Shown here in pieces: positions 1 through 64,000 of a stretch of DNA of 64,000 bases. This stretch comes from a virus (Duplodnaviria > Caudoviricetes). The position numbers were made by a program, and so were the translations under genes. Position 1 is the stretch's first letter; the number at the start of each line of letters is the position of its first letter. The notes below the pieces were generated by a model, which was not told the origin of the DNA, searched no databases, and saw only the letters and a list, made by a program, of their open reading frames with translations. The stretch covers positions 1 through 64,000 of the IMG/VR virus record IMGVR_UViG_3300028591_000158; one strand, 5' to 3'.

Positions 1-2
1 AG

Positions 3-299
3 ACTTTCATTAATAAGATTAGAAAGCATTATACTTATCGTGATTCAGAACCAACAATGTCAATTTTAACAATTACATCAAACGTAGTTTACGGAAAGAA
101 GACTGGTAATACTCCAGATGGTAGAAGAGCAGGACAACCTTTAGCTCCAGGTGCAAACCCAATGCATGGTAGAGATTCTCATGGTGCTTTAGCTTCACTT
201 GAATCAGTAGCTAAGCTTCCATATGAGTATTCAAGAGATGGTATTTCTAATACATTCTCAATTACACCAACTTCTTTAGGTAAAGATGAAGATGATTAA
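3..299 (+). CDS. pflB: Pyruvate formate-lyase, C-proximal part of the core (runs off the window start); ends before the glycyl-radical domain
   Basis: Frame open from nt 3: ...[48 protein letters not shown]...[20 protein letters not shown] then TAA; matches hallmark PFL sequence ([29 protein letters not shown]). Confidence 0.92.
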
Positions 300-300
300 A

Positions 301-328
301 TTGTATAATAAAGTAGTTGGCTAAATTA
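301..328 (+). promoter_or_regulatory. Two putative promoter motifs upstream of nrdD (TTGTATAAT at 301; GCTAAATTA at 320)
   Basis: Both motifs recur in intergenic regions throughout the window. Confidence 0.55.
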
Positions 329-441
329 ATTACCAAGTTTGTGATTAAAAGTTAAATGATTTTGGAGGTGGTATCTATTAAATTTAAAAATAACTATACC
401 TTATAAACTATAATAAATATTTTTAGAGATTAGGTGATTTT

Positions 442-3065
442 ATGGATAATACAAAGGTAAGAAAAAAAGACGGTCATATTGAAGACTTAGACTTTAATAA
501 GATCAAAGTAGCTGTTACTAAATCAGCAAGAAGAGTTGATTATACACTTCAAGATGATGAATGGCTAGAATTAAAAAATTTAATAGTAACTAATGATAAT
601 TCTTATATTAAAAAGTTAATTAAACAGTCTAATTCAAATATAATTAGTGTTAGTGATTTACATAATATAATTGAATTAGCACTTGATGAGGTTGTTCCAA
701 ATGTAGGAAAGTCTTATCAAAATTATAGAAATTATAAAAAAGATTATGCTAAGATGATGGAGAGTGTTTTAAAGAGTGCAGACGCTCTAAATTATCATAT
801 AGATAGATCAAATGCAAATACTAGTAGTGCTTTAATATCGACTAAGAGAAGCTTAGTTTATACTGCATTAAATAAAGAATTATATCAAAAAATGATGTTG
901 TCTGTTGATGAACTAAGTGCAATTAAAGATGGATATATTTATATTCATGACTTAGGCGCTAGAATGGACACTTATAATTGTTGCTTATTTGATATTGGTA
1001 AAGTTTTACAAGGTGGATTTACTTGGGAGCATATTGATTATAATGAGCCAACAACTGTAAGATCAGCAATGGCTGTAACAGGTGATATTGTTCTTAACTG
1101 TGCAGCTCAACAATATGGTGGATTTACATTATCAGAAATTGATTCAGTACTTGCTCCTTATGCAGAAAAAAGTTATAAAAAATATAGAGATGAGCATATA
1201 GCTGAATTAAAAAAGTATAATGTTAGTCCAGATGAAAAAGAAGTAGATGAATTTGCAATTAATAAAGTTAAAGAAGACCTAGCACAAGGTTTTCAAGCTT
1301 TTGAACATACATTTAATACAGTAGCGTCTTCAAGAGGAGACTTCCCATTTGTTACTATGACTGGTGGTTGTGACGAAACAAGATTTGGTCAATTAGTTTG
1401 GGAAACAGCTCTAGAAGTAAGACAAGGTGGGCAAGGTAAAAAGGGTAAAAAACGTCCAGCAATTTTCCCTAAGTTAGTATTCTTATATACTAAAGAATTA
1501 CATGCTGAAGGAAAGCCACTATATTCATTATTTTTAAAAGGTGTGGCTTGTTCTTGTAAAGCAATGTATCCAGATTGGTTAAGCTTGGATACGCCTGACT
1601 TATCTATTATAGATAATATTAATAATTTATTGCTAGATGATACAAGTAAAACTTCAGTTGTTGGTAATATATTCCACAAGTATCACAAATTTGGTGTTTC
1701 TAGATGGATTCTAGATGATAATAATAAAGTACAAGAAAACAAAGATTGGGTGGACTCCATTATAAGTCCGATGGGTAAGCGTAAACTACAGCTCATCTAA
1801 AATCTTTTGAACCTCGCTCGAGGGTGTTGAGTAAACGTTTAGTTTATATTAATAGTATATTAATTACTCAGCTAACTGCCAGGTCCTATTAATTAACAAT
1901 TTGAGGATGAAGCAGTGCCAAGACTTATAATTAAGTAAGGTGTATCGACTATCCCTGATGAATGTAAGGGAGTAGGATTAGAGATAAGCACTAATCCGAA
2001 GCGGAAGACTACTAGAAATAGTAGAAGATATAGTCAGTGCATATAGTAATATATGATAAAATGTGTAGAGCATACCTAAGTCCATATTATGAAAAAGGTG
2101 GTCTTAAACCATTAGATGATACTGACAAACCAGTATTCCAAGGTAGATTTAATGGTGGTGCTATTTCATTAAATTTACCAATGATTTATATGAAAGCAAA
2201 AGTAGATAATGGTAATAAATTTAATGAGACAGAATTTTTTAAATTATTAGATTATTATTTAAATATGATTAATAATTTACATATAAAGACATATAATTTC
2301 TTATCAAAGCTTAAAGCATCTTGTAATCCAGTTGCGTTCTGTGAAGGTGGTTTTGGCACTTTAAAGCAAAATAATTTAATAAAACCATTAGTAGATAGAA
2401 TTACATTTAGTTATGGTTTTACAGCTTTAAATGAATTACAAGAATTACACAGTAATCAATCACTTTATGAAGTAAGAACAGAGAAAGATAATTTTGCATA
2501 CAGAGTTTTAAAATATATTAATGATTATGTATCAAAGTGTAAACAAGATAGAATTGATGGAAAAATTCCTTATATTGCAGCTATTTATGCAACACCAGCA
2601 GAAAGCTTATGTGGAACACAATTAAATCAATTTAAGGCAAAATTTGGCGAAATACCACAAGTTTCAGATAGAGCTTATTTTACAAACTCTTTCCATATGT
2701 GGGTAGGTGAAGAAATTACTCCTTGGGAAAAACAAGATGCTGAATTTAGATATTTTCATATGTCGAGTGGTGGGCACATTCAATATTGTAGATTCCCAAC
2801 TAGTATGAATATATTATATATTAAAGATACTATTGAAAGAGCTATGAAGCTTGGATATTATTTTGGTGTTAATATTGAAAAATCATATTGTGGAAAGTGT
2901 GGAACTGTTGTAGAAGATGGTATTGATACATGTCCATATTGTGGTTCAAGTGATATTACAGAAATTAACAGAGTTTGTGGCTATTTAGGATATAGTAAGG
3001 TTGATGGAACTTCTAAAATGAATGATGCAAAATTAGCTGAATTAAAAGATAGAAAGTCGATGTAG
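442..3065 (+). CDS. nrdD: Anaerobic (class III) ribonucleotide reductase, spliced: exons 442-1776 and 2064-3065, 778 aa
   Basis: N-terminal ATP cone, YIHDL, AAQQYGG, PMG|CR motif restored by splicing, YATPAESLC, CGKC..CPYCG zinc site, RVCGYLG glycyl-radical loop. Confidence 0.95.
1777..2063 (+). mobile_element. Group I self-splicing intron, 287 nt, no endonuclease ORF
   Basis: 5' exon ends in U, intron ends in G; IGS CTACA-GCTCAT (1786-1796) pairs with both exon ends (ATGGGT with U-G wobble; TGTAG); P7 GACTA (1947) pairs with TAGTC within AAGATATAGTC (2025-2035); CTGC/GCAG P4-like pair. Confidence 0.93.
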
Positions 3066-3068
3066 TAT

Positions 3069-3572
3069 ATGAATATAATTAAAATAGATAAAAATAATCT
3101 AGTTAATGGCGATGGTATGCGCTGTGTTGTTTGGTGTGCAGGTTGTTCATGGAATTGCTATAAATGCCAAAATCCTGAGACACATAATAAAAAAGCAGGA
3201 CATAAATTTACAGAAGCTGATTGGCTAGAAATTAAAGAACAATTAAGCAGGAAAGAAGTTAGTGGTGTAACACTTTCTGGTGGAGATCCATTTTTTCCTG
3301 CTAATAGAAAAGATATGTTAAAGCTATGTAAACGTATTAAGTCAGAATTTGCAAATAAATCTATCTGGTGTTATACTGGATTCTTATTTGAAGATATAAT
3401 AGATACAAAGTTATTAAAATATATAGATATTATTGTTGATGGACAATATAAAGATGAATTAAATCCTAAAAATACAAATTTATTATGGAGAGGTTCATCA
3501 AATCAAAGAATTATAGATGTACAAAAATCATTGTTAGAAAATAGAACAGTGCTTTTCTATAATAAGGATTAG
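3069..3572 (+). CDS. nrdG: Anaerobic RNR activating protein (radical SAM)
   Basis: NGDGMR, CSWNCYKC, TLSGGDP, DIIVDGQY, WRGSSNQR. Confidence 0.95.
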   Translation: MNIIKIDKNNLVNGDGMRCVVWCAGCSWNCYKCQNPETHNKKAGHKFTEADWLEIKEQLSRKEVSGVTLSGGDPFFPANRKDMLKLCKRIKSEFANKSIWCYTGFLFEDIIDTKLLKYIDIIVDGQYKDELNPKNTNLLWRGSSNQRIIDVQKSLLENRTVLFYNKD

Positions 3573-3586
3573 TCGGAGGATTATTT

Positions 3587-3820
3587 ATGAATCAACGTGT
3601 GGACAACTTAATTAATATTTTAGATGGCTACTTTGAAGCTGGGGCTCATCATATTAATATTAATGTATTTAGTAAAGAAAAAATTAAAGATGCTTATGAA
3701 CATCCAGAAAAATATGGTTCCATGACAGTTAGAGTCTCTGGTTATTGTGTTGAATGAGGTAAGTTAACTCAAGAACAAAGAACTGATATATATCATAGAA
3801 CTTTGCATGACTGTTTGTAA
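3587..3820 (+). CDS. Stand-alone glycyl-radical domain (PFL C-terminus / GrcA-like), 77 aa, one TGA=Trp
   Basis: GGAGG RBS; MNQRVDNLINILDGYFEAGAHHININV...HPEKYGSMTVRVSGYCVE(W)GKLTQEQRTDIYHRT; missed by the ORF track because of TGA at 3755. Confidence 0.9.
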
Positions 3821-3832
3821 GAAATAATTAGT

Positions 3833-3866
3833 AAAAATGGATATTACAAAAAGTATCCATTTTTAT
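3833..3866 (+). terminator. Intrinsic terminator
   Basis: AAAAATGGATA / TATCCATTTTT inverted repeat after the GrcA-like gene. Confidence 0.7.
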
Positions 3867-3979
3867 TATTTTTATCCTTAATTAGCTAAATTATATGTAG
3901 CTTTTAGTTTATTGGAAAGGTATGACATATTTTAATAAAAATGTCATTTCACATATATTATTAGAGAGGAGATTACCTT

Positions 3980-7714
<3,735 letters not shown>

Positions 7715-7722
7715 TAATTATT

Positions 7723-8358
7723 ATGAAATATTATGTTAGAACAACAGGAGAAAGAGTTTTAGATAACTCTTTCTCTCAAATTGAATATGAATTATGGATT
7801 GATTATGTACATAAACCTACAAAAGCATTTATTGAATTATTAGAAAAAGTGCAAAATGAAAATGTGGTTTTAATGGAAGATGATATAATTTTGTGTAAAG
7901 ATTTCGATACAAGAATAAATGAAGTAATAGAAAAAAATCCAAACGAAATTATAAATTTCTTCACAAGACCAAATAAATATATAAAAGATTTCGAAGTCAA
8001 TTATAAAAATTTCTGTTATAATCAATGTACATATTTTCCTTCCAATAGAACAAAAGAAATATTGAAATATGTTAAAGAACATGAAGAAGTAAAAGAGCAA
8101 AGAACACCTGAACCTTTCTTAAAAGAAGTATTCAAGGGACTTAGCCTAATAACTTATACATATAGGCCATGTTTAGTCCAACACATAGATGATGGAAGTT
8201 TAATGAATCATCATAGTGATAAAAATTCAAGACGAACACCATATTTCATTGATTATTTAGATAAATTAAATGTTAAATATGAAGACTGTGAAAATCATAA
8301 TGTTTTAATTGAATTAAAATATGCATTAAGAAGCCATTTTATAAAATATAACAGATAA
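7723..8358 (+). CDS. Glycosyltransferase, GT-A fold, GT25-like
   Basis: VVLMEDDIILC motif, RPCLVQHID; similarity judged by eye. Confidence 0.55.
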   Translation: MKYYVRTTGERVLDNSFSQIEYELWIDYVHKPTKAFIELLEKVQNENVVLMEDDIILCKDFDTRINEVIEKNPNEIINFFTRPNKYIKDFEVNYKNFCYNQCTYFPSNRTKEILKYVKEHEEVKEQRTPEPFLKEVFKGLSLITYTYRPCLVQHIDDGSLMNHHSDKNSRRTPYFIDYLDKLNVKYEDCENHNVLIELKYALRSHFIKYNR

Positions 8359-8406
8359 ATAATCTATTTGCTAAATTAAAATGATTAATAAAAAAGGAGT
8401 ATTGCT

Positions 8407-8616
8407 ATGATAACTACTATACCTACTGATAGATGTCAAACTTATTATGGCACAAGCTCAGATGAAAAACCTATAAATAAATATATTGGAAATGGATCTC
8501 AATTTATAGAACAAGATACAGGTAAAATCTACTTTTTTGATGAAGAAAATTCTAAATGAGTTGAGGTCAGCAATGGAAATATCTTAGCACTAGCTATAAG
8601 GGGGTTTGTACTATAA
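8407..8616 (+). CDS. Small virion-associated protein, 69 aa, single GxSxDxKP domain, one TGA=Trp
   Basis: AGGAG RBS; YYGTSSDEKP..IGNGSQFIEQDTGKIYFFDEENSK(W); paralogous to the N-termini of the 3980 and 8616 genes. Confidence 0.7.
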
Positions 8617-9368
8617 TGATTACACCTAGAAATGAAAATACATTTTTATATGCCGGTCTAAGTACTGATCAAAAACCAACTAAATATGTTGGTAATGGAT
8701 CTATGTTTATAGAAATGGATACGAGTAAAACATACATATATATTGAATCTACCAAAACATGAACACTATTTGATTTAGGTAGTGGCGGTGGAGGCGGCGG
8801 CGAGTATGTTGCCGGTGAAAACATTACAATTGAAAATAATGTAATTAGTGCTGTTGATACTAAATACACAGCAGGAAATAATATTACAATTTCAGATGAA
8901 AATGTTATTTCAGCAGAAGCAAATTTAGCTGATCAATTAGTTGCTTCATTAAATGTTGGTGGAGTTGAAAAAGGTGATACATTTGCAGCTGGAACACCTA
9001 TTGAAGATATTATTAAAGCAATTTTAACAGAAATTAGTCCAGTTGAAGGAACAATTTATTATGGTGCTTTAGATACTGAATCTCCAAGTGTTCAAGATTT
9101 AAATTCAACATCAATTCCTGCTGAAATTAAAGTAGAAGGTATAACACTTGATTTACGTACTACAGGAAAGCAATTTCAATGTATTGTTTATCCAAAAGAA
9201 TTAGGATTATTAGTAAGAATAATACAAAATGGATTAAGTGAGTTTAATGTCTTAGATAGTTTTAATAGAACAGAAATAACAGTTGATTCAAAAGACTATT
9301 ACTGTTATTGTACTTATCAAGACGCATTAGAACCTGACCAAGCTGATTATTCATTCTATTGGAATTAA
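8616..9368 (+). CDS. Virion/tail protein, 250 aa, one TGA=Trp
   Basis: TAATG overlap with previous gene; GLSTDQKP domain, GGGG linker, two YxAGxNITIxxxNVISA repeats; absent from the ORF track. Confidence 0.75.
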
Positions 9369-9409
9369 TCTTATAAAAATAAAAATTTTTAAAGGAGGTT
9401 TGAATAAGA

Positions 9410-9766
9410 GTGGGATATCAAAGATTTAGAAATGGTTTTGAAGTAAGTACTAATTCTGCTATAGATAAAAGATTATATTTAACAAAGCTAGAAATGAAAA
9501 CTGCTCATGAATCATTTAATATGCCAGGCAAATACATAAATATATGTCCAGATGATGGAAAGCTTTATATCTACTCAGAAGCTAATGAAATTGATGAAGA
9601 CTTAGGAAAATTTAGATTATTAGAAAGTAGTTTTGATTTTACTGATGAAGAAGCAAATAAAGCATTAGCTGAGGGTATAAATGCAGCATTAGATGACAAT
9701 ATTGATGGTATAGTCCAAACCATTCAGGATAATTTAAATAATGTGAATGGAGGCGACATAGAATAA
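9410..9766 (+). CDS. Hypothetical virion protein, 118 aa
   Basis: AGGAGG RBS before GTG; lies inside the tail-gene run. Confidence 0.6.
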   Translation: MGYQRFRNGFEVSTNSAIDKRLYLTKLEMKTAHESFNMPGKYINICPDDGKLYIYSEANEIDEDLGKFRLLESSFDFTDEEANKALAEGINAALDDNIDGIVQTIQDNLNNVNGGDIE

Positions 9767-10278
9767 TGGCAAATATCACAATACAATTTAAGAGAGGAAC
9801 TAAAGAAAAATTAGAGCAAAGATTAGTTCCTGGAGATTTAGGTGTTCCTGCAAAAGGTGAACCTATATGAGAAACAGATACCAATAAATTAAAAATTGGT
9901 GATGGTATTACATCTTATATAAATCTAGATTATTTTGGTGGAGATGTAGATGATCATTTAGTTTTAGAAGGTTATTATAGTTTGGAAGATGATAAATTTT
10001 ATGATAAACCTTTAGATGATCCAGATAAACAAAGATTACCAGAATGAAGTTCTAAATTATATAAAGATTTAGATACTGGAAATAGTTATTATTACAAATC
10101 ACTTACTGTAGGTAAACATTTCAAAGTACTAAATATAAATGTAAACCTATATAATAGCTCAGGTCAAAATGTAGACGGTGCAATGACACAAAAAGCTGTA
10201 ACTGATGCTATTAATAATATTAATTTTGGTGTTGATACTTCAGATACTGAGTGTTTAACACTTAACAAACCTTGGTAG
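9766..10278 (+). CDS. Tail protein with Mtd_N/hyaluronidase-N-like domain, 170 aa, two TGA=Trp
   Basis: IQFKRGT...GEPI(W)ETDTNKLKIGDG; GQNVDGAMTQKAVT repeat unit typical of tail fibres. Confidence 0.7.
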
Positions 10279-10363
10279 TAATTTCTTAATAATTATTAAG
10301 AATTTATTATAAAAAACATAAAACCATAAAAATATTAAAATAAAGGAGAGAAAAAAGAAGATT

Positions 10364-11725
10364 ATGGCTTATACTTACACAAGTACTCCAGTTTTAAGTA
10401 AGATTAAAATTGGTAATGATTATTATTATTTAAAGGATGCAGATGTTAGAGCAATTATAGATGGCTTTAACAATGACATCGTTACAGGGCAATTAGGTTT
10501 AGTAACTGAAGAAAACAAATTAGTTTATTCACAAAATATTAAATCTTATGTAGATGCAGAAGTTGCAAAGGTTAAACAATTCTCTTATGAAGTTGTTAGT
10601 ACATTACCTACACCAAGTGCAGATACAATGTTCATTATTTACCTTGTACCAAAGGGAGCTGGTAAAACAGGTTATTTAGAATATTTATGCATTGATAAAG
10701 GTGCAGATGTTTCACCTAGATATGTATTCGAAGAAATTGGTGATACAGATGTAGATTTAAGTAGCTATGTTACAAATGTTTCTTATTCTAATGGAACATT
10801 ATCTCAAACTAAGGGTGATGGACAAACTACAACAGTTCATGAATTTGGTCCATTTGTTGATGCTAGTCAAGCTTCTGGTACAGTTGAAGGTCAAACAATT
10901 TCTGGTGTTAAGGCAACTGGTGATGTTTCTGGTTCAGCAGCAATTACAACAACTCCTACAGCTGCAACACTAACAAAAGGTGCTTATACACCAGAAGGTT
11001 CAGTTACTATTAATGGTACAAGTGGTACAGTTAAAGTATTAAATGTAGATGGAAGTGTTACAGCAGGTGCAGCAGCAACATTCACAGAAGGTTCATTCAC
11101 TCCAAATGTTCCTACAGCTTTAGATTTAAGTAAATTTAATGGTGGTTCTAAAGCAGCAGATACATTTACTCAAGGTACATTACCAAGTAAAGCAGAAGAT
11201 ACATTTACAGCAGCAACATTAAGTGCTCCAACAAAATCAACATTTGCAACTGAAGGTATTGTAGCAACAGTTGGTGAATCTGGTACGGCTGATGAAGAAA
11301 CATTAATTTTCAGAACAGCAACACCTGGAACTGCAGTTACAGAGCAAGGTGAATTTAATGGTGGTTCATTTGTTGAAGGTGCATTCACAGCAGGTACATT
11401 ACCTACATTTATAGAAGGTGCATTTACACCAGCTTCTTTAGCAGAAGGATTCTATACTCCAGGTTCTGCAGCTTCTAAAGCAAGTGACACATTTGATGGT
11501 GGTTCTGCAACACAAGTTACATTACCTACATTCAAGGATGCAACAGTATTAACTGATGCTTCAGCTACATTCACAGGTACAACAGCAGAATCTATTATTG
11601 TTACAGATGTATCTTATGATAAAGTTGATGCTTCAGCAACAGTTACAGCATCTAATGTTGAATTAAATGTTGGTGATATTACAGTAGCATCTAAGAGTGT
11701 TACAGTTACACCAGATGCTAAATAA
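10364..11725 (+). CDS. Thr/Ala/Gly-rich tail fibre/structural protein, 453 aa
   Basis: AAGGAG RBS; N-terminal SKIKIGxDxYxLKD motif; internal FxEGxFTxGxLP repeats. Confidence 0.65.
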   Translation: MAYTYTSTPVLSKIKIGNDYYYLKDADVRAIIDGFNNDIVTGQLGLVTEENKLVYSQNIKSYVDAEVAKVKQFSYEVVSTLPTPSADTMFIIYLVPKGAGKTGYLEYLCIDKGADVSPRYVFEEIGDTDVDLSSYVTNVSYSNGTLSQTKGDGQTTTVHEFGPFVDASQASGTVEGQTISGVKATGDVSGSAAITTTPTAATLTKGAYTPEGSVTINGTSGTVKVLNVDGSVTAGAAATFTEGSFTPNVPTALDLSKFNGGSKAADTFTQGTLPSKAEDTFTAATLSAPTKSTFATEGIVATVGESGTADEETLIFRTATPGTAVTEQGEFNGGSFVEGAFTAGTLPTFIEGAFTPASLAEGFYTPGSAASKASDTFDGGSATQVTLPTFKDATVLTDASATFTGTTAESIIVTDVSYDKVDASATVTASNVELNVGDITVASKSVTVTPDAK

Positions 11726-11786
11726 TTAAATTATTATAAAATAATAATTTAAAATATTGTATATTAAATAAATATATAACAAAATG

Positions 11787-11818
11787 AATGGGGAGGGAAA
11801 TTATCCCTTCCCATTTTT
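11787..11818 (+). terminator. Intrinsic terminator
   Basis: AATGGGGAGGGA / TCCCTTCCCATT hairpin followed by a T-tract. Confidence 0.7.
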
Positions 11819-11847
11819 AAATTTATAAAGGAGGTAATCAACCTTTT

Positions 11848-14349
11848 ATGGCAGATATTTCAAAAATAAAATTACCTGGTAATGACACAGTATATAATAT
11901 TAAAGATGAAGTTGCAAGACAAGGTAATACAAATCAAAAAGTTAAAACTTCTACAGTAACTTTTGGTAATAATGATGAAATTCAAATTACTGCAGGTTCT
12001 AATATAACTGTTACTGGTGATTCAAGTGCAAAAACAATTACAATAGCAGCAAGTCAACCTACAGTTAATAATGGTAAATTAACTATTCAAAAGAATGGGG
12101 AACAAGTACAAACATTTACTGCTAACCAAAGTGGAAATGTAACAGCTAATATTGAAGTTCCAACAAAAACAAGTGATTTAGAAAATGACAGTGACTTTGT
12201 AGTAGATGCAAGTTACGTTCATACAGATAATAATTTTACAACAACTTATAAAGAGGCAGTTGATGCAAATAGCCAAAAAGTAAGTAATGTTCAAGCAGAT
12301 TGAAATGCAACAACAGGATTATCAGTAATTAAAAATAAACCTACTTTAGGTACAGCTGCTTCTAAAAATACTGGTACTGGCTCAGGTAATGTTCCAGTTT
12401 TAGGCAGTGATGGTAAATTAGCTTCCTCTGTTTTACCTGCAATAGCAGTAACAGATACATTTGTTGTTAATAGCCAATCAGCAATGTTAGCATTAACTGC
12501 TCAAGTTGGTGATGTTGCAGTAAGAACTGATCAAAATAAATCTTATATTTTAAAAACTGCAGGTGCTTCAACATTAGCTAACTGGCAAGAATTATTAACG
12601 CCAACAGATGCAGTAATAAGTGTTAATAGTAAAACTGGCGCAGTTCAATTAGGCGCTTCAGATGTTGGCGCACTACCTGATACTACAACATATTTAGCAT
12701 CAGCTTCTAAGAGTGGTAATACATTAACAATTACTCCAAGTTCTGGAACTGCTTTAACATATACTCCAACATTTACAGATACAAACCAAAAGATAAAAGC
12801 CGGAACTGTAACTTTTGGAAACAATGATGAAGTTAATATTGTAGCAGGTAGTAATGTTACTGTTACAGGTGATGCTACAAATAAGAAAATCACTATTGCA
12901 GCTTCTTATACAGATACAAACTATTATCAAACACCTGATTTTAGTACAGGTTTAAAGATTGCAACAGGTACTGGTGTTAGTGATTTATATGTTCCAACAG
13001 GAAATACAAGTTCTACAGTATGTATAGGTAATGATTCTAGATTATCAGATTCAAGAACTCCAAAATCACATACTCATGGAAATATTACAAATACAGGTAC
13101 TATTACATCAGCAGCTGTAGCAACTGCAACAGGTGTATTGGTATATGATAGCTCTAATAAAATTCAAAGAGCAACAGCTGCAGATACTAGAGCAATTATA
13201 GGTGCTGGTACATCTAATTTCTCAGGTTCTTATAATGATTTAACTGATAAGCCAACAATACCTACAGATACAGGTGCAACTAGTATTGAAACAACTGGTA
13301 CTGGTAATGCAGTTACAGCAGCTTCTTATAGTGCTACAACAAGAAAAATTACTTTAACAAAAGGTACTACTTTCTTAACTGCTCACCAAACAATACCTGT
13401 TACAGATGTTCAAGTAGATGGTAGCTCAGTATTAGATGGAACAGTTGCTAAAATAACAATGCCAACTGAGCTTAAAAACCCTAATAAATTAAATATTAAA
13501 GTTAATAGTGAAACTTCTAACTTTATAGAATATGATGGTTCTGCAGTTAAAACAGTAACAGTAAAACCATCAAGCACTAATGGTGCATTTATTATTAATG
13601 ATGGCACAACTGATAAGACAATTCAATTAGCAGGTACATTTACAGATACTAAAAATACATCAGGTACAACAAATAAAACTGGTACTAAAATGTTTATTGT
13701 AGGTGCAACAAGCCAAGCTGCTAATCCACAAACATATTCAAATTCAAATGTTTATATTGGTACAGATAACTGCTTATATAGTAATGGTGCTAAAGTATTA
13801 ACTAGTGATAGTAATGATAACCAAACTGTAAAAGTTGGAACTACTGAGTTTGGGGCAAATGATGTAGTTAGTTTTGTAGCTGGAACTAATGTTACAGTTG
13901 TTGGTGATAGTAGTGCTAAAACAATTACTATTAATGCTACTCAACCTGATGTAAGTAATTTCATTGAGAAATCATCTACAAGTGGTTTAGTAAAGAATGA
14001 TGGTACAATAGATACTACATCTTATAGAAGTAATACTATTTCAACAAATAGTGGTAAACGCTATTTACTAGGTAGTTCATCTACAACTAATATGTCTACT
14101 ACTAATACTAATAGTAGTTGTTATATGCAAAGTGGCATTTTATATAGTAATGGAACTGAAGTTGTTACAAGTTCATTCTCAAAAGCAGTAACATTATCTG
14201 GCTCAACTACTTTAAGTGATACAACATTTAATGGAAATTTAACTTTTGGTGCTTCTTGTAATGTATCAACAGAGACTTGGACATTTACATTGTCAGATGG
14301 AACATCAACTACAAAAACAATTTTACTCTTTGATACATCAAGCAATTAA
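11848..14349 (+). CDS. Long tail fibre, 833 aa (joins 11848 and 12484 through TGA 12301)
   Basis: NVQAD(W)NATTGLSVIKNKP motif; three copies of NQxxKxxxxxFGxNDxxxxxAGxNxTVxGDxxxKxITI. Confidence 0.8.
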
Positions 14350-14367
14350 TAAAAGGAGGAATTAAAT

Positions 14368-16614
14368 ATGAGTTTTGATTTCTCTAGTGTTAAAGGAATA
14401 AAAATACCAGTAGATGGTGTTTTAAAGGATGTGAAACAAATTCAAGATAGTAATGGAACTGTTATTTGAAAAGGAAGTTGGACATATACTATTAATATAG
14501 GTGATTATGTTTCAACAGTAAGATATAAAATAGGCAGTGAAAATTGGACAACAATTTCTGCTAACACAACTTTAGAAATTGATAGTGGCTTGACTTTATA
14601 TATTCAAGCCCTATCTTATGAGACAGATACTGCAGAATGAGATTATACTTTATATAATGGAGATATATCAAGAACAGAAGCAAATGATGGTGGTTCTGCA
14701 ACAGTATATCAAACAAGACAAAAACAAACATATGAAGTTACAATCAATGGAACACATTGCTCTGCAGACAAGTCAAGTGGTACTTATGAATACGGAACAG
14801 TTATTACTTGGACTGGTGAAAGTGGAACAGACTATAAATATGGTTTCATTTCTAATCCTACTTGATCAGACAGTTATGCAACAACTACCGCAATAATAAC
14901 TGGTACTGGAACATATAGTGAAACTGCTTCTTACCTATATTATAATGTAACAATCACATTAAACGAAGGAACTGCTTCTTCAAATTATAGTTCTGGCTAT
15001 TTATTAAATAATACTGGAGTTACCTTTACTGCTAATGATAATACTGATGATACTAGATATTCATATTCAGTTACAACATCTACAACACATACTTCAGCTA
15101 CTACTAATGTATCAAGTGCAGGACAAGATATTCAAAGTGGAACTGTTTTTACTTGGTATCACATTACAGCTGAATATAATGAAGGAACTAAAGTAAAATT
15201 AGGTAAAGGTTGGTATCGTTCAGGTAGAGAAATTATGACTATATGAGAAGTTACAGATGCTAATTTATACACATTTGATTCAAATCAAACTACAAGTGTA
15301 ACTACTGCTTCTACTTCTTATGTGGTAGACGGACCTAAAATAATACCAGCACAACCAGTTTATCAAAGACTATTTGTTGCAACTTTAAACTCAACATATG
15401 GTCATTGGGAAAATTCTGGTGGTATAACTATAAGTAGTGCTACAGCTCCTTATAATACTTCTTGTTCGACAAATAGTAATATATTAACTATTGGTTCGAA
15501 TGCTTATACTTTTGTAATTAATCAAGACGACGACCAGTATAGTTATAGTTTTGGTTCAATAAACAATGTACCAAATACTATAACAAGTGCTGTTACTATC
15601 ACAGGAGTTGCTATTGCAACTCCTAGATATACAATTACAGTGCCAGCAATGGCAGGTTTAATATCTGCAAATCAAATTTTATTAAATGGTGTTGTTATGT
15701 TCTCAGGCGGTGACTCAGCAACTACATTTAAGGCTAAAGAGGGTGACACCTTAACTGTTAAAATTCGTAATGGTCACTACCAGGATAGCACTGAAGTACC
15801 ACTAAGCATTTCAACCGATAGATATTCTAAGTCAGGAACTCCTGGTGGTAGCACAAATTCACAATGGTCAACAGCTTGGCTTAATCCTAATACCTGATTC
15901 ACTAAAACTGGTGTTTATATAGATAATAGGGTAGGTGATAACTTATATAGACCAATAAAAATTTACAGAAATAACTCATTAGTTTATACAGTTGATGGTC
16001 CTAGCCGAGCGACATATACTCACTGGGATTTAGCAGACTGAGGAGCTTCATATAATTACTACTTAAAAGCACCTACATACTATACTAAGACTTATTATCA
16101 ATATGGCGCTAATATTGGTAATGGTTGAAATTATAATACAGATGACTGTTGTAATCCATCAATAGTTGAAGTTAACAACACAATTACTTCTGATATTACA
16201 GTACAGTGAGGTAAAATATTACAATCAGGTATTTATACTGGTGGTGGCCTAGAAACAACATCATCAACTGCTTATGTTACAGCATACGGTCAGTTATCTG
16301 TATCAGCATCCGGTGATGCTTCAACATGAAATAAATCAGAGCTTCTTACTATAAGAAATACATCTGCATCAGACTCAAATCTTGCTTGGCCTCTTATACA
16401 AAGACCTAACTATAATGCTGGCCAGTGGTATAGGATAGATAAGGCTATGCATAGGATATATCCAGGTAACTATACAACAAAGTATGTTAATCGTTATGAT
16501 ATAAAGGCATCTGATGGCTATTGGGCTTATGTAAGATTAGCGCCTGTTATAAATTATACTTATAAACCATCAGCTGCAGCTAGTGTATTTATTGATAAAG
16601 GTAATTGGTCATAA
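14368..16614 (+). CDS. Putative receptor-binding/tail tip protein, 748 aa, nine TGA=Trp
   Basis: AGGAGG RBS; single frame open for 2.2 kb if TGA=Trp; Thr/Ser/Tyr-rich beta-strand composition. Confidence 0.7.
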
Positions 16615-16640
16615 TAAATTGGTAAAAGAAAGGAACTTTT

Positions 16641-17588
16641 ATGGAAAAAACAAATTTATTATGCTTTTGTTTACCTACCTGTAGTGTAGATGATATGTTT
16701 AACTATTTACTTCCTTCCTTAAAAAATATAGGGAAATTGAAAGAATATTGTAGTTTTAGTATTACTTTTCAATTTCCTTATTCTGAGGAAGAAATACAAG
16801 AAGTATTAAATGAATTTAATAATTTAAATTTAGAATATAAATATGAATTTAAAGAATATAAGTTTAATAAAGGTGAAACACCTTTAATTCAAATGAGAAA
16901 TGATTGTGCTTTAAGATATCCAGAAGCATTATTTTATGCTTTATTAGATGATGATATGGAATTTTTAGAAGGTATTGATAAACAATATTTAAATTTAATT
17001 GAGTTAATGCTTGAAAATAGAAATTTATCAGTTGCAAATCTATTTCCTTATGATGATAACCAGCCAGATATAGATTCTGGAATAACTTATAATGATTTTG
17101 AAAATGCTAAGTATTTTACTTCATCTGGAATTATCTATAGAGGTGGAATCTATTATGGATTTAAAGGTTTACTTCCTGAAGATATGTTAGGTTACGTCGG
17201 TGGTAGACAAGATGTTTTAACTGCAATTTGAAGAATATTACAAGGTGATTCATCAATTAAACTAGATAATGGTCATTGTAGACATTATGAAAATAGGGTA
17301 ACACCTGGACATACTGAATATAACTGGTTAAAATCTAATTTTGAAATTCCAACTTGTACATCTTGGCTAGAATCTCAAGGTTATATAGCTCATATATTAC
17401 ATTTCTTTAAAAAAGAAAATCAATTTTATAATAATTTCTCAAAAAGAAAATGTGAGGAATTATATGAAAAAGGTTGTAATTCTTCTCAAACAGATTATAT
17501 AGAAAGATTAAGATATAACTTATATGATTTAGATAAAGTTATTCCTTTAATAAATTCTTATTTAGAGAAGGAGGAAGTAGCTTGTTAG
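16641..17588 (+). CDS. Glycosyltransferase GT-A (paralogue of the 22691 gene), 315 aa, one TGA
   Basis: LPTC..., PLIQMRNDCA, YALLDDDMEF (DxD), GIIYRGGIYYGFKGLLP. Confidence 0.65.
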
Positions 17589-17878
17589 ATAATATTATAG
17601 AGATAAATAATCAAAAGTATAGAATAAATCGTTTTTATAAAGACAATGATTTATGTTTTGATTTTGCAGAGTGTTATAAATTAATTAATGAAAATCTTGA
17701 AATTAGAATTGGAATTGCCTTTTATGATAATATATTTAAAATTGTTAGATGTAAAATAGATTATTATGAACTACTTAATAATTATTATATAGATATTGAT
17801 AAGGAAAAAGAAGACTTTACAAAAGTATTAAATATAGTAAAAAAAGAAATGTTAGAATATAATAATAAAGAAGAATAG
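17582..17878 (+). CDS. Hypothetical protein, 98 aa
   Basis: AAGGAGG RBS before TTG start. Confidence 0.55.
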   Translation: MLDNIIEINNQKYRINRFYKDNDLCFDFAECYKLINENLEIRIGIAFYDNIFKIVRCKIDYYELLNNYYIDIDKEKEDFTKVLNIVKKEMLEYNNKEE

Positions 17879-17898
17879 AAGCAAAATCTATTCTTTTT
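17871..17898 (+). terminator. Intrinsic terminator
   Basis: AAGAATAGA / TCTATTCTT hairpin plus T-tract. Confidence 0.6.
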
Positions 17899-17945
17899 AT
17901 TTTCCTAAAAATTGTATATTATATATAGTACTGCGAGGTGGTTTT

Positions 17946-18812
17946 ATGGCTAAAAGTTATATTTACTTAGATATAAATACTGAAGAAGGTAAATTTAAAA
18001 ACTTAAAAACAAATGAAATTTTAAGTGATCATTTAGCATTAAAATATTATGAAGAGCCAGATAATTTAATTATTGAAGATATAAATGATTATATTGTAGT
18101 AAATGGTGAAAAAACATTAAAGGTAACTGATGCTATAAAATGGAATGAAAGACCTTATTTTGCTTTTATAAAAACTAATGAAAATAAAGTTATTAGAATA
18201 GATAGATTTTCATTAGTTGGTTCTGATGATTTTTTCTCAGTGATAATTAATAAAGAATTAGCAGAGTTATTAAATAGTAATTTAGATAAAATTTATGTTA
18301 GAAGAGATCTAGAATTTATTTCATTATTTGTAGAAGGCAATAATTTTCCAGATGATAGATTTATATTTTATATTGATTCTAATGATAAAGAAGTTAAAAG
18401 TAAGATTAATGAAATTCGTTTAAAAACTTTAAGAAATAATATAAATAATGTAAAAGAATTTAATATATCTAATGGTATAATGTTTTCAGCTAATAATGAT
18501 TTGATTCAAGTATTATATACTGAAAAAGATAAATATTATATAAATAATCCATATATTCAAATGGGTATTGTAGTTTTAGATAATAATGGAGCTGAAATAC
18601 AATTAAGATATTATGAATATTTAAGATTAAAAAAAGAATTAGAGCAAATGGAATTATATAATAATATTTATGCAAAGTGTTTATATAATTATTTAGAAAA
18701 AAATGTAGATAATATTGATTTAGATAAAGATTATATTTACTATGGATATATGAATGATGAAATTTTAGAAAAGGTAAAAGAGGAGATGAGTAATTATGAA
18801 ATATTTAAATAA
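17946..18812 (+). CDS. Hypothetical protein, 288 aa
   Basis: GAGGTGG RBS; TTGTATATTA motif upstream at 17912. Confidence 0.6.
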   Translation: MAKSYIYLDINTEEGKFKNLKTNEILSDHLALKYYEEPDNLIIEDINDYIVVNGEKTLKVTDAIKWNERPYFAFIKTNENKVIRIDRFSLVGSDDFFSVIINKELAELLNSNLDKIYVRRDLEFISLFVEGNNFPDDRFIFYIDSNDKEVKSKINEIRLKTLRNNINNVKEFNISNGIMFSANNDLIQVLYTEKDKYYINNPYIQMGIVVLDNNGAEIQLRYYEYLRLKKELEQMELYNNIYAKCLYNYLEKNVDNIDLDKDYIYYGYMNDEILEKVKEEMSNYEIFK

Positions 18813-19482
18813 TGAAAATGAACAATATGTTTTATCTTTTTTAAATGAGAAGTCAAATATATTAAATACTGTTTTTGATTATAAAACAAAGATATCTGTT
18901 AATGAAAATATAGCTATTATAACTAATTTAAAGCCTGATACGCTATTTATTAAGCAGTTAGTATATAATAATATCCATTATTATTTAATTAGCAATATAG
19001 AGGAAATTTCAAGGTGTTTAAAAGAGATTAAAGAAAATTATATTTTAACTGTTTTTAATACTGATGCCTTAATAGTAAAAGATCTAGATGTTGATTTTAT
19101 TACAAAGTTTGATAAATTAAATATTAATTATTTATTTGCAAGTACTGAGGCTTGTTATCCACTTCCAATAGAATTAAATAATATAAGAATTTCTTTAACT
19201 CCATCTATGAATAAATATACTAATTGTTATTTATGTCTTGGTTATAAAGAATTTATAGCAGGTATTTATAAATCAATTATGGATAATAACTTACATTTTG
19301 GAAATAAATTTATGGATTATCATAAGAATCTTATTTATGGCAGTTTTAAAAATTATACTATAGATTTTTATAATATGTTTTTTACAACAATTATTCCACA
19401 GGTAAATAAAATTAAACAAAAAGATAATATTAGATATATCATTAGAAGTAATGATTTTAATATTCCTAATTTAATTATTTAG
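18796..19482 (+). CDS. Degenerate PLOD-type glycosyltransferase-domain protein, 228 aa
   Basis: NTDALIV..FITKFDKLNINYLFASTEACYP resembles the PLOD GT segment (D..DV....F..KF......vvF.AE..C.P); paralogous to the 37967 gene. Confidence 0.45.
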   Translation: MKYLNNENEQYVLSFLNEKSNILNTVFDYKTKISVNENIAIITNLKPDTLFIKQLVYNNIHYYLISNIEEISRCLKEIKENYILTVFNTDALIVKDLDVDFITKFDKLNINYLFASTEACYPLPIELNNIRISLTPSMNKYTNCYLCLGYKEFIAGIYKSIMDNNLHFGNKFMDYHKNLIYGSFKNYTIDFYNMFFTTIIPQVNKIKQKDNIRYIIRSNDFNIPNLII

Positions 19483-19494
19483 GAGGTAAGTATA

Positions 19495-20583
19495 GTGTTT
19501 GAAGGTTATCCAATTATAACAAATTTTAATTTTAATAATATCAAAGATTTTGAAGGTCCGGACTTAACATATACTGGTTTTAGAAAGTATGGATTTAAAA
19601 GAGAAAATGATTATATTAAATTCTACACTAATTTTATAGCTTGCCCTTGTATTTACTATATTCAAAAAAATGATAAGTTTGCATTTAGTTTTGATTATAG
19701 ATTAGTAGTTAATTTTTGTAAAGAAAATAATATTGAATTAACAGATAATTATGAAAATTTAAATCAAATAAATGATAATTTAAAAGAGCATATTAAATGC
19801 AGTATTAAAGATACTTATAAATATAATTTGAATTATATTGAAGGTTGGAAAGAAGTAAAATTATTTGATAATGGACAATTAGAAATTGAAAAATATAAGT
19901 TAGATCTATTTACTTTTGATATAAAAGACAATTATTATAAGCTAAAATATTTACTACTAAAATATAAAAAAGCAATCAAGAACTTAGTTGACAAGAAACT
20001 ATTTATTCCAACTATTACAGCAGGATTAGACACAAGAGGATTAAGTGGTTTATGGAAAGATTATGTTAATGATTTACCTGGTTATTTTTTAAAAGCAATT
20101 AAAAATGATAATAAAAATCATGTAGAACAAGGTCAAGCTGAAATTAAAATAGCAGATCAAGTTGCAAAAGTATTAAATTTACCAGCTAATAGATTTGAAG
20201 TAATAGATGATGAGATTTGCACATTAACAGGAATTTTAAATGAGAATTCTATTGCTTATCAAAATCCAAATGATCCTGATTATGTGTATAAATTTATTCA
20301 ACATAGCTGGGGTAAAAATTATTATCCAAATAAACTTGTGCCATTTATTGATGATGATTATTTAATATTTAAGCAAGAAGGCGAATTATTTAGAACTTTA
20401 CTTGTTTGTTTATTAGCTAAGGATTTAATTCATTTACCATTCTTAAGTGGTTCAACAATGTTCTTAATTTATCCTAATGGAAGACAAATGTGGCCTGAGG
20501 CAGATTTCTGGCTTAATAAGGTTGCAGAAATATTTGAATTTTGGGGTCAAGATAAGGTAGATAATATTTTAAAGGAGAATTAA
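19495..20583 (+). CDS. Asparagine-synthetase-like adenine nucleotide alpha hydrolase (copy 1), 362 aa
   Basis: PP-loop variant ITAGLDTR; Ntn-like N-terminal region; C-terminal VPFIDDD. Confidence 0.55.
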   Translation: MFEGYPIITNFNFNNIKDFEGPDLTYTGFRKYGFKRENDYIKFYTNFIACPCIYYIQKNDKFAFSFDYRLVVNFCKENNIELTDNYENLNQINDNLKEHIKCSIKDTYKYNLNYIEGWKEVKLFDNGQLEIEKYKLDLFTFDIKDNYYKLKYLLLKYKKAIKNLVDKKLFIPTITAGLDTRGLSGLWKDYVNDLPGYFLKAIKNDNKNHVEQGQAEIKIADQVAKVLNLPANRFEVIDDEICTLTGILNENSIAYQNPNDPDYVYKFIQHSWGKNYYPNKLVPFIDDDYLIFKQEGELFRTLLVCLLAKDLIHLPFLSGSTMFLIYPNGRQMWPEADFWLNKVAEIFEFWGQDKVDNILKEN

Positions 20584-20588
20584 TCTTT

Positions 20589-21527
20589 ATGAAATATAAT
20601 ATAAGGTTGGATATTTGCACACTATGTAATTTAAATTGTCCTGCTTGTAGTATGAGAAAAACTAGTAATCCGCCAAATGGCTTAGGTTATTTAAAATTTG
20701 AAGATTTTAAAAAATTTATTGATCGAGATGGAGATAAAATTAAATATATTGAGATTTCTAATTTTGGTGAGCCTTTTTTAAATCCAGATGCTATTAAAAT
20801 ACTAGAATATGCGCATAGTCATAATATTGAGCTTGATTGTGGAAATGGAACAAATTTAAATATTAATAATGATAATATTTTAAAAGCTATTGTAGATAAT
20901 CAAGTTAGAACATTAACTGTTTCTTGTGATGGTGTTACTCAAGAAGCCTATGAAAAATACAGAGTTAATGGTAGGGTAGAATTAGTTTTTAATAATATTA
21001 AAAAATTAGTTGCTTATAAAAAAGAAAAGAATTCAAAATATCCTATTATTAATTGGCAGTATATATTAAGAGAATCTACTGAAGATGAAGTTGAAATGGC
21101 TTTTGCTAAAGCGAAAGAATTAGAAGTAGATAATTTATTTTTTAAATTAACTTGGGAAAAAAGTTATGTTCCAAAAGATCCTGAAAGATTAAAAGATTTA
21201 ACTGGACTTCAGGCTCTTACAAGAAATGAATTTAAAGAAAAAACAGGTAAACTATATAAGATGGAAAGATGCAAACAATTATTTGACTGCCCGACAATAA
21301 ATTGGAATGGTGAATTGTTAGGCTGTTGCTCCAACAAGCACACATTTGGAGTTAATGTTTTTGAAGTTGGTTTAGAAAATGCTTTAAATTTTTCAACATT
21401 TATGGATTCAAAAAATTGAGTTTTAAATATGTCTACTGATTTAGATAATAATAATCCTTGTGCAAATTGTAAGCAGTATAAAAAAATAAAAGATTTTTTA
21501 CAACCTAACACTATTATCAAAAAATAA
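20589..21527 (+). CDS. Radical SAM/SPASM protein, family A copy 1, 312 aa, one TGA
   Basis: CNLNCPAC, NFGEPFLNP, SCDGVTQEAY, INWNGELLGCC, C-terminal CANC. Confidence 0.85.
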
Positions 21528-21537
21528 GGAGTAAAAT

Positions 21538-22671
21538 ATGCAAATTGATTATGATAAACTTAATAAAGTTAATAATCAAAGCAATAGAAAAATAAGATTC
21601 ATTACCATATTTTCATTAGATCTAGAAGATCATTTTTCACAACCTTTACATCAAATGTGTCTTGATAGTTGATATGAATGAAAAAATAATAATAAACAAA
21701 TAAAAAATATTATTATTTTTAATGAAGATAGTCAAGAATATAAAGATTTTTTAACTATATTTTTAAGTAACCCTTATAATAGAACTAACACAATACCGCG
21801 TAGATTGGCAAATGGGTTTAGAATGTACATTTTATCTAAATATAAAAATTATCTATGATTAGATAGTGATATGTATATAAACGACGTTAATTTTGAATGA
21901 AAAGCTGACATGTTATTTAGTGGTATATCTTGAAATATAGCTTTTAATGGTGATCAATTAGACTTTTTCAAGGATATTTTTAATTTATTTTTAACTGAAA
22001 ATTTAGGAACTTTAATTGATTGAGAAATTAGTTTAAAATACAATTTACCATTTATATCATTTAATAAATTATTACACAATAATTGTTTTACTCATCTTTC
22101 CAAGTTTGATTTAGGACGTAGATGTTTTAGTATAAGTTATAATGAAAATAATTCTAAAGAGATTATAAAATGTTATAATAATATAAAAAAAGCAGAAAAT
22201 GAATACTATGAACATTTTAATTCTGATAAATCATGATACTTTAAATTTATTTATTATAAAATGCGTAACTTAATTAAACATATAAGTTTTATAACATCGG
22301 TTGTCCTAGAAAATTATGATAATTTTTATTTACGTTATATGCCAGATGACTTAAAAAACAAACTAAGGTTATTACAAATAAAATATCCTGATAAATACCA
22401 ATATAAATTAGAATATTTAAATTCAGAATTATCCTGAATAAATAGAAACATTAATACTATTAATTTTTTAGGTAATATGCTAGATAATAGGCAAGATATG
22501 TCTGATGATAGTATTATTTATAATTTTTTAAAATACATTAATTCACCATTAGCAAATCTCTTAGAAAATAAATATATTACAATTTCTGAAACAAAATATA
22601 TTTTAAATGTGGGAGAGCTTACAGGTGAAGAATTAATAACAAAACTTACTATATTTTTTATAGATAATTAA
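21538..22671 (+). CDS. Glycosyltransferase, GT32/capsular-synthesis-like, 377 aa, eight TGA=Trp
   Basis: MCLDS(W), ANGFRMYILSKYKNYL(W)LDSD (DxD motif); almost absent from the ORF track. Confidence 0.6.
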
Positions 22672-22690
22672 AAAGAAAGGAGATTTAAAC

Positions 22691-23731
22691 ATGAAATTAA
22701 CATACATATTGCCTACATGTGAACCTGATTCAATGTTTAAATTCCTTTTACCGACTATTTACTTACTAAAACCAATAAAACACTTATTAGAATTTAATAT
22801 ATGTTTTCAACCGCCCTATACTAAAAATGATATTAAAAAAGTATTAGATGAATTTAAAAAATGTCACATAAAAGTTAATTATATGTTTAAAGATTATAAA
22901 GTTGTAAAACCTTATACTCCTTTAATTAAAATGAGAAATGATTGTGCTATGATGAGCCCTAATTCAGATATATATGGATTAATTGATGATGATATGTCTT
23001 TTGAAGACAAATCTATTTGTGGTTATATAAGAGATATGATTAATAGATTTGAAACTGAGTCTAGCTTAGCAGCTATATCTTTTTATAATCAACCTGAAAT
23101 GAATTATAGAGAAAATTTTTATTCAACTAATGCAGGTTTATTTTATAGGGGCGGTAAATACTATGGTTTTAAAGGCTTACTGCCAAAATATATAACTGAA
23201 TTTAATAAAAAAGTTAATTTAAAAGTTCCTTATAATAATGAAAACTTATTACGGTTGTTTGGCGGGCATCAAGATAAATTTTGTGCTATGACCAGACTTG
23301 CAACAGGTGATTATGGAGATTGTATAATTAATGTACCAGTAAATCACTTAGAAAATAGAATTGCTCGTGGCGATAAAGCACATGGCTGAAAAGATGCTGA
23401 AATTTTAGAAGGATCAATAGCAAGCTTTATTGTAAAATATTTTAATAGTAGATTTATGGAAACACATGCTTTAACTTTATTTGATAAAGAAGAAGATGAA
23501 TTAATTTATCCTTATAAATATGAAAATCATATTTTAAAAGAAGAGTATGATTTATATGATGATAGGGGTATTATTAAAGATTGGTTTAGCTCATTTAATA
23601 TTAATTGAAAAGATAAAAGATTTATTAATAAATATAATTATTTAGAAAATATTGGTTTATTAGTTGAGCTACCAAAAGATCTTCAAGAGTTATTAGCTAA
23701 TAAAGTAAATGAAATTTATAGTAAAGAGTAG
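22691..23731 (+). CDS. Glycosyltransferase GT-A (paralogue of the 16641 gene), 346 aa, two TGA
   Basis: LPTCEPD, PLIKMRNDCA, YGLIDDDMSF, FYRGGKYYGFKGLLP. Confidence 0.65.
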
Positions 23732-23739
23732 GAGTTATT

Positions 23740-24942
23740 ATGATTGTAAATAGAGAGTATGATATATTTCTAATAACTAAAGATAACTGAAGAGAGCAAG
23801 AAAATTTATTTTTTGGATATAAGACAGTTGATAATGAAGGTATGTGATTAGATGTTAAAAATATAAAAAATAAATTAATTATTACTGGAAGTTATATTCA
23901 ACCTGCTATTGCTATCTATAATCAAAATAATTTCTGAGCAATTTCAAATAGTTGTAAGGTATTGGTAGATTATTTAACTGAAAATAATTACACTTTAACT
24001 AATAATGATGAATATATAGAACAAGATTTAGGCTTAGATGGATATGCTTTTAATTATCCTGAAATAAGTACTAAATGAAAAGAAATAAATTTAAATCCTA
24101 ATTTTTCTCATATAGAAATCAGTAATGATAGTTTATATGTAATAGAAGAAAAAGATAAAGAAAATTTATTGTTTAGCAAAGATTTAAAAGATGGCAAAGA
24201 AATAATAGATGAATGATTTAAAAAGTATTATTTTTATATATTTAAGGAATCAAGTAAAGATAATACTTATATAACTGCCTCAGTTTCTGGAGGCTTAGAT
24301 AGTAGATTCTTAATTAATTTTTGAAAGAATGCTAAGATAAATAAAATTGTTTCTAAATGAGCTAAAAATGATACTGAGACAGGAAATCGAAGATATATTG
24401 ACGGTCTAATTGCTAGGCTAGTAATATCAACTTATACTTCACATAAAAGTAAAATAAATGCTAAACTTAGAACTGTTAATTTAGGAAAAACTACTATTCC
24501 AGAAATAGAGGATGAATTATTTTGGTATGGTATTGCTTATAAACCTAATGAACAAATAACCATCAAGAAGGTAGATAAAAATTCAAATATAAAAACAACA
24601 ATTTTGAGCCTTTCGGGTGTTGGCACTGAATGATTAAAAGCTGGTGCGGGTTGTAAAGATCCTAATTTTATTCTAGGTACAGCTAGAAGATTTTTTATTT
24701 CAAAATTTATTAAGGGATATTATTTAGGTAAATTGGCAACAATATTGCCTTACTTGGATTCAAGTTTATTACAACTAAGAGGTGTTGAAGATAATAGTTT
24801 TCTTTACTTATTATATTTGTTATATAGCCCAGAAATGTTAGAAATTCCATTCTATAATAATACTCAAATATATGTGCCAATAGAAGCAGAATTGGAAAAA
24901 GCAAGGCTAATTTTAAGGGAGTGGAATAATGAAGGTATATAA
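23740..24942 (+). CDS. Asparagine-synthetase-like protein (copy 2), 400 aa, eight TGA=Trp
   Basis: SVSGGLDSR PP-loop; FFGYKTVDNEGM(W), F(W)AISNS; LPYLDSSLL. Confidence 0.7.
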
Positions 24943-26077
24943 TGATATATTTTTTGTAATAGATACTAATAATTATAATGAAAATAAAAAAGATCTATTC
25001 TTTGGATATAAAACAGTAGAAAATGAAGGATTTTGATTGGCTGTAAAACATAGGCTAAGCAAAATTCATATTTATACTAGTTATATTTCACCAGTTATAA
25101 TAATATATAAGAAAGATGATTATTGGGCTATAAGTAATAGTTGTTATTATTTAAATGAATTTTTAAAAGAAAAAGGAATTATTTTAGAAATTAATGAAAA
25201 ATTTTTAGATTTAGAATCTAAGAAAAAAACTTCATTCAGCTATGAATACTATAATGACATTTTATTATATAAAGATTTATTTATAAATAATAATGATGAA
25301 GAGATTGATATTATAAATGGTAAATTAACTTTAACAAAAAAAGATTTTAAATTATTTGAAAAAGATATTAATTTAAACTTAGATATATTAAATAAGTGGT
25401 ATGAAAAATATTACAATTATTTATTAAATAAAGATAATGTTACTTTATCATTATCTGGCGGTTTAGGCAGTAGATTTTTATGGTATAATTTTTTAAGACA
25501 AAATAATAGCTGCAAATTATATTGCTATAATAATAAATCAAATGTAACAGATTATTTAGACGGAAAATTAGCTAAGGAATTGATTAAGAAATATACTGAT
25601 AAAAATTTACTAACTGTAGATAAAGAGCCTAACAGAAATGTAAAAACATTAGATTGTATAAATAACTTAGATATGAAAGAATTGAATCAATTTATTCTTG
25701 GTATCTCTTATAATCCAATGCTTTTAGTTAAGACTGAATGACTAAGAGTTGTAGGTACAGGTTCAAATATATTTAGGTATGAATTTCAAGACTTAAATTT
25801 TTTAAATGGAAATATCAGAAGAAACTGAGTAGCTTCATTTATTGCAAAACATTATTTAATTAATTGTGATCATATTACTCCATATATGGATTCTCTGCTA
25901 TTACAATTAGATACAAAAGAACCTGACTATTTACATGTTATTTTATATTCATTATTTGCTAAAAGCTTATTAACTGATAATATACCATTTATTACTAAAA
26001 ACAAAGTAGGTGAATATAAATTTCAAGAGTTTAGAAAAGAATTATTTGAAAGATTTTCAAAAATAACTAATTTTTAA
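24929..26077 (+). CDS. Asparagine-synthetase-like protein (copy 3), 382 aa, three TGA
   Basis: FFGYKTVENEGF(W), YWAISNS, SLSGGLGSR (Asp-to-Gly in the PP-loop), TPYMDSLLL. Confidence 0.65.
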
Positions 26078-26087
26078 GAGGTAATTT

Positions 26088-27107
26088 ATGGCAATAGAAT
26101 TTTATAAAATGAATAACATACTTTCAATTGAGCCTACTAAAGATTATTTTATGATATGCTGACATATGACAGGCTGATGTAACTATCATTGCCATTATTG
26201 CATTGCAGAGCATTTGAGAACTAAGTGAATTGATGAAAATGTTATAATAAAAAGAGCAATTAATTTAAATAATTTTATAAATAAAAATATTGATAAAAAT
26301 AGAAAAATTGTTTATAAGCTATCTGGGGGGGAAGTTACATATTATAACCTTCCTAAAATATTAGATAATATTCAAAGATTAGATAAAGTTATTGTTGCAA
26401 CCAACTTATCTCAAAAGCTAGATTATTATTATGAGTTAGAAGATTATTGTTTTAAAAGAAATATTCAATTAGTTTTATTATGTAGTTGGCATGATGAAAA
26501 TAAAAATTTTGAAAATAAATTTATTGAATTAACAAATTGATGTCGAAGTAAGCCAAAGCAAAAATTTAATTATAAAGATCCGCAAGCCACAATTGTTGTT
26601 ACAAAAAATTTTGATAAGACTAAGCTAAATAAGTTATTAGATAATAATTTATGAAGGATAAGGCTAACTAGAGAACGTGATGCAAATCAAAAAAATGTTA
26701 GCTTAAGTAATGAAATGCTAGACTATGTATATGAGTATAATAGATTGTATGATAGTAAAGCTATAACAAATGAAAAAAGCTTTTGTTACAAAGTTACTTA
26801 TTCAAATGGAGAGCAAAAGTTTGCTTGCGCCTCCAATTTAACAAATTTTTTAGATTCCTCTGGTTTTATTCCAGATGGGTACTATTGCACGGCAGGTATT
26901 GACTCTATTGCAGTTCTTCCAAATGGAAATATTTCATTAGCAAGATGTGATTATTTAATTAATAATATCTTAGGGTCTATTGATAACTATGAAAATATTC
27001 AACTCCCAAAAGATGGCATAATATGTCACCTAAATGGTAACAGTTCTGAAAAAAATAAAAGATGTGATTTATGTGCAGGTACTAGACTATTCAAAAATAG
27101 GAGTTAA
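26088..27107 (+). CDS. Radical SAM protein, family B copy 1, 339 aa, five TGA
   Basis: IC(W)HMTG(W)CNYHCHYC, LSGGEVT, ATNLSQ, CTAGIDSIAVLPNGNI. Confidence 0.85.
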
Positions 27108-27113
27108 ACTTTT

Positions 27114-28133
27114 ATGAGACTATATAAGAATAATGACATATTAGAAATAACTAATAAGACTAATTTTTTTAATATAACTTGGTATATAACAGGGTGGTGT
27201 AATTATCACTGTCCTTATTGTATAAATAGTAATATGAAATGTAGTTGAATAAGTGAAGAAATTATTCTTAATAGAGCCGAGAAATTAAATAACTTAATTA
27301 ACGCCTTAAATATAGATAAACCAATATCTTTAAAATTACTTGGGGGTGAGGTAACCTACTATGATTTAATTGCAGTCTTAGATAAGATTAAAAAGCTTGC
27401 AAAAATTATATTAATAACTAATTTATCTCAGCCAATTAGTTACTTTATTAATCTTGCTAGATACTTAGACTCAAGAGAAATAAAATTTATTTTAATTTGT
27501 AGTAAACATGAAGAAAATAATGAGTTTGATTCTAAATTTATAGCTTTAAATGATGAGCTAAAAAAGTTAAGAAAAGAAACAAACAGGAAATTTGCTTATT
27601 TTGAACCTCAGCTAAATATAGTGGTTGATAATAATTTTAATTGGAAGAGTCTCAGACTTTTTGAAGATGCTGGAATTAAAAAGATAAATCCTACTGTTAT
27701 GAGAGATTTAAATGAAAAAAATTTAGATGTAACTATGGATACTTTACAGCATATAGACTATTATAAGCAAATACAGCTTGATTATTTTAAGCATAGTAAA
27801 GATACTAGTAAAGGTAATAAAGAGATAAATTATTCCTTTGATGTTAAGTTTAATACTAATACAGAAGAATTTACTTCATTACTTAATTTAACTAATTTTA
27901 TTGATGCTAATGGATTTATTGGTACTGGCTATAATTGCTCATGTGGTATTAATACTCTTGCCATTTTACCAAATGGTAATATAGTAAAATCTAACTGTTT
28001 ATATTTAGCTGATAAACCACTTGGAAATATCGATGATAATATTGACATAAAGCTAGATAATGAATTAGTTAAATGTAAACTTAAGCCAGAGCAGCGCTGT
28101 ATCCTAGTAAGTGGAGCAAATATCTGTAAATAG
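27114..28133 (+). CDS. Radical SAM protein, family B copy 2, 339 aa, one TGA
   Basis: ITWYITGWCNYHCPYC, LLGGEVT, ITNLSQ, CSCGINTLAILPNGNI. Confidence 0.85.
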
Positions 28134-28151
28134 CTATGAAAGGATTTTGAT

Positions 28152-29738
28152 ATGAAGATATTATGTTATAATATATCGCATGAATCAGCTTGAATGTATC
28201 ATGATACAGAAACAAAAGAATTATATTTTTTTAGTGCTGAACGTGAATATAATACAAAAGATGCAACTATAAGAGAAACAGACCCAATTAAAATCGCAGA
28301 AATGAAATTTGGTTTTGATAAGAAAAATCCAGAGCACATTTTAGTTGGTTGAGTTAATTATTGAGGAACTTTCGTCGATAAAGAAAAGGCAAATATTCCT
28401 GAAACAAAATTATATAAAAAAATCAAAGATAATGTATTTGTTATAGATCATCATTTTGCGCATATCTTATCAAGCGTTGCTTTTAATAACTCTTTAAATC
28501 AAGGTATTGCAATAGACGGTCAAGGTGATCATAAACATACTGGGTTAGTTGTCAAGAATATTCACGATTTAAACAATTTACAATTTAATTATCTTCCTAA
28601 TGACCCTCCAATAGGAAAATTATTTAATATATTCTCAGCTGATTTAATTAAAAGTAAATATATGACTACAACTGATGAATTAACTGATCGACATCGAGCT
28701 GTTGGAAAAATTATGGGATTACAAGCTTATGGAAAAATAAATCAAAGTATTTATAATAAATTAGAAAGTTTTGAATTTAGTCTAAATAATTTAAATCAAT
28801 TTAAAAATTATTTTAGTGAGATATTTTCTAATATAAATGTTTATGATGAAAATCAAAATTTTGATGCTGTAACTACCTTATATCAATTTTTAACAAATAA
28901 AATTGTTGAAATTTTTAATAATAATTTTAAAGCTGGTGATAATATTGCTTATTCTGGTGGTTGTGCATTAAGTACAGTGGCTAATGATAAACTAATAAAA
29001 AATGGATATAATCTAACTATATGTCCTGCAGCTGGAGATATGGGATTATGTATTGGTATGTTAAAATTTATAGATTTATATTATAATTTAAATATAGATT
29101 TTTCAAATTTAAAATATGCATATTATAATGATGAACCAAATATTATAATACCAGAAAAAAATATTAAATTTGCAGCTAAATTATTACAACAGAATGAGAT
29201 AATAGCATTTGTTAATGGGGCTGCTGAAGTAGGTCCTAGAGCATTAGGTCATAGATCTATATTAATGAATCCTTCTATTGAAAATGGCAAAGATTTTATT
29301 AATGAAAGAGTTAAACATAGAGAATGATGAAGACCATTCGGTGGATCAACAATTGATACTAAAATTATTAAGAATTACATTCCATCGAATTTAGATTTCT
29401 TTATGTTAAGAAATTATGAGATAAAGGACGAATGACAAACTAAATTAAAGAGCATTTGTCACAAAGATAATTCATGTAGATTACAGATAATTGAAGATAA
29501 GTTAGAACCTTTATACCAAGTAATAAATGAATTTAACAACTTAACAGGTGTTCCTGTTGTATTAAATACATCATTTAATATTGCTGGCAGACCAATTCCT
29601 AATTATAAAAAACATATTATGGAAACATTTAAGGCATTAGATGGAATAAAATATCTTTTTTATAATGATAAAATATATAAGAAAGAAAATATTTCTAAAT
29701 ATGGCGGAGTAATAGATATTGTTGAAGTACAATTATAA
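28152..29738 (+). CDS. O-carbamoyltransferase, NodU/CmcH family, 528 aa, six TGA=Trp
   Basis: DHHFAH, IDGQGD, SGGCALS, PAAGDMG, EVGPRALGHRSIL, KHRE(W)(W)RPF, PVVLNTSFN. Confidence 0.93.
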
Positions 29739-29761
29739 GTAAATTGAGGCAGTGCATTATT

Positions 29762-30730
29762 ATGAAATATATGATTAGATTAGACATATGTACACTATGT
29801 ACTTTAAATTGTGTAGCATGTCCTATTAGAAAAATAAACTATGGTAAATTAAAAGCTGGATATGTTAAATTTGAAATATTTAAAAAATTTATTGATGAAA
29901 ATTTAGAATTAATACGAAAGATTGAAATATCAAGTGCTGGAGAACCTTTATTAAATCCGGACTTGATTAAAATTTTAAAATATGCTTATGAAAATAATAT
30001 TGTAATTACTTGTAGAAATGGAACTAATTTTAATTCATTAGATGATGCCAAAATTAAGGCTTTAGTTGACTATAAGGTAGAGGATATTGTATTCGCGTGT
30101 GATGGGGCAACACAGGAAACATATCAAAAATATCGAAGAAATGGTGATATTAATAAGGTATTTGATTCAGTTAGAAAAATACAAGAATATAAGAAAAAAA
30201 TTAATTCAGAATATCCTAGATTAATTTGACAATACATTATTAGAGAATCAACTGAAAGTAAAGAAGAAATTGAGTTGGCTAAAAAGTTAGCAAAGGAATT
30301 TAATGTTGAACTTAAATTCAAACTTACACACGAAATTAATTACACACCAAAAAATTCGCAAGAATTGAAGGAAATAACTGGATTAAAATATGTTACTAGA
30401 AAAGAAGCAGCTGATAATGGAGAATATTATTTAACAGCTTCAAAATGTAGACAATTATGGAATTCACCAGCTATAAATTGAAATGGAGATTTATTGGGAT
30501 GCTGCTGAAATTGAGAACCATTTAATATAAATGTATTTGAAGTTGGATTAGCAGAGGCTCTAAAAAATAAAGAATACTGTAAAGCAAAAATGTATCTGAG
30601 CGATAAAATTGAAAATGATAAATCTATACCATGCATGAATTGTGAGTTTGGAGAAATTGTTCATAATAATCATTTAATTGATGATTGTTGAATTAAAACT
30701 CATGATCCACATTATAATAAGGAAAATTAA
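29762..30730 (+). CDS. Radical SAM/SPASM protein, family A copy 2, 322 aa, five TGA
   Basis: CTLNCVAC, SAGEPLLNP, ACDGATQETY, IN(W)NGDLLGCC, CMNC. Confidence 0.85.
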
Positions 30731-30733
30731 ATT

Positions 30734-31525
30734 ATGAAAAAAGATATTAATAGATTGATTATAAATGAAACAGAAAATAAACCAATTTTAAATTATATAG
30801 AAACAAATATTGTTATGCATTGTAATTTAAATTGCAGAGGTTGTAATCATTTTGCTCCGTTATATTCTGAAAATGAAGATATGATTGATTTTGATAGATG
30901 AACCAAAGCTGTTGATCGAATAGCTGAAATGTTTGAAATTAAAAAATTTGGTATTTTAGGTGGTGAACCTTTACTTCATCCAAGATGACTAGATTTTTTA
31001 AGATATTTGCGAAATAAACTACCTAATGCTTTATTAACATTTAGAACAAATGGTATTTTAAGCAATCTATTAGTAGCAAATAAAAAAGAACTAGAAGACT
31101 TAAAAGTAGAATTAGTTATAAGTGATTACAACTTAAGCTTAAATATTGACAAATCACTTTTTAATAGAACATTCGACAGAATAAAAACAAAATTTGAACA
31201 CCCTTCTATAGATTCTGAAGGAAATCAAAGTAAAACAGACAGTTGATTACAGTGTAGAAATAAGCATTGTTTAGCTTTAACTGAAGATTATATCTATTGT
31301 TGTAATTATGGTCTGTCTTTTAACAAATTAAATGAATATTTTGATTTAAAAATAGATATAAATGATGATGTAAAAATTAATATATTTAATTCAAGTGCAA
31401 ATGATATAATTAAATGAACAAGACACGCTAAAGATTGTTGTAAATATTGTAATTTAAATAATAGAAAATATGATCAAGAATGAGGATTAAGTAAAAAAGA
31501 AAAATCTGAATGAATTATTAATTAG
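30734..31525 (+). CDS. Radical SAM protein, family C, 263 aa, six TGA
   Basis: CNLNCRGCNHFAP, LGGEPLLHP, FRTNG, CCKYC, C-terminal (W)GLSKKEKSE(W). Confidence 0.85.
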
Positions 31526-31535
31526 AGGTAATATT

Positions 31536-32564
31536 ATGTTTAAAAGTTCTGATATAGTTGCTATAATTAAAGATCAAAATAACGCAATGTTTGATTTAAG
31601 CTGAAAATTAACTTCGTGGTGTAATTATAACTGCTCTTATTGTAGTCAAGAAACAAGACAAAAAAAATTTAATTCACAGCCTATATTAGAAGCACGGGCA
31701 AAGAATATAGATAAAATTATTAATCAGTTATCAAACAAAAAAGCAATTCAATTATCTTTAATTGGTGGAGAGATTACTTATTATAATTTAATAGATATTT
31801 TAAAAAATATAAATTTATCTAAAATTTTTAAAATAAGACTTACTACTAATTTCAGCCAAGATAACAATTATTTTATAGAACTTTTAGATTTTTTATATAA
31901 ACAGAATAATAATTTAAAAATTACTCTCACTTTATCATTTCATGATGAATATATACCATTATCATCATTTTTAAATAAAGTTGTTAAACTTCATGAAAGT
32001 ATACAGACTAAATATAATAATAAATCTAAAGTTAAACTCAATGTATCATTAGTAATAAATAACGAGTTAGACTGTACTTTATTAAAACAATTTATTACTA
32101 ATTATCCTAAATTAACTATTTGTCCTAACATACAACGTGATATAAATGGAAAGATTGTTGATCTAGATAAAGAGCATATGGAATTTAAAACTAACTTAAC
32201 CACTAAAGAAAATTTTAAAACTAATAAAATACTACTAATATTAAAATCAAATAAACATATTTATTTTTCTGATACTAGTACTATTCTTAATAATATAGAT
32301 GAAAAAGTGTTTATATCAAAAGGCTACTTATGTAGTGCTGGTTTAAATAATCTTAGAATTGATGAAAATGGTAACATTCGAAGAGGACAGTGTCCATTAG
32401 AATTAAGCAAAAATATAGTAGGAAATATAGATAATGATAAAAATATTATATTACCAACTGAACCAATTAAATGTTCTTTCGAAAATAGTAGCATTAAATC
32501 AGGATGTATTCTATGCCCTTGGGTAAATATTAAAATTGATACTGAGGAAGGCATAAAACCATAA
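31536..32564 (+). CDS. Radical SAM protein, family B copy 3, 342 aa, one TGA
   Basis: LS(W)KLTSWCNYNCSYC, LIGGEIT, TTNFSQ, CSAGLNNLRIDENGNI. Confidence 0.85.
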
Positions 32565-32678
32565 TGAAAAAAAAATAAAAGAAATTAAAAATAAATTAAT
32601 AGTTAAGTGTCAGTAAGATAGCTGTCCTTTTTGTGGTATAATCCATATCTGAAAATAGAAATGGGGTTGTAAAATAAA

Positions 32679-33692
32679 GTGTATAAACAAGATGACATTA
32701 AATCTATAAATTTAATAAATAATGATTTTTTTGTAATTAAATGATTTGTAACAAATTGGTGTAATTACAGTTGTTCATATTGTATTCAAAATCCCAGAGA
32801 TAAAGCCGGCTGAATTTCAGAAAATAAAGTAATAGAAATTGCTAAAAAGTTAAATGAAGCCCTTTATAACTCTAATATTACAAAAAGAATTTCTTTACAA
32901 ATATTAGGTGGAGAAGTAACATTTTATAATTGATCAAAAATATTACCTTATATAGAAAATGTTGGTAAAGTATTTATAACTACCAACTTTTCAAATACTT
33001 TAGAATATTATAAAGGTTTATATACTTATTGTTATTCTAATAATATTGTCTTAAAATTATTATGTAGCTATCATGAAACAGGAGATGAGTTTTTTACTAA
33101 ATTTATAGAATTAAAACATTGGTGTGCAGATAATAAATATCACCTTCCTAATCTATCTTTTGTAGTGGGAAATGATTTTGATTTTACTATATTTGATAGA
33201 TTTCCTGAGATAGCAAATAAAAGAGCTAGTATGTGCCCCTTAGTTCTCCCCGATCAAAGTACAGTAAAATTAAATGAAGGGGTAATAACTAAAATCAAAG
33301 AGATTAAAAGTAGAAAAGCAAATAATAGTAAACAAGAATTAAAAACTAGAGCTGAAAAATTTATTTTTAAAATTAATGATGACTTTATTGTTTGTAGTGC
33401 TCCAGAATTATTTGTAAATTTAGAAAAGGGTTATTTAGATATTAAAAAAGTATATTGTGATGCAGGCATTAATTCTATTAGTATTGATCCTGATGGTAGT
33501 ATTACACGATGTGGTAATAATTCGCAATTACTTGGTAATTTATTAACAATGGAGAATCCTAAGTTTAATTTAAAATCAAGTATCTGCGAAGATAAACAAT
33601 GTAGATTGTGCCAACCTGTAAATATATGTAGAGTCATTGATTCAACCGATGATCCATTTATAAGGAGGGATAGGACATGCCCAAAGAAGTAA
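32679..33692 (+). CDS. Radical SAM protein, family B copy 4, 337 aa (GTG start inferred), three TGA
   Basis: IK(W)FVTNWCNYSCSYC, ILGGEVT, TTNFSN, CDAGINSISIDPDGSI; start chosen by upstream stop at 32670 and paralogue length. Confidence 0.8.
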
Positions 33693-33775
33693 TTACAATA
33701 AAAGCTAATCCTGGTAATGATAAATCTTTTAAAGATAATCATATAGAAAGAGAGAAAGATACTAATGAATTATAA
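33677..33775 (+). CDS. 32-aa small ORF overlapping both neighbours
   Basis: AGGAGG 8 nt upstream of ATG; MPKEVITIKANPGNDKSFKDNHIEREKDTNEL. Confidence 0.45.
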   Translation: MPKEVITIKANPGNDKSFKDNHIEREKDTNEL

Positions 33776-34934
33776 AGATTTTGATATATTCTTAATCACA
33801 AAAGATAATTGAAAAAGTCAAGATGAAGTTTTTTATGGCTATAAGACTTTAGATGACAATGGGCTTTGATTAAAAGTATTTTGAGAGGATAGTTGCTTAT
33901 TAATTAAGGGCAGTTATATTCAGCCTTATATTAGTATTTATCAATCAGATGATTACTGGGCTATTTCTAATAATTTTTATTGTTTAGAACAACATTTAAT
34001 TAGTAAGAATATTAAGCTTACTAAAAATAAAGCATTTGAAGAATGGGACAAAGATTCTTTTAGGTTCTGTATTCAAGCAAGTCCAACAGAAACTTTATAT
34101 AATGAAATTAAATTTAATGATAATTTTTCTTATTTAAAAATATTAGATGGTAATTTAGAAATTATAAACTTGGAAATAGATTGCTTTACAAAACCTTTAG
34201 AGGATTCAAAAGAAGATTTATTAAATTGATATAAAAAATATTATGATTATTTGCATACTTTACCCGAAGGTACTGTATCAGCCCAACTATCTGGCGGATT
34301 TGATTCAAGAATATTACTACCATTGTATGAAGATATAAATGGAGTCAGTATAAACGCACAGTGGAATAAAGAAGATGATGATAGTTATCGTGATGGATTA
34401 GCCGCAAGATTATATATTGCAAAAAAATATCCGCACTTATTTGATAATTTACTTTCAAAAGAAGATAAAACTTGAGTTGCTAATAATGATAAGGCTAAAC
34501 AAGAAAATGCAAAATTAATAACGCAATTTATCACTTATGGTTCATATCCTATAAAAGGTGAGCTAGACTTATCAAATATGATGCCTTGTAAATCAACTAG
34601 TGGTAAAATAAGCTTAGCTGGAATGTCTCTTGAATTACATAAAAATAATCTAGCTAATAGCGTGCAAGAAATTGAAACAACTACAAGAAGATATTTTGTA
34701 AATAGATATTTAATTAGATATTATAGATCAAAACAAAGAGTAGTATGTCCTTTTCAAGATAAGGAATTATTAAAGATTAAAGGTTGTCGTGATTTAACAT
34801 TTGTTTATATATTATTAGGATTATTTAATATTAACGATGAAAAATTACCATATTATACTTATTTAAATAGTAAACCAGTTTTAAAGTTTGTTTCAAATGA
34901 AGAGATAGAAGAGGCGTTATCTTTATTAAAATAA
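33765..34934 (+). CDS. Asparagine-synthetase-like protein (copy 4), 389 aa, five TGA
   Basis: FYGYKTLDDNGL(W), YWAISNN, AQLSGGFDSR, CPFQDKELL. Confidence 0.7.
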
Positions 34935-34962
34935 AAGAGGTTAAAAATAACACCTCTTTTTT
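34933..34962 (+). terminator. Intrinsic terminator closing the enzyme cluster
   Basis: AAAAGAGGT / ACCTCTTTT hairpin. Confidence 0.65.
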
Positions 34963-34999
34963 ATTGTATATTTAATATAATATTTTAGGGGGATCTACT

Positions 35000-35155
35000 A
35001 TGGAAAAAGAATCAGTGCTTGGTGTTGAAGAATTGTTAAATTTTTTAGAAAATAAGCCAGAAGAATTTAAAGCTATTTGGTTAAAATATTTAGAAGATAC
35101 TGCTTATGAATATAATGATGAAGTAATAGAATTAATGGCAAGTAAATTAAATTAA
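35000..35155 (+). CDS. Hypothetical protein, 51 aa
   Basis: AGGGGG RBS and TTGTATA motif upstream; below the track length cut-off. Confidence 0.5.
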   Translation: MEKESVLGVEELLNFLENKPEEFKAIWLKYLEDTAYEYNDEVIELMASKLN

Positions 35156-35194
35156 ACTTTTCAATATATTTAATTGTATAATTAAAGAAAGGTA

Positions 35195-35404
35195 GTGTTA
35201 ATTGTGACTAAAAGAGAATTTAATCAAATTAGAGAATTAATAGTAAATATATGTAATGATCAAAATTTAGATGGCTTGTGCTACTATTATGGAATTACAA
35301 AAGCTGATTTTTATGAATTTGTTGATGAGCTTGCTTTAATTGGATTTAAAGAAAAGTATAATCAGCACAATCATAAAGAGCACAATAAAAATATAGGTGA
35401 GTAA
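35195..35404 (+). CDS. Hypothetical protein
   Basis: ORF with upstream TTGTATAAT motif and GAAAGG; exact start uncertain. Confidence 0.5.
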   Translation: MLIVTKREFNQIRELIVNICNDQNLDGLCYYYGITKADFYEFVDELALIGFKEKYNQHNHKEHNKNIGE

Positions 35405-35406
35405 TA

Positions 35407-35871
35407 ATGGAAAATAAGATTGGTTTTTGGGGTATTACTGATACCTATGGTTGCTTTAGTAATTTTTATCCGTGTAAATTTAAGTGCTTTAATGATTTAG
35501 AATTTAATTGTACTGAGCAAGCTTTTATGTATGCTAAGGCAATAACTTTTAATGATATTGAAATAGCAAACAAAATTTTAGCAGAGTCAGATCCTAAGAA
35601 GATTAAAGCTTTAGGTAGACAAGTTAAAAATTTTAATGATGATATTTGGAATGACTTGAGATTTATGTATATGCGTTTAGTTAATTATAGTAAATTTAGT
35701 CAGAATATAGAACTTTTAAATAAATTAGTTAGTACTGGATCTGCTTATTTATTTGAAGCATCACCTTATGACTCAATTTGGGGTATTGGTAAATTTGGAG
35801 ATGGTCAAAATTTATTAGGACAAGTACTAATGCAGATTAGAGAAGATTTTATTTTAATGAGGAAAAAGTAA
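35407..35871 (+). CDS. NADAR (YbiA-like) family protein
   Basis: FSNFYPC, TEQAFMYAKA, PKKIKALGRQV, EASPYDSIWGIG, GQNLLGQVLMQIR. Confidence 0.9.
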   Translation: MENKIGFWGITDTYGCFSNFYPCKFKCFNDLEFNCTEQAFMYAKAITFNDIEIANKILAESDPKKIKALGRQVKNFNDDIWNDLRFMYMRLVNYSKFSQNIELLNKLVSTGSAYLFEASPYDSIWGIGKFGDGQNLLGQVLMQIREDFILMRKK

Positions 35872-36131
35872 TGGAAAATTATGAATTAACAGACAAATTT
35901 AAAGAAATGGGTTATACTGTTCAAGCACCAGGTAAGGATAAAACTTATTATTTAGTTAGACAAACTAATAAAGGTACTGAACAAATTTATATTAAGTTAA
36001 CAAAGAAAACTGCTGAAGTAGAGTATTTTTTTAATAATAAAAAAGCACAAATAGGCAAGAAATTAGCTCATACATTTAAAGACTTATTATTGGTTTATTA
36101 TCAAGATATTGTTGAATGCAATTTTATTTAA
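35871..36131 (+). CDS. Hypothetical protein, 86 aa
   Basis: TAATG coupling with the NADAR gene. Confidence 0.55.
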   Translation: MENYELTDKFKEMGYTVQAPGKDKTYYLVRQTNKGTEQIYIKLTKKTAEVEYFFNNKKAQIGKKLAHTFKDLLLVYYQDIVECNFI

Positions 36132-36152
36132 AAAATTATTGTATAATATAAT

Positions 36153-36277
36153 GCCTATAGAGCACAGTGACGATTCTAAAGTACCACGCTCGAGTTACTG
36201 TGTTTTGGGATGTGCAAACAACTAGTGGTAGGCTGATGGCACTTAAAGCAGCGAGGTGCACTAGCTGCTTTCTTTTT
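36153..36277 (+). ncRNA. Candidate structured non-coding RNA / regulatory leader
   Basis: GC-enriched island between a TTGTATATAAT motif (36139) and a terminator hairpin (36245-36277); 13-bp helix 36159-36171 / 36194-36206. Confidence 0.55.
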
Positions 36278-36297
36278 ATTTGGAGGTCACTGATAGT

Positions 36298-36798
36298 ATG
36301 AATATTAAAGGATTAATTGAACAAAGAAGAAAAGCAAAAGAAAATAAAAAATTAATTAAAGAATATCCATTTTTATTACCTAGAAATAGATGGACAGGCG
36401 ATGTAGCTAAAGATTATGATTATTCATATACTGAGTTAGATGCAATGCCAACTGGTTGGAGAAATGCTTTTGGTTTAGCTATGTGTCAAGAAATTAAAGA
36501 CGAGCTTGTAAAATATAATTATTTAAATGATTATAGAATTGTTCAAATTAAAGAAAAGTATGGATCTTTAAGATGGTATGATGCTGGGCATCCTGCAGGT
36601 TCAAATATTCAAAAAATTATAGATAAATATGAAAAAATGTCTGAAGATATTTGTATAAATTGTGGTAAGCCTTCAAAATATTACACTAAAGGTTGGATTA
36701 CTTTTATCTGTGAAGATTGTAAGAATATCTGGGTAAAAGAAGAGCAAGTCAATGAAGATATGTTTGTAAAATTGGGGGATTTAAGAGAAAATGAATAG
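36298..36798 (+). CDS. Conserved phage hypothetical protein with C-terminal zinc finger
   Basis: GGAGG RBS before ATG 36298; QIKEKYGSLRWY, CINCG..CEDC. Confidence 0.6.
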   Translation: MNIKGLIEQRRKAKENKKLIKEYPFLLPRNRWTGDVAKDYDYSYTELDAMPTGWRNAFGLAMCQEIKDELVKYNYLNDYRIVQIKEKYGSLRWYDAGHPAGSNIQKIIDKYEKMSEDICINCGKPSKYYTKGWITFICEDCKNIWVKEEQVNEDMFVKLGDLRENE

Positions 36799-36964
36799 TA
36801 TTATTAAGTTTTTTATACTCTTATTAGATACCGATTTTAATAATATTGATAGTCTTTTAATGTTAAAGGATATTGCATATAATTACTGGGAACAAGGTAA
36901 TTTAACTGATTCTGAACATTGTGATATTGAAGCATTATTAGATGAACACTTATCTAAATTTTAA
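36791..36964 (+). CDS. Hypothetical protein, 57 aa
   Basis: ATG overlapping previous stop; fills the gap to the next RBS. Confidence 0.45.
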   Translation: MNSIIKFFILLLDTDFNNIDSLLMLKDIAYNYWEQGNLTDSEHCDIEALLDEHLSKF

Positions 36965-36981
36965 TAGAGAGGTAGCTTAAG

Positions 36982-37956
36982 ATGTCAAAATATTTTGTAA
37001 TTAGTGACTTACATAGTGGCTATACACCCATGATGTATGCTCTTAATAAAGTTAAATTTGAACCAGATAATCCAGAACACACCTTAATTGTTTGTGGTGA
37101 TGTTTTTGATAGACTTAATGAAACATTAGAAGTATATAATTTCTTAAAATCAATCCCAAAAGAAAGATGCATCTTAATTAGAGGAAATCATGAGGAATTA
37201 TATTTAAAATTATTAGATAAAAAATATCCAGAATCTCATGATTTTTCTAATGGAACTGTATTAACATTTTGTCAAATAGCTGGTTATGAAGCAGATACAG
37301 CTTATGATTTGAGAGCTGGTTATCATATTAGTTATGGTACTTATTGGGATAACGAAGTAATAGACCCTAAGTGTGAAAATATCTGGAATGATATCAAGAA
37401 AAAAGTTAAGGAATCAGAGGTAACAAAATGGTTGCAGTCAGATCAGTGGATAAATTATTATGAGCTAGATAAATATATATTTGTTCACTCATTTATTCCT
37501 CTTGTATATAATGGTGAAAGAGGTTTTGATGAAGATTATTGCATCTATTATGGTTGGACTCAATACTTTAAAGAAAGACCTGACTGGCGAGAAGCTAATG
37601 ATTTAGAATGGGCTGGAGCAACTTGGGGTTGTGCCTATAAATTCTTTGATGCTGGTTTATTTGATCAAGAGAAAGAAAAAGGTAAAGTACTAGTTTGTGG
37701 ACATTATAGATGTTCTGAATTTAATCAACATTACCTTAATTTAGAAACTCATGATATTTATTATGGAGAAAATTTAATTGCAATAGATGCAACAACCGCA
37801 TTATCAAATCAAGTCAATGTATTGGTTATTGATGGTGATAAATGTTATGATCAAAATGGTTTGTTAGAATATAAGAAACCTTGTCCTATCATTGAGACAG
37901 TTACTTTAGATAAAGATGAATATGAAAAATATACTAACGATGTAACAAATTCTTAA
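36982..37956 (+). CDS. Calcineurin-like metallophosphoesterase
   Basis: SDLH, GDVFDR, RGNHE, FVHS, VCGHY, IDAT motifs. Confidence 0.9.
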   Translation: MSKYFVISDLHSGYTPMMYALNKVKFEPDNPEHTLIVCGDVFDRLNETLEVYNFLKSIPKERCILIRGNHEELYLKLLDKKYPESHDFSNGTVLTFCQIAGYEADTAYDLRAGYHISYGTYWDNEVIDPKCENIWNDIKKKVKESEVTKWLQSDQWINYYELDKYIFVHSFIPLVYNGERGFDEDYCIYYGWTQYFKERPDWREANDLEWAGATWGCAYKFFDAGLFDQEKEKGKVLVCGHYRCSEFNQHYLNLETHDIYYGENLIAIDATTALSNQVNVLVIDGDKCYDQNGLLEYKKPCPIIETVTLDKDEYEKYTNDVTNS

Positions 37957-37966
37957 AAATAAAGGG

Positions 37967-38863
37967 GTGGTTTTACTAATGAAAATATTTAATGAAAATT
38001 TAGAAAGAATTACAATATTACATATGGCAGGTAAAACCACTATGCCTGAATTTAAAACAATTATTGAAGGTCAAAAAAAGAATTTAATAATTAAAGATGA
38101 TAGTATATCAATAATTATTATTGCAACTAAAAATTATATTAAAGATTCACCTGTCATTAATCAATTAAAATTTAATAATATTAGATATTATAATGGAGCA
38201 CAAGAGCTTGATGAAGAAGGTTGGAGTAATTCAATGAAAATTGATCTTATTTTAAATAATTTAAAAAAGATTAAAACTGAATATACTTTAATTCTTGATG
38301 CTCGTGATGTTCTTATATGTGATCATTTAAATAAAACTTTTATAAATAAATTTAAAAAGTTAAACACTAAAATTTTATTTAATGCTTCAAGTTCAAGATA
38401 TCCAAGTTGGATTAATATTAAAGCTGTTGATACAAAATATAAAAATAATTTACAAAGTAAGCCGTTTTTAAATGCAGGTGTTTGTTTTGGTGAAACAAAA
38501 GCACTACATGCTATGTATCAAGCTGCAAGTGAGATTAGTAAAAAATATAGCCAGTTAAATAAATCTGAGCAATTCATATTAAAGCTTGCAATATCTGCTA
38601 ATAATTTAACTTCTGTGGTAAGTCTAGATAATGAAGATAAATTATTTAAGTGTGTGCATCAATCAATAGATAAGCCTGATTTTTTAGTAATTAGAGAGTC
38701 CGGTAATTATGTTATTAAAAATATTAGAAATTATCAGTATAAGACTTCTAGATATAAGAAAAAAATAAAATTAAAAATAGAAAAAGCAAAATTAATTTTA
38801 TATCCTAATAGTAAAGGTCATGAGGAAGAGGTTAAAACCTTTATTGACAAAATAAGAAAGTAG
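37967..38863 (+). CDS. PLOD-type (procollagen-lysine GT domain-like) glycosyltransferase
   Basis: LILDARDVLI...FINKFKKLNTKILFNA...YP...PFLNAGVCFG...SEQ matches the PLOD/LH3 GT-domain pattern. Confidence 0.7.
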   Translation: MVLLMKIFNENLERITILHMAGKTTMPEFKTIIEGQKKNLIIKDDSISIIIIATKNYIKDSPVINQLKFNNIRYYNGAQELDEEGWSNSMKIDLILNNLKKIKTEYTLILDARDVLICDHLNKTFINKFKKLNTKILFNASSSRYPSWINIKAVDTKYKNNLQSKPFLNAGVCFGETKALHAMYQAASEISKKYSQLNKSEQFILKLAISANNLTSVVSLDNEDKLFKCVHQSIDKPDFLVIRESGNYVIKNIRNYQYKTSRYKKKIKLKIEKAKLILYPNSKGHEEEVKTFIDKIRK

Positions 38864-38873
38864 GTAAATTTAT

Positions 38874-39674
38874 ATGTTTCATAAGCATCCAATAAGAAAA
38901 TTTTTTAGACATTTATTTAGAACAGCTTGGTGGCAACCAAATAGGCAATCAAGAAAAATGTTAAAAGAAGAAGCAAAAAAATTAATTGGCTATGATAGAT
39001 CCATAAATGAAACTTGGGCTAAGTCTTGGAAATATTTTATTAAAAGACAATATCCATGGCAAGGAATTATAGAATTAAATCAGTATAAATTAATTGAAAT
39101 GCGTGATTATATGCAAAATCATAGCTGGGCAGAGAAAGAATATCTTAATAACCAAATTAAGGAAATGACTGAAGCAATTGATTTAGGTAACAAAATTTTA
39201 AAAGATGATTATGAAAAAGCTCCTTTTGACTGAAGTCGTGAAAATTCAGTTAATATTACTTATGTTTATCAAAAATTAGGTTATCAAACACTAGATGCAG
39301 AACAATTGTCTGCTGATGGACCAATGTCAAAAATAAAAATAGCTAAGCAAGGTAAACTACTAGCTACTTTATATAATCAAGATCTTTTTAATGAAATTAT
39401 AGGTGATTTTAGAGATGAAGAATTATCTATAGCCAAAAAAGAATTTTTAAAGGATAAGGAAACAAAATCAGTTGAACAATGGCTAAAAGACAATAACTTA
39501 ACTAGAAAAGATATTACCTGTGCTTATAGTCATGTTTGGATAAATGATAAATCTGATGACGAAAACACAACATATCTTTCAAAATTATTAGAGGAAGCTA
39601 AACAAGCTAGACAAGCTGATATAGATAAATATTTTGAACATATTGCAAAGCATGCTGATAGCTGGGGTGACTAA
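38874..39674 (+). CDS. Hypothetical protein, 266 aa (joins 38874 and 39306 through TGA 39231)
   Basis: Frame open across the TGA; C-terminal DSWGD-type ending common in phage proteins. Confidence 0.65.
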
Positions 39675-39751
39675 TTAAAATAGCTATATTTTGTAGCTAT
39701 TTTTTTTATTTGCTAAATTATTTATATTAAAGTAGGAGGTAAATAAGTTTT

Positions 39752-40279
39752 ATGGAACAATTAAAACCTAGATATGAACATACTAAATTTGGTAATTTTA
39801 TGTTTAAGCTATGTGCAAAGTGATCTCAATTTGTAATTAAACATAGATGGTTATATTATTTAGTCTTATTTACTTGAGGTTTACCTATTGTATTATTTGG
39901 TTTATTAGTATCATTTGGACTTCTTATTGCCAAAATATTTAATCATAAAATAAAATTTTTTAAATTTGGCTGGATCTATGGAATTAAAATAGGTGCTGAT
40001 TACTGAGGCGGATTTAGCGCGGGCATTACATTTTTAAGAGATCAGAAGTCCAATGATAGATTAAGTATGCATGAATTTGGTCATACTTTCCAATTAATTT
40101 TAGGTATATTTGCTTTATTTTTAATATATATACCATCAATATATAGATATTGAATAAGAACTATTAAACCAAATAAAAAATTCAAACCATATGACAGTTT
40201 CTGGGGAGAGGACTCAGCTTCTGTGTGTGGTGAATTTGCAGCCAAGTATATTAATAATAAAAAATTAAAAAATAGTTAG
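39752..40279 (+). CDS. Membrane protein with HExGH zinc-metallopeptidase-like motif, 175 aa, four TGA
   Basis: AGGAGG RBS; hydrophobic helices; MHEFGHTFQ; missed entirely by the ORF track. Confidence 0.65.
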
Positions 40280-40345
40280 TAAATTTGCTAAATTAAATAG
40301 TTTGGCAAATGACAAATAAAAATTTTAAAGTTAGGAGACTATCCA

Positions 40346-40909
40346 ATGGAATGGTATCAATGGGTTATGATGTTTGGTGGTACAGCTTTGGTTGGCCTTA
40401 TTATTGCAGATATTTATATCTTTTTTAAATCGAGAAGCAAAAAAGCTATTGAAAAACACAGACATGCAAAAGAACAAGATGAGCGTGCACTAATTGCTGA
40501 TGTTGTTAAAGAAGTAATGGCACCTTCATGTTCTAATTTAGAGTCAATTAAAACTGAAGTAATTAATGTTAAAACTGATTTAGAAGAATTAAAACCTATT
40601 AAAGCTGATGTTCTTGCTGTTAAAACTGAAATCTTGGCAGTTAAAAAAGAAGTTACTACAATTAAAAAAGAAGATATTAAATTATTGGCTGCTGCTAATA
40701 GAGACAGTTTAAGAAATCAATTATTAACTGTATTTAGAGAATGCCAAGCAAAAGGTTATAAGACTACTGAAGATATAAGAAATTTTGAATACATGTTTGA
40801 TTCTTATAAAGCATTAGGTGGAAATAGCTTTATGATAGATATTGCAAAACAAATGGAACATATACCTCCAAAAGTTGAAGGTATTACAATTATTACAGAT
40901 AAAGAATAA
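40346..40909 (+). CDS. Holin-associated membrane-anchored coiled-coil protein
   Basis: N-terminal TM helix, coiled coil, RDSLRNQLL..YKALGGNS motif typical of phage lysis-region proteins. Confidence 0.5.
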   Translation: MEWYQWVMMFGGTALVGLIIADIYIFFKSRSKKAIEKHRHAKEQDERALIADVVKEVMAPSCSNLESIKTEVINVKTDLEELKPIKADVLAVKTEILAVKKEVTTIKKEDIKLLAAANRDSLRNQLLTVFRECQAKGYKTTEDIRNFEYMFDSYKALGGNSFMIDIAKQMEHIPPKVEGITIITDKE

Positions 40910-40926
40910 GAAAGGATATATAAATT

Positions 40927-41268
40927 ATGGATTGGATTACAAATGGTACAGCTATAATATCATTAATTACTGGTTTAATTGGATTAATTACAGCAGGTGT
41001 TACTGCATTTATTGCAATTAAAAAAGTTATTAAAGCTAATAAAGGAAAATCATTAAAAGAAATTTGAGCTTTAATTATGAAAATTGCAGATGCTGCTATG
41101 GTTGAAGCTGAGAAATCTCAATTAAGTGGTAAAGGTAAAAAAGAAATGGTTATGGCAGCAGTTGATGCTGGTGCTAAAGAAGCTGGAATTGAAATAACAC
41201 CATTCTTAGACCAATTATCTGCTTATATTGATCAGTCAATTAAGTTTGTAAATGATATGAATAAGTAG
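40927..41268 (+). CDS. Holin-like protein (LL-H-like), 113 aa, one TGA
   Basis: N-terminal TM helix, then IADAAMVEAEKSQLSGKGKKEMV...YIDQSIKFVN; TGA at 41065. Confidence 0.6.
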
Positions 41269-41346
41269 TTTTTAAAAAGTCATCTTTTGGTGACTTTTTT
41301 ATTTTACCCCTAGTTTTCTGCTAAATTATATAGCAAAATAAAAATC

Positions 41347-41826
41347 ATGGAGGCTTTAGCTATGCGTGACATGTTTTATAATTATGATAATAATATTCCA
41401 AATAACTCATGTAATAACTATCCTGACATTTATAAATATAAAAAGGCACCAAAGACTTTCAATACATTCCACGGTGCTAAAATGTTAAGAGACAAAGCAG
41501 GTAAATTTTTAGGTATTGAAGCCACAAGAAATTCTACTGTTAGATTGTTTTTTTCATTTGAAGGACTTTCTGACCCAGAAGAAGTTCAAAATTTACTAGA
41601 AAATAATTTAGTTCGTTTTGATGTTTTAGATACAAATCACAATATATTACTTGAATGTGATGTTGAAGTTTTTTCACTTTATGATATGGTTAGTATAGAG
41701 CTAATATTAAGTGAAGAAAGTAAATTGGTTGGTGGTAATGTATATAAAATGCATTTATATACAATTATAGATGGTGTAACTTATGACTTATTTTCTGAAA
41801 ACGATGGATTATTATATGTAAAGTAA
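41347..41826 (+). CDS. Hypothetical virion/baseplate-like protein
   Basis: GCTAAATTA motif upstream; beta-rich; co-transcribed with three similar genes. Confidence 0.45.
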   Translation: MEALAMRDMFYNYDNNIPNNSCNNYPDIYKYKKAPKTFNTFHGAKMLRDKAGKFLGIEATRNSTVRLFFSFEGLSDPEEVQNLLENNLVRFDVLDTNHNILLECDVEVFSLYDMVSIELILSEESKLVGGNVYKMHLYTIIDGVTYDLFSENDGLLYVK

Positions 41827-41839
41827 GGAGAATAAGCAA

Positions 41840-42334
41840 ATGAGAAATTTTAAAATAATTACAACTTTAAATATCGTTCCAACTAAAAAATTAACTAAAT
41901 ATTGGTATAAAGTTACTAGAGGTACTAGTACTAATTTTATGTTTGATTTAGTTGATAGAGCTTATAATTTCGAAGATATAGTACAATTATCTTATAGATT
42001 TGTTAGTAAAACTGGACAAATGATTCATTATGATATGTATATTTATAATTATTTAAAAGATGGTACTATTGAAGCTATCTTTAATGATGAATATTTTGAG
42101 CATGTTAAAGGTTATTCTACTGATTTAGAGCAAGAAATACCTTATGAGTATGTTAATTTAAAGCTAACAGGTAATGATACTAATGAATTCTGGCTTGCTA
42201 ATAAAGATAATCCATTAAACTTTGAAGTAGCTGTTACTATAAATAATAATGTAAATAAAGATACTGAAAATAACTATACATATATTGAAAAACAATTGCC
42301 AGTTATTGTATTAGATAGCAGAGGAGTGAATTAG
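41840..42334 (+). CDS. Baseplate upper protein (BppU-N-like) domain protein
   Basis: VTRGTSTNFMF...LTGNDT..F...FEVAV pattern; by-eye similarity only. Confidence 0.4.
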   Translation: MRNFKIITTLNIVPTKKLTKYWYKVTRGTSTNFMFDLVDRAYNFEDIVQLSYRFVSKTGQMIHYDMYIYNYLKDGTIEAIFNDEYFEHVKGYSTDLEQEIPYEYVNLKLTGNDTNEFWLANKDNPLNFEVAVTINNNVNKDTENNYTYIEKQLPVIVLDSRGVN

Positions 42335-42335
42335 T

Positions 42336-42686
42336 ATGTCAAAAATAATAAGACTTTATAGAGGTGATACTTTTAATTTTGTTTTAAATATTGATGATGA
42401 AAGTACTCTTGAACATTATTATGTTTTAAGAAAAAATGATTTAGTTTATTTAGGTGTCACACTTCCTCATCAACCATTTGAAGATGCTATCATTAAAAAA
42501 GTATTAACAGCTGCAGATTGTGATTCTTCTGGAAATATCATAGTTACTTTTGAACCAAAAGATACAGTAAATATTATGCCAGGTGTTTACTATTACTCTG
42601 TTAAATTAAGAAAATCAATTGATGACAAGCGTAAAGAAGAAGTAATAACAGTAATACCAAAAACAAAATTTGTTATACTTGATTAA
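42336..42686 (+). CDS. BppU-N-like virion protein
   Basis: IRLYRGDTF...IVTFEPKDT..MPGVYYYSVKL pattern. Confidence 0.55.
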   Translation: MSKIIRLYRGDTFNFVLNIDDESTLEHYYVLRKNDLVYLGVTLPHQPFEDAIIKKVLTAADCDSSGNIIVTFEPKDTVNIMPGVYYYSVKLRKSIDDKRKEEVITVIPKTKFVILD

Positions 42687-42705
42687 TTAGAGAGGTATAG
42701 GTAGA

Positions 42706-43317
42706 ATGTCAAGAATTATATTCTCAAAAAAATCACTTACAAGCTCAATTGAAGGTGATATCAAAGTAAATAGTAAAGCTACTGCAGATACATATAGTCT
42801 TACTACTATTGATCATGATAAACTTAAAAACAGAGACTTAGCAGACCAACACCCAATTAGTGCAATTACTGGTTTAAATACTATCATAACTCAACTTGAA
42901 TCTGGTGTTGAAGAGGCAACAAACAAAGCAACTATTGCTGAAAGTCAAGCTACAATTGCAATTACAAAAGCAGAAGAAGCTCTTACAAATCATTTATATG
43001 AATATTTAGTATACTTTAATTTCAATAAGTCAGGTACAGGAGCTGCTTATTACTCAGTATACTTCACTTTAAAATCAACTATAGAATATGATCCACAGGA
43101 AATTGACTTTGCTATATTAAGAAATATGATTATCGCTAATGGTGATCATGTACAATGTTCTTGTCAAACAGCAGGACCATTAGATATGAATATTATATCA
43201 ACAAGCACTAATGCCGGTGATGATACAATTATGGTTGATTGTAAGTCTGGTGATTTCTATGAATTCTATAGCTTCAGTGATCTAGAAGATTATAGTATTA
43301 CAAAATTAAATTATTAA
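42706..43317 (+). CDS. Tail-fibre-associated protein
   Basis: HDKLKNRDLADQHPISAITGL motif, widespread in tail proteins. Confidence 0.55.
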   Translation: MSRIIFSKKSLTSSIEGDIKVNSKATADTYSLTTIDHDKLKNRDLADQHPISAITGLNTIITQLESGVEEATNKATIAESQATIAITKAEEALTNHLYEYLVYFNFNKSGTGAAYYSVYFTLKSTIEYDPQEIDFAILRNMIIANGDHVQCSCQTAGPLDMNIISTSTNAGDDTIMVDCKSGDFYEFYSFSDLEDYSITKLNY

Positions 43318-43388
43318 TAAAGTGGTTTAAATAGCCACTTTTTCTTTTACTTAAATTGTATATATTAATGATATTTGGAGGTATTTAT

Positions 43389-43736
43389 ATGACAAGTCAA
43401 GAATTTGATAAAATAGTTAATGAAACATTAGAAAATATTAAGAGTACTTTACAACGTAAATCTAAAGAATATAACTTAGATGAAGATCGTTTAAGTGTAT
43501 TTAAGAGAGCTGCATCAATTCAGCATCAAACACCTTCACAAGCATTACTTGGTATGCTTACTAAACATATTATATCAATATATGATTATGTAGAAACTGA
43601 TGCTTATTTTTCAAATGAATTAGCAGCAGAGAAAATAAATGATGCTATCAATTATTTATTGTTATTATATGCATTAAATAAAGAGTATAATGATTATAGA
43701 TTGAGTCTTAATGCAGCTCAATCAAATAAAGAATAG
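43389..43736 (+). CDS. All-helical nucleotide-modification-associated protein (DUF1599/Nmad1-like)
   Basis: RKSKEY...GMLTKH...EKINDAINYLLLL; GGAGG RBS before ATG 43389; directly upstream of DHFR and thyA-like genes. Confidence 0.45.
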   Translation: MTSQEFDKIVNETLENIKSTLQRKSKEYNLDEDRLSVFKRAASIQHQTPSQALLGMLTKHIISIYDYVETDAYFSNELAAEKINDAINYLLLLYALNKEYNDYRLSLNAAQSNKE

Positions 43737-43754
43737 TTAAGGAAGTATTATTAA

Positions 43755-44282
43755 ATGATTAATGGTATTGTATGTGTAGATAAAAATTTTGCAATTGGTA
43801 AAAATAATGCTGAAGGTAAACCTCAATTATTATTTAATATTTCTGCTGATATGGCTTATTTTAAAGAGAAAACATTACATAATATAGTTGTAATGGGTTA
43901 TACAACTTATTTATCCTTACCAAAAAAGCCTTTATCTGATAGAGTTAACCTAGTTTTATGAGATAAAGCAACATCGCCAGATTGTTTAAAAGGCTGTATT
44001 ACATTTAATAATTTTGATGTATTATTAAAATTTGTTAAAGAGCTAAGCAAAATATACGAAGTATTTGTTATTGGTGGTGCTTCTGTTTATAATTTATTTA
44101 TGCCTTATTATGATAGATTATTTATAACAAAAGTAGCTGCAGAAGATAAAGAAGCAACAGCTTTTTTTCCTAATATAGATAAAGATACTAATTTTGAACT
44201 TGTAAGCAAAATGAACTATGCACCTAAAAATGAGTATCCATTATCATTTACAATTTATTCAAGAATAAAGGAGAATAAATAA
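43755..44282 (+). CDS. folA: Dihydrofolate reductase, 175 aa (joins 43755 and 44100 through TGA 43959)
   Basis: AIG, ADMAYFKEKT, VVMGYTTYLSLPKKPLSDRVNLVL, VIGGASVY, LFITKV, AFFP. Confidence 0.92.
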
Positions 44283-45121
44283 TGTCAGTAGCAGATAAGT
44301 ATTTTAAAGATGCAGTTAATAAGATTTTAACTAAAGGCGTTTCAGATGAAGCTTTTGAAGTCAGACCTAAGTGGCCTGATGGAACTCCAGCTCATACAAG
44401 AAAGATTCATTGTTATATTGCAAGATATAACTTAGCTGAAGAATTTCCAATTTTAACTCTTAGAACTCAAGCCTTTAAATCTTGTGTTAAAGAGATACTT
44501 TGGATGTGGCAAAAGAAGTCAAATAAAGTATCTGAATTAGGTGCTCATTTCTGGGATGCCTGGGAATTAGAGGATGGAACTATTGGTAAGTCTTATGGCT
44601 ATCAAGTAGGTCGTAAATTTCACTTTAAAGAAGGTTTTATGGATCAAGTAGACTTATTACTATATAAGTTAAAAAACAATCCTATGGACCGAAGAATGAT
44701 AGTTACGCTTTGGGATAACGAAGACTTAAAAGATATGGCGTTGGCTCCATGCGTATTTCAATCAATTTGGGATGTTGCTGACGGTAAATTAAATATGACT
44801 TTGATACAAAGGTCAGGAGATGTTCTTGCTGCCGCAGCCCCAGGAGGTTTTGATGTGGTTGAATATGCAATTTTACAGCACATGATTGCCCAAGTATCTG
44901 GTCTACAGGTAGGGGAGTTAGTACACATTGTCACAAATTTACATATTTACGATCGACATGAAAAGTTAGTTAAGGAAGTACTTGAAAATCCTGAATATCC
45001 AGCACCAAAGTTCTGGATTAATCCTGAAGTTAAGAATTTCTATAACTTTAAACCTGAAGACTTTAAATTAATTGATTATAAATCGACTAAGGCAAGCAGT
45101 TCATTCGAGGTTGCAGAATAA
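44282..45121 (+). CDS. Thymidylate-synthase-fold enzyme; probable dCMP methylase/hydroxymethylase (Asp at the Asn specificity position)
   Basis: FPILTLR, LAPCV, QRSGD, NLHIYDRH; FDVVEY where ThyA has FN/WNVVQY. Confidence 0.75.
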   Translation: MSVADKYFKDAVNKILTKGVSDEAFEVRPKWPDGTPAHTRKIHCYIARYNLAEEFPILTLRTQAFKSCVKEILWMWQKKSNKVSELGAHFWDAWELEDGTIGKSYGYQVGRKFHFKEGFMDQVDLLLYKLKNNPMDRRMIVTLWDNEDLKDMALAPCVFQSIWDVADGKLNMTLIQRSGDVLAAAAPGGFDVVEYAILQHMIAQVSGLQVGELVHIVTNLHIYDRHEKLVKEVLENPEYPAPKFWINPEVKNFYNFKPEDFKLIDYKSTKASSSFEVAE

Positions 45122-45438
45122 TGAAATTAGTTAGAGACAATATTCCAAGTATTATAAAGCAACAAGTAGGTAAATGTAACTATCATGCTTGTAAAAATAA
45201 TGAAGAGCTTTTAAATTATTTAAATAAAAAAGTTTTTGAAGAAGTTGATGAATTCTTAAAAGATCCATCAGTAGAAGAACTAATTGATATAATAACTGTT
45301 GCTATTGCTATTCTTAAAAATAAAAATGTATTAGATGATAGCTATTCATTAGATGATATATTTGTAATTTTAGAAAATAGCTATAACACAAAAGCAAGAG
45401 AACGTGGCGAATTTAAAAAAGGTTATATTTTAGAATAA
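45121..45438 (+). CDS. MazG/phosphoribosyl-ATP-pyrophosphohydrolase-like nucleotide pyrophosphatase
   Basis: KLVRDNIP, KVFEEVDEF, EELIDI, KARERGEF. Confidence 0.8.
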   Translation: MKLVRDNIPSIIKQQVGKCNYHACKNNEELLNYLNKKVFEEVDEFLKDPSVEELIDIITVAIAILKNKNVLDDSYSLDDIFVILENSYNTKARERGEFKKGYILE

Positions 45439-45444
45439 GAGAGG

Positions 45445-46443
45445 ATGATTGTATTGCAGTTTATAGATAGACTAGTAGAAAGCTATGAGAATAGCAATTA
45501 TACTAATGTATTAATTGAACAATTTGTTAAATTATATATTGAGCCTTGGAGATTTAATTATTTAGCTAAGTCTTGGAAATGCCCAAAAAGTGAAGTTAAT
45601 AGAGCTATTTTATCTGCAGAAGATTGGGAGAAAGAAAGACAACTATTTTTAGCAGCTGGAAAAAATATAGTAGTTAATAATACTGCTGAAGTTTGTGCAA
45701 CAGCTTATAATTATGGTAAAAGCTATTTAGTTTGGCTAGAATTTATAGCTCCTGATAATACAGTTCATAAAATTGATGCTTGGATACAAGAAACAGGTAA
45801 AAATGCCAATTTTGGTAAGCAAGGAAAAAATGCTGAAAAGTTTATTGATCCAAGAAGTCCTTTATGCCAAGATATATATGATTCAATAGTTAATAAAGGA
45901 TATATAGATCCTAACATTGCTAAGCTATTAAATAGTGTAGGTTCATTAACTTGGACTGGTAACAAAGAACAAAGAGTACAAAAGAAATTAAATAGTTTTA
46001 TTCAACAAAAATTATTTGAAAAAGCTGTTGATTATGCAATAAAAAATTGTAAAATAAATGTTGTTTTATTACAATTAGATAAGTTTGATGATTACTTATA
46101 TAAAGGTGATCCTGGAAAATTAGCTGATTATGATTTAAGAATAACTACAAGTACAGATATATTTAGTGCAAGAATAGATCTTAAACTGCTTGAAGATAAT
46201 GATACTGCAAAAAATCAAAATCCACATGATGCTGATTTATTAATTGTATCTAATTGGAGAGATGCAAAAGTTGGATTTTATAGAGTTACTGGAAACCCTG
46301 GAATTGAAAAAACAGAAGAGTTTCAAACAATCTTACAATTATTTAATGAGATGCTAATTAGTGCAGGCAAGTGTTTTATTCATATTTCAAAAATCGATGA
46401 AGAAACAGGCAAAGTTGATTTTAATATGTTTGGAAATATTTAA
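45445..46443 (+). CDS. Hypothetical protein, 332 aa
   Basis: Long open ORF with RBS; possible PD-(D/E)xK-like ADYDL..IDLK segment, weak. Confidence 0.55.
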   Translation: MIVLQFIDRLVESYENSNYTNVLIEQFVKLYIEPWRFNYLAKSWKCPKSEVNRAILSAEDWEKERQLFLAAGKNIVVNNTAEVCATAYNYGKSYLVWLEFIAPDNTVHKIDAWIQETGKNANFGKQGKNAEKFIDPRSPLCQDIYDSIVNKGYIDPNIAKLLNSVGSLTWTGNKEQRVQKKLNSFIQQKLFEKAVDYAIKNCKINVVLLQLDKFDDYLYKGDPGKLADYDLRITTSTDIFSARIDLKLLEDNDTAKNQNPHDADLLIVSNWRDAKVGFYRVTGNPGIEKTEEFQTILQLFNEMLISAGKCFIHISKIDEETGKVDFNMFGNI

Positions 46444-46520
46444 CCCAATTAAAAGTTGGGTTTTATTTTTAGCTATTTGCTAAATTAATTAGTATTTATA
46501 GTTTTAAAGGAGACTATTTT

Positions 46521-47135
46521 ATGGATAATAATAGATATTATAATAAATTAGATCTTACTTATGCTCTTGAACATAAAGAAGAATGTATGGAAAAAATAAG
46601 TAGCCAATTTGGCTATAATGGTGATATAACTACAGGTGGTTTTTACATAATGCCAGATGGCACTGCTATTAAATCTACTAATCATGCTGATATTGATAAA
46701 TATTTAATGAAACTTAAATATATACCAAAAGCAGATGTTGATTTTAGTGATGGTAGTCAATTCATGGAAGAGATAAACTGTTTACGATTAAGACGTAGAG
46801 GTGGAAAGGATGCTTGAATGCTTCCTTATGTATTATTACCAGAAAAACAATTAACACAAGCACAATATAATATTTTAACTAAGTGGTTAGACTTTGTATT
46901 AAATGCTAATGGTGAAATTAATGTTCAAGCTCAAAAAGCATTTTCTGGCGCTAATAAAATATTTAAAACATCACAAGGTATTTGAACTGATGATATTATT
47001 GATTCTATAAAAACATATTATAGAACTGATATTTTAGAAGGTGCTGAATATGATAATATATTTGATGATGAGATTGATCAAACAGACTATCAATTAAAAT
47101 ATGATATAGATAAAGGATTCTTTGATCAATTTTAG
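46521..47135 (+). CDS. Hypothetical protein, 204 aa, two TGA
   Basis: GCTAAATTA motif and AGGAG RBS upstream; frame open to TAG 47133 under code 4. Confidence 0.6.
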
Positions 47136-47149
47136 CGGTAAAAAAATTT

Positions 47150-47400
47150 GCTAAATTAAATGATAACAGTGCTGTTATAATTAAAAGATATTGTATAATA
47201 TAATATAAATATGAATGATAAAAAAAGAATGATAATTAATTAAAAGATATTTTATAAAAGATATGTAATAAACGATATTTATATAAATTAATAATTAATT
47301 ATCTTAACTAGATTGTCATTCATTAATTTGAGTGACAATTTTTGTTTTTATTGATTTATTCAGATAAAAAAATTGTATTTAAGTATGGAATATTATTTGA
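47150..47400. repeat. AT-rich intergenic region with short direct repeats (candidate origin)
   Basis: AAAAGATAT at 47183, 47242, 47256 and AAACGATAT at 47270; hairpin ATTGTCA..TGACAAT at about 47312-47339. Confidence 0.4.
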
Positions 47401-47418
47401 TAAGGAGATTTTTATTTA

Positions 47419-47829
47419 ATGAAGATTAAGTTGTTTAAAGAAATTACTTTACCACTTAAAAAACGTGATAGTGATGCAGGTTGGGATGTTTTTTTACCTG
47501 AGGATGTCACTTTTAAGGCACATTCACTTACAACTGTTGATTTAGGTTTTGGTGTAAAATTACCTAGTGGCTATGCAGGCTTATTTGCAATGAGAAGTTC
47601 TGTTTGTAAAACAGGTATGACTATTCAAATGCCGCTTATTGATGAAGGATATCTTGGAGAATTACATTTATTAGTACAAAATTCAACAGATACTGACTAT
47701 AGTTATAAGAAGGATGAAAGAGTTTGTTCTTTGTTTATTTTCCCAGTATTTAGAGATACATTAGAAGTAGTTGATGATTTAGGAACATCAGACAGAGGAA
47801 CTAATTGGTCAGGTAGCTCAGGTAAGTAG
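47419..47829 (+). CDS. dut: Trimeric dUTPase
   Basis: DAGWDV, RSS, LIDEGYLGE, DRG..SGSSG motifs. Confidence 0.88.
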   Translation: MKIKLFKEITLPLKKRDSDAGWDVFLPEDVTFKAHSLTTVDLGFGVKLPSGYAGLFAMRSSVCKTGMTIQMPLIDEGYLGELHLLVQNSTDTDYSYKKDERVCSLFIFPVFRDTLEVVDDLGTSDRGTNWSGSSGK

Positions 47830-47850
47830 TTTTTTAAGGGAGGTGAATCT

Positions 47851-48525
47851 ATGTCAAATTGTTTTCTTTATGCGTTTTGTAACCACAAAGACTGTGACAA
47901 AGATTTTTGTTTAAGAAAATATAAGTTAGAATATTTATATGATAATGCATTGGTATCAGAAGCTCAACGTAAGCATATAAAGTTAAGAATAGATGAAGAT
48001 GGAACTGATTATAATGAGTTTATGCAGCTGGCTGAAATTGAAAAAAATATTGAAAATTTTGTTCAAGAAGGTCAAAATTTATATATCCATTCTACAATAT
48101 GTGGCTGTGGCAAAAGTTCCTGGGCATTACGTATGATTGAGGCTTATTTTAATAAAATTTGGCCTAAAACTGATTTGATTTGTAGAGCCTTATTTATTAA
48201 TGTCCCTAGGTTTTTAGTTGCGTTAAAAGACAATATTTCGAATCCTAGCGAGTATATTGCACATATCAAAGACAATATTGCCAATGCCGATTTAGTTGTT
48301 TGGGATGACATAGCAGCTAAAGTTGGGTCTGAGTTTGAATTAAATCATTTATTAAGTTTAATTGATCTTAGAATTGCTAATGGTAAAGCTAATATCTATA
48401 CATCAAATTTAGATAAAGACGCAATTTACAATGCTTTAGGAGAAAGAATTGCCAGCAGAATTTGTAATATGTCACACGAAATTGAACTGCATGGTAGTGA
48501 TAAACGCTTCTTAAGAGTTAATTAG
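47851..48525 (+). CDS. DnaC/IstB-like helicase loader ATPase
   Basis: CGCGKSSW Walker A, LVVWDD Walker B, YTSNL, GERIASR. Confidence 0.85.
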   Translation: MSNCFLYAFCNHKDCDKDFCLRKYKLEYLYDNALVSEAQRKHIKLRIDEDGTDYNEFMQLAEIEKNIENFVQEGQNLYIHSTICGCGKSSWALRMIEAYFNKIWPKTDLICRALFINVPRFLVALKDNISNPSEYIAHIKDNIANADLVVWDDIAAKVGSEFELNHLLSLIDLRIANGKANIYTSNLDKDAIYNALGERIASRICNMSHEIELHGSDKRFLRVN

Positions 48526-48539
48526 GAAGAGGTGATTGT

Positions 48540-49919
48540 ATGACAGCACAATATCAAGTTTTATTAAAAATATTACAAACGGGCGATTTATCTATTGTTA
48601 CTTTAAATGATTTAACTGAAGACTATTTTTCAGATTATAGAAATGAATTTAATTTTATAATGAATCATTATAAACAATATAAAAAAGTACCAGATTTATT
48701 AACACTTGCTGGTGTATTTCCTGATTTCTTTCCAGAAACAGGTGTGCCAGAAGTTAAAGAACCAGATAATTATTTATTAGAAAAATTGTATGAAGATTAT
48801 TCATTTGCATATATAGTAAATAATTTAAAGACAACTAAAAATTTACTAGAAAAAGATGAAATTGAAAAAGCTCGTGATATCTTTATAAATGCAGCTAAAA
48901 ATATGCGTAGAGGATCCAGCTTAACTTGTACAAATTTAATAAAAGATACATCAAGATATGAAAGATATGTTGAAAAAACAACTAATTGGAATAAGTATTA
49001 TTTATCAACAGGTTTTCCAGAACTAGATAAATTAACTGGCGGTATTGATCGTGAAAATGAAAATATGGTTATTGCTGCACGTCCAGGTCGAGGCAAAACA
49101 ATGGTGCTAGTAAAGATGGCAACTGCTGCTTCTATGCAAGGACTATGTGTAGGTATATATGAGGGTGAAATGACAGCTGATAAATTAGGTTATCGTGTCG
49201 ACACTTTCTTAGGACATATTAAAAATTCATCTTTAAATCATGGTGACTTATTTATCCAAAAAGAATATAAAAAATATATAGATAGCTTAGCTGTTGCAAA
49301 TTATGGTGATATTAAAGTTATTACGCCAAATGATATTGCAGGAGCTCCAACAGTAGATGCATTAAGAGCATTTATTGAAAAAGAAAAGTTAGATATATTA
49401 TTTGTTGACCAATATTCACTACTTGAAGATAAAAGTGGTGCTAGAAAAGAAAATGAAAAAGTTGCTAATATTTCAAAAGCAATTAAACAATTACAAGTAG
49501 AAAAGCATATACCAATTATCTCTGTTTCACAAATGAACAGAACATCTAATAAAGATGAAAATGGTAAGGCTGGCGAAATGGATACTAACCAAATTGCTTT
49601 GTCAGATAGAATTGGACAAGATGCAACAGTAGTATTAATGCTAGAACGTAAAGATGATGATAAGTTAATTATTCACACAACTAAGTCAAGAGATGGTGGC
49701 GATAATAGAAAGTTAACTTATAAGATTGATTTTAATTATGGCTCATTTACATTTATTCCAAGTGAAGGTGACTCAATTACTACTACTGAGGACCTAGAAA
49801 ATATTGCACATAGTTATGATCAAAATATAGCAAATGAGATTGCAAATAATTTTGGGCCAGATGATGAAACACCTGATTATACAGATGTAACAAATTTTGG
49901 AAATGACAGGCCATTTTAA
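48540..49919 (+). CDS. dnaB: DnaB-like replicative helicase
   Basis: AARPGRGKT, FVDQY, SVSQMNR, IGQDA. Confidence 0.9.
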   Translation: MTAQYQVLLKILQTGDLSIVTLNDLTEDYFSDYRNEFNFIMNHYKQYKKVPDLLTLAGVFPDFFPETGVPEVKEPDNYLLEKLYEDYSFAYIVNNLKTTKNLLEKDEIEKARDIFINAAKNMRRGSSLTCTNLIKDTSRYERYVEKTTNWNKYYLSTGFPELDKLTGGIDRENENMVIAARPGRGKTMVLVKMATAASMQGLCVGIYEGEMTADKLGYRVDTFLGHIKNSSLNHGDLFIQKEYKKYIDSLAVANYGDIKVITPNDIAGAPTVDALRAFIEKEKLDILFVDQYSLLEDKSGARKENEKVANISKAIKQLQVEKHIPIISVSQMNRTSNKDENGKAGEMDTNQIALSDRIGQDATVVLMLERKDDDKLIIHTTKSRDGGDNRKLTYKIDFNYGSFTFIPSEGDSITTTEDLENIAHSYDQNIANEIANNFGPDDETPDYTDVTNFGNDRPF

Positions 49920-49944
49920 AATGTAGAAATGGGGGTGATGTTCT

Positions 49945-50901
49945 ATGTTTAGAGTAAATAATAATTATATAGTTAAAACTGATATTGAAGAAATATTACA
50001 AAAGCTTAGATTAGTATTAACTAATGGAAAATTATCTAACTTCCGTAGAACATCATCAGGCATTAGTGTTCCTTGTCCTCATCATGCTGGAGGACAAGAG
50101 AGTCACAATTCTTGTTATATAACAGATGATGGTATATTCCATTGTTTTACTTGTGGAACATCTGGAAATTTTGTTAAATTTGTACAAGAATGTTTTGATT
50201 GTTCAAGAGAATATGCCGAAGAATGGTTAATAACTAATTTTGGAGAATTATCAGCTCACTCTATAAATATTGATTTAGATGTCTTAGATATAAAAAATAA
50301 ACAAAAAAAGATATTTTTAGATAAGAATATACTAGAGAATTTTCAAGATTGGTGTCCATATTTTGCAAAAAGAGGCTTATCAGCTGAGACATGTAAGAAA
50401 TATAATTTAAAATATGATCCAATATATAGACAAGTTATATTTCCATGCTATGATGCTAGAGGACATTTATTAATGTTAGCTAAAAGATCTATAGATACAA
50501 AAACATTTTACTTAGACAAAAATATAGAAAAACCAGTATATTGCTTAAATACTATTATTAATAATAATTGTAGAAGTGCAATAATTACAGAAGGACCATT
50601 TGACTGCCTATTAGCTAATCAGTATGGTTTTCCAGCATGTGCCACTTTAGGTAATATTTCAAAATCTCAGATAGAGCAAATTAATAAGTCATCTCTAAAG
50701 ATAATTTATACTATGTTTGATAATGATGAAGCAGGAAGAAATTTTGCAAAGATTATTGAACATGGTGTTGCTAGAAATATTTTAGTAGTAGATATTAAAA
50801 TACCAAAAGGTAAAAAAGATATTGGCGAATTATCTTATGAAGAATTTTGGAATATTTTAAATACTTATGGTATTACACAGCAAAAAAGCTGTATAATATA
50901 A
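49945..50901 (+). CDS. DNA primase (zinc finger + Toprim)
   Basis: CPHH..CFTC, ITEGPFD, FDNDEAG, KDIGE. Confidence 0.88.
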   Translation: MFRVNNNYIVKTDIEEILQKLRLVLTNGKLSNFRRTSSGISVPCPHHAGGQESHNSCYITDDGIFHCFTCGTSGNFVKFVQECFDCSREYAEEWLITNFGELSAHSINIDLDVLDIKNKQKKIFLDKNILENFQDWCPYFAKRGLSAETCKKYNLKYDPIYRQVIFPCYDARGHLLMLAKRSIDTKTFYLDKNIEKPVYCLNTIINNNCRSAIITEGPFDCLLANQYGFPACATLGNISKSQIEQINKSSLKIIYTMFDNDEAGRNFAKIIEHGVARNILVVDIKIPKGKKDIGELSYEEFWNILNTYGITQQKSCII

Positions 50902-50964
50902 AGTGCTGATTAAAGCACAAAAAGATACAAAATAAAAGATAAAAAATTAAAGGAGAAAAAAAAG

Positions 50965-51816
50965 ATGTCAAAATTTAGTATCAACGATTATCAAGAAGTA
51001 AAAGAAAGAGCAGCAGAAAATTCAACTAATTCTGCTGACAGAGTAAGAGTTGGATTCTTTAAGCTTAAGAATCATGGCGATCAAGCATTAGTTAGAATTA
51101 ATTGTAGTAAGTTAGAAGATTTAGAATTTGCTACAGTACATCAATTAGGTGCTGCAGCAAAATATATGAAGGTCAGCTGTTTAAATAAAGTTGGTGAATA
51201 TACTGACAACTGTCCATTCTGTAAGGCAGCTAAGGCTGGAAATACAGCAGTTGGAAAAGCAGCTAAGAAGTGCTATGTTCAAATGTTAGTTTCTTATATT
51301 GACGGTGCAACAGGTCAATTATCTGCTCCAATTCCAGTTGTTTGGGAAAGACCTGCTGGATTCTCTTCAGAATTAGCAACTAAGTTAAAACAATATGGAA
51401 ATTTAAAAGATGTTTTATTTACTATTACTCGTAATGGTATTGCAGGTGCAAAAGATACAACATATTCTATCGATTATGCAATTCCAACAGTATTTAAGCC
51501 TGAATTTATCCCAGCTGATTTCTCAGCATTTGATAACTTTAGAATTGATAAGCATTCATATTGGGAAAAATCAGTAGATGAAATGAATACTTATTTAACA
51601 ACTGGTCAATTTCCAGAAGTTCAAAGACAACAAGTAGTTGATCCAAAAGCTTTTATTCAACCTACTCCAGCACCAGAAGTTCGTCCAATTTATGGAGCAC
51701 CAGTACAACCAACACCAGTACAACCTGCTCCACAAGCTCCAGTGCAACCAGCCCAACCAGAGCAACCTGCACAACCAACAAATAATGGAACTAGAAATTT
51801 TGGCCAATTTTGGTAA
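50965..51816 (+). CDS. Single-stranded DNA-binding protein (gp32-like)
   Basis: FFKLKNHGDQALVR, CPFC, RNG..KDTTY, Pro/Gln-rich tail ending GQFW; located between primase and polymerase. Confidence 0.7.
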   Translation: MSKFSINDYQEVKERAAENSTNSADRVRVGFFKLKNHGDQALVRINCSKLEDLEFATVHQLGAAAKYMKVSCLNKVGEYTDNCPFCKAAKAGNTAVGKAAKKCYVQMLVSYIDGATGQLSAPIPVVWERPAGFSSELATKLKQYGNLKDVLFTITRNGIAGAKDTTYSIDYAIPTVFKPEFIPADFSAFDNFRIDKHSYWEKSVDEMNTYLTTGQFPEVQRQQVVDPKAFIQPTPAPEVRPIYGAPVQPTPVQPAPQAPVQPAQPEQPAQPTNNGTRNFGQFW

Positions 51817-51867
51817 AATATAGTTGTATAATAATTAAATAATAAAATTAAAAATTGAGGTGGTCTT

Positions 51868-53619
51868 ATGCAAAGTCTTTTCGGAGATGAATTTAATATT
51901 GATTTTAATAAACCAAAAGCTAAAGAATTAGCTAGTAAAGCAAGAGTAACAGCTGGCTCTGAAGAATACGACCCAATGAAAATTCTTAAAAGTAAAAAAG
52001 TTTCATTGGAAGACCAACTCTTAGTAATTAAAGAACAAGTCATTAGGGTCTTAGGAAAACAACGTAAAAATATTGTTGTTATCAGAAGTCTTAATGACTT
52101 TTCTGACTATATAACAGCTTGTATAGAGTCTGGCTATATTTCAGTAGATACTGAAACTAATAACTCACTTGATCCAGTTACTTGTAAACTAATGGGTCTC
52201 TGTCTATATTATCCTGGTGGTAAGCAAGCCTATATTCCAGTAAATCATAAAGATCCAAAAACAAAAGAAAAGTTATCAAATCAAATAACTGAAAAACAAA
52301 TAAAAGAGCAATTACAAAGAGTAAAAGATGCAAAAACATTTGTAGTAATGCATAATGCTAAGTTTGATTTTAGTGTTATAAAGTGTACTTGTAATATTGA
52401 ATTATTAGCAGATTGGGATACTTCTATTGCAGCTGCTTTAATTGATGAGAATGAAGAAAAAGGATTAAAAAAGCAATATATATTACATATTGATCCTTCA
52501 CAACAAAAGTATAGTATTGAAGGATTATTTGCTCATATTCCTTATGCTTATGTTGATCCAGAAATATTTGCATTATATGCTGCAACAGACTCATTAATGA
52601 CTTTTAGATTATTTAAAGAATATCAAGAACCTATTTTATTAGCTGAGGATAATAAGAAAGTTAAATGGGTATTTGATAATATTGAAATGCCATTAGTTGA
52701 AGTTACAGCTAAAATGGAATTAAAAGGTGTATGTGTTGATCAAGCATTAGGAAAAAGACTTGAAGATAAATATAATGCTAAACTTGCAATTGTGGATAAA
52801 AATATTGCAGAAGAGCTAGATAAATTACAAGATAGAATAGTTAAGTGGAAGTTAACTAAAGATGCCAATGACGTTACTAAGAGATATGTACCTAAGAAAT
52901 CAAAATTATCAAAAGAAGCTTTAGAGAAAAGATATCCATTAGTTGATAATGATGGTAAGCGTTATGCAGTTGGAAAGTCTAAGGCATCACAATTAACTGA
53001 CCCAATTAATCTAGCTTCACCAGTACAAATGGCTATCTTATTTTACGATATTTTAAAAGCTCCTATAGTTAATAAAAAATCACCTAGAGGAACAGGTGAA
53101 GAAGAAATTAAGGCAATTGATGAAAAAATGAATATTCCATTATGCAAGCTATTATTAAAACGTAGAGGATTAGTTAAAATTTTAACTACTTATATCACAA
53201 CAATACCAACTCTTGTTGAACATTGGCCTGATAAAAGAATTAGATTCCATCTTGATCAAACAGGTACTGCGACAGGCAGATATTCATCTGGAGGAAAATT
53301 AAAGTTTATGGACGAGACTACAGATGAACCAATAGAAGTGTCGGGTATTAATATTCAAAATATTCCTTCACACGAAAAAAGTATAAGACAATTATTCATT
53401 GCTGACTGTAAATATGATACTGTTGAAGCTGAAAATAATGAAATTTCAATTCCAGAATATACAGAAATTGAAACTGTAAATGGATATAAATATCCAATAG
53501 ACTTAACTGATGCTGATATCATTGTTGGCGAAGATACAAATACAAATTATAAAATAAATAAAATATTATTAGATAACAAAATATATTATATAAATTTAAC
53601 TCCGTTTAACTCTAATTAA
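51868..53619 (+). CDS. polA: Family A DNA polymerase, N-terminal piece (3'-5' exonuclease, thumb) with a 70-aa non-polymerase tail
   Basis: DTET, HNAKFD, YAATD, TGTATGRYSS, NIQNIP..IRQLFIAD; then unrelated tail from 53407. Confidence 0.88.
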   Translation: MQSLFGDEFNIDFNKPKAKELASKARVTAGSEEYDPMKILKSKKVSLEDQLLVIKEQVIRVLGKQRKNIVVIRSLNDFSDYITACIESGYISVDTETNNSLDPVTCKLMGLCLYYPGGKQAYIPVNHKDPKTKEKLSNQITEKQIKEQLQRVKDAKTFVVMHNAKFDFSVIKCTCNIELLADWDTSIAAALIDENEEKGLKKQYILHIDPSQQKYSIEGLFAHIPYAYVDPEIFALYAATDSLMTFRLFKEYQEPILLAEDNKKVKWVFDNIEMPLVEVTAKMELKGVCVDQALGKRLEDKYNAKLAIVDKNIAEELDKLQDRIVKWKLTKDANDVTKRYVPKKSKLSKEALEKRYPLVDNDGKRYAVGKSKASQLTDPINLASPVQMAILFYDILKAPIVNKKSPRGTGEEEIKAIDEKMNIPLCKLLLKRRGLVKILTTYITTIPTLVEHWPDKRIRFHLDQTGTATGRYSSGGKLKFMDETTDEPIEVSGINIQNIPSHEKSIRQLFIADCKYDTVEAENNEISIPEYTEIETVNGYKYPIDLTDADIIVGEDTNTNYKINKILLDNKIYYINLTPFNSN

Positions 53620-53714
53620 CTCTAATTAATAGCCTAATTAGCTTATAACTAGTTGATAATTAACTGTATAATATAAAAAGTCTATATGACAAGAAAGGAC
53701 GGTGGTGCCACGCT

Positions 53715-54899
53715 ATGAGCAAAATAAAAACTAGAACAAGATATAAAATTGTTGGTTCAGATTATTCTGCTCAGGAATAGCCTGAGCCACGATTAGCCGC
53801 ATATATGTCTCAAGATCCAGAAATGAAAAAAGTTTATTTTGAAGGTAAAGATTTATATGCTAGAATTGCTCAGTCAGCATTTAACAATGATTATGCTGAT
53901 AATCTAGAATTTTATCCAGAAGGAACTGAGCTTGAAATTGATGGTAAAAAAGTAATAGCTGGTAAAAAAACTCATAAAAATCCTGAGGGAAAAAGTCGAC
54001 GTTCTGTTGGAAAAACATTACTTTTAGCAGCAAATTATGGCATGGGACCTAAGACTGCTGGTGAAAAAATGGGTAAATCTGCTAAAGAAGGTGGTGAACT
54101 ACTAGAGAGCTTTTTCAAAGGCTTTCCAGTTTTAAAACAAACTATTGAAGAATCAAAAGTATTCTTAAAAAAGAATGGCTATGTTGAAGATGCATTTGGT
54201 AGACGTAGGCATATTCCAGAAATCAATGAAAAGCCGTATGATGCAAGGTATGCTGATGAGAAAAAAGTTGAAGAATTAACTTTTAATCCATTTTTAAATT
54301 GTAATAATAGAACTTTTACAGATGATAAATTAAATAAATATATTACACTTGCAAAAAACACTAGAAATAATGAAGACTTTGATAAATTAGCTAGAGAGGC
54401 TGATCGAGATGGAATTATATTAACAGCTAACACTGGTAGAATAGCCCAAGCTGAAAGACAATGTTTTAATGCAAGAATTCAGGGTTCAGCAGCTTCACTT
54501 ACTAAGCTAGCAATGGTTAATATATTTAATGATGCATTATTAAAAGAATATAAAGCTGACTTAATTATTTCAGTACATGATGAAGTATTAGTTGAGTGCC
54601 CAGATTATTATGCTGACAAAGTTGAAGAACGTTTGCCAAAAATTATGATTGATACAGCTAAGCCATATATTGATATTCCGATGAGTTGTGACCCTTATAA
54701 TGTTACCCGTTGGTATAGTGATGAAATGGCTGCACAGCTAAGAGAAGAACTAGATAAAATGGAAAAAGGTGATCCAGATAAAAATATACCACCAATTGCA
54801 CATGATATTGCAGTTCAAAATATTTATAAAGATCATTGTGAAATTCCAAAAGAAGCTATAGACAAATGTTTAGCAAGTAATGATGATTTAGAGTTTTAA
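53715..54899 (+). CDS. polA: Family A DNA polymerase, C-terminal piece (motifs A, B, C), interrupted by in-frame TAG at 53778-53780
   Basis: Own promoter motif (53664) and GGTGG RBS; MSKIKTRTRYKIVGSDYSAQE*PEPRLAAYMSQD; KTLLLAANYG; SVHDE. Confidence 0.82.
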
Positions 54900-54913
54900 A
54901 GGAGATATAAGAT

Positions 54914-56041
54914 ATGATATTAAATACAAAATTATTTAAAGAAGCCGCAGATACTATATTATTAGCTATTGGCGTTGACAAAACAGTGACAAATCTAGAA
55001 TTAGCTGCTGGTAATGGAGCCTTATTTTTAAATGTAACTAATTCTGAATATTATGTATCAATTAAACAAACTATTGAAAATCAAGATACTTTTAAGGCAG
55101 TCGTAGATGCTACTACATTTTTAAGCTTAATTTCTAGTATTAGCACTGATGAGTTTGAATTAACAATTGTTGATAACAAAATAGTCATTAAATCTGGTAA
55201 AAGCAAATATTCAATTCCATTAATATATAAAAATGATAAATTACTGGAAGTGCCAGTAATTAGAGTTGATGAAGCAGCAGTAGAAATGCAAATTCCACTA
55301 GCTATTTTACAAAGTATTTTAAATATTAATGGCAAAGAAATTGCAAAAATTAAAAAATTAGACACCGATGAATTACAACGTTTATACTTTGTAGATGAAA
55401 CAGGTTGCTTTACTTTTAACTCTGGTGCTTGTATTAATTCATTTACATTAGCTAAACCTGTAAAAATGTTATTAAATGATAGAATAGTTAAATTATTTAA
55501 ATTATTTGATGCTGATGTAGAATTTAAGCTTGGTTATGAAACAACTCAAGCCGATAGAAAGTTAACTAAAATTGCTATGACTGCTAATAATGTTTATATG
55601 GCAGCTATTATTCCAAGTGATGATATTTTATTAAATAGAATGGCACAACCTTATGAAACAGCTAAGAAATTTTTAACATTAGATTATAAGTATAATGTAG
55701 AAATATCAACTACTGATCTAGAAACAGTAATTAATAGAATAGCTCAATTTACAAAAAATAGTGTTGAAAAAGCTAACATGTCCTGGATTAATATTTTAGT
55801 TACTATTAAAGATAATGAAGTGACTATTAAAGATACTTTTAATAATATAGAAGTATTTAATACAATTAATAATACAGCTACTAGTGAATCTTATGAATTT
55901 CCAGTTAACCTTCCTGATTTAAAAGCTGTTGTTGATTCATGTAAAAATGAAAAGTTAAGTCTTTTCTTTGGAAATTATAAAAATATTTTAATTACAAGAG
56001 ATAATATCTTTAATATTATACCAGAAAGAAGAATACGTTAA
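54914..56041 (+). CDS. dnaN: DNA sliding clamp, beta-clamp-like
   Basis: 375 aa, three-domain periodicity typical of DnaN; context with clamp-loader genes. Confidence 0.7.
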   Translation: MILNTKLFKEAADTILLAIGVDKTVTNLELAAGNGALFLNVTNSEYYVSIKQTIENQDTFKAVVDATTFLSLISSISTDEFELTIVDNKIVIKSGKSKYSIPLIYKNDKLLEVPVIRVDEAAVEMQIPLAILQSILNINGKEIAKIKKLDTDELQRLYFVDETGCFTFNSGACINSFTLAKPVKMLLNDRIVKLFKLFDADVEFKLGYETTQADRKLTKIAMTANNVYMAAIIPSDDILLNRMAQPYETAKKFLTLDYKYNVEISTTDLETVINRIAQFTKNSVEKANMSWINILVTIKDNEVTIKDTFNNIEVFNTINNTATSESYEFPVNLPDLKAVVDSCKNEKLSLFFGNYKNILITRDNIFNIIPERRIR

Positions 56042-56526
56042 TGGCAACTAATCGTGGAAAACAATTCGAGGCACATTTTAAGGCCGATTGACAAAAATCT
56101 TTTCCACACACATGGATTTATCGTTTGCCCGATCAAGTAAGTCGCTTTAAGGGCACTTCAAAAAATCCATGTGATTTTTTAGCTTACAATAATAGTATTC
56201 TTTGAATGTTAGAATGCAAAGAAACAAAAGAAGGAACATTAAATTTTTCAAAGATAGGTCAGTTTGATCTATTAAAAGCAAATTTAGGTTATGATGGTGT
56301 TAAACCTTATCTTATTATTTGGTTTGAGAGTTTTGATAAGATTTTTGCAGTTCCATTTCAAGAAGTTGTTAGAATGAAAGATGATGAGCTAAAGTCAGTC
56401 AGTCTTAAAAATTTAGAAAAAAAATTGTATAAAAATATTGAAATACCATCAGTTAAAAAAAGAGTATTTTTAGAAAGTGACTACTCTGTATTAATTGAGT
56501 TTGAAAACTCATTAACTGAAATTTAG
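56041..56526 (+). CDS. RecU-like Holliday junction resolvase, 161 aa, two TGA
   Basis: NRGKQFE, NPCDF, L(W)MLECK. Confidence 0.8.
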
Positions 56527-56538
56527 GAGGTTAATATT

Positions 56539-57075
56539 ATGGCAAGTGATAAGTTAAATAATGCGCTTGAAAAGGTTGGAATGTGTTATGGCGATTTAGT
56601 TAAAATTGCTAATGACATGTTAAATGATGTTGTATCACCAGCCAAAGCATTAATAAGAGAACAATTAGATAAAAATATTAATAGTTTATCTATTGATGCA
56701 CTACGTGACTATATGTGACAACTACAGGTGCAATCATTTAGTTTAAGTGAAATTAAAGAAAAAGCTGTATTTAAAGCAGATTTGGCAGATGCTTTGCAAA
56801 AAGAAGCTTATGCAATTAAGTTTAATGAAATTGATGGCTCTGCTGCAGTAAAAGAAAAGCAAGCAGTTGTAGCAGTTTCAGAGGAAATCTTAACTGAAAT
56901 ACTATATAGCTTATGTGCTAATTTACTAAAGACTACATTAGATGAAATTCATAGAGCTATTGATGCTCTTAAGTCTATTTTAATGTCTCGTATGCAAGAA
57001 ACTAAGTTTATGCAAGTAGGACAGACTTCAGAAATTCCTGGCACAACTAATGGTAGAATAATTTTAAATGAATAA
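56539..57075 (+). CDS. Helical hypothetical protein, 178 aa, one TGA
   Basis: AGGAGG RBS; frame open through TGA 56716. Confidence 0.65.
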
Positions 57076-57193
57076 GGAGATACTAGATGGCAAGTATTTT
57101 AGAAATTGCTAAAAGACTTGGTATTCTAATTAATAGATATCGCAAAAAAGTTTAATAAACATTGACTAAATTAAATATAAGTAGGAGATGATT

Positions 57194-57997
57194 ATGAAAC
57201 AATATTGCGTATATATCCACAAAAATAAAATAAATAATAAGATCTATGTTGGAATAACTTGTCAAAAACCAATATATAGATGAAAAAATGGTAGTGGTTA
57301 CCCAAAAAGCACACAGCCAAAAATGTATAATGCTATTAAGAAATATGGTTGAGATAACTTCGAGCATATTATAGTAGCAGAATCATTAACTTATGAAGAA
57401 GCTAATAAGCTTGAACAAGAGTTAATACTTAAATATGATTCATTTGTAAATGGCTATAATATGTCATTAGGCGGTGATGGAAATAAAGGACATATTGTTT
57501 CTGAAGAGTTACGTCAACAAATGAAATCTACTCACCGTGTGCCACATCCAGGCGCACAAGGAAAAACATTTTCAGAAGAGCATAAAAAGCATTTAAGTGA
57601 AGCAAGACGTGGTAAAAAATTTGGGCCAAGATCAGCTGAAACAAAAGATAAAATAAGTAAAGCTTTATCTGGAAAAATAGTTTCTAATGAGACTCGTCAA
57701 AAAATAAGTCAAGCAAGCAAAGGACGCCAATCATGAAATAAAGGATTAACTGGCATTCCAGGCCATTTACAATCCGCAGAAACAAGAAGAAAAATTGCAG
57801 AACAAAATGGTTATGCTGTTGGAGCTTATAATTTAGAAACAGATACATTACAGTTAACATTTGTTTCAATTACAAGTGCAATAAACTATTTAAGAAAAGA
57901 AACTCAATATAAAACTGCTAATAGAAATACACTTGTTAATTGTATTAAATTAAAAAAGCTATATTGTGGATTTATATGAAAAATAATTAAAAATTAA
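57194..57997 (+). mobile_element. Free-standing GIY-YIG homing endonuclease with NUMOD3 repeats, 267 aa, four TGA
   Basis: CVYIHKNKINNKIYVGIT, R(W)KNGSGY, KYG(W)DNF, GYNMSLGG, SEEHKKHLS/SAETKDKIS/SNETRQKIS repeats, YCGFI(W)K. Confidence 0.9.
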
Positions 57998-58012
57998 AGG
58001 AGATTAAAATTT

Positions 58013-59179
58013 ATGGCAACATTAGCCGAAATTGTTAAAAAAATAAATCACGAATATAAGGATGATAATCTAGCAATTATTAGTAATATCAAGCCTAATT
58101 ATAAAAGATTAGCAACCAATGCATTTGGTTTAGATTATATTTTAGGTGGTGGTCCTGCATTAGGTAGAATTGTAGAATTATCTGGAGTTGAGCATTCAGG
58201 TAAAACAACTGCAGCTTGTGTAATCTTAGCTGCCTACCAACGTGCATTCCCAGATCAACTCTGTGCATATTTTGATATTGAGCACTCACTAGATTTAAAG
58301 TTTCAAGCAAAAATGACTGGGCTTGATTTATCTAAATTAGTTTATGTTTCTCCAAATGGTTTATCAGGAGAACAAATTTGTGACATGATTGTTGAATATC
58401 AAAAAGCAGATGATATTGGCTGTATTGTGTTAGATTCACTTCCTGCAATGCTTCCTTCTGCTGTTTTAGATAATGATTTAACTAAAGATCAAGGCCTAAG
58501 GGGTTCCATGGCCAAAACATTCCATAAGTTCTTTCCAGAAATGAATGATCTAGTTGCAAGAAAAGAGAATTTATTTATTGCAATTAATCAAGTTCGTGAT
58601 GCTGGTAAGACATTTACTGGTATTCAATTATATAAAGAAACTGGTGGTTCGGCACCTAGTTATTATGCTTCATATATTTTAAGATTTGGTAAGCGTAAAT
58701 TTACATTAGGTGATGATATGGATGCTTGTGGTGCAAAGAATGGTGAAGGTGCAGATGGCTTCCGTCTTAGCTTTAAAGTATTAAAGAATAAATGTGGATC
58801 TTGTGCTCGTGGTGGTGGTTATATGACATTTAGATACGAGACTGGATTTGACTGGATTAATGACTTACTTGAAATAGCGCTTGGCTTTGGATTTATTCAT
58901 CGTATTAATAATGTAACATATGAATTAATTGATTTAAATACTGGCGAAGTATATACTGATGAAGATGGTGAATTATTAAGAGGAAAGAAGAATGATTTAA
59001 TAGAATATATTAAAACAAATATTCAATTCCAAACAAAATATTTAGCTATGTTGAATGATTATATTTCACAGGATGATTCAAAATCTTATGGTCAATTATT
59101 AGATGAACGTGTAAATGCTGAAATTGATGAGCAACAAGTTGCAATCGATCATCAATTTGATGCAGGAAATCAAGAATAA
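58013..59179 (+). CDS. recA: RecA/UvsX-like recombinase
   Basis: GRIVELSGVEHSGKTT, FDIEHSLD, IVLDSL, INQVRD, KVLKNK. Confidence 0.92.
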   Translation: MATLAEIVKKINHEYKDDNLAIISNIKPNYKRLATNAFGLDYILGGGPALGRIVELSGVEHSGKTTAACVILAAYQRAFPDQLCAYFDIEHSLDLKFQAKMTGLDLSKLVYVSPNGLSGEQICDMIVEYQKADDIGCIVLDSLPAMLPSAVLDNDLTKDQGLRGSMAKTFHKFFPEMNDLVARKENLFIAINQVRDAGKTFTGIQLYKETGGSAPSYYASYILRFGKRKFTLGDDMDACGAKNGEGADGFRLSFKVLKNKCGSCARGGGYMTFRYETGFDWINDLLEIALGFGFIHRINNVTYELIDLNTGEVYTDEDGELLRGKKNDLIEYIKTNIQFQTKYLAMLNDYISQDDSKSYGQLLDERVNAEIDEQQVAIDHQFDAGNQE

Positions 59180-59193
59180 GAGGCAGTATATAA

Positions 59194-59568
59194 ATGGCTT
59201 TTGGTACTAAGATTAGAGAAAAAGAGGGAGAAAAAATTCCTACAAGATTTAGAAGTAAACGTCAAGAAGAGCAAGTAGCAAAAGCTGTTGGTGGCCAAAG
59301 ACAACCTAACTCTGGAGCTACACCATGAGCACCTGGAGATGTGAAAACTGATAAGCTACTTGTCGAATGCAAAACTAAAATGACACCGAGTGAGTCTATC
59401 TCTGTTAAAAAAGAGTGATTAATTAAAAATAGAGAAGAAGCAGTTTTTATGGGTAAGCCATATAGTGTAGTTGCATTTAATTTTGGCCCTGATGAAGAAA
59501 ACTACTACATTCTTGATGAAAGTTTATTTTTAGATTTTTTAGAATATTTAAACAATAAAGAGCTTTAA
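59194..59568 (+). CDS. Hjc-like PD-(D/E)xK resolvase/nuclease, 124 aa, two TGA
   Basis: QPNSGATP(W)APGDV, LLVECKT, KKE(W)L; absent from the ORF track. Confidence 0.75.
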
Positions 59569-59615
59569 TTAGCTCTTTTTTATTGTATATTATTTTGTAA
59601 TAGAGGTTTAATATT

Positions 59616-59978
59616 ATGTTAAAATCAATACAAGACCAATTAAATAAGACTCAATATACAGATTTAAGTAATTTTGATGAAAAAACAAATACTTTTATAA
59701 TACCAAAATATACTAAGCCTGTGTATGAAACTAAAAAATGTTATTTAGTACAATTAAATAGTAGTATTTTAAATAATCCAAATTCATATGTAGCTGCTAA
59801 TATGAATAATGGGCGTTTTCCAACAGATGAGTATTTAAAAATATATGTAAATAATGTTAGTGGAAAATTTATATATGTAAATGGACTTGTGTATGATATT
59901 ATAAATAAAAAAGACTTATTAAAAATGTGATCCGGCTGATTACCAATTGATGAAATTACAATGATATCTAAAATGTAG
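59616..59978 (+). CDS. Hypothetical protein, 120 aa, two TGA near the C-terminus
   Basis: Ends (W)SG(W)LPIDEITMISKM at TAG 59976. Confidence 0.6.
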
Positions 59979-59991
59979 GAGTGTGATTTAA

Positions 59992-61035
59992 GTGAATGAA
60001 TCTTTAGCTGTAAAATATAGACCAAAAGATTTTTCATCAGTAGTTGAACAAAATATTAGTGTTCAAATATTAAATAAAGTTATTGAAACAGGACAATTTA
60101 AAAATGCTTATTTATTCTGCGGTCCATCTGGAGTTGGAAAAACAAGTATAGCTAGGCTGTTTGCTAATGCTATTAATAAGGGCGCTGGAGCTCCAATTGA
60201 AATAGATGCAGCTTCTAATAATTCTGTTGATCAAGTACGTGAGATTATTGCATCTTCAACTACAAGAGATTTATTTGCAGAATATAAAATTTATATTATT
60301 GATGAATGTCATGCAATTACAACACAAGGTTGGCAAGCATTTTTAAAAGGTCTTGAGGAACCACCAGCATATACTATTTATATTTTCTGTACTACTGAAC
60401 CAAATAAAATTCCTGCTACAGTACAAAATAGATTACAAAGATTTAATCTTTCAAAAATATCTGATCAAGGAATAGAAGAAAGATTAAAGTATATTTGTGC
60501 TAATGAGGGCTTTACTAACTATGATCAAGCTTGTAATTTTATTAGTAAATTAGCACACGGTGGAATGAGAGATGCAATTTGCTACCTTGAACAATGTTCA
60601 GATTATTCAAAAGATTTATCTATAGAAAATGTAAAGGCTGTTCTTGGTGATATTTCTTATGAGTTAGATGCTAAGTTTACTAATTATTTATTAGACAAAA
60701 ATAAAACGGCAGTATTAGCAATTTTAGAACAATTATTTGCAGATGGTAGAGATCTTAAAAATTTTATTGATATATATTTAGATTTTATTCTTGATTTAAT
60801 TAAATATAAATTATTTAACAGTATAGAATTAACTGGAATTCCTAAATATTTAAGCGAAATAAATGATGATAAGATTAATGTAAATAAGTTAATTTCAAGA
60901 AATAATATTAATTATTATTTAGATAAAATAGTAGAAACTTTAATTGAGCTAAAATCTAATTTAAGATATGAAGCTGCTTTTAAAGCTATAATTGAAGCAT
61001 ATTTTATTAAAATTATAAATGAATTAGGTGATTAA
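59992..61035 (+). CDS. dnaX: Clamp loader gamma/tau-like subunit
   Basis: LAVKYRPK, GPSGVGKT, EIDAASN, IIDECH, FCTTEP.KIPATV. Confidence 0.92.
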   Translation: MNESLAVKYRPKDFSSVVEQNISVQILNKVIETGQFKNAYLFCGPSGVGKTSIARLFANAINKGAGAPIEIDAASNNSVDQVREIIASSTTRDLFAEYKIYIIDECHAITTQGWQAFLKGLEEPPAYTIYIFCTTEPNKIPATVQNRLQRFNLSKISDQGIEERLKYICANEGFTNYDQACNFISKLAHGGMRDAICYLEQCSDYSKDLSIENVKAVLGDISYELDAKFTNYLLDKNKTAVLAILEQLFADGRDLKNFIDIYLDFILDLIKYKLFNSIELTGIPKYLSEINDDKINVNKLISRNNINYYLDKIVETLIELKSNLRYEAAFKAIIEAYFIKIINELGD

Positions 61036-61038
61036 TAA

Positions 61039-61845
61039 ATGATTGGGCAAGAGAAGCTATTAAATATTATAACTAAATATACATTGGCAACTATGCCCAA
61101 GACAATATTATTCTTAGGACAAAAGGGCTGTGGAAAACATACTATGTCTAAGCTACTAGCTACTCAACTTAACTTGCCAATAGAAGAGCTAAATGCAGAT
61201 ACTACTGCTGCTCAATTAATTGACTTTCAGTTAAGAACTATACCATATTTATATTTAATTGATTTAAGTGTTATTACTGAAAAGCAACAAAATCAATTTT
61301 TAAAGTTTATTGAAGAACCAAGCTCAAATGTTTATATTATATTAATGGCAGAAACTGAATTTTCAGTCTTAAATACTATTTTAAGTAGATGTGTTAAATT
61401 TAAATTTGAAGAATATACAAATGAACAATTAGCACAGTTAAATATTGATTTTGGAGAAGACTCAAATTTAGCTTTTGAAATCTGTAAAACTCCAGGCCAA
61501 TTATTATCGACTGATATAACAAAAATAAAAGCTATGCAATCATTATGCAATTCAATATTTGATAATATACTAAGAGCTAACTATGCTAATTTAATGTCAC
61601 TAATAACTAAATTTAATTATAAAGAAGATTATAATAAGTTTGATCCAAAATTATTTTTAAATTTATTTTCTACATTAGCATATAAAAGATACATTGAGTC
61701 TAATTGTTCAAATATTTATTTAAATGTTGGAAATTATGCAACAAGATATACACAACAAATTAATGGCATATCACAAAGTTTTGCTGAAAATATTATGATA
61801 AATTTCTTATCTGGCCTACAACAAACATTTAAGGAAGTGAATTAA
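61039..61845 (+). CDS. Clamp loader delta-prime-like subunit
   Basis: GQKGCGK, QNQFLKFIEEP, TILSRC. Confidence 0.75.
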   Translation: MIGQEKLLNIITKYTLATMPKTILFLGQKGCGKHTMSKLLATQLNLPIEELNADTTAAQLIDFQLRTIPYLYLIDLSVITEKQQNQFLKFIEEPSSNVYIILMAETEFSVLNTILSRCVKFKFEEYTNEQLAQLNIDFGEDSNLAFEICKTPGQLLSTDITKIKAMQSLCNSIFDNILRANYANLMSLITKFNYKEDYNKFDPKLFLNLFSTLAYKRYIESNCSNIYLNVGNYATRYTQQINGISQSFAENIMINFLSGLQQTFKEVN

Positions 61846-62745
61846 ATGATATTATCACAATTAAAAGATCAAATTAAAGATAATACATTAGCAGATGATT
61901 TTTTAATATTTAAGTATACTGATAATACTTTTTTGATTGATCAATATATTGAAGCTATCTGCAATCAAAAAGGTTTAATAAAGCATGTTGTTGAAAGTAT
62001 ATTTGAAATAAATGCTAGTGCTGGTGATTTTATCAAAAATACAGACTCTAACTTAAATATAATTTATACGGATGAATTTAATGATTATATGGATATTTAT
62101 CCTAATAATACTATTGTAGTATGTAAGAAAATTGGCGATAAATTAGATGGAGCTATTGATGAACAATGTGTAGTTGAATTTATTAAATTACAAGACTGGC
62201 ATATTGTTGATTATATTTTATCACAATGTTCTGGGCTTGACAGAGAAGATAGTCAATGGTTATGTAATGCAGCAAATTTAGATATTTATAAAATTGAAAA
62301 TGAATTAGATAAAATAAAATTATTTGATCAAAAACAACAAAGGCATGTATTGCAAGCGCTAAGATATGAAGAAAATTCTGAGCTTTATAATGCTACAGTT
62401 TTTGATTTTACCGATGCTATAATTACTAGGGATATACGAAAAATTTCTGATATCTTAGAACATATAAATAACTGCGATATTGAGCCTTTAGGGGTCGTTA
62501 AATTGCTTTTAAATAAGTTCAAGCTAATTTTATTAGCTAATAAACAAAGTGGCTTAAATGCGTCAGATTTAGAGATATCTCAAAAGTATTTTAATGCTCT
62601 TAGCTATTATTATAAAAGCTATACACCAGAGTATATTAAACCAAGATTAGAATTTCTTGCGGTCATTAATACAAGATTAGCTCAAGGTAAATTAGAAATG
62701 ACTAAAGATCAATTAATGACTTATATGCTTTATCATATTTTATAA
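61846..62745 (+). CDS. Clamp loader delta-like subunit
   Basis: DIYKIENELDKIKL, VFDFTDAI; position after dnaX and delta-prime-like genes. Confidence 0.65.
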   Translation: MILSQLKDQIKDNTLADDFLIFKYTDNTFLIDQYIEAICNQKGLIKHVVESIFEINASAGDFIKNTDSNLNIIYTDEFNDYMDIYPNNTIVVCKKIGDKLDGAIDEQCVVEFIKLQDWHIVDYILSQCSGLDREDSQWLCNAANLDIYKIENELDKIKLFDQKQQRHVLQALRYEENSELYNATVFDFTDAIITRDIRKISDILEHINNCDIEPLGVVKLLLNKFKLILLANKQSGLNASDLEISQKYFNALSYYYKSYTPEYIKPRLEFLAVINTRLAQGKLEMTKDQLMTYMLYHIL

Positions 62746-62759
62746 GAGGTGATTTATTT

Positions 62760-63728
62760 TTGGAAGATTTAGAAAAATATTCATATTCAAAATTAGATAC
62801 TTACATGCAATGCCCATTTAAATATAAATTAGTATATATAGACAAGAAAAATATTTATACAGATAGTGTTGCAACTTTAATTGGAACACTTGTTCATGCA
62901 ACTGAGGAAAATATTGCTAAACTAATTCAAAAAAATGAACCAATTGATTATATTAAACTAAAAAATAATTTTATTATTAAAATAGCTGAAATTGAAAAGA
63001 AGTTTTATAAAGATTATTGAACTCCGGATAAAAACGGTGTTTTATATAAAGATAAAATTTATTTTTATTTAGATAAAGGAATTTACCGTCTTGAGAAATT
63101 TATGAAAGAACATCCAACTTATAAAATAGTCGGAATTGAACAGGAATTCCTATTTGATTATGAAACAGCTAAAGTTAAAAAATGTAAATTTAAGGGTTTT
63201 ATTGATAGAGTATTTTATGATACTGCTACTGATAAATATATTATTCAAGATATAAAAACTTATGCAGAGCCAATTAGTGATGAAAAACTGACAACACCTT
63301 TACAATTTGTATTTTATACCCTAGCAGCAGATAATTTGTGGGGAGCTAAAGAAAACCAAATTATATGTCAATATGATTTACCATTTTTAGACCTTACTCA
63401 AGATGCTGGAACTAAAGGCTATATGACTCGTGGCAAAGCAAAATTAGAAAAATTATTTGGTAGTATTGATAACAAAGATTTTAAACCAAATCCAACTCCA
63501 TTATGTCATTGGTGTATATTCTGTCAAACTAATCCAAATCAGCCAGAAGCTGCTAAACACCTTTGTCCATATTATAGTCATTGGACAAGAGAAAATAAAA
63601 CATTTAAAACAGAAAATGAGTGGCAAGGTATGGAAAACCATAAACTTGTATTGGAACATTATCTTAAATCGCACAATGTCAGCCAAATAGAGGGAGGTGA
63701 ATTGAATGGCAAAAGTAGTAGTAACTAA
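62760..63728 (+). CDS. PD-(D/E)xK exonuclease (RecB/Cas4-like), 322 aa, one TGA
   Basis: YSYSKLDTYMQCP, GTLVH, GFIDRV..IQDIKT, LQFVFY, CHWCIFC..CP. Confidence 0.85.
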
Positions 63729-63927
63729 AAATACTGAAACTGGTGAACCAGAATCAATTGAAAATCTTCTAAAACGCTTTAAAAAGCAAGTTGTTAAGGA
63801 TGAAATATTGTTAGAATGTAAGAAACGCCAATATTTCAGATCTAAGGCAGTTAAAAGACAAGAAAAGTCAGCTGCAGCTCAAAAACGTTTAAAAAGTAAG
63901 AAGAAAAAACAAATAAGAGCATTTTAA
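63706..63927 (+). CDS. rpsU: Ribosomal protein bS21
   Basis: ESIENLLKRFKKQV....ILLECKKRQYFRSKAVKRQEK; GGAGG RBS. Confidence 0.85.
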   Translation: MAKVVVTKNTETGEPESIENLLKRFKKQVVKDEILLECKKRQYFRSKAVKRQEKSAAAQKRLKSKKKKQIRAF

Positions 63928-63932
63928 AAAAT

Positions 63933-63960
63933 AGGAGAATTATTGAATTCTCCTTTTCTT
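63933..63960 (+). terminator. Intrinsic terminator
   Basis: AGGAGAATT / AATTCTCCT hairpin plus T-tract. Confidence 0.7.
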
Positions 63961-64000
63961 TTTACTGTATATTATATGAGAAATTTTTTGTAGGAGGTAG

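Follow-up and report, generated by a model that had tools for sequence, protein, structure and literature searches.

The window that we have analysed, a stretch of 64,000 nucleotides, comes from an IMG/VR virus record of sheep gut/rumen origin and belongs to an uncultured large phage whose genome is about 38% complete; its phage origin is borne out by this record. Under genetic code 4 (table 4), 18 open reading frames are located at 16641-34934, all on the + strand, with neighbours that overlap by up to 17 nt or are separated by up to 114 nt; the tightly packed, co-oriented arrangement described in the first-pass annotation is retained, while its count of about 20 genes is reduced to 18. The block contains seven radical SAM genes, one carbamoyltransferase, four PP-loop genes, four glycosyltransferase-like (GT-like) genes and two genes without family, and is preceded directly by three fibre-type genes:

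10364-11725, + strand: Ser/Thr-rich fibre-type protein
11848-14349, + strand: Ser/Thr-rich fibre-type protein
14368-16614, + strand: Ser/Thr-rich fibre-type protein
16641-17588, + strand: F1 glycosyltransferase, GT-A fold, 315 aa, invariant DDD motif (model pLDDT 89, pTM 0.91)
17582-17878, + strand: 98-aa protein without assigned family (no TGA, GC 18%)
17946-18812, + strand: 288-aa protein without assigned family (no TGA, GC 19%)
18796-19482, + strand: possible PLOD-type glycosyltransferase domain, 228 aa (a lead, from the Atlas only)
19495-20583, + strand: divergent PP-loop family member, 362 aa, TAGLDTR (BLASTP to 23740, E 3e-7)
20589-21527, + strand: radical SAM enzyme of a SPASM-like subfamily, 312 aa (Pfam Radical_SAM 39 bits)
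21538-22671, + strand: DxD glycosyltransferase-like protein, 377 aa, WLDSDMY (L-D-x-D invariant in seven aligned phage members)
22691-23731, + strand: F1 glycosyltransferase paralogue, 346 aa (34% identity to 16641 over 276 aa, E 3e-45)
23740-24942, + strand: PP-loop ATPase, 400 aa, SGGLDSR (paralogy and motif)
24929-26077, + strand: PP-loop family member, 382 aa, SGGLGSR (L034 and L033 orthologues read SGGLDSR)
26088-27107, + strand: rSAM-B radical SAM enzyme, 339 aa (CxxxCxxC, GGE, four invariant C-terminal Cys)
27114-28133, + strand: rSAM-B radical SAM enzyme, 339 aa, the structure-modelled member (pLDDT 90)
28152-29738, + strand: NodU/TobZ-type O-carbamoyltransferase, 528 aa (Carbam_trans_C 156 bits, Carbam_trans_N 57 bits)
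29744-30730, + strand: radical SAM/SPASM enzyme, 328 aa (Radical_SAM 40 bits; SPASM 21.5 bits, equal to the cut-off)
30734-31525, + strand: short radical SAM enzyme, 263 aa (Pfam Radical_SAM 36 bits)
31536-32564, + strand: rSAM-B radical SAM enzyme, 342 aa, forming a separate deep branch in the family tree
32679-33692, + strand: rSAM-B radical SAM enzyme, 337 aa (paralogy and motif)
33765-34934, + strand: PP-loop ATPase, 389 aa, SGGFDSR (paralogy and motif)

The genes are referred to by their start positions. Fourteen of the 18 block genes carry in-frame TGA (55 TGA against 30 TGG) and are therefore split by table 11, so the cluster is indeed, as had been noted, mostly invisible to standard-code annotation. 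TGA encodes Trp in this phage: in the radical SAM family alignment, a column with invariant Trp is occupied by TGA in 16 rows and by TGG in eight, one column of the GT family alignment holds three TGA and five TGG, and among the codon columns of the two alignments no Gly column is found at TGA; in the carbamoyltransferase, both Trp residues of REWWRPF, which aligns to REWWRPF of TobZ, are encoded by TGA. The share of TGA among Trp codons is 65% in the block and 28% elsewhere (p 7e-9).

The CxxxCxxC motif is intact in all seven radical SAM genes (20589, 26088, 27114, 29744, 30734, 31536 and 32679), as the first-pass annotation had counted them. The Pfam cut-off is reached by five; 26088 (18 bits) and 32679 (24 bits) fall below it and have been assigned through their 31-39% identity to 27114 and 31536. 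Extra C-terminal cysteines of the twitch/SPASM type occur in six of the seven, namely all four rSAM-B proteins and both SPASM-type ones. The SPASM match of 20589, which is 50% identical to 29744, lies under the cut-off (18 bits), and its best NCBIfam match scores 77 bits (cut-off 380); 30734 has a weak N_Twi_rSAM match (33 bits against 170). Orthologues are found in related phages for 26088 (L003, 65% identity), 29744 (L001 and L003, 49-51%) and 32679 (L034 3706-4713, tree support 100/99). The top fold match (VIA) of the 27114 model is BlsE (Z 14.7, 271 of 339 residues aligned, rmsd 4.0), followed by SkfB (Z 14.5), ChlB (14.1), anSME (13.9), DesII (13.6) and BtrN (11.8), while in BFVD the best matches are radical SAM proteins of uncultured phages (TM 0.65-0.69) and then of Campylobacter phage CP21 (0.59-0.67); the modelled fold by itself does not allow radical SAM enzymes that edit sugars to be told apart from those that edit peptides.

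The carbamoyltransferase stands on firm Pfam matches (E 6e-46 for the C domain, 2e-15 for the N domain) and on its similarity to TobZ (E 7e-27, with HHxAH and REWWRPF conserved); it is 79% identical to the L003 copy, at a dN/dS of 0.17. The four genes that had been called AsnB-like, 19495, 23740, 24929 and 33765, form one paralogue set of PP-loop proteins by BLASTP, and the label is overstated: none of the four matches Pfam Asn_synthase or has the N-terminal Cys of the glutaminase type, and the family profile gives weak matches to MnmA, QueC, ASNS and CarA (E about 1e-3), so that their likeness to AsnB lies at the superfamily level only. A profile search retrieves 498 distant relatives with an SGGxDSR core, and the Atlas neighbours of 19495 are annotated as Asn_synthase or QueC. 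Orthologues in L034 have been found for 23740 (48% identity) and 24929 (59%, at 5896-7059), the latter being possibly impaired given its SGGLGSR; the two close relatives of 33765 (49% and 44% identity) are both located on one 127-kb phage contig.

The four GT-like genes are supported to different degrees: 16641 and 22691 by fold, 21538 by its DxD motif and 18796 by an Atlas lead. The model of 16641 has GT-A glycosyltransferases as its listed Foldseek PDB matches (TarP, TarS, K4CP, GnT-I and SpsA; E 1e-7), and its sequence has no Pfam, PHROG or PDB match; the F1 family comprises 26 relatives, mostly on phage-like contigs, and 22691 is 49-54% identical to the F1 genes of L001 and L003. The family of 21538, which has no Pfam or PDB match, adjoins rSAM-B arrays in L001, L003, L006, L009 and L010. 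The 18796 protein resembles viral "PLOD GT domain" clusters of the Atlas (feature score 0.96, structural TM 0.72), and Pfam GT_PLOD is not matched at E 0.1. Family searches with the 17582 and 17946 proteins gave no match.

The possible decay of these genes has been checked: they are intact and under purifying selection against their orthologues (dN/dS 0.17-0.5). In a second sheep study, an RNA library contains contigs that match exactly; this is weak evidence, as DNA carry-over is possible. The proposed origin by repeated duplication is correct as regards paralogy, but the duplications are ancient, since the paralogues within the block are 30-50% identical (BLASTP) and the family tree places three of the four rSAM-B copies nearer to an orthologue from another phage than to a copy within the block.

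The block is a mix-and-match module that is common to other rumen phages and adjoins tail-fibre or capsid genes: in the window and in L004 and L006 it follows tail-fibre genes, while it adjoins fibre homologues in L001 and directly follows the Gp23 capsid gene in L003. The orthogroup subsets differ by phage, and the copy number of rSAM-B varies from 3 to 6 or more per phage; such varied subsets of old orthogroups may be compared with diversity-generating glycan loci. As the first-pass annotation had stated, no flippase or nucleotide-sugar gene is found, the lack of the latter throughout the window counting against a glycan role; a short UDPG/GDP-mannose-dehydrogenase-like (UGDH-like) gene, by contrast, lies beside the rSAM-B arrays of L001, L003, L006, L010, L013, L014 and the 127-kb contig. 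On L014, a distant viral contig, a Pfam GT2 domain and an rSAM-B relative form one fusion protein, accompanied by an NAD epimerase/dehydratase (E 9e-43) and a PIG-L deacetylase (E 2e-21) as well as by a transketolase-like and a Peptidase_S74 tail-spike protein; L004 has additional GT1 and methyltransferase genes. The three fibre-type proteins of the window have the highest Ser+Thr content of the genome (25-29%; mean 11%); the 11848 protein matches tail PHROGs, and its homologues flank the module in L001, L004 and L006. Elsewhere in the same phage there are further GTs linked to fibres, namely a GT25-like gene that adjoins a collagen-like fibre gene, and a GT_PLOD gene.

A multi-step tailoring pathway, as suggested previously, agrees with the enzyme families, and all block proteins lack membrane segments. 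A modified base, the fibres or the host surface had been named as its target; with slightly less than an even chance, we favour a cytoplasmic toolkit for building and tailoring glycans, which probably decorates the upstream Ser/Thr-rich fibre proteins. Glycan chemistry is favoured because of the UGDH-like genes in relatives, the sugar enzymes and GT2 fusion of L014, and the fibre/capsid neighbourhood. Within the infected cell, the transferases would build up sugars on an acceptor from host nucleotide sugars, to which phage-made ones would be added in relatives; each radical SAM paralogue would perform one oxygen-independent sugar edit (such as oxidation, epimerisation, deoxygenation or decarboxylation), edits of a kind that the solved sugar enzymes BlsE, DesII and BtrN perform. 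The PP-loop enzymes may adenylate a carboxylate, turning for example a uronic acid into its amide, and the carbamoyltransferase may cap a hydroxyl. The most likely acceptor would be the fibre proteins immediately upstream, whose role is itself predicted; against this link, Ser/Thr-rich fibres are common without glycosylation, and sites beside fibre genes are a usual hot spot for cargo genes. If the proposal holds, the host-recognition apparatus of the virion would bear a variable sugar coat.

We consider it unlikely that the block serves DNA hypermodification, in which an Asp-type ThyA homologue would make a C5-modified cytosine and the cluster would attach sugar, carbamoyl and amide groups to the base, either within DNA or on the nucleotide, allowing escape from host nucleases. 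The underlying Asn to Asp change is real, ThyA (44282-45121) having Asp at the position where dUMP enzymes carry Asn; this gene, however, is 15 kb from the carbamoyltransferase and coupled to DHFR. The established chemistry of a DHFR-coupled ThyA is methyl transfer, and the coupling therefore suits 5mC, which has no hydroxyl handle; moreover, we know of no DNA modification pathway that needs anything near 18 enzymes. The modified-base reading is further weakened because the core module also occurs in the complete relative G001, whose TS is an ordinary Asn-type enzyme. G001 also lacks the carbamoyltransferase and the PP-loop family; an Asn-type TS in the genome without a carbamoyltransferase (n=2 genomes) fits a DNA role for the carbamoyltransferase alone; TGT/DpdA and QueD have not been found in G000 or G001. 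The Asp-type ThyA and the proven 5hmC-DNA member of the same carbamoyltransferase Pfam family speak for DNA and against glycans, as does the link that PMC8670742, where that member was validated, draws between the Asn to Asp change and modified contigs; the solubility of all block enzymes is likewise compatible. In that study, however, the DNA enzymes are encoded no more than about 3 kb from the TS homologue, MazG-like genes and deaminases, and GT-flanked carbamoyltransferases belong to unmodified contigs, whereas the present one is embedded in rSAM-B arrays, as are those of L003, L004 and L034.

Remodelling of the host surface, by which an envelope glycan (O-chain, capsule or glycolipid) would be altered and superinfection or re-adsorption of progeny blocked, seems to us similarly improbable. 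In its gene repertoire, the block is similar to LPS-like islands known from marine T4-like phages, such as that of S-SSM7 with its NAD synthetase, UGDH, several GTs and carbamoyltransferases; islands of this type are described in PMC7029224, which suggests this function for host recognition clusters in pelagimyophages. On the other hand, no membrane segment, priming transferase, flippase or polymerase is found in the block (38% of the genome being present), and all carriers for the pathway would have to come from the host. The high TGA share of the block may also tell against this role, as recoded stops are reportedly enriched in a similar way in the late genes of recoded phages. In its favour, AsnB-type amidotransferases and carbamoyltransferases are found in bacterial O-antigen loci. 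A little less probable still is a direct, RiPP-like maturation of a protein, peptide or small molecule, where the twitch/SPASM radical SAM enzymes and the PP-loop enzymes would carry out cross-linking, epimerisation or lactam formation on the fibre proteins or on some small peptide or metabolite, and the transferases would add a few sugars afterwards. Lasso-peptide cyclases and beta-lactam synthetases are AsnB-like enzymes without the glutaminase Cys, which the PP-loop proteins of the block lack too, and the fold neighbours of rSAM-B include SkfB, CteB, SuiB, ChlB, anSME and EpeE. On a Treponema MAG contig (L037), an rSAM-B-like gene occurs together with genes for a MatE exporter and a PP-loop family protein, a trio that looks more like small-molecule export. 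Against maturation, no conserved small ORF occurs beside the carbamoyltransferase or in the block gaps, family searches detect no protease or leader-recognition domain in the block, and the recurrent partners are sugar enzymes and the GT2 fusion.

Comparable gene sets are already known from other phages. In mycobacteriophage virion and giant-virus fibril glycosylation, viral transferases encoded beside structural genes act in the cytoplasm without membrane carriers; these systems decorate capsid, tail or fibril proteins with few transferases or with classic NDP-sugar pathways, and none to our knowledge has radical SAM arrays, PP-loop ligases or a carbamoyltransferase. BlsE, DesII and BtrN share with rSAM-B a radical SAM core followed by a C-terminal auxiliary-cluster domain, at 9-16% identity, with BlsE tied with SkfB, ChlB and anSME, and DesII about 1 Z lower. 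The 5hmC carbamoyltransferase of PMC8670742 has the same two-domain architecture and an Asp-type TS homologue on its contig; it differs from the block copy, which is located between radical SAM genes, in its close spacing to that homologue. The host recognition clusters of pelagimyophages and cyanomyophages are hypervariable islands in or beside the structural module (PMC7029224) and, like the S-SSM7 island, mix tail fibres with GTs, UDP-glucose dehydrogenase, radical SAM cassettes and carbamoyltransferases; unlike the present phage, their carriers are marine, aerobic, T4-like and of standard code, the islands have 2OG-Fe(II) oxygenases and GT8-type enzymes, and the carbamoyltransferases share only about 30% identity with the block enzyme. 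For rSAM-B, F1 and the PP-loop family, either tblastn against isolated phages gives no match or Pfam has no family. Campylobacter phage CP220 (Firehammervirus) differs in its standard code, in the carbamoyltransferase and PP-loop family not being seen in its stretch, and in an identity to rSAM-B of 17-20%, with only the SPASM-type gene reaching 32%, over half its length; nevertheless, the radical SAM proteins of CP21, CP220 and IBB35 belong to the closest structural neighbours that rSAM-B has among viral proteins (TM 0.5-0.67), and this cultured, large phage of a gut bacterium has, near its baseplate genes, a radical SAM and GT-A block that comprises five consecutive radical SAM genes, a sixth close by, two nucleotide-diphospho-sugar transferases and an amidinotransferase-like gene.

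The window is the opening 64 kb of an 85,043-bp IMG/VR virus record that originates from sheep gut metagenomes; the completeness of the record is estimated at ~38% by CheckV, and the window is thus a piece of a phage whose genome measures roughly 200 kb. All genes of the window are located on the plus strand, and no tRNA genes occur among them; GC is between 20 and 33%. Under translation table 11, the block at 16641-34934 is broken into fragments, while re-annotation under table 4 gives 18 contiguous ORFs, which overlap by up to 17 nt or are up to 114 nt apart; the block is therefore mostly hidden from standard-code annotation, as the first-pass annotation had proposed. The genes are listed below by start coordinate.

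Genes of the block at 16641-34934, named by start coordinate in the window
26088, 27114, 31536, 32679; plus strand; main radical SAM family (rSAM-B), 31-39% identity
20589, 29744; plus strand; SPASM-type radical SAM pair, 50% identity
30734; plus strand; short radical SAM protein, a group of its own
28152; plus strand; carbamoyltransferase
19495, 23740, 24929, 33765; plus strand; PP-loop paralogues
16641, 22691; plus strand; F1 glycosyltransferase-like family
21538; plus strand; DxD glycosyltransferase-like protein
18796; plus strand; PLOD-type glycosyltransferase-like protein
17582, 17946; plus strand; unknown proteins

That TGA encodes tryptophan in this phage is shown by three lines: an invariant tryptophan column of the rSAM-B alignment is encoded by TGA in 16 rows and by TGG in 8; a tryptophan column of the F1 alignment, which included 22691, is similarly mixed, with glycine columns not being involved; and in the carbamoyltransferase, the REWWRPF motif, which matches REWWRPF of the crystallised enzyme TobZ in the alignment, has TGA codons for both of its tryptophans. 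Code 25, where TGA is read as glycine, has been rejected, as the conserved TGA columns match tryptophan and never glycine. TGA accounts for 65% of the tryptophan codons in the block, versus 28% in the rest of the source record (Fisher p 7e-9); this enrichment could stem from late expression under the control of recoding, or from another origin. Four adjacent genes at 17582-20583 have no in-frame TGA (7 TGG) and GC contents of 18-24%, although TGA is the main tryptophan codon of the block, and may constitute a separately acquired sub-block. Expression timing is unreadable from a scan for sigma-70 promoters and terminators, since 189 sites were found against 177 expected. In a second study, an RNA-library run contains exact-match contigs that are spread over seven pieces of 16000-35900, which is no proof of transcription, and the many apparent joints are AT-rich noise. 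A short way downstream of the block, at 35407-35871, a NADAR-domain gene is located (Pfam E 7e-45); as the NADAR family is known for reversing ADP-ribosylation, this is a possible counter-defence gene.

The seven radical SAM genes that had been counted from the sequence have all been confirmed: the CxxxCxxC motif is intact in each of them, five of the proteins reach the cut-off of Pfam PF04055, and the two that fall short, 26088 (18 bits) and 32679 (24 bits), are assigned through their 31-39% identity to the paralogues 27114 and 31536. Within rSAM-B, a GGE motif and four C-terminal cysteines (C275, C295, C321 and C329 in 27114) are invariant, and the structural model (pLDDT 90) can be aligned over its full length with twitch/SPASM enzymes, including BlsE, anSME and SkfB; BlsE ranks at the top (Z 14.7), with SkfB, ChlB and anSME at most 1 Z behind and DesII 1.1 behind. 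In the SPASM-type pair, 29744 scores exactly at the SPASM cut-off (21.5 bits) and 20589 below it (18.3 bits). The rSAM-B proteins and the SPASM-type pair are assigned to the SPASM/twitch subclass, for which a C-terminal Cys-rich domain for one or more auxiliary Fe-S clusters is characteristic. A PDB profile search has also given a match to viperin (E 8e-6); the viperin-like model NF038283 gives 31-34 bits against a cut-off of 180 bits, in a match that is confined to the first 80-100 residues. The N_Twi_rSAM model NF033640 (cut-off 170 bits) is matched by 30734 alone, with 33 bits, while the scanned rSAM-B proteins 26088 and 31536 give no match.

Flanked by radical SAM genes, 28152 encodes a two-domain protein that belongs to the NodU/CmcH/TobZ O-carbamoyltransferases, a family that is characterised by a Kae1-like HHxAH metal motif and a YrdC-like C domain: both Pfam domains exceed their cut-offs (156 and 57 bits), and the metal motif is retained as DHHFAH in the alignment to TobZ, together with REWWRPF. 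On the NodU equivalog model, the protein scores 105 bits against a cut-off of 1000. At the places of TobZ W408, G421 and R423, which PMC8670742 gives as differential residues without assigning states to the DNA-associated branch of the family, it reads F, G and R, by a hand count that assumes an offset of ~5-6 residues between the PDB chain and the numbering of that study.

The four genes that had been described as AsnB-like are paralogues with a PP-loop (SGGxDSR), which is canonical in 23740 (SGGLDSR) and 33765 (SGGFDSR) and degenerate in 24929 and 19495. None of the four proteins has the N-terminal catalytic cysteine (Cys2), and Pfam Asn_synthase is not matched at E 0.01 by any of them or by 41 distant relatives, taken from a 498-member family that was collected by profile search. 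Weak profile matches (E about 1e-3) to MnmA, QueC, ASNS, GMP synthase and CarA, centred on the PP-loop, are the only link to solved structures, in agreement with the lead from the Atlas, a structure and feature comparison resource; the description as AsnB-like is therefore valid at the level of the superfamily only. In 24929 (24929-26077), the motif reads SGGLGSR, and it reads SGGLDSR in the orthologues from two of the compared loci (L034 and L033); the loss of the aspartate suggests a copy that may be impaired or repurposed.

F1 is assigned to the GT-A fold glycosyltransferases by fold and motif, and 21538 is placed with them by the acidic DxD metal and nucleotide-sugar motif alone. All the matches listed for the F1 model (pLDDT 89) are glycosyltransferases of the GT-A fold, with the phage enzyme TarP first, and a DDD motif (D103-D105) is invariant in the family; searches of Pfam, PHROG and PDB by sequence found nothing for 16641 and 22691, and a Pfam scan of 23 F1 relatives gave no match. 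In the small phage family of 21538, an L-D-x-D motif is invariant across a 7-member alignment, and PDB profile searches with F1 and with the DxD family returned no match. For 18796, likeness to a viral PLOD-type glycosyltransferase is found in the Atlas alone (score 0.96, TM 0.72), with Pfam PF25342 being unmatched at E 0.1; the same GT_PLOD model is matched at 40 bits by another gene, at 37967-38863. Upstream, the tail fibre encoded at 3980-7714 is truly collagen-like: it contains G-X-Y runs of 23, 15 and 8 triplets and many G-D-K, and the next gene (7723-8358) is weakly GT25-like. The GT25 and PLOD types are the two transferases of collagen hydroxylysine glycosylation.

The block recurs in contigs of sheep-rumen or gut phages where TGA is also read as tryptophan, and its content differs among these relatives.

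Relatives that carry related blocks
L003; 164-kb T4-like phage; Gp23 capsid, short UGDH-like gene, rSAM-B, carbamoyltransferase, rSAM-B, SPASM, rSAM-B, DxD glycosyltransferase, F1
L004 and L006; TGA-recoded; fibre genes, then F1 and four to six rSAM-B genes
L001 (also G001); complete 230-kb relative of the window phage; TGA-recoded
127-kb contig; TGA-recoded; well over ten radical SAM genes, two carbamoyltransferases, at least four PP-loop genes
L009 and L010; standard-code contigs; four to five rSAM-B genes and DxD glycosyltransferases

The carbamoyltransferase of the T4-like phage is 79% identical to 28152. In the rSAM-B tree, three of the four window paralogues pair with an orthologue of another phage (support at least 100/98), and 31536 forms a deep branch by itself. 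Hence the duplications are old, with different phages holding different subsets, so that the repeated duplication that had been noticed earlier is real, but not recent. Orthologue pairs, those of 22691 and 23740 included, have dN/dS values of 0.17-0.5, with dS near saturation, which indicates that the genes of the block are maintained. Members of the families are scarce, with 12 rSAM-B proteins and 3 close PP-loop proteins in a collection of 5.8 billion proteins. No match has been found in isolated phages (megablast with the block and tblastn with rSAM-B), in PHROGs (ten cluster proteins) or in viral contigs (scans with single proteins, and with the PP-loop alignment, 23740 included, as a profile), and we have found no description of this block in the literature. 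On the contig L009, which carries four rSAM-B genes, a eukaryote-type topoisomerase IB (N, core and C domains) and ThyX are located at 4860-6566 and 7655-8377; L009 could come from a giant virus or else from a phage of an unusual kind. On a chromosomal contig of a rumen Treponema MAG (L037, 7446-11245), an rSAM-B-like gene, a MatE-family transporter gene and a PP-loop-family gene are adjacent, which gives two of the phage families a bacterial counterpart; that L037 and L038 are binned to Treponema has not been counted as evidence on the host of the phage.

The strongest clues to the target of the block come from partner genes that are located outside the window. A gene for a UDPG/GDP-mannose-dehydrogenase-like protein of 260-270 aa adjoins rSAM-B arrays in seven loci, and in a distant viral contig (L014, 9386-10846), a single 486-aa protein combines a Pfam GT2 domain with an rSAM-B-like domain, a fusion that would join the two activities in one polypeptide. 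Its neighbours encode an NAD-dependent sugar epimerase/dehydratase, a PIG-L deacetylase, a transketolase-like protein and a Peptidase_S74 tail-spike protein. As judged from these sequences, the dehydrogenase-like gene and the L014 partners point to sugar chemistry, which fits with the three or four transferase families and with an O-carbamoyltransferase of a sugar-acting family; the PP-loop enzymes could amidate uronic acids.

With respect to the acceptor, the position of the block points to the virion: tail-fibre genes (3980-16614) directly precede it in the window, it also follows tail-fibre genes in L004 and L006 and a capsid gene in L003, and it is located near fibre homologues in the complete relative; moreover, no other proteins of the genome are as rich in Ser/Thr as 10364, 11848 and 14368, directly upstream. 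Decoration of the host surface instead, a role that has been proposed for marine host recognition clusters (PMC7029224), is an improbable reading of the block, from which any membrane component is absent. The earlier remark that it holds no transporter or flippase stands: no protein has a membrane segment (no hydrophobic 19-mer above 1.6), and no Pfam family for capsule or O-antigen markers (priming transferase, Wzx flippase, Wzy polymerase, ABC exporter) is found in the block, the genome being 38% complete. Further downstream (39752-41268), three small proteins have strong hydrophobic segments, and in L006 and L001 their homologues are located within the module or immediately behind it; these could be block-linked lysis or membrane proteins. 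Maturation of a peptide or small molecule would agree with the peptide-modifying enzymes among the fold neighbours of rSAM-B and with the Treponema trio; we regard it as quite unlikely, given that no precursor ORF is seen in the block and no conserved small ORF occurs in its gaps or beside the carbamoyltransferase. Some small ORFs are present behind the block, at 35000-35404.

Decoration of a DNA base by the enzymes of the block, for which a 5hmC-DNA carbamoyltransferase of the same family provides a proven precedent (PMC8670742), also appears unlikely. A ThyA homologue (44282-45121) has an aspartate at the Asn177 specificity site, but this gene is located 15 kb downstream of 28152 and is coupled to DHFR, which lies upstream of it, whereas the proven carbamoyltransferases are found within about 3 kb of genes for a dCMP-specific TS homologue, MazG-like proteins and deaminases, and those with transferase flanks belong to unmodified contigs (PMC8670742). 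The complete relative, furthermore, retains the core module in combination with a ThyA orthologue (L058, 1420-2271; 55% identical) that has asparagine at the specificity site. As this relative is without the carbamoyltransferase and the PP-loop family, a DNA role is conceivable for those enzymes alone (n=2). A 7-deazaguanine pathway (DpdA/QueC/QueD/QueE) has been rejected: neither TGT/DpdA (PF01702) nor QueD (PF01242) is matched in the source record or in the complete relative.

If the virion is the target, the arrays of twitch radical SAM enzymes might stand in, in the anoxic rumen, for 2OG-Fe(II) oxygenases, which hydroxylate collagen ahead of its glycosylation; none of these oxygenases occurs in the fragment, whose habitat is anoxic, and the enzymes replaced would be those with which marine phages, living with oxygen, fill the corresponding islands. 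Each paralogue would then carry out a single radical edit that needs no oxygen, on either a residue or a sugar of the collagen-like and Ser/Thr-rich fibres, and the radical SAM enzymes, transferases, PP-loop amidoligases and carbamoyltransferase would together write a combinatorial, fast-evolving code on the receptor-binding apparatus, tuning the host range and guarding the fibres against rumen proteases and glycosidases. Taken as a whole, this proposal is quite improbable. A virion glycan, if true, would represent a new layer of host-range control and virion protection, as well as a source of oxygen-independent sugar-editing enzymes.

The general phenomenon is already on record: large phages of oceans, lakes, guts and now the rumen carry 15-40 kb of radical SAM and sugar enzymes beside their host-recognition genes. 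New in the block are its TGA-recoded rumen setting, where such blocks are largely missed by standard-code annotation, the expansion of PP-loop ligases, and three families without a Pfam model, i.e. rSAM-B, the F1 GT-A family and the PP-loop ligase family. No SGNH family turned up in the Pfam scans of the 18 genes. Host recognition clusters have been described as variable islands of the structural region, where tail fibres are found with glycosyltransferases and radical SAM cassettes (PMC7029224); with its adjacent fibres and variable content, the block matches this definition, which is descriptive and not functional. The island of phage S-SSM7 contains NAD synthetase, UGDH, several glycosyltransferases and carbamoyltransferases, and the Campylobacter phage CP220 has a block of radical SAM and GT-A genes, its radical SAM proteins ranking with those viral proteins that are structurally nearest to rSAM-B; CP220 is a cultured system that is suited to tests of function.

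Follow-up and report, generated by a model that had tools for sequence, protein, structure and literature searches.

Thymidylate synthase (TS) of the ThyA family selects dUMP through an asparagine (Asn177, E. coli numbering), and the N177D substitution switches the enzyme to dCMP (PMC8670742). The same study found an enrichment of Asp177 homologs, and with them of PRA-PH/MazG-type and deaminase genes, on viral contigs with modified cytosine, and in a deaminase study 5mdC was formed in vivo by five of the seven Asp177 homologs examined (bioRxiv 10.1101/2024.12.05.627091). Asp-for-Asn dCMP methylation is also already known from Xanthomonas phage Xp12, whose DNA is fully 5-methylcytosine (5mC) and whose dCMP methyltransferase gene (MT664984, 45326-46195) belongs to a TS-deaminase-DHFR operon (DHFR, dihydrofolate reductase). 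Further residue rules come from related enzymes: T4-type hydroxymethylases require an acidic residue, Asp or Glu, at the third position ahead of the catalytic Cys, position 93 is the structural equivalent of T4 Ser94, which is required for dCMP binding (both PMC6400193), and Asn in place of Asp169 marks 5-hydroxy-dCMP synthase (PMC13326640).

Results

We analysed a window of 64,000 nucleotides (positions 1 to 64,000 of IMG/VR record IMGVR_UViG_3300028591_000158). The record is a sheep-gut jumbo-phage fragment of ~85 kb, about 38% of a genome, and was compared with four complete relatives (G001-G004; 95-100% complete, ~220 kb). A relative with a TS at least 90% identical to that of the window is on a 252-kb contig, and the full genome is expected to measure about 220-250 kb. 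The genome is 27% G+C, with C at only 11.4%. Features discussed below are collected in Table 1.

Table 1. Positions of the TS locus genes and of the carbamoyltransferase gene in the window
Feature	Position	Strand	Description
Small four-helix protein, phrog_6802	43389..43736	+	phrog_6802 at 2.9e-30; alternative start TTG 43356
Dihydrofolate reductase (DHFR), 175 aa	43755..44282	+	PF00186; phrog_316; one in-frame TGA, 43959-43961
ThyA-family enzyme, Asp replacing the dUMP-selecting Asn (window TS)	44282..45121	+	279 aa; predicted dCMP C5-methyltransferase (5-methyl-dCMP synthase)
Asp191 codon of the window TS, GAT	44852..44854	+	Aligns with position 177 of E. coli ThyA
MazG-superfamily (all-alpha) NTP pyrophosphatase, candidate dCTPase	45121..45438	+	105 aa; assigned by homologs, motif and Atlas fold
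332-aa protein, conserved in relatives	45445..46443	+	C-terminal domain probably of PD-(D/E)XK nuclease fold
Trimeric dUTPase-family protein	47419..47829	+	PF00692 at 6.6e-19; phrog_135
NodU/TobZ-type carbamoyltransferase	28152..29738	+	PF16861 at 6e-46 and PF02543; six TGA codons in frame; part of the radical-SAM island

The TS gene is a full-length member of the ThyA family with no in-frame TGA, and its product matches PF00303 over residues 7-271 (1.2e-73). The closest match with a solved structure is B. subtilis ThyA (1b02/1bko; E 5e-77), in which P-F-N-V aligns with G-F-D-V of the window TS, and the enzyme is 48% identical to ThyP3 of phage phi3T. Alignment to E. coli ThyA places Asp191 in the column of the dUMP-selecting Asn177, and the aspartate is conserved across the clade, in agreement with the Asn-to-Asp specificity switch that an initial annotation had read from this codon. 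Other ThyA residues are all kept in the same alignment, both the catalytic Cys146 with Glu58, Trp80, Trp83 and Tyr94 and the set comprising Arg166, Ser167, Asp169, His207, Tyr209 and the C-terminal tail. The enzyme passes the broad model TIGR03284 (165 vs. a cut-off of 108) and scores 289.6 bits against the closest NCBIfam model, NF002495, below its equivalog cut-off of 327.

Of the 120 nearest metagenomic homologs (63-85% identity), 118 keep the aspartate, within the motif QRSGDxLAAAxxGG[FW]D, and every homolog context examined is a phage contig with a phage replication module. The samples and hosts in which the clade was seen are the gut of sheep and goats and gut MAGs of ruminants, horse and human. 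The 80 nearest genome-derived cellular ThyAs (gut Clostridia/Bacilli) carry Asn without exception; an Asp fixed in the phage clade against Asn in all 80 cellular relatives points to changed function, not drift. In a quick IQ-TREE phylogeny, the window TS falls within an all-Asp clade (SH-aLRT 95) sister to a pair of Asn-type enzymes (97), the closest of which (63% identity) sits within a bacterial thyA-folA operon, and both Xp12 TS and T4 gp42 lie far away. Its 24% identity to the Xp12 TS and its separate long branch argue for an origin independent of that enzyme. A cellular thyA-folA pair appears to have been captured by phages and retargeted via Asn177Asp with changes at positions 93 and 147. 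By sequence alignment the window TS has Ser (Ser104) at E. coli position 93, a site occupied by Ser or Thr in 17 of 19 Asp-type rows vs. 16 of 70 Asn-type rows, and this hydroxyl residue arises convergently with Asp177. A two-residue loop insertion in the window TS is found in many Asn-type enzymes too.

The TS gene is joined to both neighbours by one-base overlaps, with the DHFR stop and TS start sharing a base in TAATG (44280-44284) and the TS stop overlapping the start of the MazG-like gene at 45119-45123; the couplings that the initial annotation had proposed are thus present at both junctions. DHFR adjoins or is near the TS at most relatives' loci, and its coupling favours methyl transfer, as had been suggested, with a precedent in the Xp12 TS-deaminase-DHFR operon. 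Its gene is interrupted by the in-frame TGA, so that PF00186 gives two separate matches, one to residues 1-68 and one to the final 60, and it is whole only with TGA as Trp, when phrog_316 matches residues 1-174 under code 4 (3e-38). The corresponding column in relatives holds Cys (20) or Trp (8), and the TGA recurs in an independent RNA-library contig (43699-43979; 0 differences, 100% identity), where such contigs are taken as presence, not as proof of transcription. The phage reads TGA as Trp. We rejected Gly (code 25), as the residue aligned with TGA is Trp in 32 cases and never Gly; a tRNA scan of 84 kb returned no suppressor tRNA.

The 105-aa protein encoded directly after the TS gave no Pfam match up to an E of 5 and nothing meaningful in searches of NCBIfam or of PDB sequences. 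PF03819 or PF12643 is present in homologs 41-42% identical to it, which bear the name 'house-cleaning NTP pyrophosphatase', and its Atlas model reaches TM 0.73-0.80 to NTP pyrophosphohydrolase clusters. K2, R5, D6, E40, E41, E44, E53 and D56 are invariant, among them the acidic metal-binding motif EExxE...ExxD, and the predicted fold is helical. Homologs, motif and predicted fold together bear out the earlier description of this gene as MazG-like, and its homologs directly follow the TS in the closest relatives (L053-L056); dCTP as its substrate is purely conjectural.

Upstream of DHFR, the phrog_6802 protein had been described as Nmad1-like, a label that is not supported: up to an E of 5 it matches nothing in Pfam, Nmad1/DUF1599 included, a profile search of the PDB was empty, and its AlphaFold model (four helices, pLDDT 83) gave weak, MazG-like Foldseek matches (E>1) and generic helical hairpins in VIA-align. 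In 18 loci the Asp-type TS is preceded, at a distance of 0-2 kb, by a homolog of this protein (39-58% identity). Downstream, the 332-aa protein has relatives at 39-51% identity near the TS and an invariant motif (D228-Y-D230...R243-x-D245-x-K247); Pfam and PHROG gave no match and Foldseek nothing significant. The top VIA-align matches to residues 139-330 of its model (pLDDT 64) are nearly all PD-(D/E)XK nucleases at modest Z (4.5-6.6), and restriction endonucleases lead the Atlas matches, at scores <0.9, on which basis this domain is probably a PD-(D/E)XK nuclease fold.

We also searched for the remaining parts of a nucleotide pathway. A second ThyA or ThyX was found neither in the 85-kb record nor in the four complete relatives, each of which has one PF00303 gene and lacks ThyX. 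In the ~38%-complete record, searches for dCMP deaminase (PF00383) and thymidylate kinase (PF02223) were empty, and Pfam scans gave no nucleotide kinase among the ORFs at 0.4-16.6, 35.4-41 and 42.7-84 kb, in line with the earlier remark that a dNMP kinase was expected but not seen in the window. Because the record covers only about 38% of the genome, these absences say little. Three of the four complete relatives encode a dCMP-family deaminase 3-4 kb from the TS on the same strand, the exception being G001; of the Xp12-like pathway partners, DHFR is overlap-coupled here and the deaminase is seen in those three relatives.

Residues that differ among dCMP-modifying enzymes narrow the predicted product. 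The window TS has Leu143 three residues before the catalytic Cys (M-A-L-A-P-C), the site of the acidic hydroxymethylase residue; it keeps both Trp83 and the C-terminal tail (FEVAE), which are lost in enzymes of the T4 gp42 type; and it keeps Asp169, which is replaced by Asn in 5-hydroxy-dCMP synthases of the RB69/DLP3 type. Asp177, a non-acidic residue 143, Asp169 and the C-terminal tail, the features of a dCMP C5-methyltransferase, are all present. The Xp12 methylase carries Asn143, not Leu, so the position 143 rule is a correlation only. Taken together, residues 143, 83 and 169 and the kept tail favour 5-methyl over 5-hydroxymethyl or 5-hydroxy, which narrows the earlier pair of candidate products, 5-methyl or 5-hydroxymethyl, towards the first.

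Lastly, we examined the island at 16.6-34.9 kb, which encodes the carbamoyltransferase alongside six or seven radical-SAM enzymes and lies 8-15 kb from the TS amid TGA-rich genes. None of the four complete relatives searched, each with an Asp-type TS, has the island or the carbamoyltransferase. A single-sequence scan of IMG/VR found no carbamoyltransferase relatives; in gene contexts drawn from the protein database, homologs in other phages lie near gp23/S77 capsid genes and UDP-glucose dehydrogenase, or near a GT1 glycosyltransferase and a Laminin_G_3 protein. A link between the carbamoyltransferase and the TS module is possible, and the suggestion that the island elaborates the base is circumstantial.

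Discussion

With Asp in place of the base-selecting Asn, 5-methyl-dCMP for methylated phage DNA is the most likely product of the window TS, and the locus is probably a dCMP C5-methyltransferase module of an origin independent of Xp12 and T4. We infer substrate and product from residue rules established on other enzymes. Of the modified-cytosine synthesis module originally proposed, the Asp switch and the DHFR and MazG couplings stand, whereas the Nmad1 label and the island link are not supported; a tie between Asp177 homologs and cytosine-modified phage DNA is reported in both PMC8670742 and bioRxiv 10.1101/2024.12.05.627091.

In the mechanism that we infer, the window TS would have been retargeted from dUMP to dCMP with the TS fold retained, and would use 5,10-methylene-tetrahydrofolate as one-carbon donor and reductant to yield 5-methyl-dCMP and dihydrofolate, from which the coupled DHFR would restore tetrahydrofolate. 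The MazG-like pyrophosphatase would hydrolyse dCTP, thereby lowering the canonical nucleotide and feeding dCMP to the methylase. Host or still unseen phage kinases would carry 5-methyl-dCMP to the triphosphate for incorporation by the phage family-A polymerase, giving virion DNA in which 5mC replaces cytosine, like that of Xp12. In the relatives, the deaminase could convert part of the 5-methyl-dC nucleotide pool to thymidine nucleotides, which would explain the lack of an ordinary ThyA or ThyX. Several observations count against a methylase: identity to the proven Xp12 enzyme is only 24%; the DHFR and dUTPase neighbours are exactly those of an ordinary dTMP module; deaminase, dNMP kinase and thymidylate kinase were not found in the 85-kb record (~38% complete); and the carbamoyltransferase on the same contig would require a hydroxymethyl rather than a methyl group (PMC8670742).

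An ordinary thymidylate synthase, converting dUMP to dTMP to cover a high need for thymidine in a 27% G+C phage and with its Asp tolerated or compensated by the altered loop, is unlikely, although it would suit the descent from a cellular thyA-folA pair, the classic dTMP set of DHFR and dUTPase, the intact catalytic and folate residues and the status of the enzyme as sole TS-family gene of the complete relatives. The loop insertion being common among Asn-type enzymes also speaks for it, as does L. casei TS, in which several Asn229 substitutions retain some dUMP activity. Such a role is hard to square with an Asp fixed in phages opposite Asn in 80/80 cellular enzymes, with the shift of specificity to dCMP by N177D/N229D and the tracking of modified DNA by Asp177 homologs, with Ser/Thr93 convergent with the Asp, or with a MazG-type partner, a trait of modified contigs in PMC8670742.

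We consider it improbable that the enzyme is a dCMP hydroxymethylase whose product, 5-hydroxymethyl-dCMP, is built into DNA for O-carbamoylation or other elaboration by the island enzymes. Asp177 is present, Ser93 stands at the site that PMC6400193 equates structurally with T4 Ser94, and a NodU/TobZ carbamoyltransferase shares the contig; PMC8670742 describes a phage enzyme of this family that carbamoylates 5hmC, and the occurrence of such a carbamoyltransferase together with a TS only on modified contigs. The window TS nonetheless keeps Leu143, Trp83 and the C-terminal tail that seals the active site. DHFR is coupled to the TS throughout the clade, and a hydroxymethylase gives off tetrahydrofolate and therefore has no DHFR requirement. 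The island, moreover, is 8-15 kb off, four complete relatives that carry this type of TS lack it, and homologs elsewhere sit by capsid or glycosyltransferase genes.

A thymidylate bypass, in which dCMP is methylated but 5-methyl-dCMP or -dCTP is mainly deaminated to dTMP or dTTP and virion DNA is little or not modified, has a small chance of being correct. The deaminase near the TS in three of four complete relatives and the very AT-rich genome (C 11.4%) would fit, as would 5mC-selective deaminases linked to Asp177 TS and proposed as dTTP suppliers in bioRxiv 10.1101/2024.12.05.627091. However, neither the ~38%-complete record nor G001 among the complete relatives shows the deaminase, the equivalent gene set in Xp12 goes with full 5mC substitution, and removal of dCTP by the MazG-like enzyme would be best explained by the exclusion of cytosine from DNA.

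More speculative, and very improbable in our estimate, is that 5-methyl-dC (or a hydroxymethyl product) is the entry to oxygen-independent hypermodification by island enzymes in an anaerobic host, giving a new cytosine derivative; were this true, the radical-SAM enzymes and carbamoyltransferase would functionalise the C5 substituent in place of the O2-dependent TET/JBP-type chemistry of aerobic phages. The kept Asp169 speaks against a 5-hydroxy-dCMP synthase of the RB69/DLP3 type.

If dCMP methylation by this module is correct, a large clade of ~220-kb phages would package 5mC instead of cytosine; 118 of the 120 top-ranking TS homologs in our search come from this Asp-type clade. Full substitution would affect phage escape from restriction, phage recovery and base-calling in metagenomes, and the action of methylation-dependent defence systems in the gut. 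The lineage would also offer a clean natural experiment, with thyA-folA capture and Asn177Asp occurring independently of Xp12 and T4. As the principle is already established, the finding extends current knowledge and does not change it.

Several known systems resemble this locus in part. TS homologs of the MetaGPA work (PMC8670742) and of the deaminase study, which screened IMG/VR, the source collection of our record, have the same Asp177 and the same co-occurring genes: PRA-PH/MazG-type genes, dCMP deaminase, family-A polymerase and sometimes a carbamoyltransferase. The jumbo-phage clade, TGA recoding and Clostridial ThyA descent are not described in the sections of PMC8670742 and bioRxiv 10.1101/2024.12.05.627091 used here.

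T4 gp42 shares with the window TS the specificity-position Asp, a hydroxyl residue at the site that PMC6400193 equates with Ser94 and a MazG-superfamily partner, in T4 the dCTPase gp56 and here a candidate dCTPase. It differs in sequence (23% identity), in Asp145 and Val85 where the window TS has Leu and Trp, in lacking the C-terminal tail, and in its hydroxymethyl product, with tetrahydrofolate rather than dihydrofolate released. B. subtilis ThyA and phi3T ThyP3 (279-aa type), like the gut-cellular ThyAs, agree with the window TS in length, in their catalytic residues and at the C-terminus; the gut-cellular enzymes also have the two-residue loop insertion, which B. subtilis ThyA and ThyP3 lack. 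Among gut Clostridia/Bacilli, the nearest sister is 63% identical and is likewise paired with folA, and the changes from cellular ThyA to the window TS are Asn177 to Asp, Ala93 to Ser and Ala147 to Val.

The Xp12 methylase diverges in having Asn143, Phe83 and Ala93 for Leu143, Trp83 and Ser93 at 24% identity, in gene order (TS-deaminase-DHFR vs. DHFR-TS-MazG, with no deaminase seen in the window fragment) and in host, Xanthomonas as opposed to what would be a gut anaerobe. It shares with the window TS the fold, Asp at both 177 and 169, the catalytic Cys and a C-terminal tail that ends in Glu; both genes have DHFR nearby, and a dCMP-family deaminase is common to Xp12 and relatives of this phage. 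The predicted product and the logic of the pathway are alike.

Asp at the pyrimidine selector of a ThyA-family enzyme

Judged by sequence, the module built around the ThyA-family enzyme of the window (TS) is probably a dCMP C5-methyltransferase. The initial annotation had placed Asp where ThyA carries Asn177, and this is borne out both by a match of TS to B. subtilis ThyA structures at E 5e-77, with its G-F-D-V opposite P-F-N-V, and by an alignment with E. coli ThyA, phi3T ThyP3, Xp12 TS and T4 gp42, which sets Asp191 (codon GAT, 44852-44854) in the Asn177 column. In the same alignment TS keeps Glu58, Trp80, Trp83, Tyr94, Leu143, Cys146, Arg166, Ser167, Asp169, His207 and Tyr209 (E. coli ThyA numbering, used throughout), and its C-terminal tail is full-length. 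Position 177 is the pyrimidine selector: N177D or N229D makes TS a dCMP methylase, dCMP use by the T4 enzyme needs Asp179, and in metaviromes selected for modified cytosine the TS homologs on modified contigs are mostly Asp-type (PMC8670742). Five of seven tested Asp-type enzymes, and also the Xp12 enzyme, yielded 5mdC in vivo (bioRxiv 10.1101/2024.12.05.627091).

That TS is an ordinary enzyme tolerating Asp appears unlikely; at position 93 it carries Ser, the structural equivalent, per the T4 paper, of T4 Ser94, where S94A abolishes dCMP binding (PMC6400193). Ser or Thr occupies position 93 in 17/19 Asp-type rows vs. 16/70 Asn-type rows, and Ser93 thus points to cytosine as substrate independently of position 177. 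As to product, the initial annotation allowed 5-methyl- or 5-hydroxymethyl-dCMP; its core stands and can be sharpened to methyl, TS showing none of the hydroxymethylase signatures at 143, at 83 and in the tail. Residues 143, 83 and 169 together with the retained tail thus favour a predicted methylase over a hydroxymethyl or 5-hydroxy product.

Product signatures (from PMC6400193 and PMC13326640) compared with the window TS
Position	Hydroxymethylase, T4 type	5-hydroxy-dCMP synthase	Window TS
143 (three before catalytic Cys)	Asp/Glu	not diagnostic	Leu
83	Val (Trp lost)	not diagnostic	Trp
C-terminal tail	absent	not diagnostic	present (FEVAE)
169	Asp	Asn	Asp

Conservation and origin of the Asp-type lineage

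The Asp is kept in 118 of the 120 best TS homologs (63-85% identity, 279-281 aa), within the motif QRSGDxLAAAxxGG[FW]D, and the contexts inspected among Asp-type homologs are phage replication modules, on contigs of up to 220-252 kb. The remaining two homologs, both with Asn, are sister to the Asp clade; one is encoded by a thyA-folA operon of a bacterial MAG, amid cell-envelope genes. Asn is also found in 80/80 nearest relatives among GTDB species genomes, by record titles mostly gut/rumen Clostridia, Christensenellaceae, Oscillospiraceae, Lachnospiraceae and 'Bacilli' MAGs.

In a 90-sequence maximum-likelihood tree from a quick search (the window TS, 10 picked close homologs, 50%-identity cluster representatives, and E. 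coli ThyA, phi3T ThyP3, Xp12 TS and T4 gp42 as references), the window TS falls in a 10-row all-Asp clade (SH-aLRT 95) sister to the Asn pair (support 97), both nested in a 49-row, mostly-Asn clade with a common two-residue loop insertion. Asp has at least seven origins on this tree, and the long branches of Xp12 TS and T4 gp42 attach in other parts of it. Identity to the window TS is 63% for the cellular Asn-type sister, 48% for phi3T ThyP3, 34% for E. coli ThyA, 24% for Xp12 TS and 23% for T4 gp42.

Genetic code and composition of the record

The window covers the opening 64 kb of an IMG/VR virus record of 85,043 bp (CheckV completeness estimate 38%), with a G+C of about 27% and every gene on the + strand; the only run containing the whole stretch is X1, a sheep-gut metagenome from which the DNA may have come. 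Many window ORFs are broken under table 11 and the same frames close up under table 4: with TAA and TAG as sole stops 94/94 close without gaps, holding 115 in-frame TGA vs. 181 TGG, the TGA concentrated at 20-40 kb. Comparison with relatives indicates that the phage reads TGA as Trp, since their sense codons at TGA columns encode Trp in 32 instances, Cys in 20 (every one at a single DHFR site) and Gly in none. Phages of animal guts are already known to read TGA this way (bioRxiv 10.1101/2021.08.26.457843). A tRNA scan over 84 kb turned up no suppressor tRNA.

Over the full 85 kb of the record CpG falls far below expectation (514 observed vs. 1604 expected); TCGA and ACGT are likewise depleted (47 and 54 observed vs. 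206 expected), and AGCT and GCWGC are over-represented; CpG depletion is frequent in low-GC genomes. The window also encodes NrdD (anaerobic ribonucleotide reductase) in two ORFs (442-1800 and 2037-3065) followed by NrdG activase (3069-3572), and a family-A DNA polymerase split into exonuclease plus N-terminal polymerase (51868-53619) and C-terminal polymerase (53805-54899), a split also seen in relatives (e.g., locus L053, 633 and 598 aa). Homing-endonuclease-like genes (GIY-YIG/NUMOD3; I-HmuI-like NUMOD) lie inside the replication region (57188-57997 and L140:9977-11167) and, unlike most neighbours, hold several in-frame TGA; a peptide deformylase homolog (L140:7006-7773, PF01327 at 1e-15) lies past the window's end. 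Two 561-aa collagen-repeat proteins and an Mtd_N (major tropism determinant) protein, within 3980-7714 and 9766-10278, are probably fibres and perhaps the target of a diversity-generating retroelement.

The radical-SAM/carbamoyltransferase island

The initial annotation suggested that an island at 16641-34934 may elaborate the modified base. Some 20 genes make up this island, all in one orientation, rich in TGA and very AT-rich, with a carbamoyltransferase and radical-SAM matches in six ORFs (20589, 27114, 29744 with SPASM, 30734, 31536 and 32679), five passing Pfam's cut-off and 32679 weak. The idea is not baseless, because a sewage phage has a carbamoyltransferase of the same family whose substrate is 5hmC (PMC8670742). 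However, four complete relatives with the same TS type lack the island, which lies 8-15 kb from TS among TGA-rich genes; its homologs in other phages neighbour either gp23 capsid and S77 protease genes along with a UDP-glucose dehydrogenase, or a GT1 glycosyltransferase together with a Laminin_G_3 protein, contexts that fit glycan or virion-protein decoration at least as well. Since Leu143, Trp83 and the retained tail are also unlike T4-type signatures, a hydroxymethylase feeding this island seems improbable. A NADAR-domain protein (7e-45) is encoded at 35407-35871.

Gene coupling and nucleotide supply

The predicted methylase is coupled to DHFR and to the downstream gene, as initially annotated: each stop/start overlap is TAATG. 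An RNA-library contig from a different study covers 43699-43979, including the DHFR TGA, with 0 differences, so this TGA is no assembly error.

Features of the TS module and of the island
Feature	Coordinates	Strand	Details
NodU/TobZ carbamoyltransferase	28152-29738	+	read with TGA=Trp
phrog_6802	43389-43736	+	conserved upstream of TS in 18 loci; predicted four-helix fold
DHFR	43755-44282	+	one in-frame TGA (43959-43961); complete solely under code 4
TS	44282-45121	+	279 aa; PF00303 at 1.2e-73
MazG-like gene	45121-45438	+	105 aa; no Pfam hit
332-aa protein	45445-46443	+	conserved nearby; probable PD-(D/E)XK nuclease domain
dUTPase-family gene	47419-47829	+	

Dihydrofolate is the product of a reductive methylase, and most loci of relatives have DHFR adjoining the Asp-type TS or close by. 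The module of one relative with an Asp-type TS also includes FolD (methylene-THF dehydrogenase/cyclohydrolase; L059:10632-11447), by which the phage reinforces its supply of one-carbon folate.

The MazG-like label of the downstream gene is upheld by homologs (41-42% identity) that carry MazG domains, by an invariant acidic motif EExxE...ExxD, and by an Atlas model at TM 0.73-0.80 vs. NTP pyrophosphohydrolases; in the closest relatives a homolog directly follows TS. PRA-PH/MazG-type, dCMP-deaminase and carbamoyltransferase domains co-occur with the TS homologs of modified contigs (PMC8670742), which together with the analogy to T4 gp56 makes this protein a candidate dCTPase. Profile and fold searches gave no confirmation of an Nmad1-like label for phrog_6802. 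In the 332-aa protein, the motif D-Y-D...R-x-D-x-K and consistent but modest fold matches (Z up to 6.6) point to the nuclease domain; a part in attacking unmodified DNA would be speculative. In 220-kb relatives the gene immediately upstream of the Asp-type TS encodes an ART-PolyVal ADP-ribosyltransferase (L001:1622-2242).

The four complete relatives (220-233 kb, 95-100% complete) each carry a single TS-family gene, of Asp type, and no ThyX; in three of them a dCMP-family deaminase gene lies on the same strand, 3-4 kb from TS. This fits a published proposal in which some of the 5-methyl-dC nucleotides are deaminated to supply thymidine nucleotides (bioRxiv 10.1101/2024.12.05.627091); a bypass to thymidylate that leaves virion DNA unmodified, which such deamination could serve, seems improbable. 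Neither a deaminase nor a nucleotide kinase was found in the 38%-complete, 85-kb record, in line with the dNMP kinase initially noted as unseen.

Relation to known systems

Xp12 has fully 5mC DNA and an operon of TS, dCMP deaminase and DHFR. Xp12 and metavirome studies had already revealed the kind of system predicted here; the novelty lies in this lineage, with its independent origin from Clostridial-type ThyA, tight DHFR coupling and apparent abundance among gut/rumen jumbo phages.

Follow-up and report, generated by a model that had tools for sequence, protein, structure and literature searches.

How does a phage obtain a working DNA polymerase from a gene in which a stop codon interrupts the catalytic core? 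This question is raised by a window of 64,000 nt (positions 1 to 64,000 of the IMG/VR record IMGVR_UViG_3300028591_000158), which belongs to an 85-kb viral contig that is estimated to be ~38% complete. Family A is the sole polymerase family found in this record, and its gene carries an in-frame TAG between the codons for two residues of motif A. A first inspection of the letters alone (the sequence-only reading) had proposed that ribosomes hop over the stop, from one Glu codon to another, thereby restoring the motif, and that this limits or regulates polymerase output. Here, we describe the locus and its relatives, weigh the hop against other ways of expressing or losing the gene, and relate the interruption to the mobile genes that accompany it.

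A split polymerase gene with a stop codon in motif A

The locus consists of the following parts, given with the basis on which each was assigned:

51868-53619, plus strand: N-terminal half of a split family-A DNA polymerase (ORF and translation)
53620-53714, plus strand: spacer of 95 nt between the halves (sequence and ORF list)
53715-53777, plus strand: leader of the C-terminal half, 21 codons, MSKIKTRTRYKIVGSDYSAQE (start ATG 53715 behind a strong Shine-Dalgarno sequence)
53775-53777, plus strand: proposed take-off codon GAA, the Glu codon of motif A (last match to the family motif before the stop)
53778-53783, plus strand: proposed coding gap TAGCCT (in-frame stop TAG at 53778-53780, then CCT at 53781-53783)
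53784-53786, plus strand: proposed landing codon GAG, synonymous with GAA (triplet that directly precedes the codon at which the motif resumes)
53787-54899, plus strand: resumed frame of the C-terminal half, PRLAAYMSQDP... to the stop, with the remaining polymerase motifs

The N-terminal half contains the 3′-5′ exonuclease and the start of the polymerase domain, and has a beta-rich tail of ~70 aa; Pfam places DNA_pol_A_exo1 and positions 19-152 of DNA_pol_A on it. The resumed frame of the C-terminal half matches DNA_pol_A as well (1.3e-39). Because the domains of the N-terminal half and of the post-TAG frame are complementary, the polymerase is split in two genes ~13 codons before motif A, and the interrupting stop lies inside motif A of the second gene. 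Such a split form is common, as a search of 5.8 billion proteins returned 950 relatives of similar length. The spacer ends at its 3′ side with a Shine-Dalgarno-like AAAGGACGGTGGTG (53694-53707). The leader behind it contains the catalytic Asp codon of motif A (GAT 53760-53762) and is conserved in hundreds of homologues, including the related locus L003, where it has 3 synonymous and 3 non-synonymous changes.

By blastn against deposited phage genomes, the polymerase region gave a single weak match of 265 nt and no annotated relative. An Rfam scan of the whole window found 0 families, and thus no intron or known recoding RNA. That the tail of the N-terminal half may be an intein relic finds no support: it shows no intein signature, Pfam gives just insignificant SH3-like matches, and the tail is also present in most of the unsplit relatives inspected. 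The 8-mer AATAGCCT occurs twice in the window, once in the insert described below and once in the spacer at 53628; the spacer copy is not conserved in L003, so the repeat is probably a coincidence.

Read in frame with ATG 53715, the window has the codons GAT (53760), TAT, TCT, GCT, CAG, GAA, TAG, CCT, GAG, CCA and CGA. The series D-Y-S-A-Q-E-TAG-P-E-P-R at 53760-53792 is therefore exactly as the sequence-only reading gave it. The motif expected there, DYSAQEPR, is likewise borne out by hundreds of homologues: ~100 of the 120 homologues listed begin M..KTRTRYK[IL]VGSD[YF]SAQEPR, and deleting 9 nt from the window restores GSDYSAQEPR. The distance between the GSD and KDLY anchors is 81 nt in normal genes versus 90 nt in the window, which, together with the DYSAQEPR of the family, means that the window has an insert of 9 nt. 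Some database proteins, a minority, begin just past motif A or in odd frames ('MSQDPEM', 'MTEPR', 'MDQTIPLRNSEPR', 'MSGQTILRSGQELR'). These odd starts were the first hint that interruptions at motif A are recurrent.

Inserts of many lengths at one site

Related loci were fetched with an alignment query, resulting in 79 viral-contig and 80 metagenome loci, and a few more contigs were added by exact protein look-up. The alignment query was needed, since a single-protein query of viral contigs gave 1 distant locus. These loci gave 75 distinct contexts of motif A, of which 37 have an insert of 4, 5, 6, 7, 8, 9, 10, 11 or 12 nt and the other 38 are normal. Four codons of D-Y-S-A-Q-E-P-R, those for Ser, Ala, Glu and Pro, can precede the insert. 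An in-frame stop (TAG, TAA or TGA) leads the insert in 35 of the 37, coming right behind the last correct codon. The remaining two start with CGG, which is used for 0 of the 65 Arg codons of its locus, or with TCG, which is used for 1 of the 128 Ser codons of its locus.

The codons that flank the inserts follow a pattern too. Take-off and landing triplets have the same first two bases in 20 of 24 insert types, where chance would give ~1 in 16. Written as take-off, gap and landing, the matched types include GAA-TAGCCT-GAG, GAA-TGACT-GAG, GAA-T-GAA, TCT-TAG-TCT, TCT-TAAG-TCC, GCC-TA-GCT and CCG-TAAGGTTG-CCT. The pair in the window, GAA and GAG, consists of synonymous Glu codons. Three of the four unmatched types (TCC to GCT, TCC to ACT and CCG to TCG) keep the middle base and have a wobble-compatible third base, while the +4 insert of L135 (GAG CGGG CCT) is the fourth, to which no convincing take-off/landing pair can be assigned.

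Inserts of the window's own type come in several sizes. Besides the TAGCCT gap, identical in the window, L003 and L008, relatives have TAGC (+7; GAA TAGC GAA CCA CGA in L165), TAGCT (+8; GAA TAGCT GAT CCT CGA in L049, whose protein is nearly identical to that of L008) and TAGCCCT (+10; GAA TAGCCCT GAA CCA CGA in L110 and L111). The downstream genes are intact in L165, L049, L110 and L111. Ratios of dN/dS are 0.045 for L110 versus L111, 0.045 for L008 versus L049, and 0.03 for L121 versus L122, which both have +5 inserts. Homologous inserts of 7, 8 and 10 nt in front of intact, selected genes argue that the gap is not translated. To judge by these ratios, protein is made from the downstream frame in lineages in which frame-breaking inserts have long been present. 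With the 9 nt of the window taken out, two ORF parts that are split by non-coding nucleotides jointly encode one contiguous, conserved protein, which is the pattern by which bypassing is recognized.

Can the stop be read through?

Among the alternatives to a hop, read-through survives best. Here, UAG would be decoded by a suppressor or near-cognate tRNA, placing three extra residues (X-P-E) in motif A. For the window allele alone this is formally possible, as its insert is a multiple of three. A public gene caller took TAG as Gln in the +12 class ('DYSQRKSAQEPR' proteins; contig L090 of this class has TAG there), the phage already reassigns another stop codon, and a suppressor tRNA could sit in the missing part of a record that is ~38% complete.

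The reassigned codon is TGA. Of the 33 pairs of long ORFs that share a frame in the 85-kb record, 25 are interrupted by TGA, which this phage evidently uses as a sense codon. TGA also stands in a GIY-YIG gene (57188-57997) where relatives have Trp or another aromatic residue, and this alignment suggests that the encoded residue is Trp; a PDB sequence search for the residue's identity gave no match. The gene lies outside the polymerase locus and is 21-29% identical to the endonucleases that are encoded between polymerase halves in relatives (see below). TAG is used differently. As the sequence-only reading had stated, it is a normal stop elsewhere: each TAG between two long same-frame ORFs is followed by a ribosome-binding site and a start. 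It terminates ~20 ORFs in the record, a usage unlike that of a reassigned codon. Scans for tRNA genes found 0 in the window and in the whole 85-kb record, and thus no suppressor there.

What decides the matter are the relatives. Inserts of 4, 5, 7, 8, 10 and 11 nt, among them the homologous 7-, 8- and 10-nt forms, are impossible to read through and yet stand in genes under strong purifying selection. Moreover, extra residues at this site occur in 0 of the 38 insert-free motif-A contexts. Since window-type inserts are 7, 8, 9 and 10 nt long, read-through is ruled out for that insert family, and we leave it a slim chance as the reading of the window allele.

Restarting translation or trimming the RNA

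Ribosomes could also terminate at the TAG and re-initiate downstream, which would leave the polymerase in three pieces, with the 21-residue leader and its Asp either acting non-covalently or being dispensable. Starts for this are present in some alleles: the GAA TGACT GAG class has an ATG that overlaps the stop (A-ATG-A), where gene callers begin 'MTEPR...', and the window has an ATG at 53805. However, a restart at 53805 would leave out Pro-Arg of motif A along with the five residues that follow, and in most insert types no start codon comes after the stop and ahead of the next conserved residue. Nor would re-initiation explain why the landing triplet is matched almost universally. We also know of no precedent for a free peptide of 21 residues that supplies a metal-binding Asp, and consider re-initiation very unlikely.

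An even more improbable route is removal of the extra bases at the RNA level, by editing or a tiny splicing event before translation. The inserts often lie in predicted hairpins, as might suit such an event. Removal would, however, need neither the leading stop or rare codon (35 + 2 of 37) nor a synonymous landing triplet, no Rfam family matches the window, and to our knowledge no mechanism takes 4-12 nt out of bacterial or phage mRNA.

Conservation and selection at the insert

The insert of the window recurs in other assemblies. L003, which comes from a different JGI sample and has 86% protein identity, also reads GAA TAG CCT GAG, flanked on either side by synonymous changes. The same series is found in L008, from a clade with 55% identity. 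Over the 370 downstream codons, the window and L003 differ with a dS of 0.70 and a dN/dS of 0.13. Despite this dS, they show no difference over the 36 nt that run from GGT through the insert to CCA. The ribosome-binding site and the frame of the leader ORF are conserved as well. Conservation of the insert and of its take-off and landing codons, to which the sequence-only reading had looked for support, is thus found in both relatives, and matched triplets are widespread beyond them.

That reading had also listed a dead allele or an assembly artefact among its alternatives, to be recognized by close relatives that lack the insert and by decay downstream; L003 has the insert, and selection downstream is purifying. 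Although the stop does fall in an essential motif, the notion that the polymerase is decaying, or that the 9 nt are absent from real phage DNA, has next to no probability, given an identical insert in independent assemblies of other samples (L003 and L008), a dN/dS of 0.13 downstream, a conserved leader ORF with its ribosome-binding site and frame, and the fact that this gene is the only polymerase found in the record.

A proposed hop from GAA to GAG

Against these alternatives, we consider it highly likely that the 9 nt constitute a short programmed translational bypass, or 'stop-hop', from GAA to GAG over UAG-CCU. Ribosomes would start at ATG 53715, translate 21 codons up to GAA 53775 and meet UAG in the A site. 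Termination there would be slow, so that in a fraction of ribosomes peptidyl-tRNA-Glu would unpair from GAA while the mRNA slides by 9 nt. The tRNA-Glu would then re-pair with GAG 53784 and decoding would restart at CCA, giving a product with a canonical motif A (GSDYSAQEPRLAAY) and, with it, an active C-terminal polymerase half. This is the mechanistic core of the sequence-only reading, in which a GAA to GAG hop over TAG-CCT restores DYSAQEPR. It is supported by the conserved insert, by the homologues with 7-, 8- and 10-nt inserts and by selection downstream; from these we infer the hop itself, its efficiency and the tRNA that would be involved. As the amino acids of motif A cannot change, only hoppable inserts would be viable.

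The nucleotide context of the stops is consistent with slow termination. The base that follows is C in the window and, by tally, rarely T across insert types. In E. coli, C after the stop is a weak termination context, which suggests that termination may be weak at these stops too.

The site can also fold, in two competing ways:

53769-53787, plus strand: short hairpin with a 7-bp stem GCUCAGG/CCUGAGC and loop AAUAG (-11.8 kcal/mol, z = -3.8)
53754-53788, plus strand: alternative longer hairpin of 7 + 7 bp (-15.4 kcal/mol, z = -3.8)

The short hairpin, with stem arms at 53769-53775 and 53781-53787, had been noticed in the sequence-only reading. It is real in the sense that 0 of 200 shuffles fold as well, but it is neither unique, as the longer hairpin is the minimum-energy fold of 53754-53788, nor shared across insert types. 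The longer hairpin pairs GGUUCAG with CUGAGCC and UUAUUCU with GGAAUAG, so that the insert pairs with the G-S-D-Y-S codons. The G-to-T change in the landing triplet of L049 results in a perfect outer stem of the longer hairpin, GGAUCAG/CUGAUCC, which amounts to one compensatory change, and no RNA structure common to the insert types was found. Hairpins may help the hop, but for want of a fold common to all types, we do not treat structure as its defining signal.

Split genes, homing endonucleases and mobility of the insert

Why would a stop-led insert be found in the most conserved part of a polymerase? A first indication is the kind of gene in which inserts occur. They are present in 0 of 16 unsplit genes versus 37 of 59 split genes (Fisher p = 4e-6, with shared ancestry ignored). 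A second is the gene that may lie between the halves. By Pfam and motif scan, nine insert loci (L004, L009, L028, L041, L070, L105, L135, L164 and L166) have a GIY-YIG endonuclease gene there, versus 0 of the 15 split loci that are free of inserts and have sufficient sequence upstream (p = 0.018, again with shared ancestry ignored). Five of these endonucleases were aligned and belong to one GIY-YIG family with a common C-terminal region.

The window's spacer was compared with those of relatives by aligning the conserved AAGGAGGTGATGCC element. Where relatives have the GIY-YIG gene, the 95-nt spacer of the window has no endonuclease gene; given this length, the window would best be regarded as a cassette member that has lost its endonuclease.

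Split and insert move together by recombination, as can be seen in a pair of relatives. L034 is unsplit and insert-free, while L138 is split and has a +5 insert (GCC-TC-GCA); the two are essentially identical over 8 kb outside one patch. This patch is a mosaic of ~270 nt with 38-86% identity; it covers the split junction and reaches as far as the insert, beyond which lies a tail of scattered differences. It looks like a gene-conversion tract from a diverged donor. In a quick tree, different inserts are found on near-identical polymerases (L008/L049/L095, L121/L122 and L013/L108) and the same insert is also found in distant clades, which indicates that inserts are gained, lost and exchanged quickly.

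We propose that the mobile unit is a cassette, which would combine the split in the gene with a GIY-YIG homing endonuclease and with a short insert placed in motif A, the likely target of that enzyme. Cassettes of this kind would invade this polymerase family, and the lineage of the window would have lost the endonuclease gene. The insert would disrupt the stretch of motif A that the cassette's GIY-YIG enzyme recognizes or cleaves, and so would probably give immunity to cleavage. This protective role is suggested by the clustering of the inserts within 12 nt of motif A and by analogy to MobA of phage T4.

Alongside the GAA to GAG hop, we read the insert as probably the remnant of a homing-endonuclease cassette, in analogy to T4 mobA/gene 60, and not as a means of regulation. 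The evidence points to a selfish-element scar that is tolerated by translation. The suggestion that the bypass limits or regulates polymerase output finds no support: inserts occur solely in split genes, are linked to GIY-YIG genes and lie in a recombination patch. A low efficiency of hopping would nevertheless lower polymerase output as a side effect.

The site in the window and its variants probably belong to one large, so far undescribed family of very short hops in nature, in which the gap measures 1-9 nt and follows a stop or a codon that is very rare. This family would have been generated and spread by a GIY-YIG cassette that targets motif A, with the insert immunizing its carrier. On this family reading, selection keeps only hoppable inserts, and ordinary bacterial-type ribosomes would therefore hop efficiently enough to supply an essential enzyme.

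Relation to known recoding systems

The closest parallel is the MobA system of T4 gene 60, in which a gene is split, an endonuclease is encoded between its halves, and the bypassed insert comes after the first few tens of codons of the downstream half (PMC5009743; bioRxiv 10.1101/2022.08.31.505936). The T4 insert gives protection from the endonuclease, which has been lost in some members of the group (bioRxiv 10.1101/2022.08.31.505936). Take-off occurs at a codon with UAG behind it (in some homologues, a rare codon instead), and landing takes place on a matched or synonymous codon (PMC5009743; bioRxiv 10.1101/2022.08.31.505936). Manning and Atkins found cassettes of the gene 60 type solely in topoisomerase genes (bioRxiv 10.1101/2022.08.31.505936).

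The polymerase loci share much of this arrangement: an essential replication gene that is split, with a homing endonuclease between the halves (MobA, or GIY-YIG in some clades), an insert some tens of codons past the start of the downstream half, a stop or rare codon after take-off, and matched or synonymous codons. They also share members that lack the endonuclease and keep both split and insert, and spread by gene conversion. The differences are as clear. The gap is 6 nt here (1-9 nt across the family) versus ~50 nt in gene 60, and it interrupts catalytic motif A of a family-A DNA polymerase instead of a topoisomerase. The nascent chain would be ~21 residues long at take-off, in contrast to the longer signal peptide of gene 60. 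The polymerase inserts are highly variable and sit at four adjacent codons, and neither a long structured gap nor a conserved internal Shine-Dalgarno sequence was identified at the site. The resemblance to the gene 60 cassette is therefore treated as that of an analogue, not as membership.

Shorter hops are known from engineered genes. Matched codons that flank a stop allow hops in E. coli constructs, at low efficiency (PMC5009743). The TCT TAG TCT alleles (L024 and L116) have the same geometry as these constructs, while GAA TAG CCT GAG of the window has 3 more nt; the shared idea is that the P-site tRNA re-pairs downstream with the stop in the A site. Unlike the constructs, the sites described here are natural, conserved and located in an essential gene. 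The review by Atkins et al. 2016 states that no natural in-frame stop-hop was known (PMC5009743).

Many short inserts in essential genes that are corrected in translation are also a feature of the byps of the Magnusiomyces capitatus mitochondrial genome, which occupy 81 positions over many genes and for which two-out-of-three pairing is accepted (PMC5009743). As in the polymerase loci, codon matching is not always perfect. Byps are 27-55 nt long and are not known to be linked to homing endonucleases. In contrast to byps, the polymerase inserts are found in phages with bacterial-type translation and cluster at one hot spot of 12 nt.

Replication genes that are broken into two ORFs with a free-standing homing endonuclease between them have been described as 'fractured genes' (Dassa et al. 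2009, PMC2677866). Those genes are rejoined by split inteins, whereas here the tail of the N-terminal half has no intein signature and a stop-led insert lies downstream.

A full-text literature search turned up no account of hops or of short stop-led inserts in the polymerase genes of phages, and no natural short stop-hop. Bypassing so far rests mainly on T4 gene 60 with its topoisomerase homologues and on one yeast mitochondrial genome. The polymerase locus adds dozens of natural variants at one site that vary in the length of the gap, the stop codon, the match at the landing triplet and the local structure, providing a ready-made mutational series for what ribosomes require in hopping. The variants matter for annotation as well, as gene callers truncate these polymerases or take the TAG as Gln. 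They also bear on the question of how the best-conserved codons of an essential gene can be invaded by a homing endonuclease while that gene stays functional.

A final comparison is with +1 frameshifting in prfB, where ribosomes shift by one base onto an overlapping codon in an autoregulatory manner. In both cases, a stop that is slow to be decoded in the A site would promote forward re-pairing of the P-site tRNA. The window differs in that it would need a move of 9 nt onto a non-overlapping codon, and nothing suggests autoregulation. A separate site in the same record, beyond the window, may be closer to prfB: the topoisomerase IA gene reads GTG GAG TCT CCC TAA C where VESP-NKVKT is expected, and its CCC TAA C is a candidate for a one-base, stop-led shift of the prfB kind.

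TGA as a sense codon

Across the window and the full record, TGA behaves as a sense codon (examples in the window are at positions 5663, 12301, 15244, 34227, 56716 and 57734). Where long, same-frame open reading frames (ORFs) are parted by a single stop, that stop is TGA in 25 of the 33 pairs, and reading TGA as sense lengthens the summed ORFs by 35%, versus 4% for TAG. A pointer to the residue encoded by TGA comes from a free-standing gene in the window:

57188-57997, + strand, gene for a GIY-YIG homing endonuclease of 269 aa, containing four TGA codons

This gene is flanked by a 178-aa ORF on one side and a RecA-like gene on the other, and its product shares only 21-29% identity with the endonucleases inside the split-polymerase cassettes of relatives. 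Its TGA positions correspond to tryptophan or other aromatic residues in relatives, so this alignment makes code 4 (TGA = Trp) likely for the phage. In-frame TGA codons are also present in cassette GIY-YIG genes at two relatives' polymerase loci:

L166, 1670-2446, GIY-YIG gene with in-frame TGA
L164, 571-1386, GIY-YIG gene with in-frame TGA

Sense reading of TGA therefore appears to extend to other phages with the same polymerase family.

A candidate frameshift site in the topoisomerase IA gene

About 8 kb past the window end, the same phage carries a second stop-led candidate recoding site in a replication gene:

72028-72090 of the full record (G000:C1), extra-base site in the topoisomerase IA gene

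The sequence reads CTT GTG GAG TCT CCC TAA C AAG GTA, where the expected peptide is LVESPNKVKT; the CCC-TAA arises from one extra base and is a candidate for a prfB-like +1 shift.

Other features of the polymerase locus

The N-terminal polymerase half ends in a tail for which Pfam gave no significant match:

53404-53619, + strand, beta-rich tail of ~70 aa

As this tail is also found in most unsplit relatives inspected and is missing from one, L032 (which has MLFKAKDGYKIIGSDYS there), it is an optional insertion domain shortly upstream of motif A, and might derive from a Hint/intein element.

Further arrangements seen in relatives:

L135, 3455-3500, 4-nt insert (GAG CGGG CCT) adjoining a GIY-YIG gene
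L035, 1914-3501, second interruption of the C-terminal half (example)

At the L135 locus, the take-off codon is directly followed by the unused codon CGG rather than by a stop, and no clearly matched landing triplet was found. In L035-L039, a stretch of roughly 1.1 kb breaks up the C-terminal half once more, about 143 codons in. The gene thus seems to have been invaded at a second site, by an intron, an intein or an endonuclease.

Finally, the 8-mer AATAGCCT has only two copies in the 64 kb, one in the spacer that separates the two halves of the polymerase (53628-53635) and the other constituting the insert (53776-53783). The spacer copy is not kept in the relative L003, and the double occurrence is probably a coincidence.
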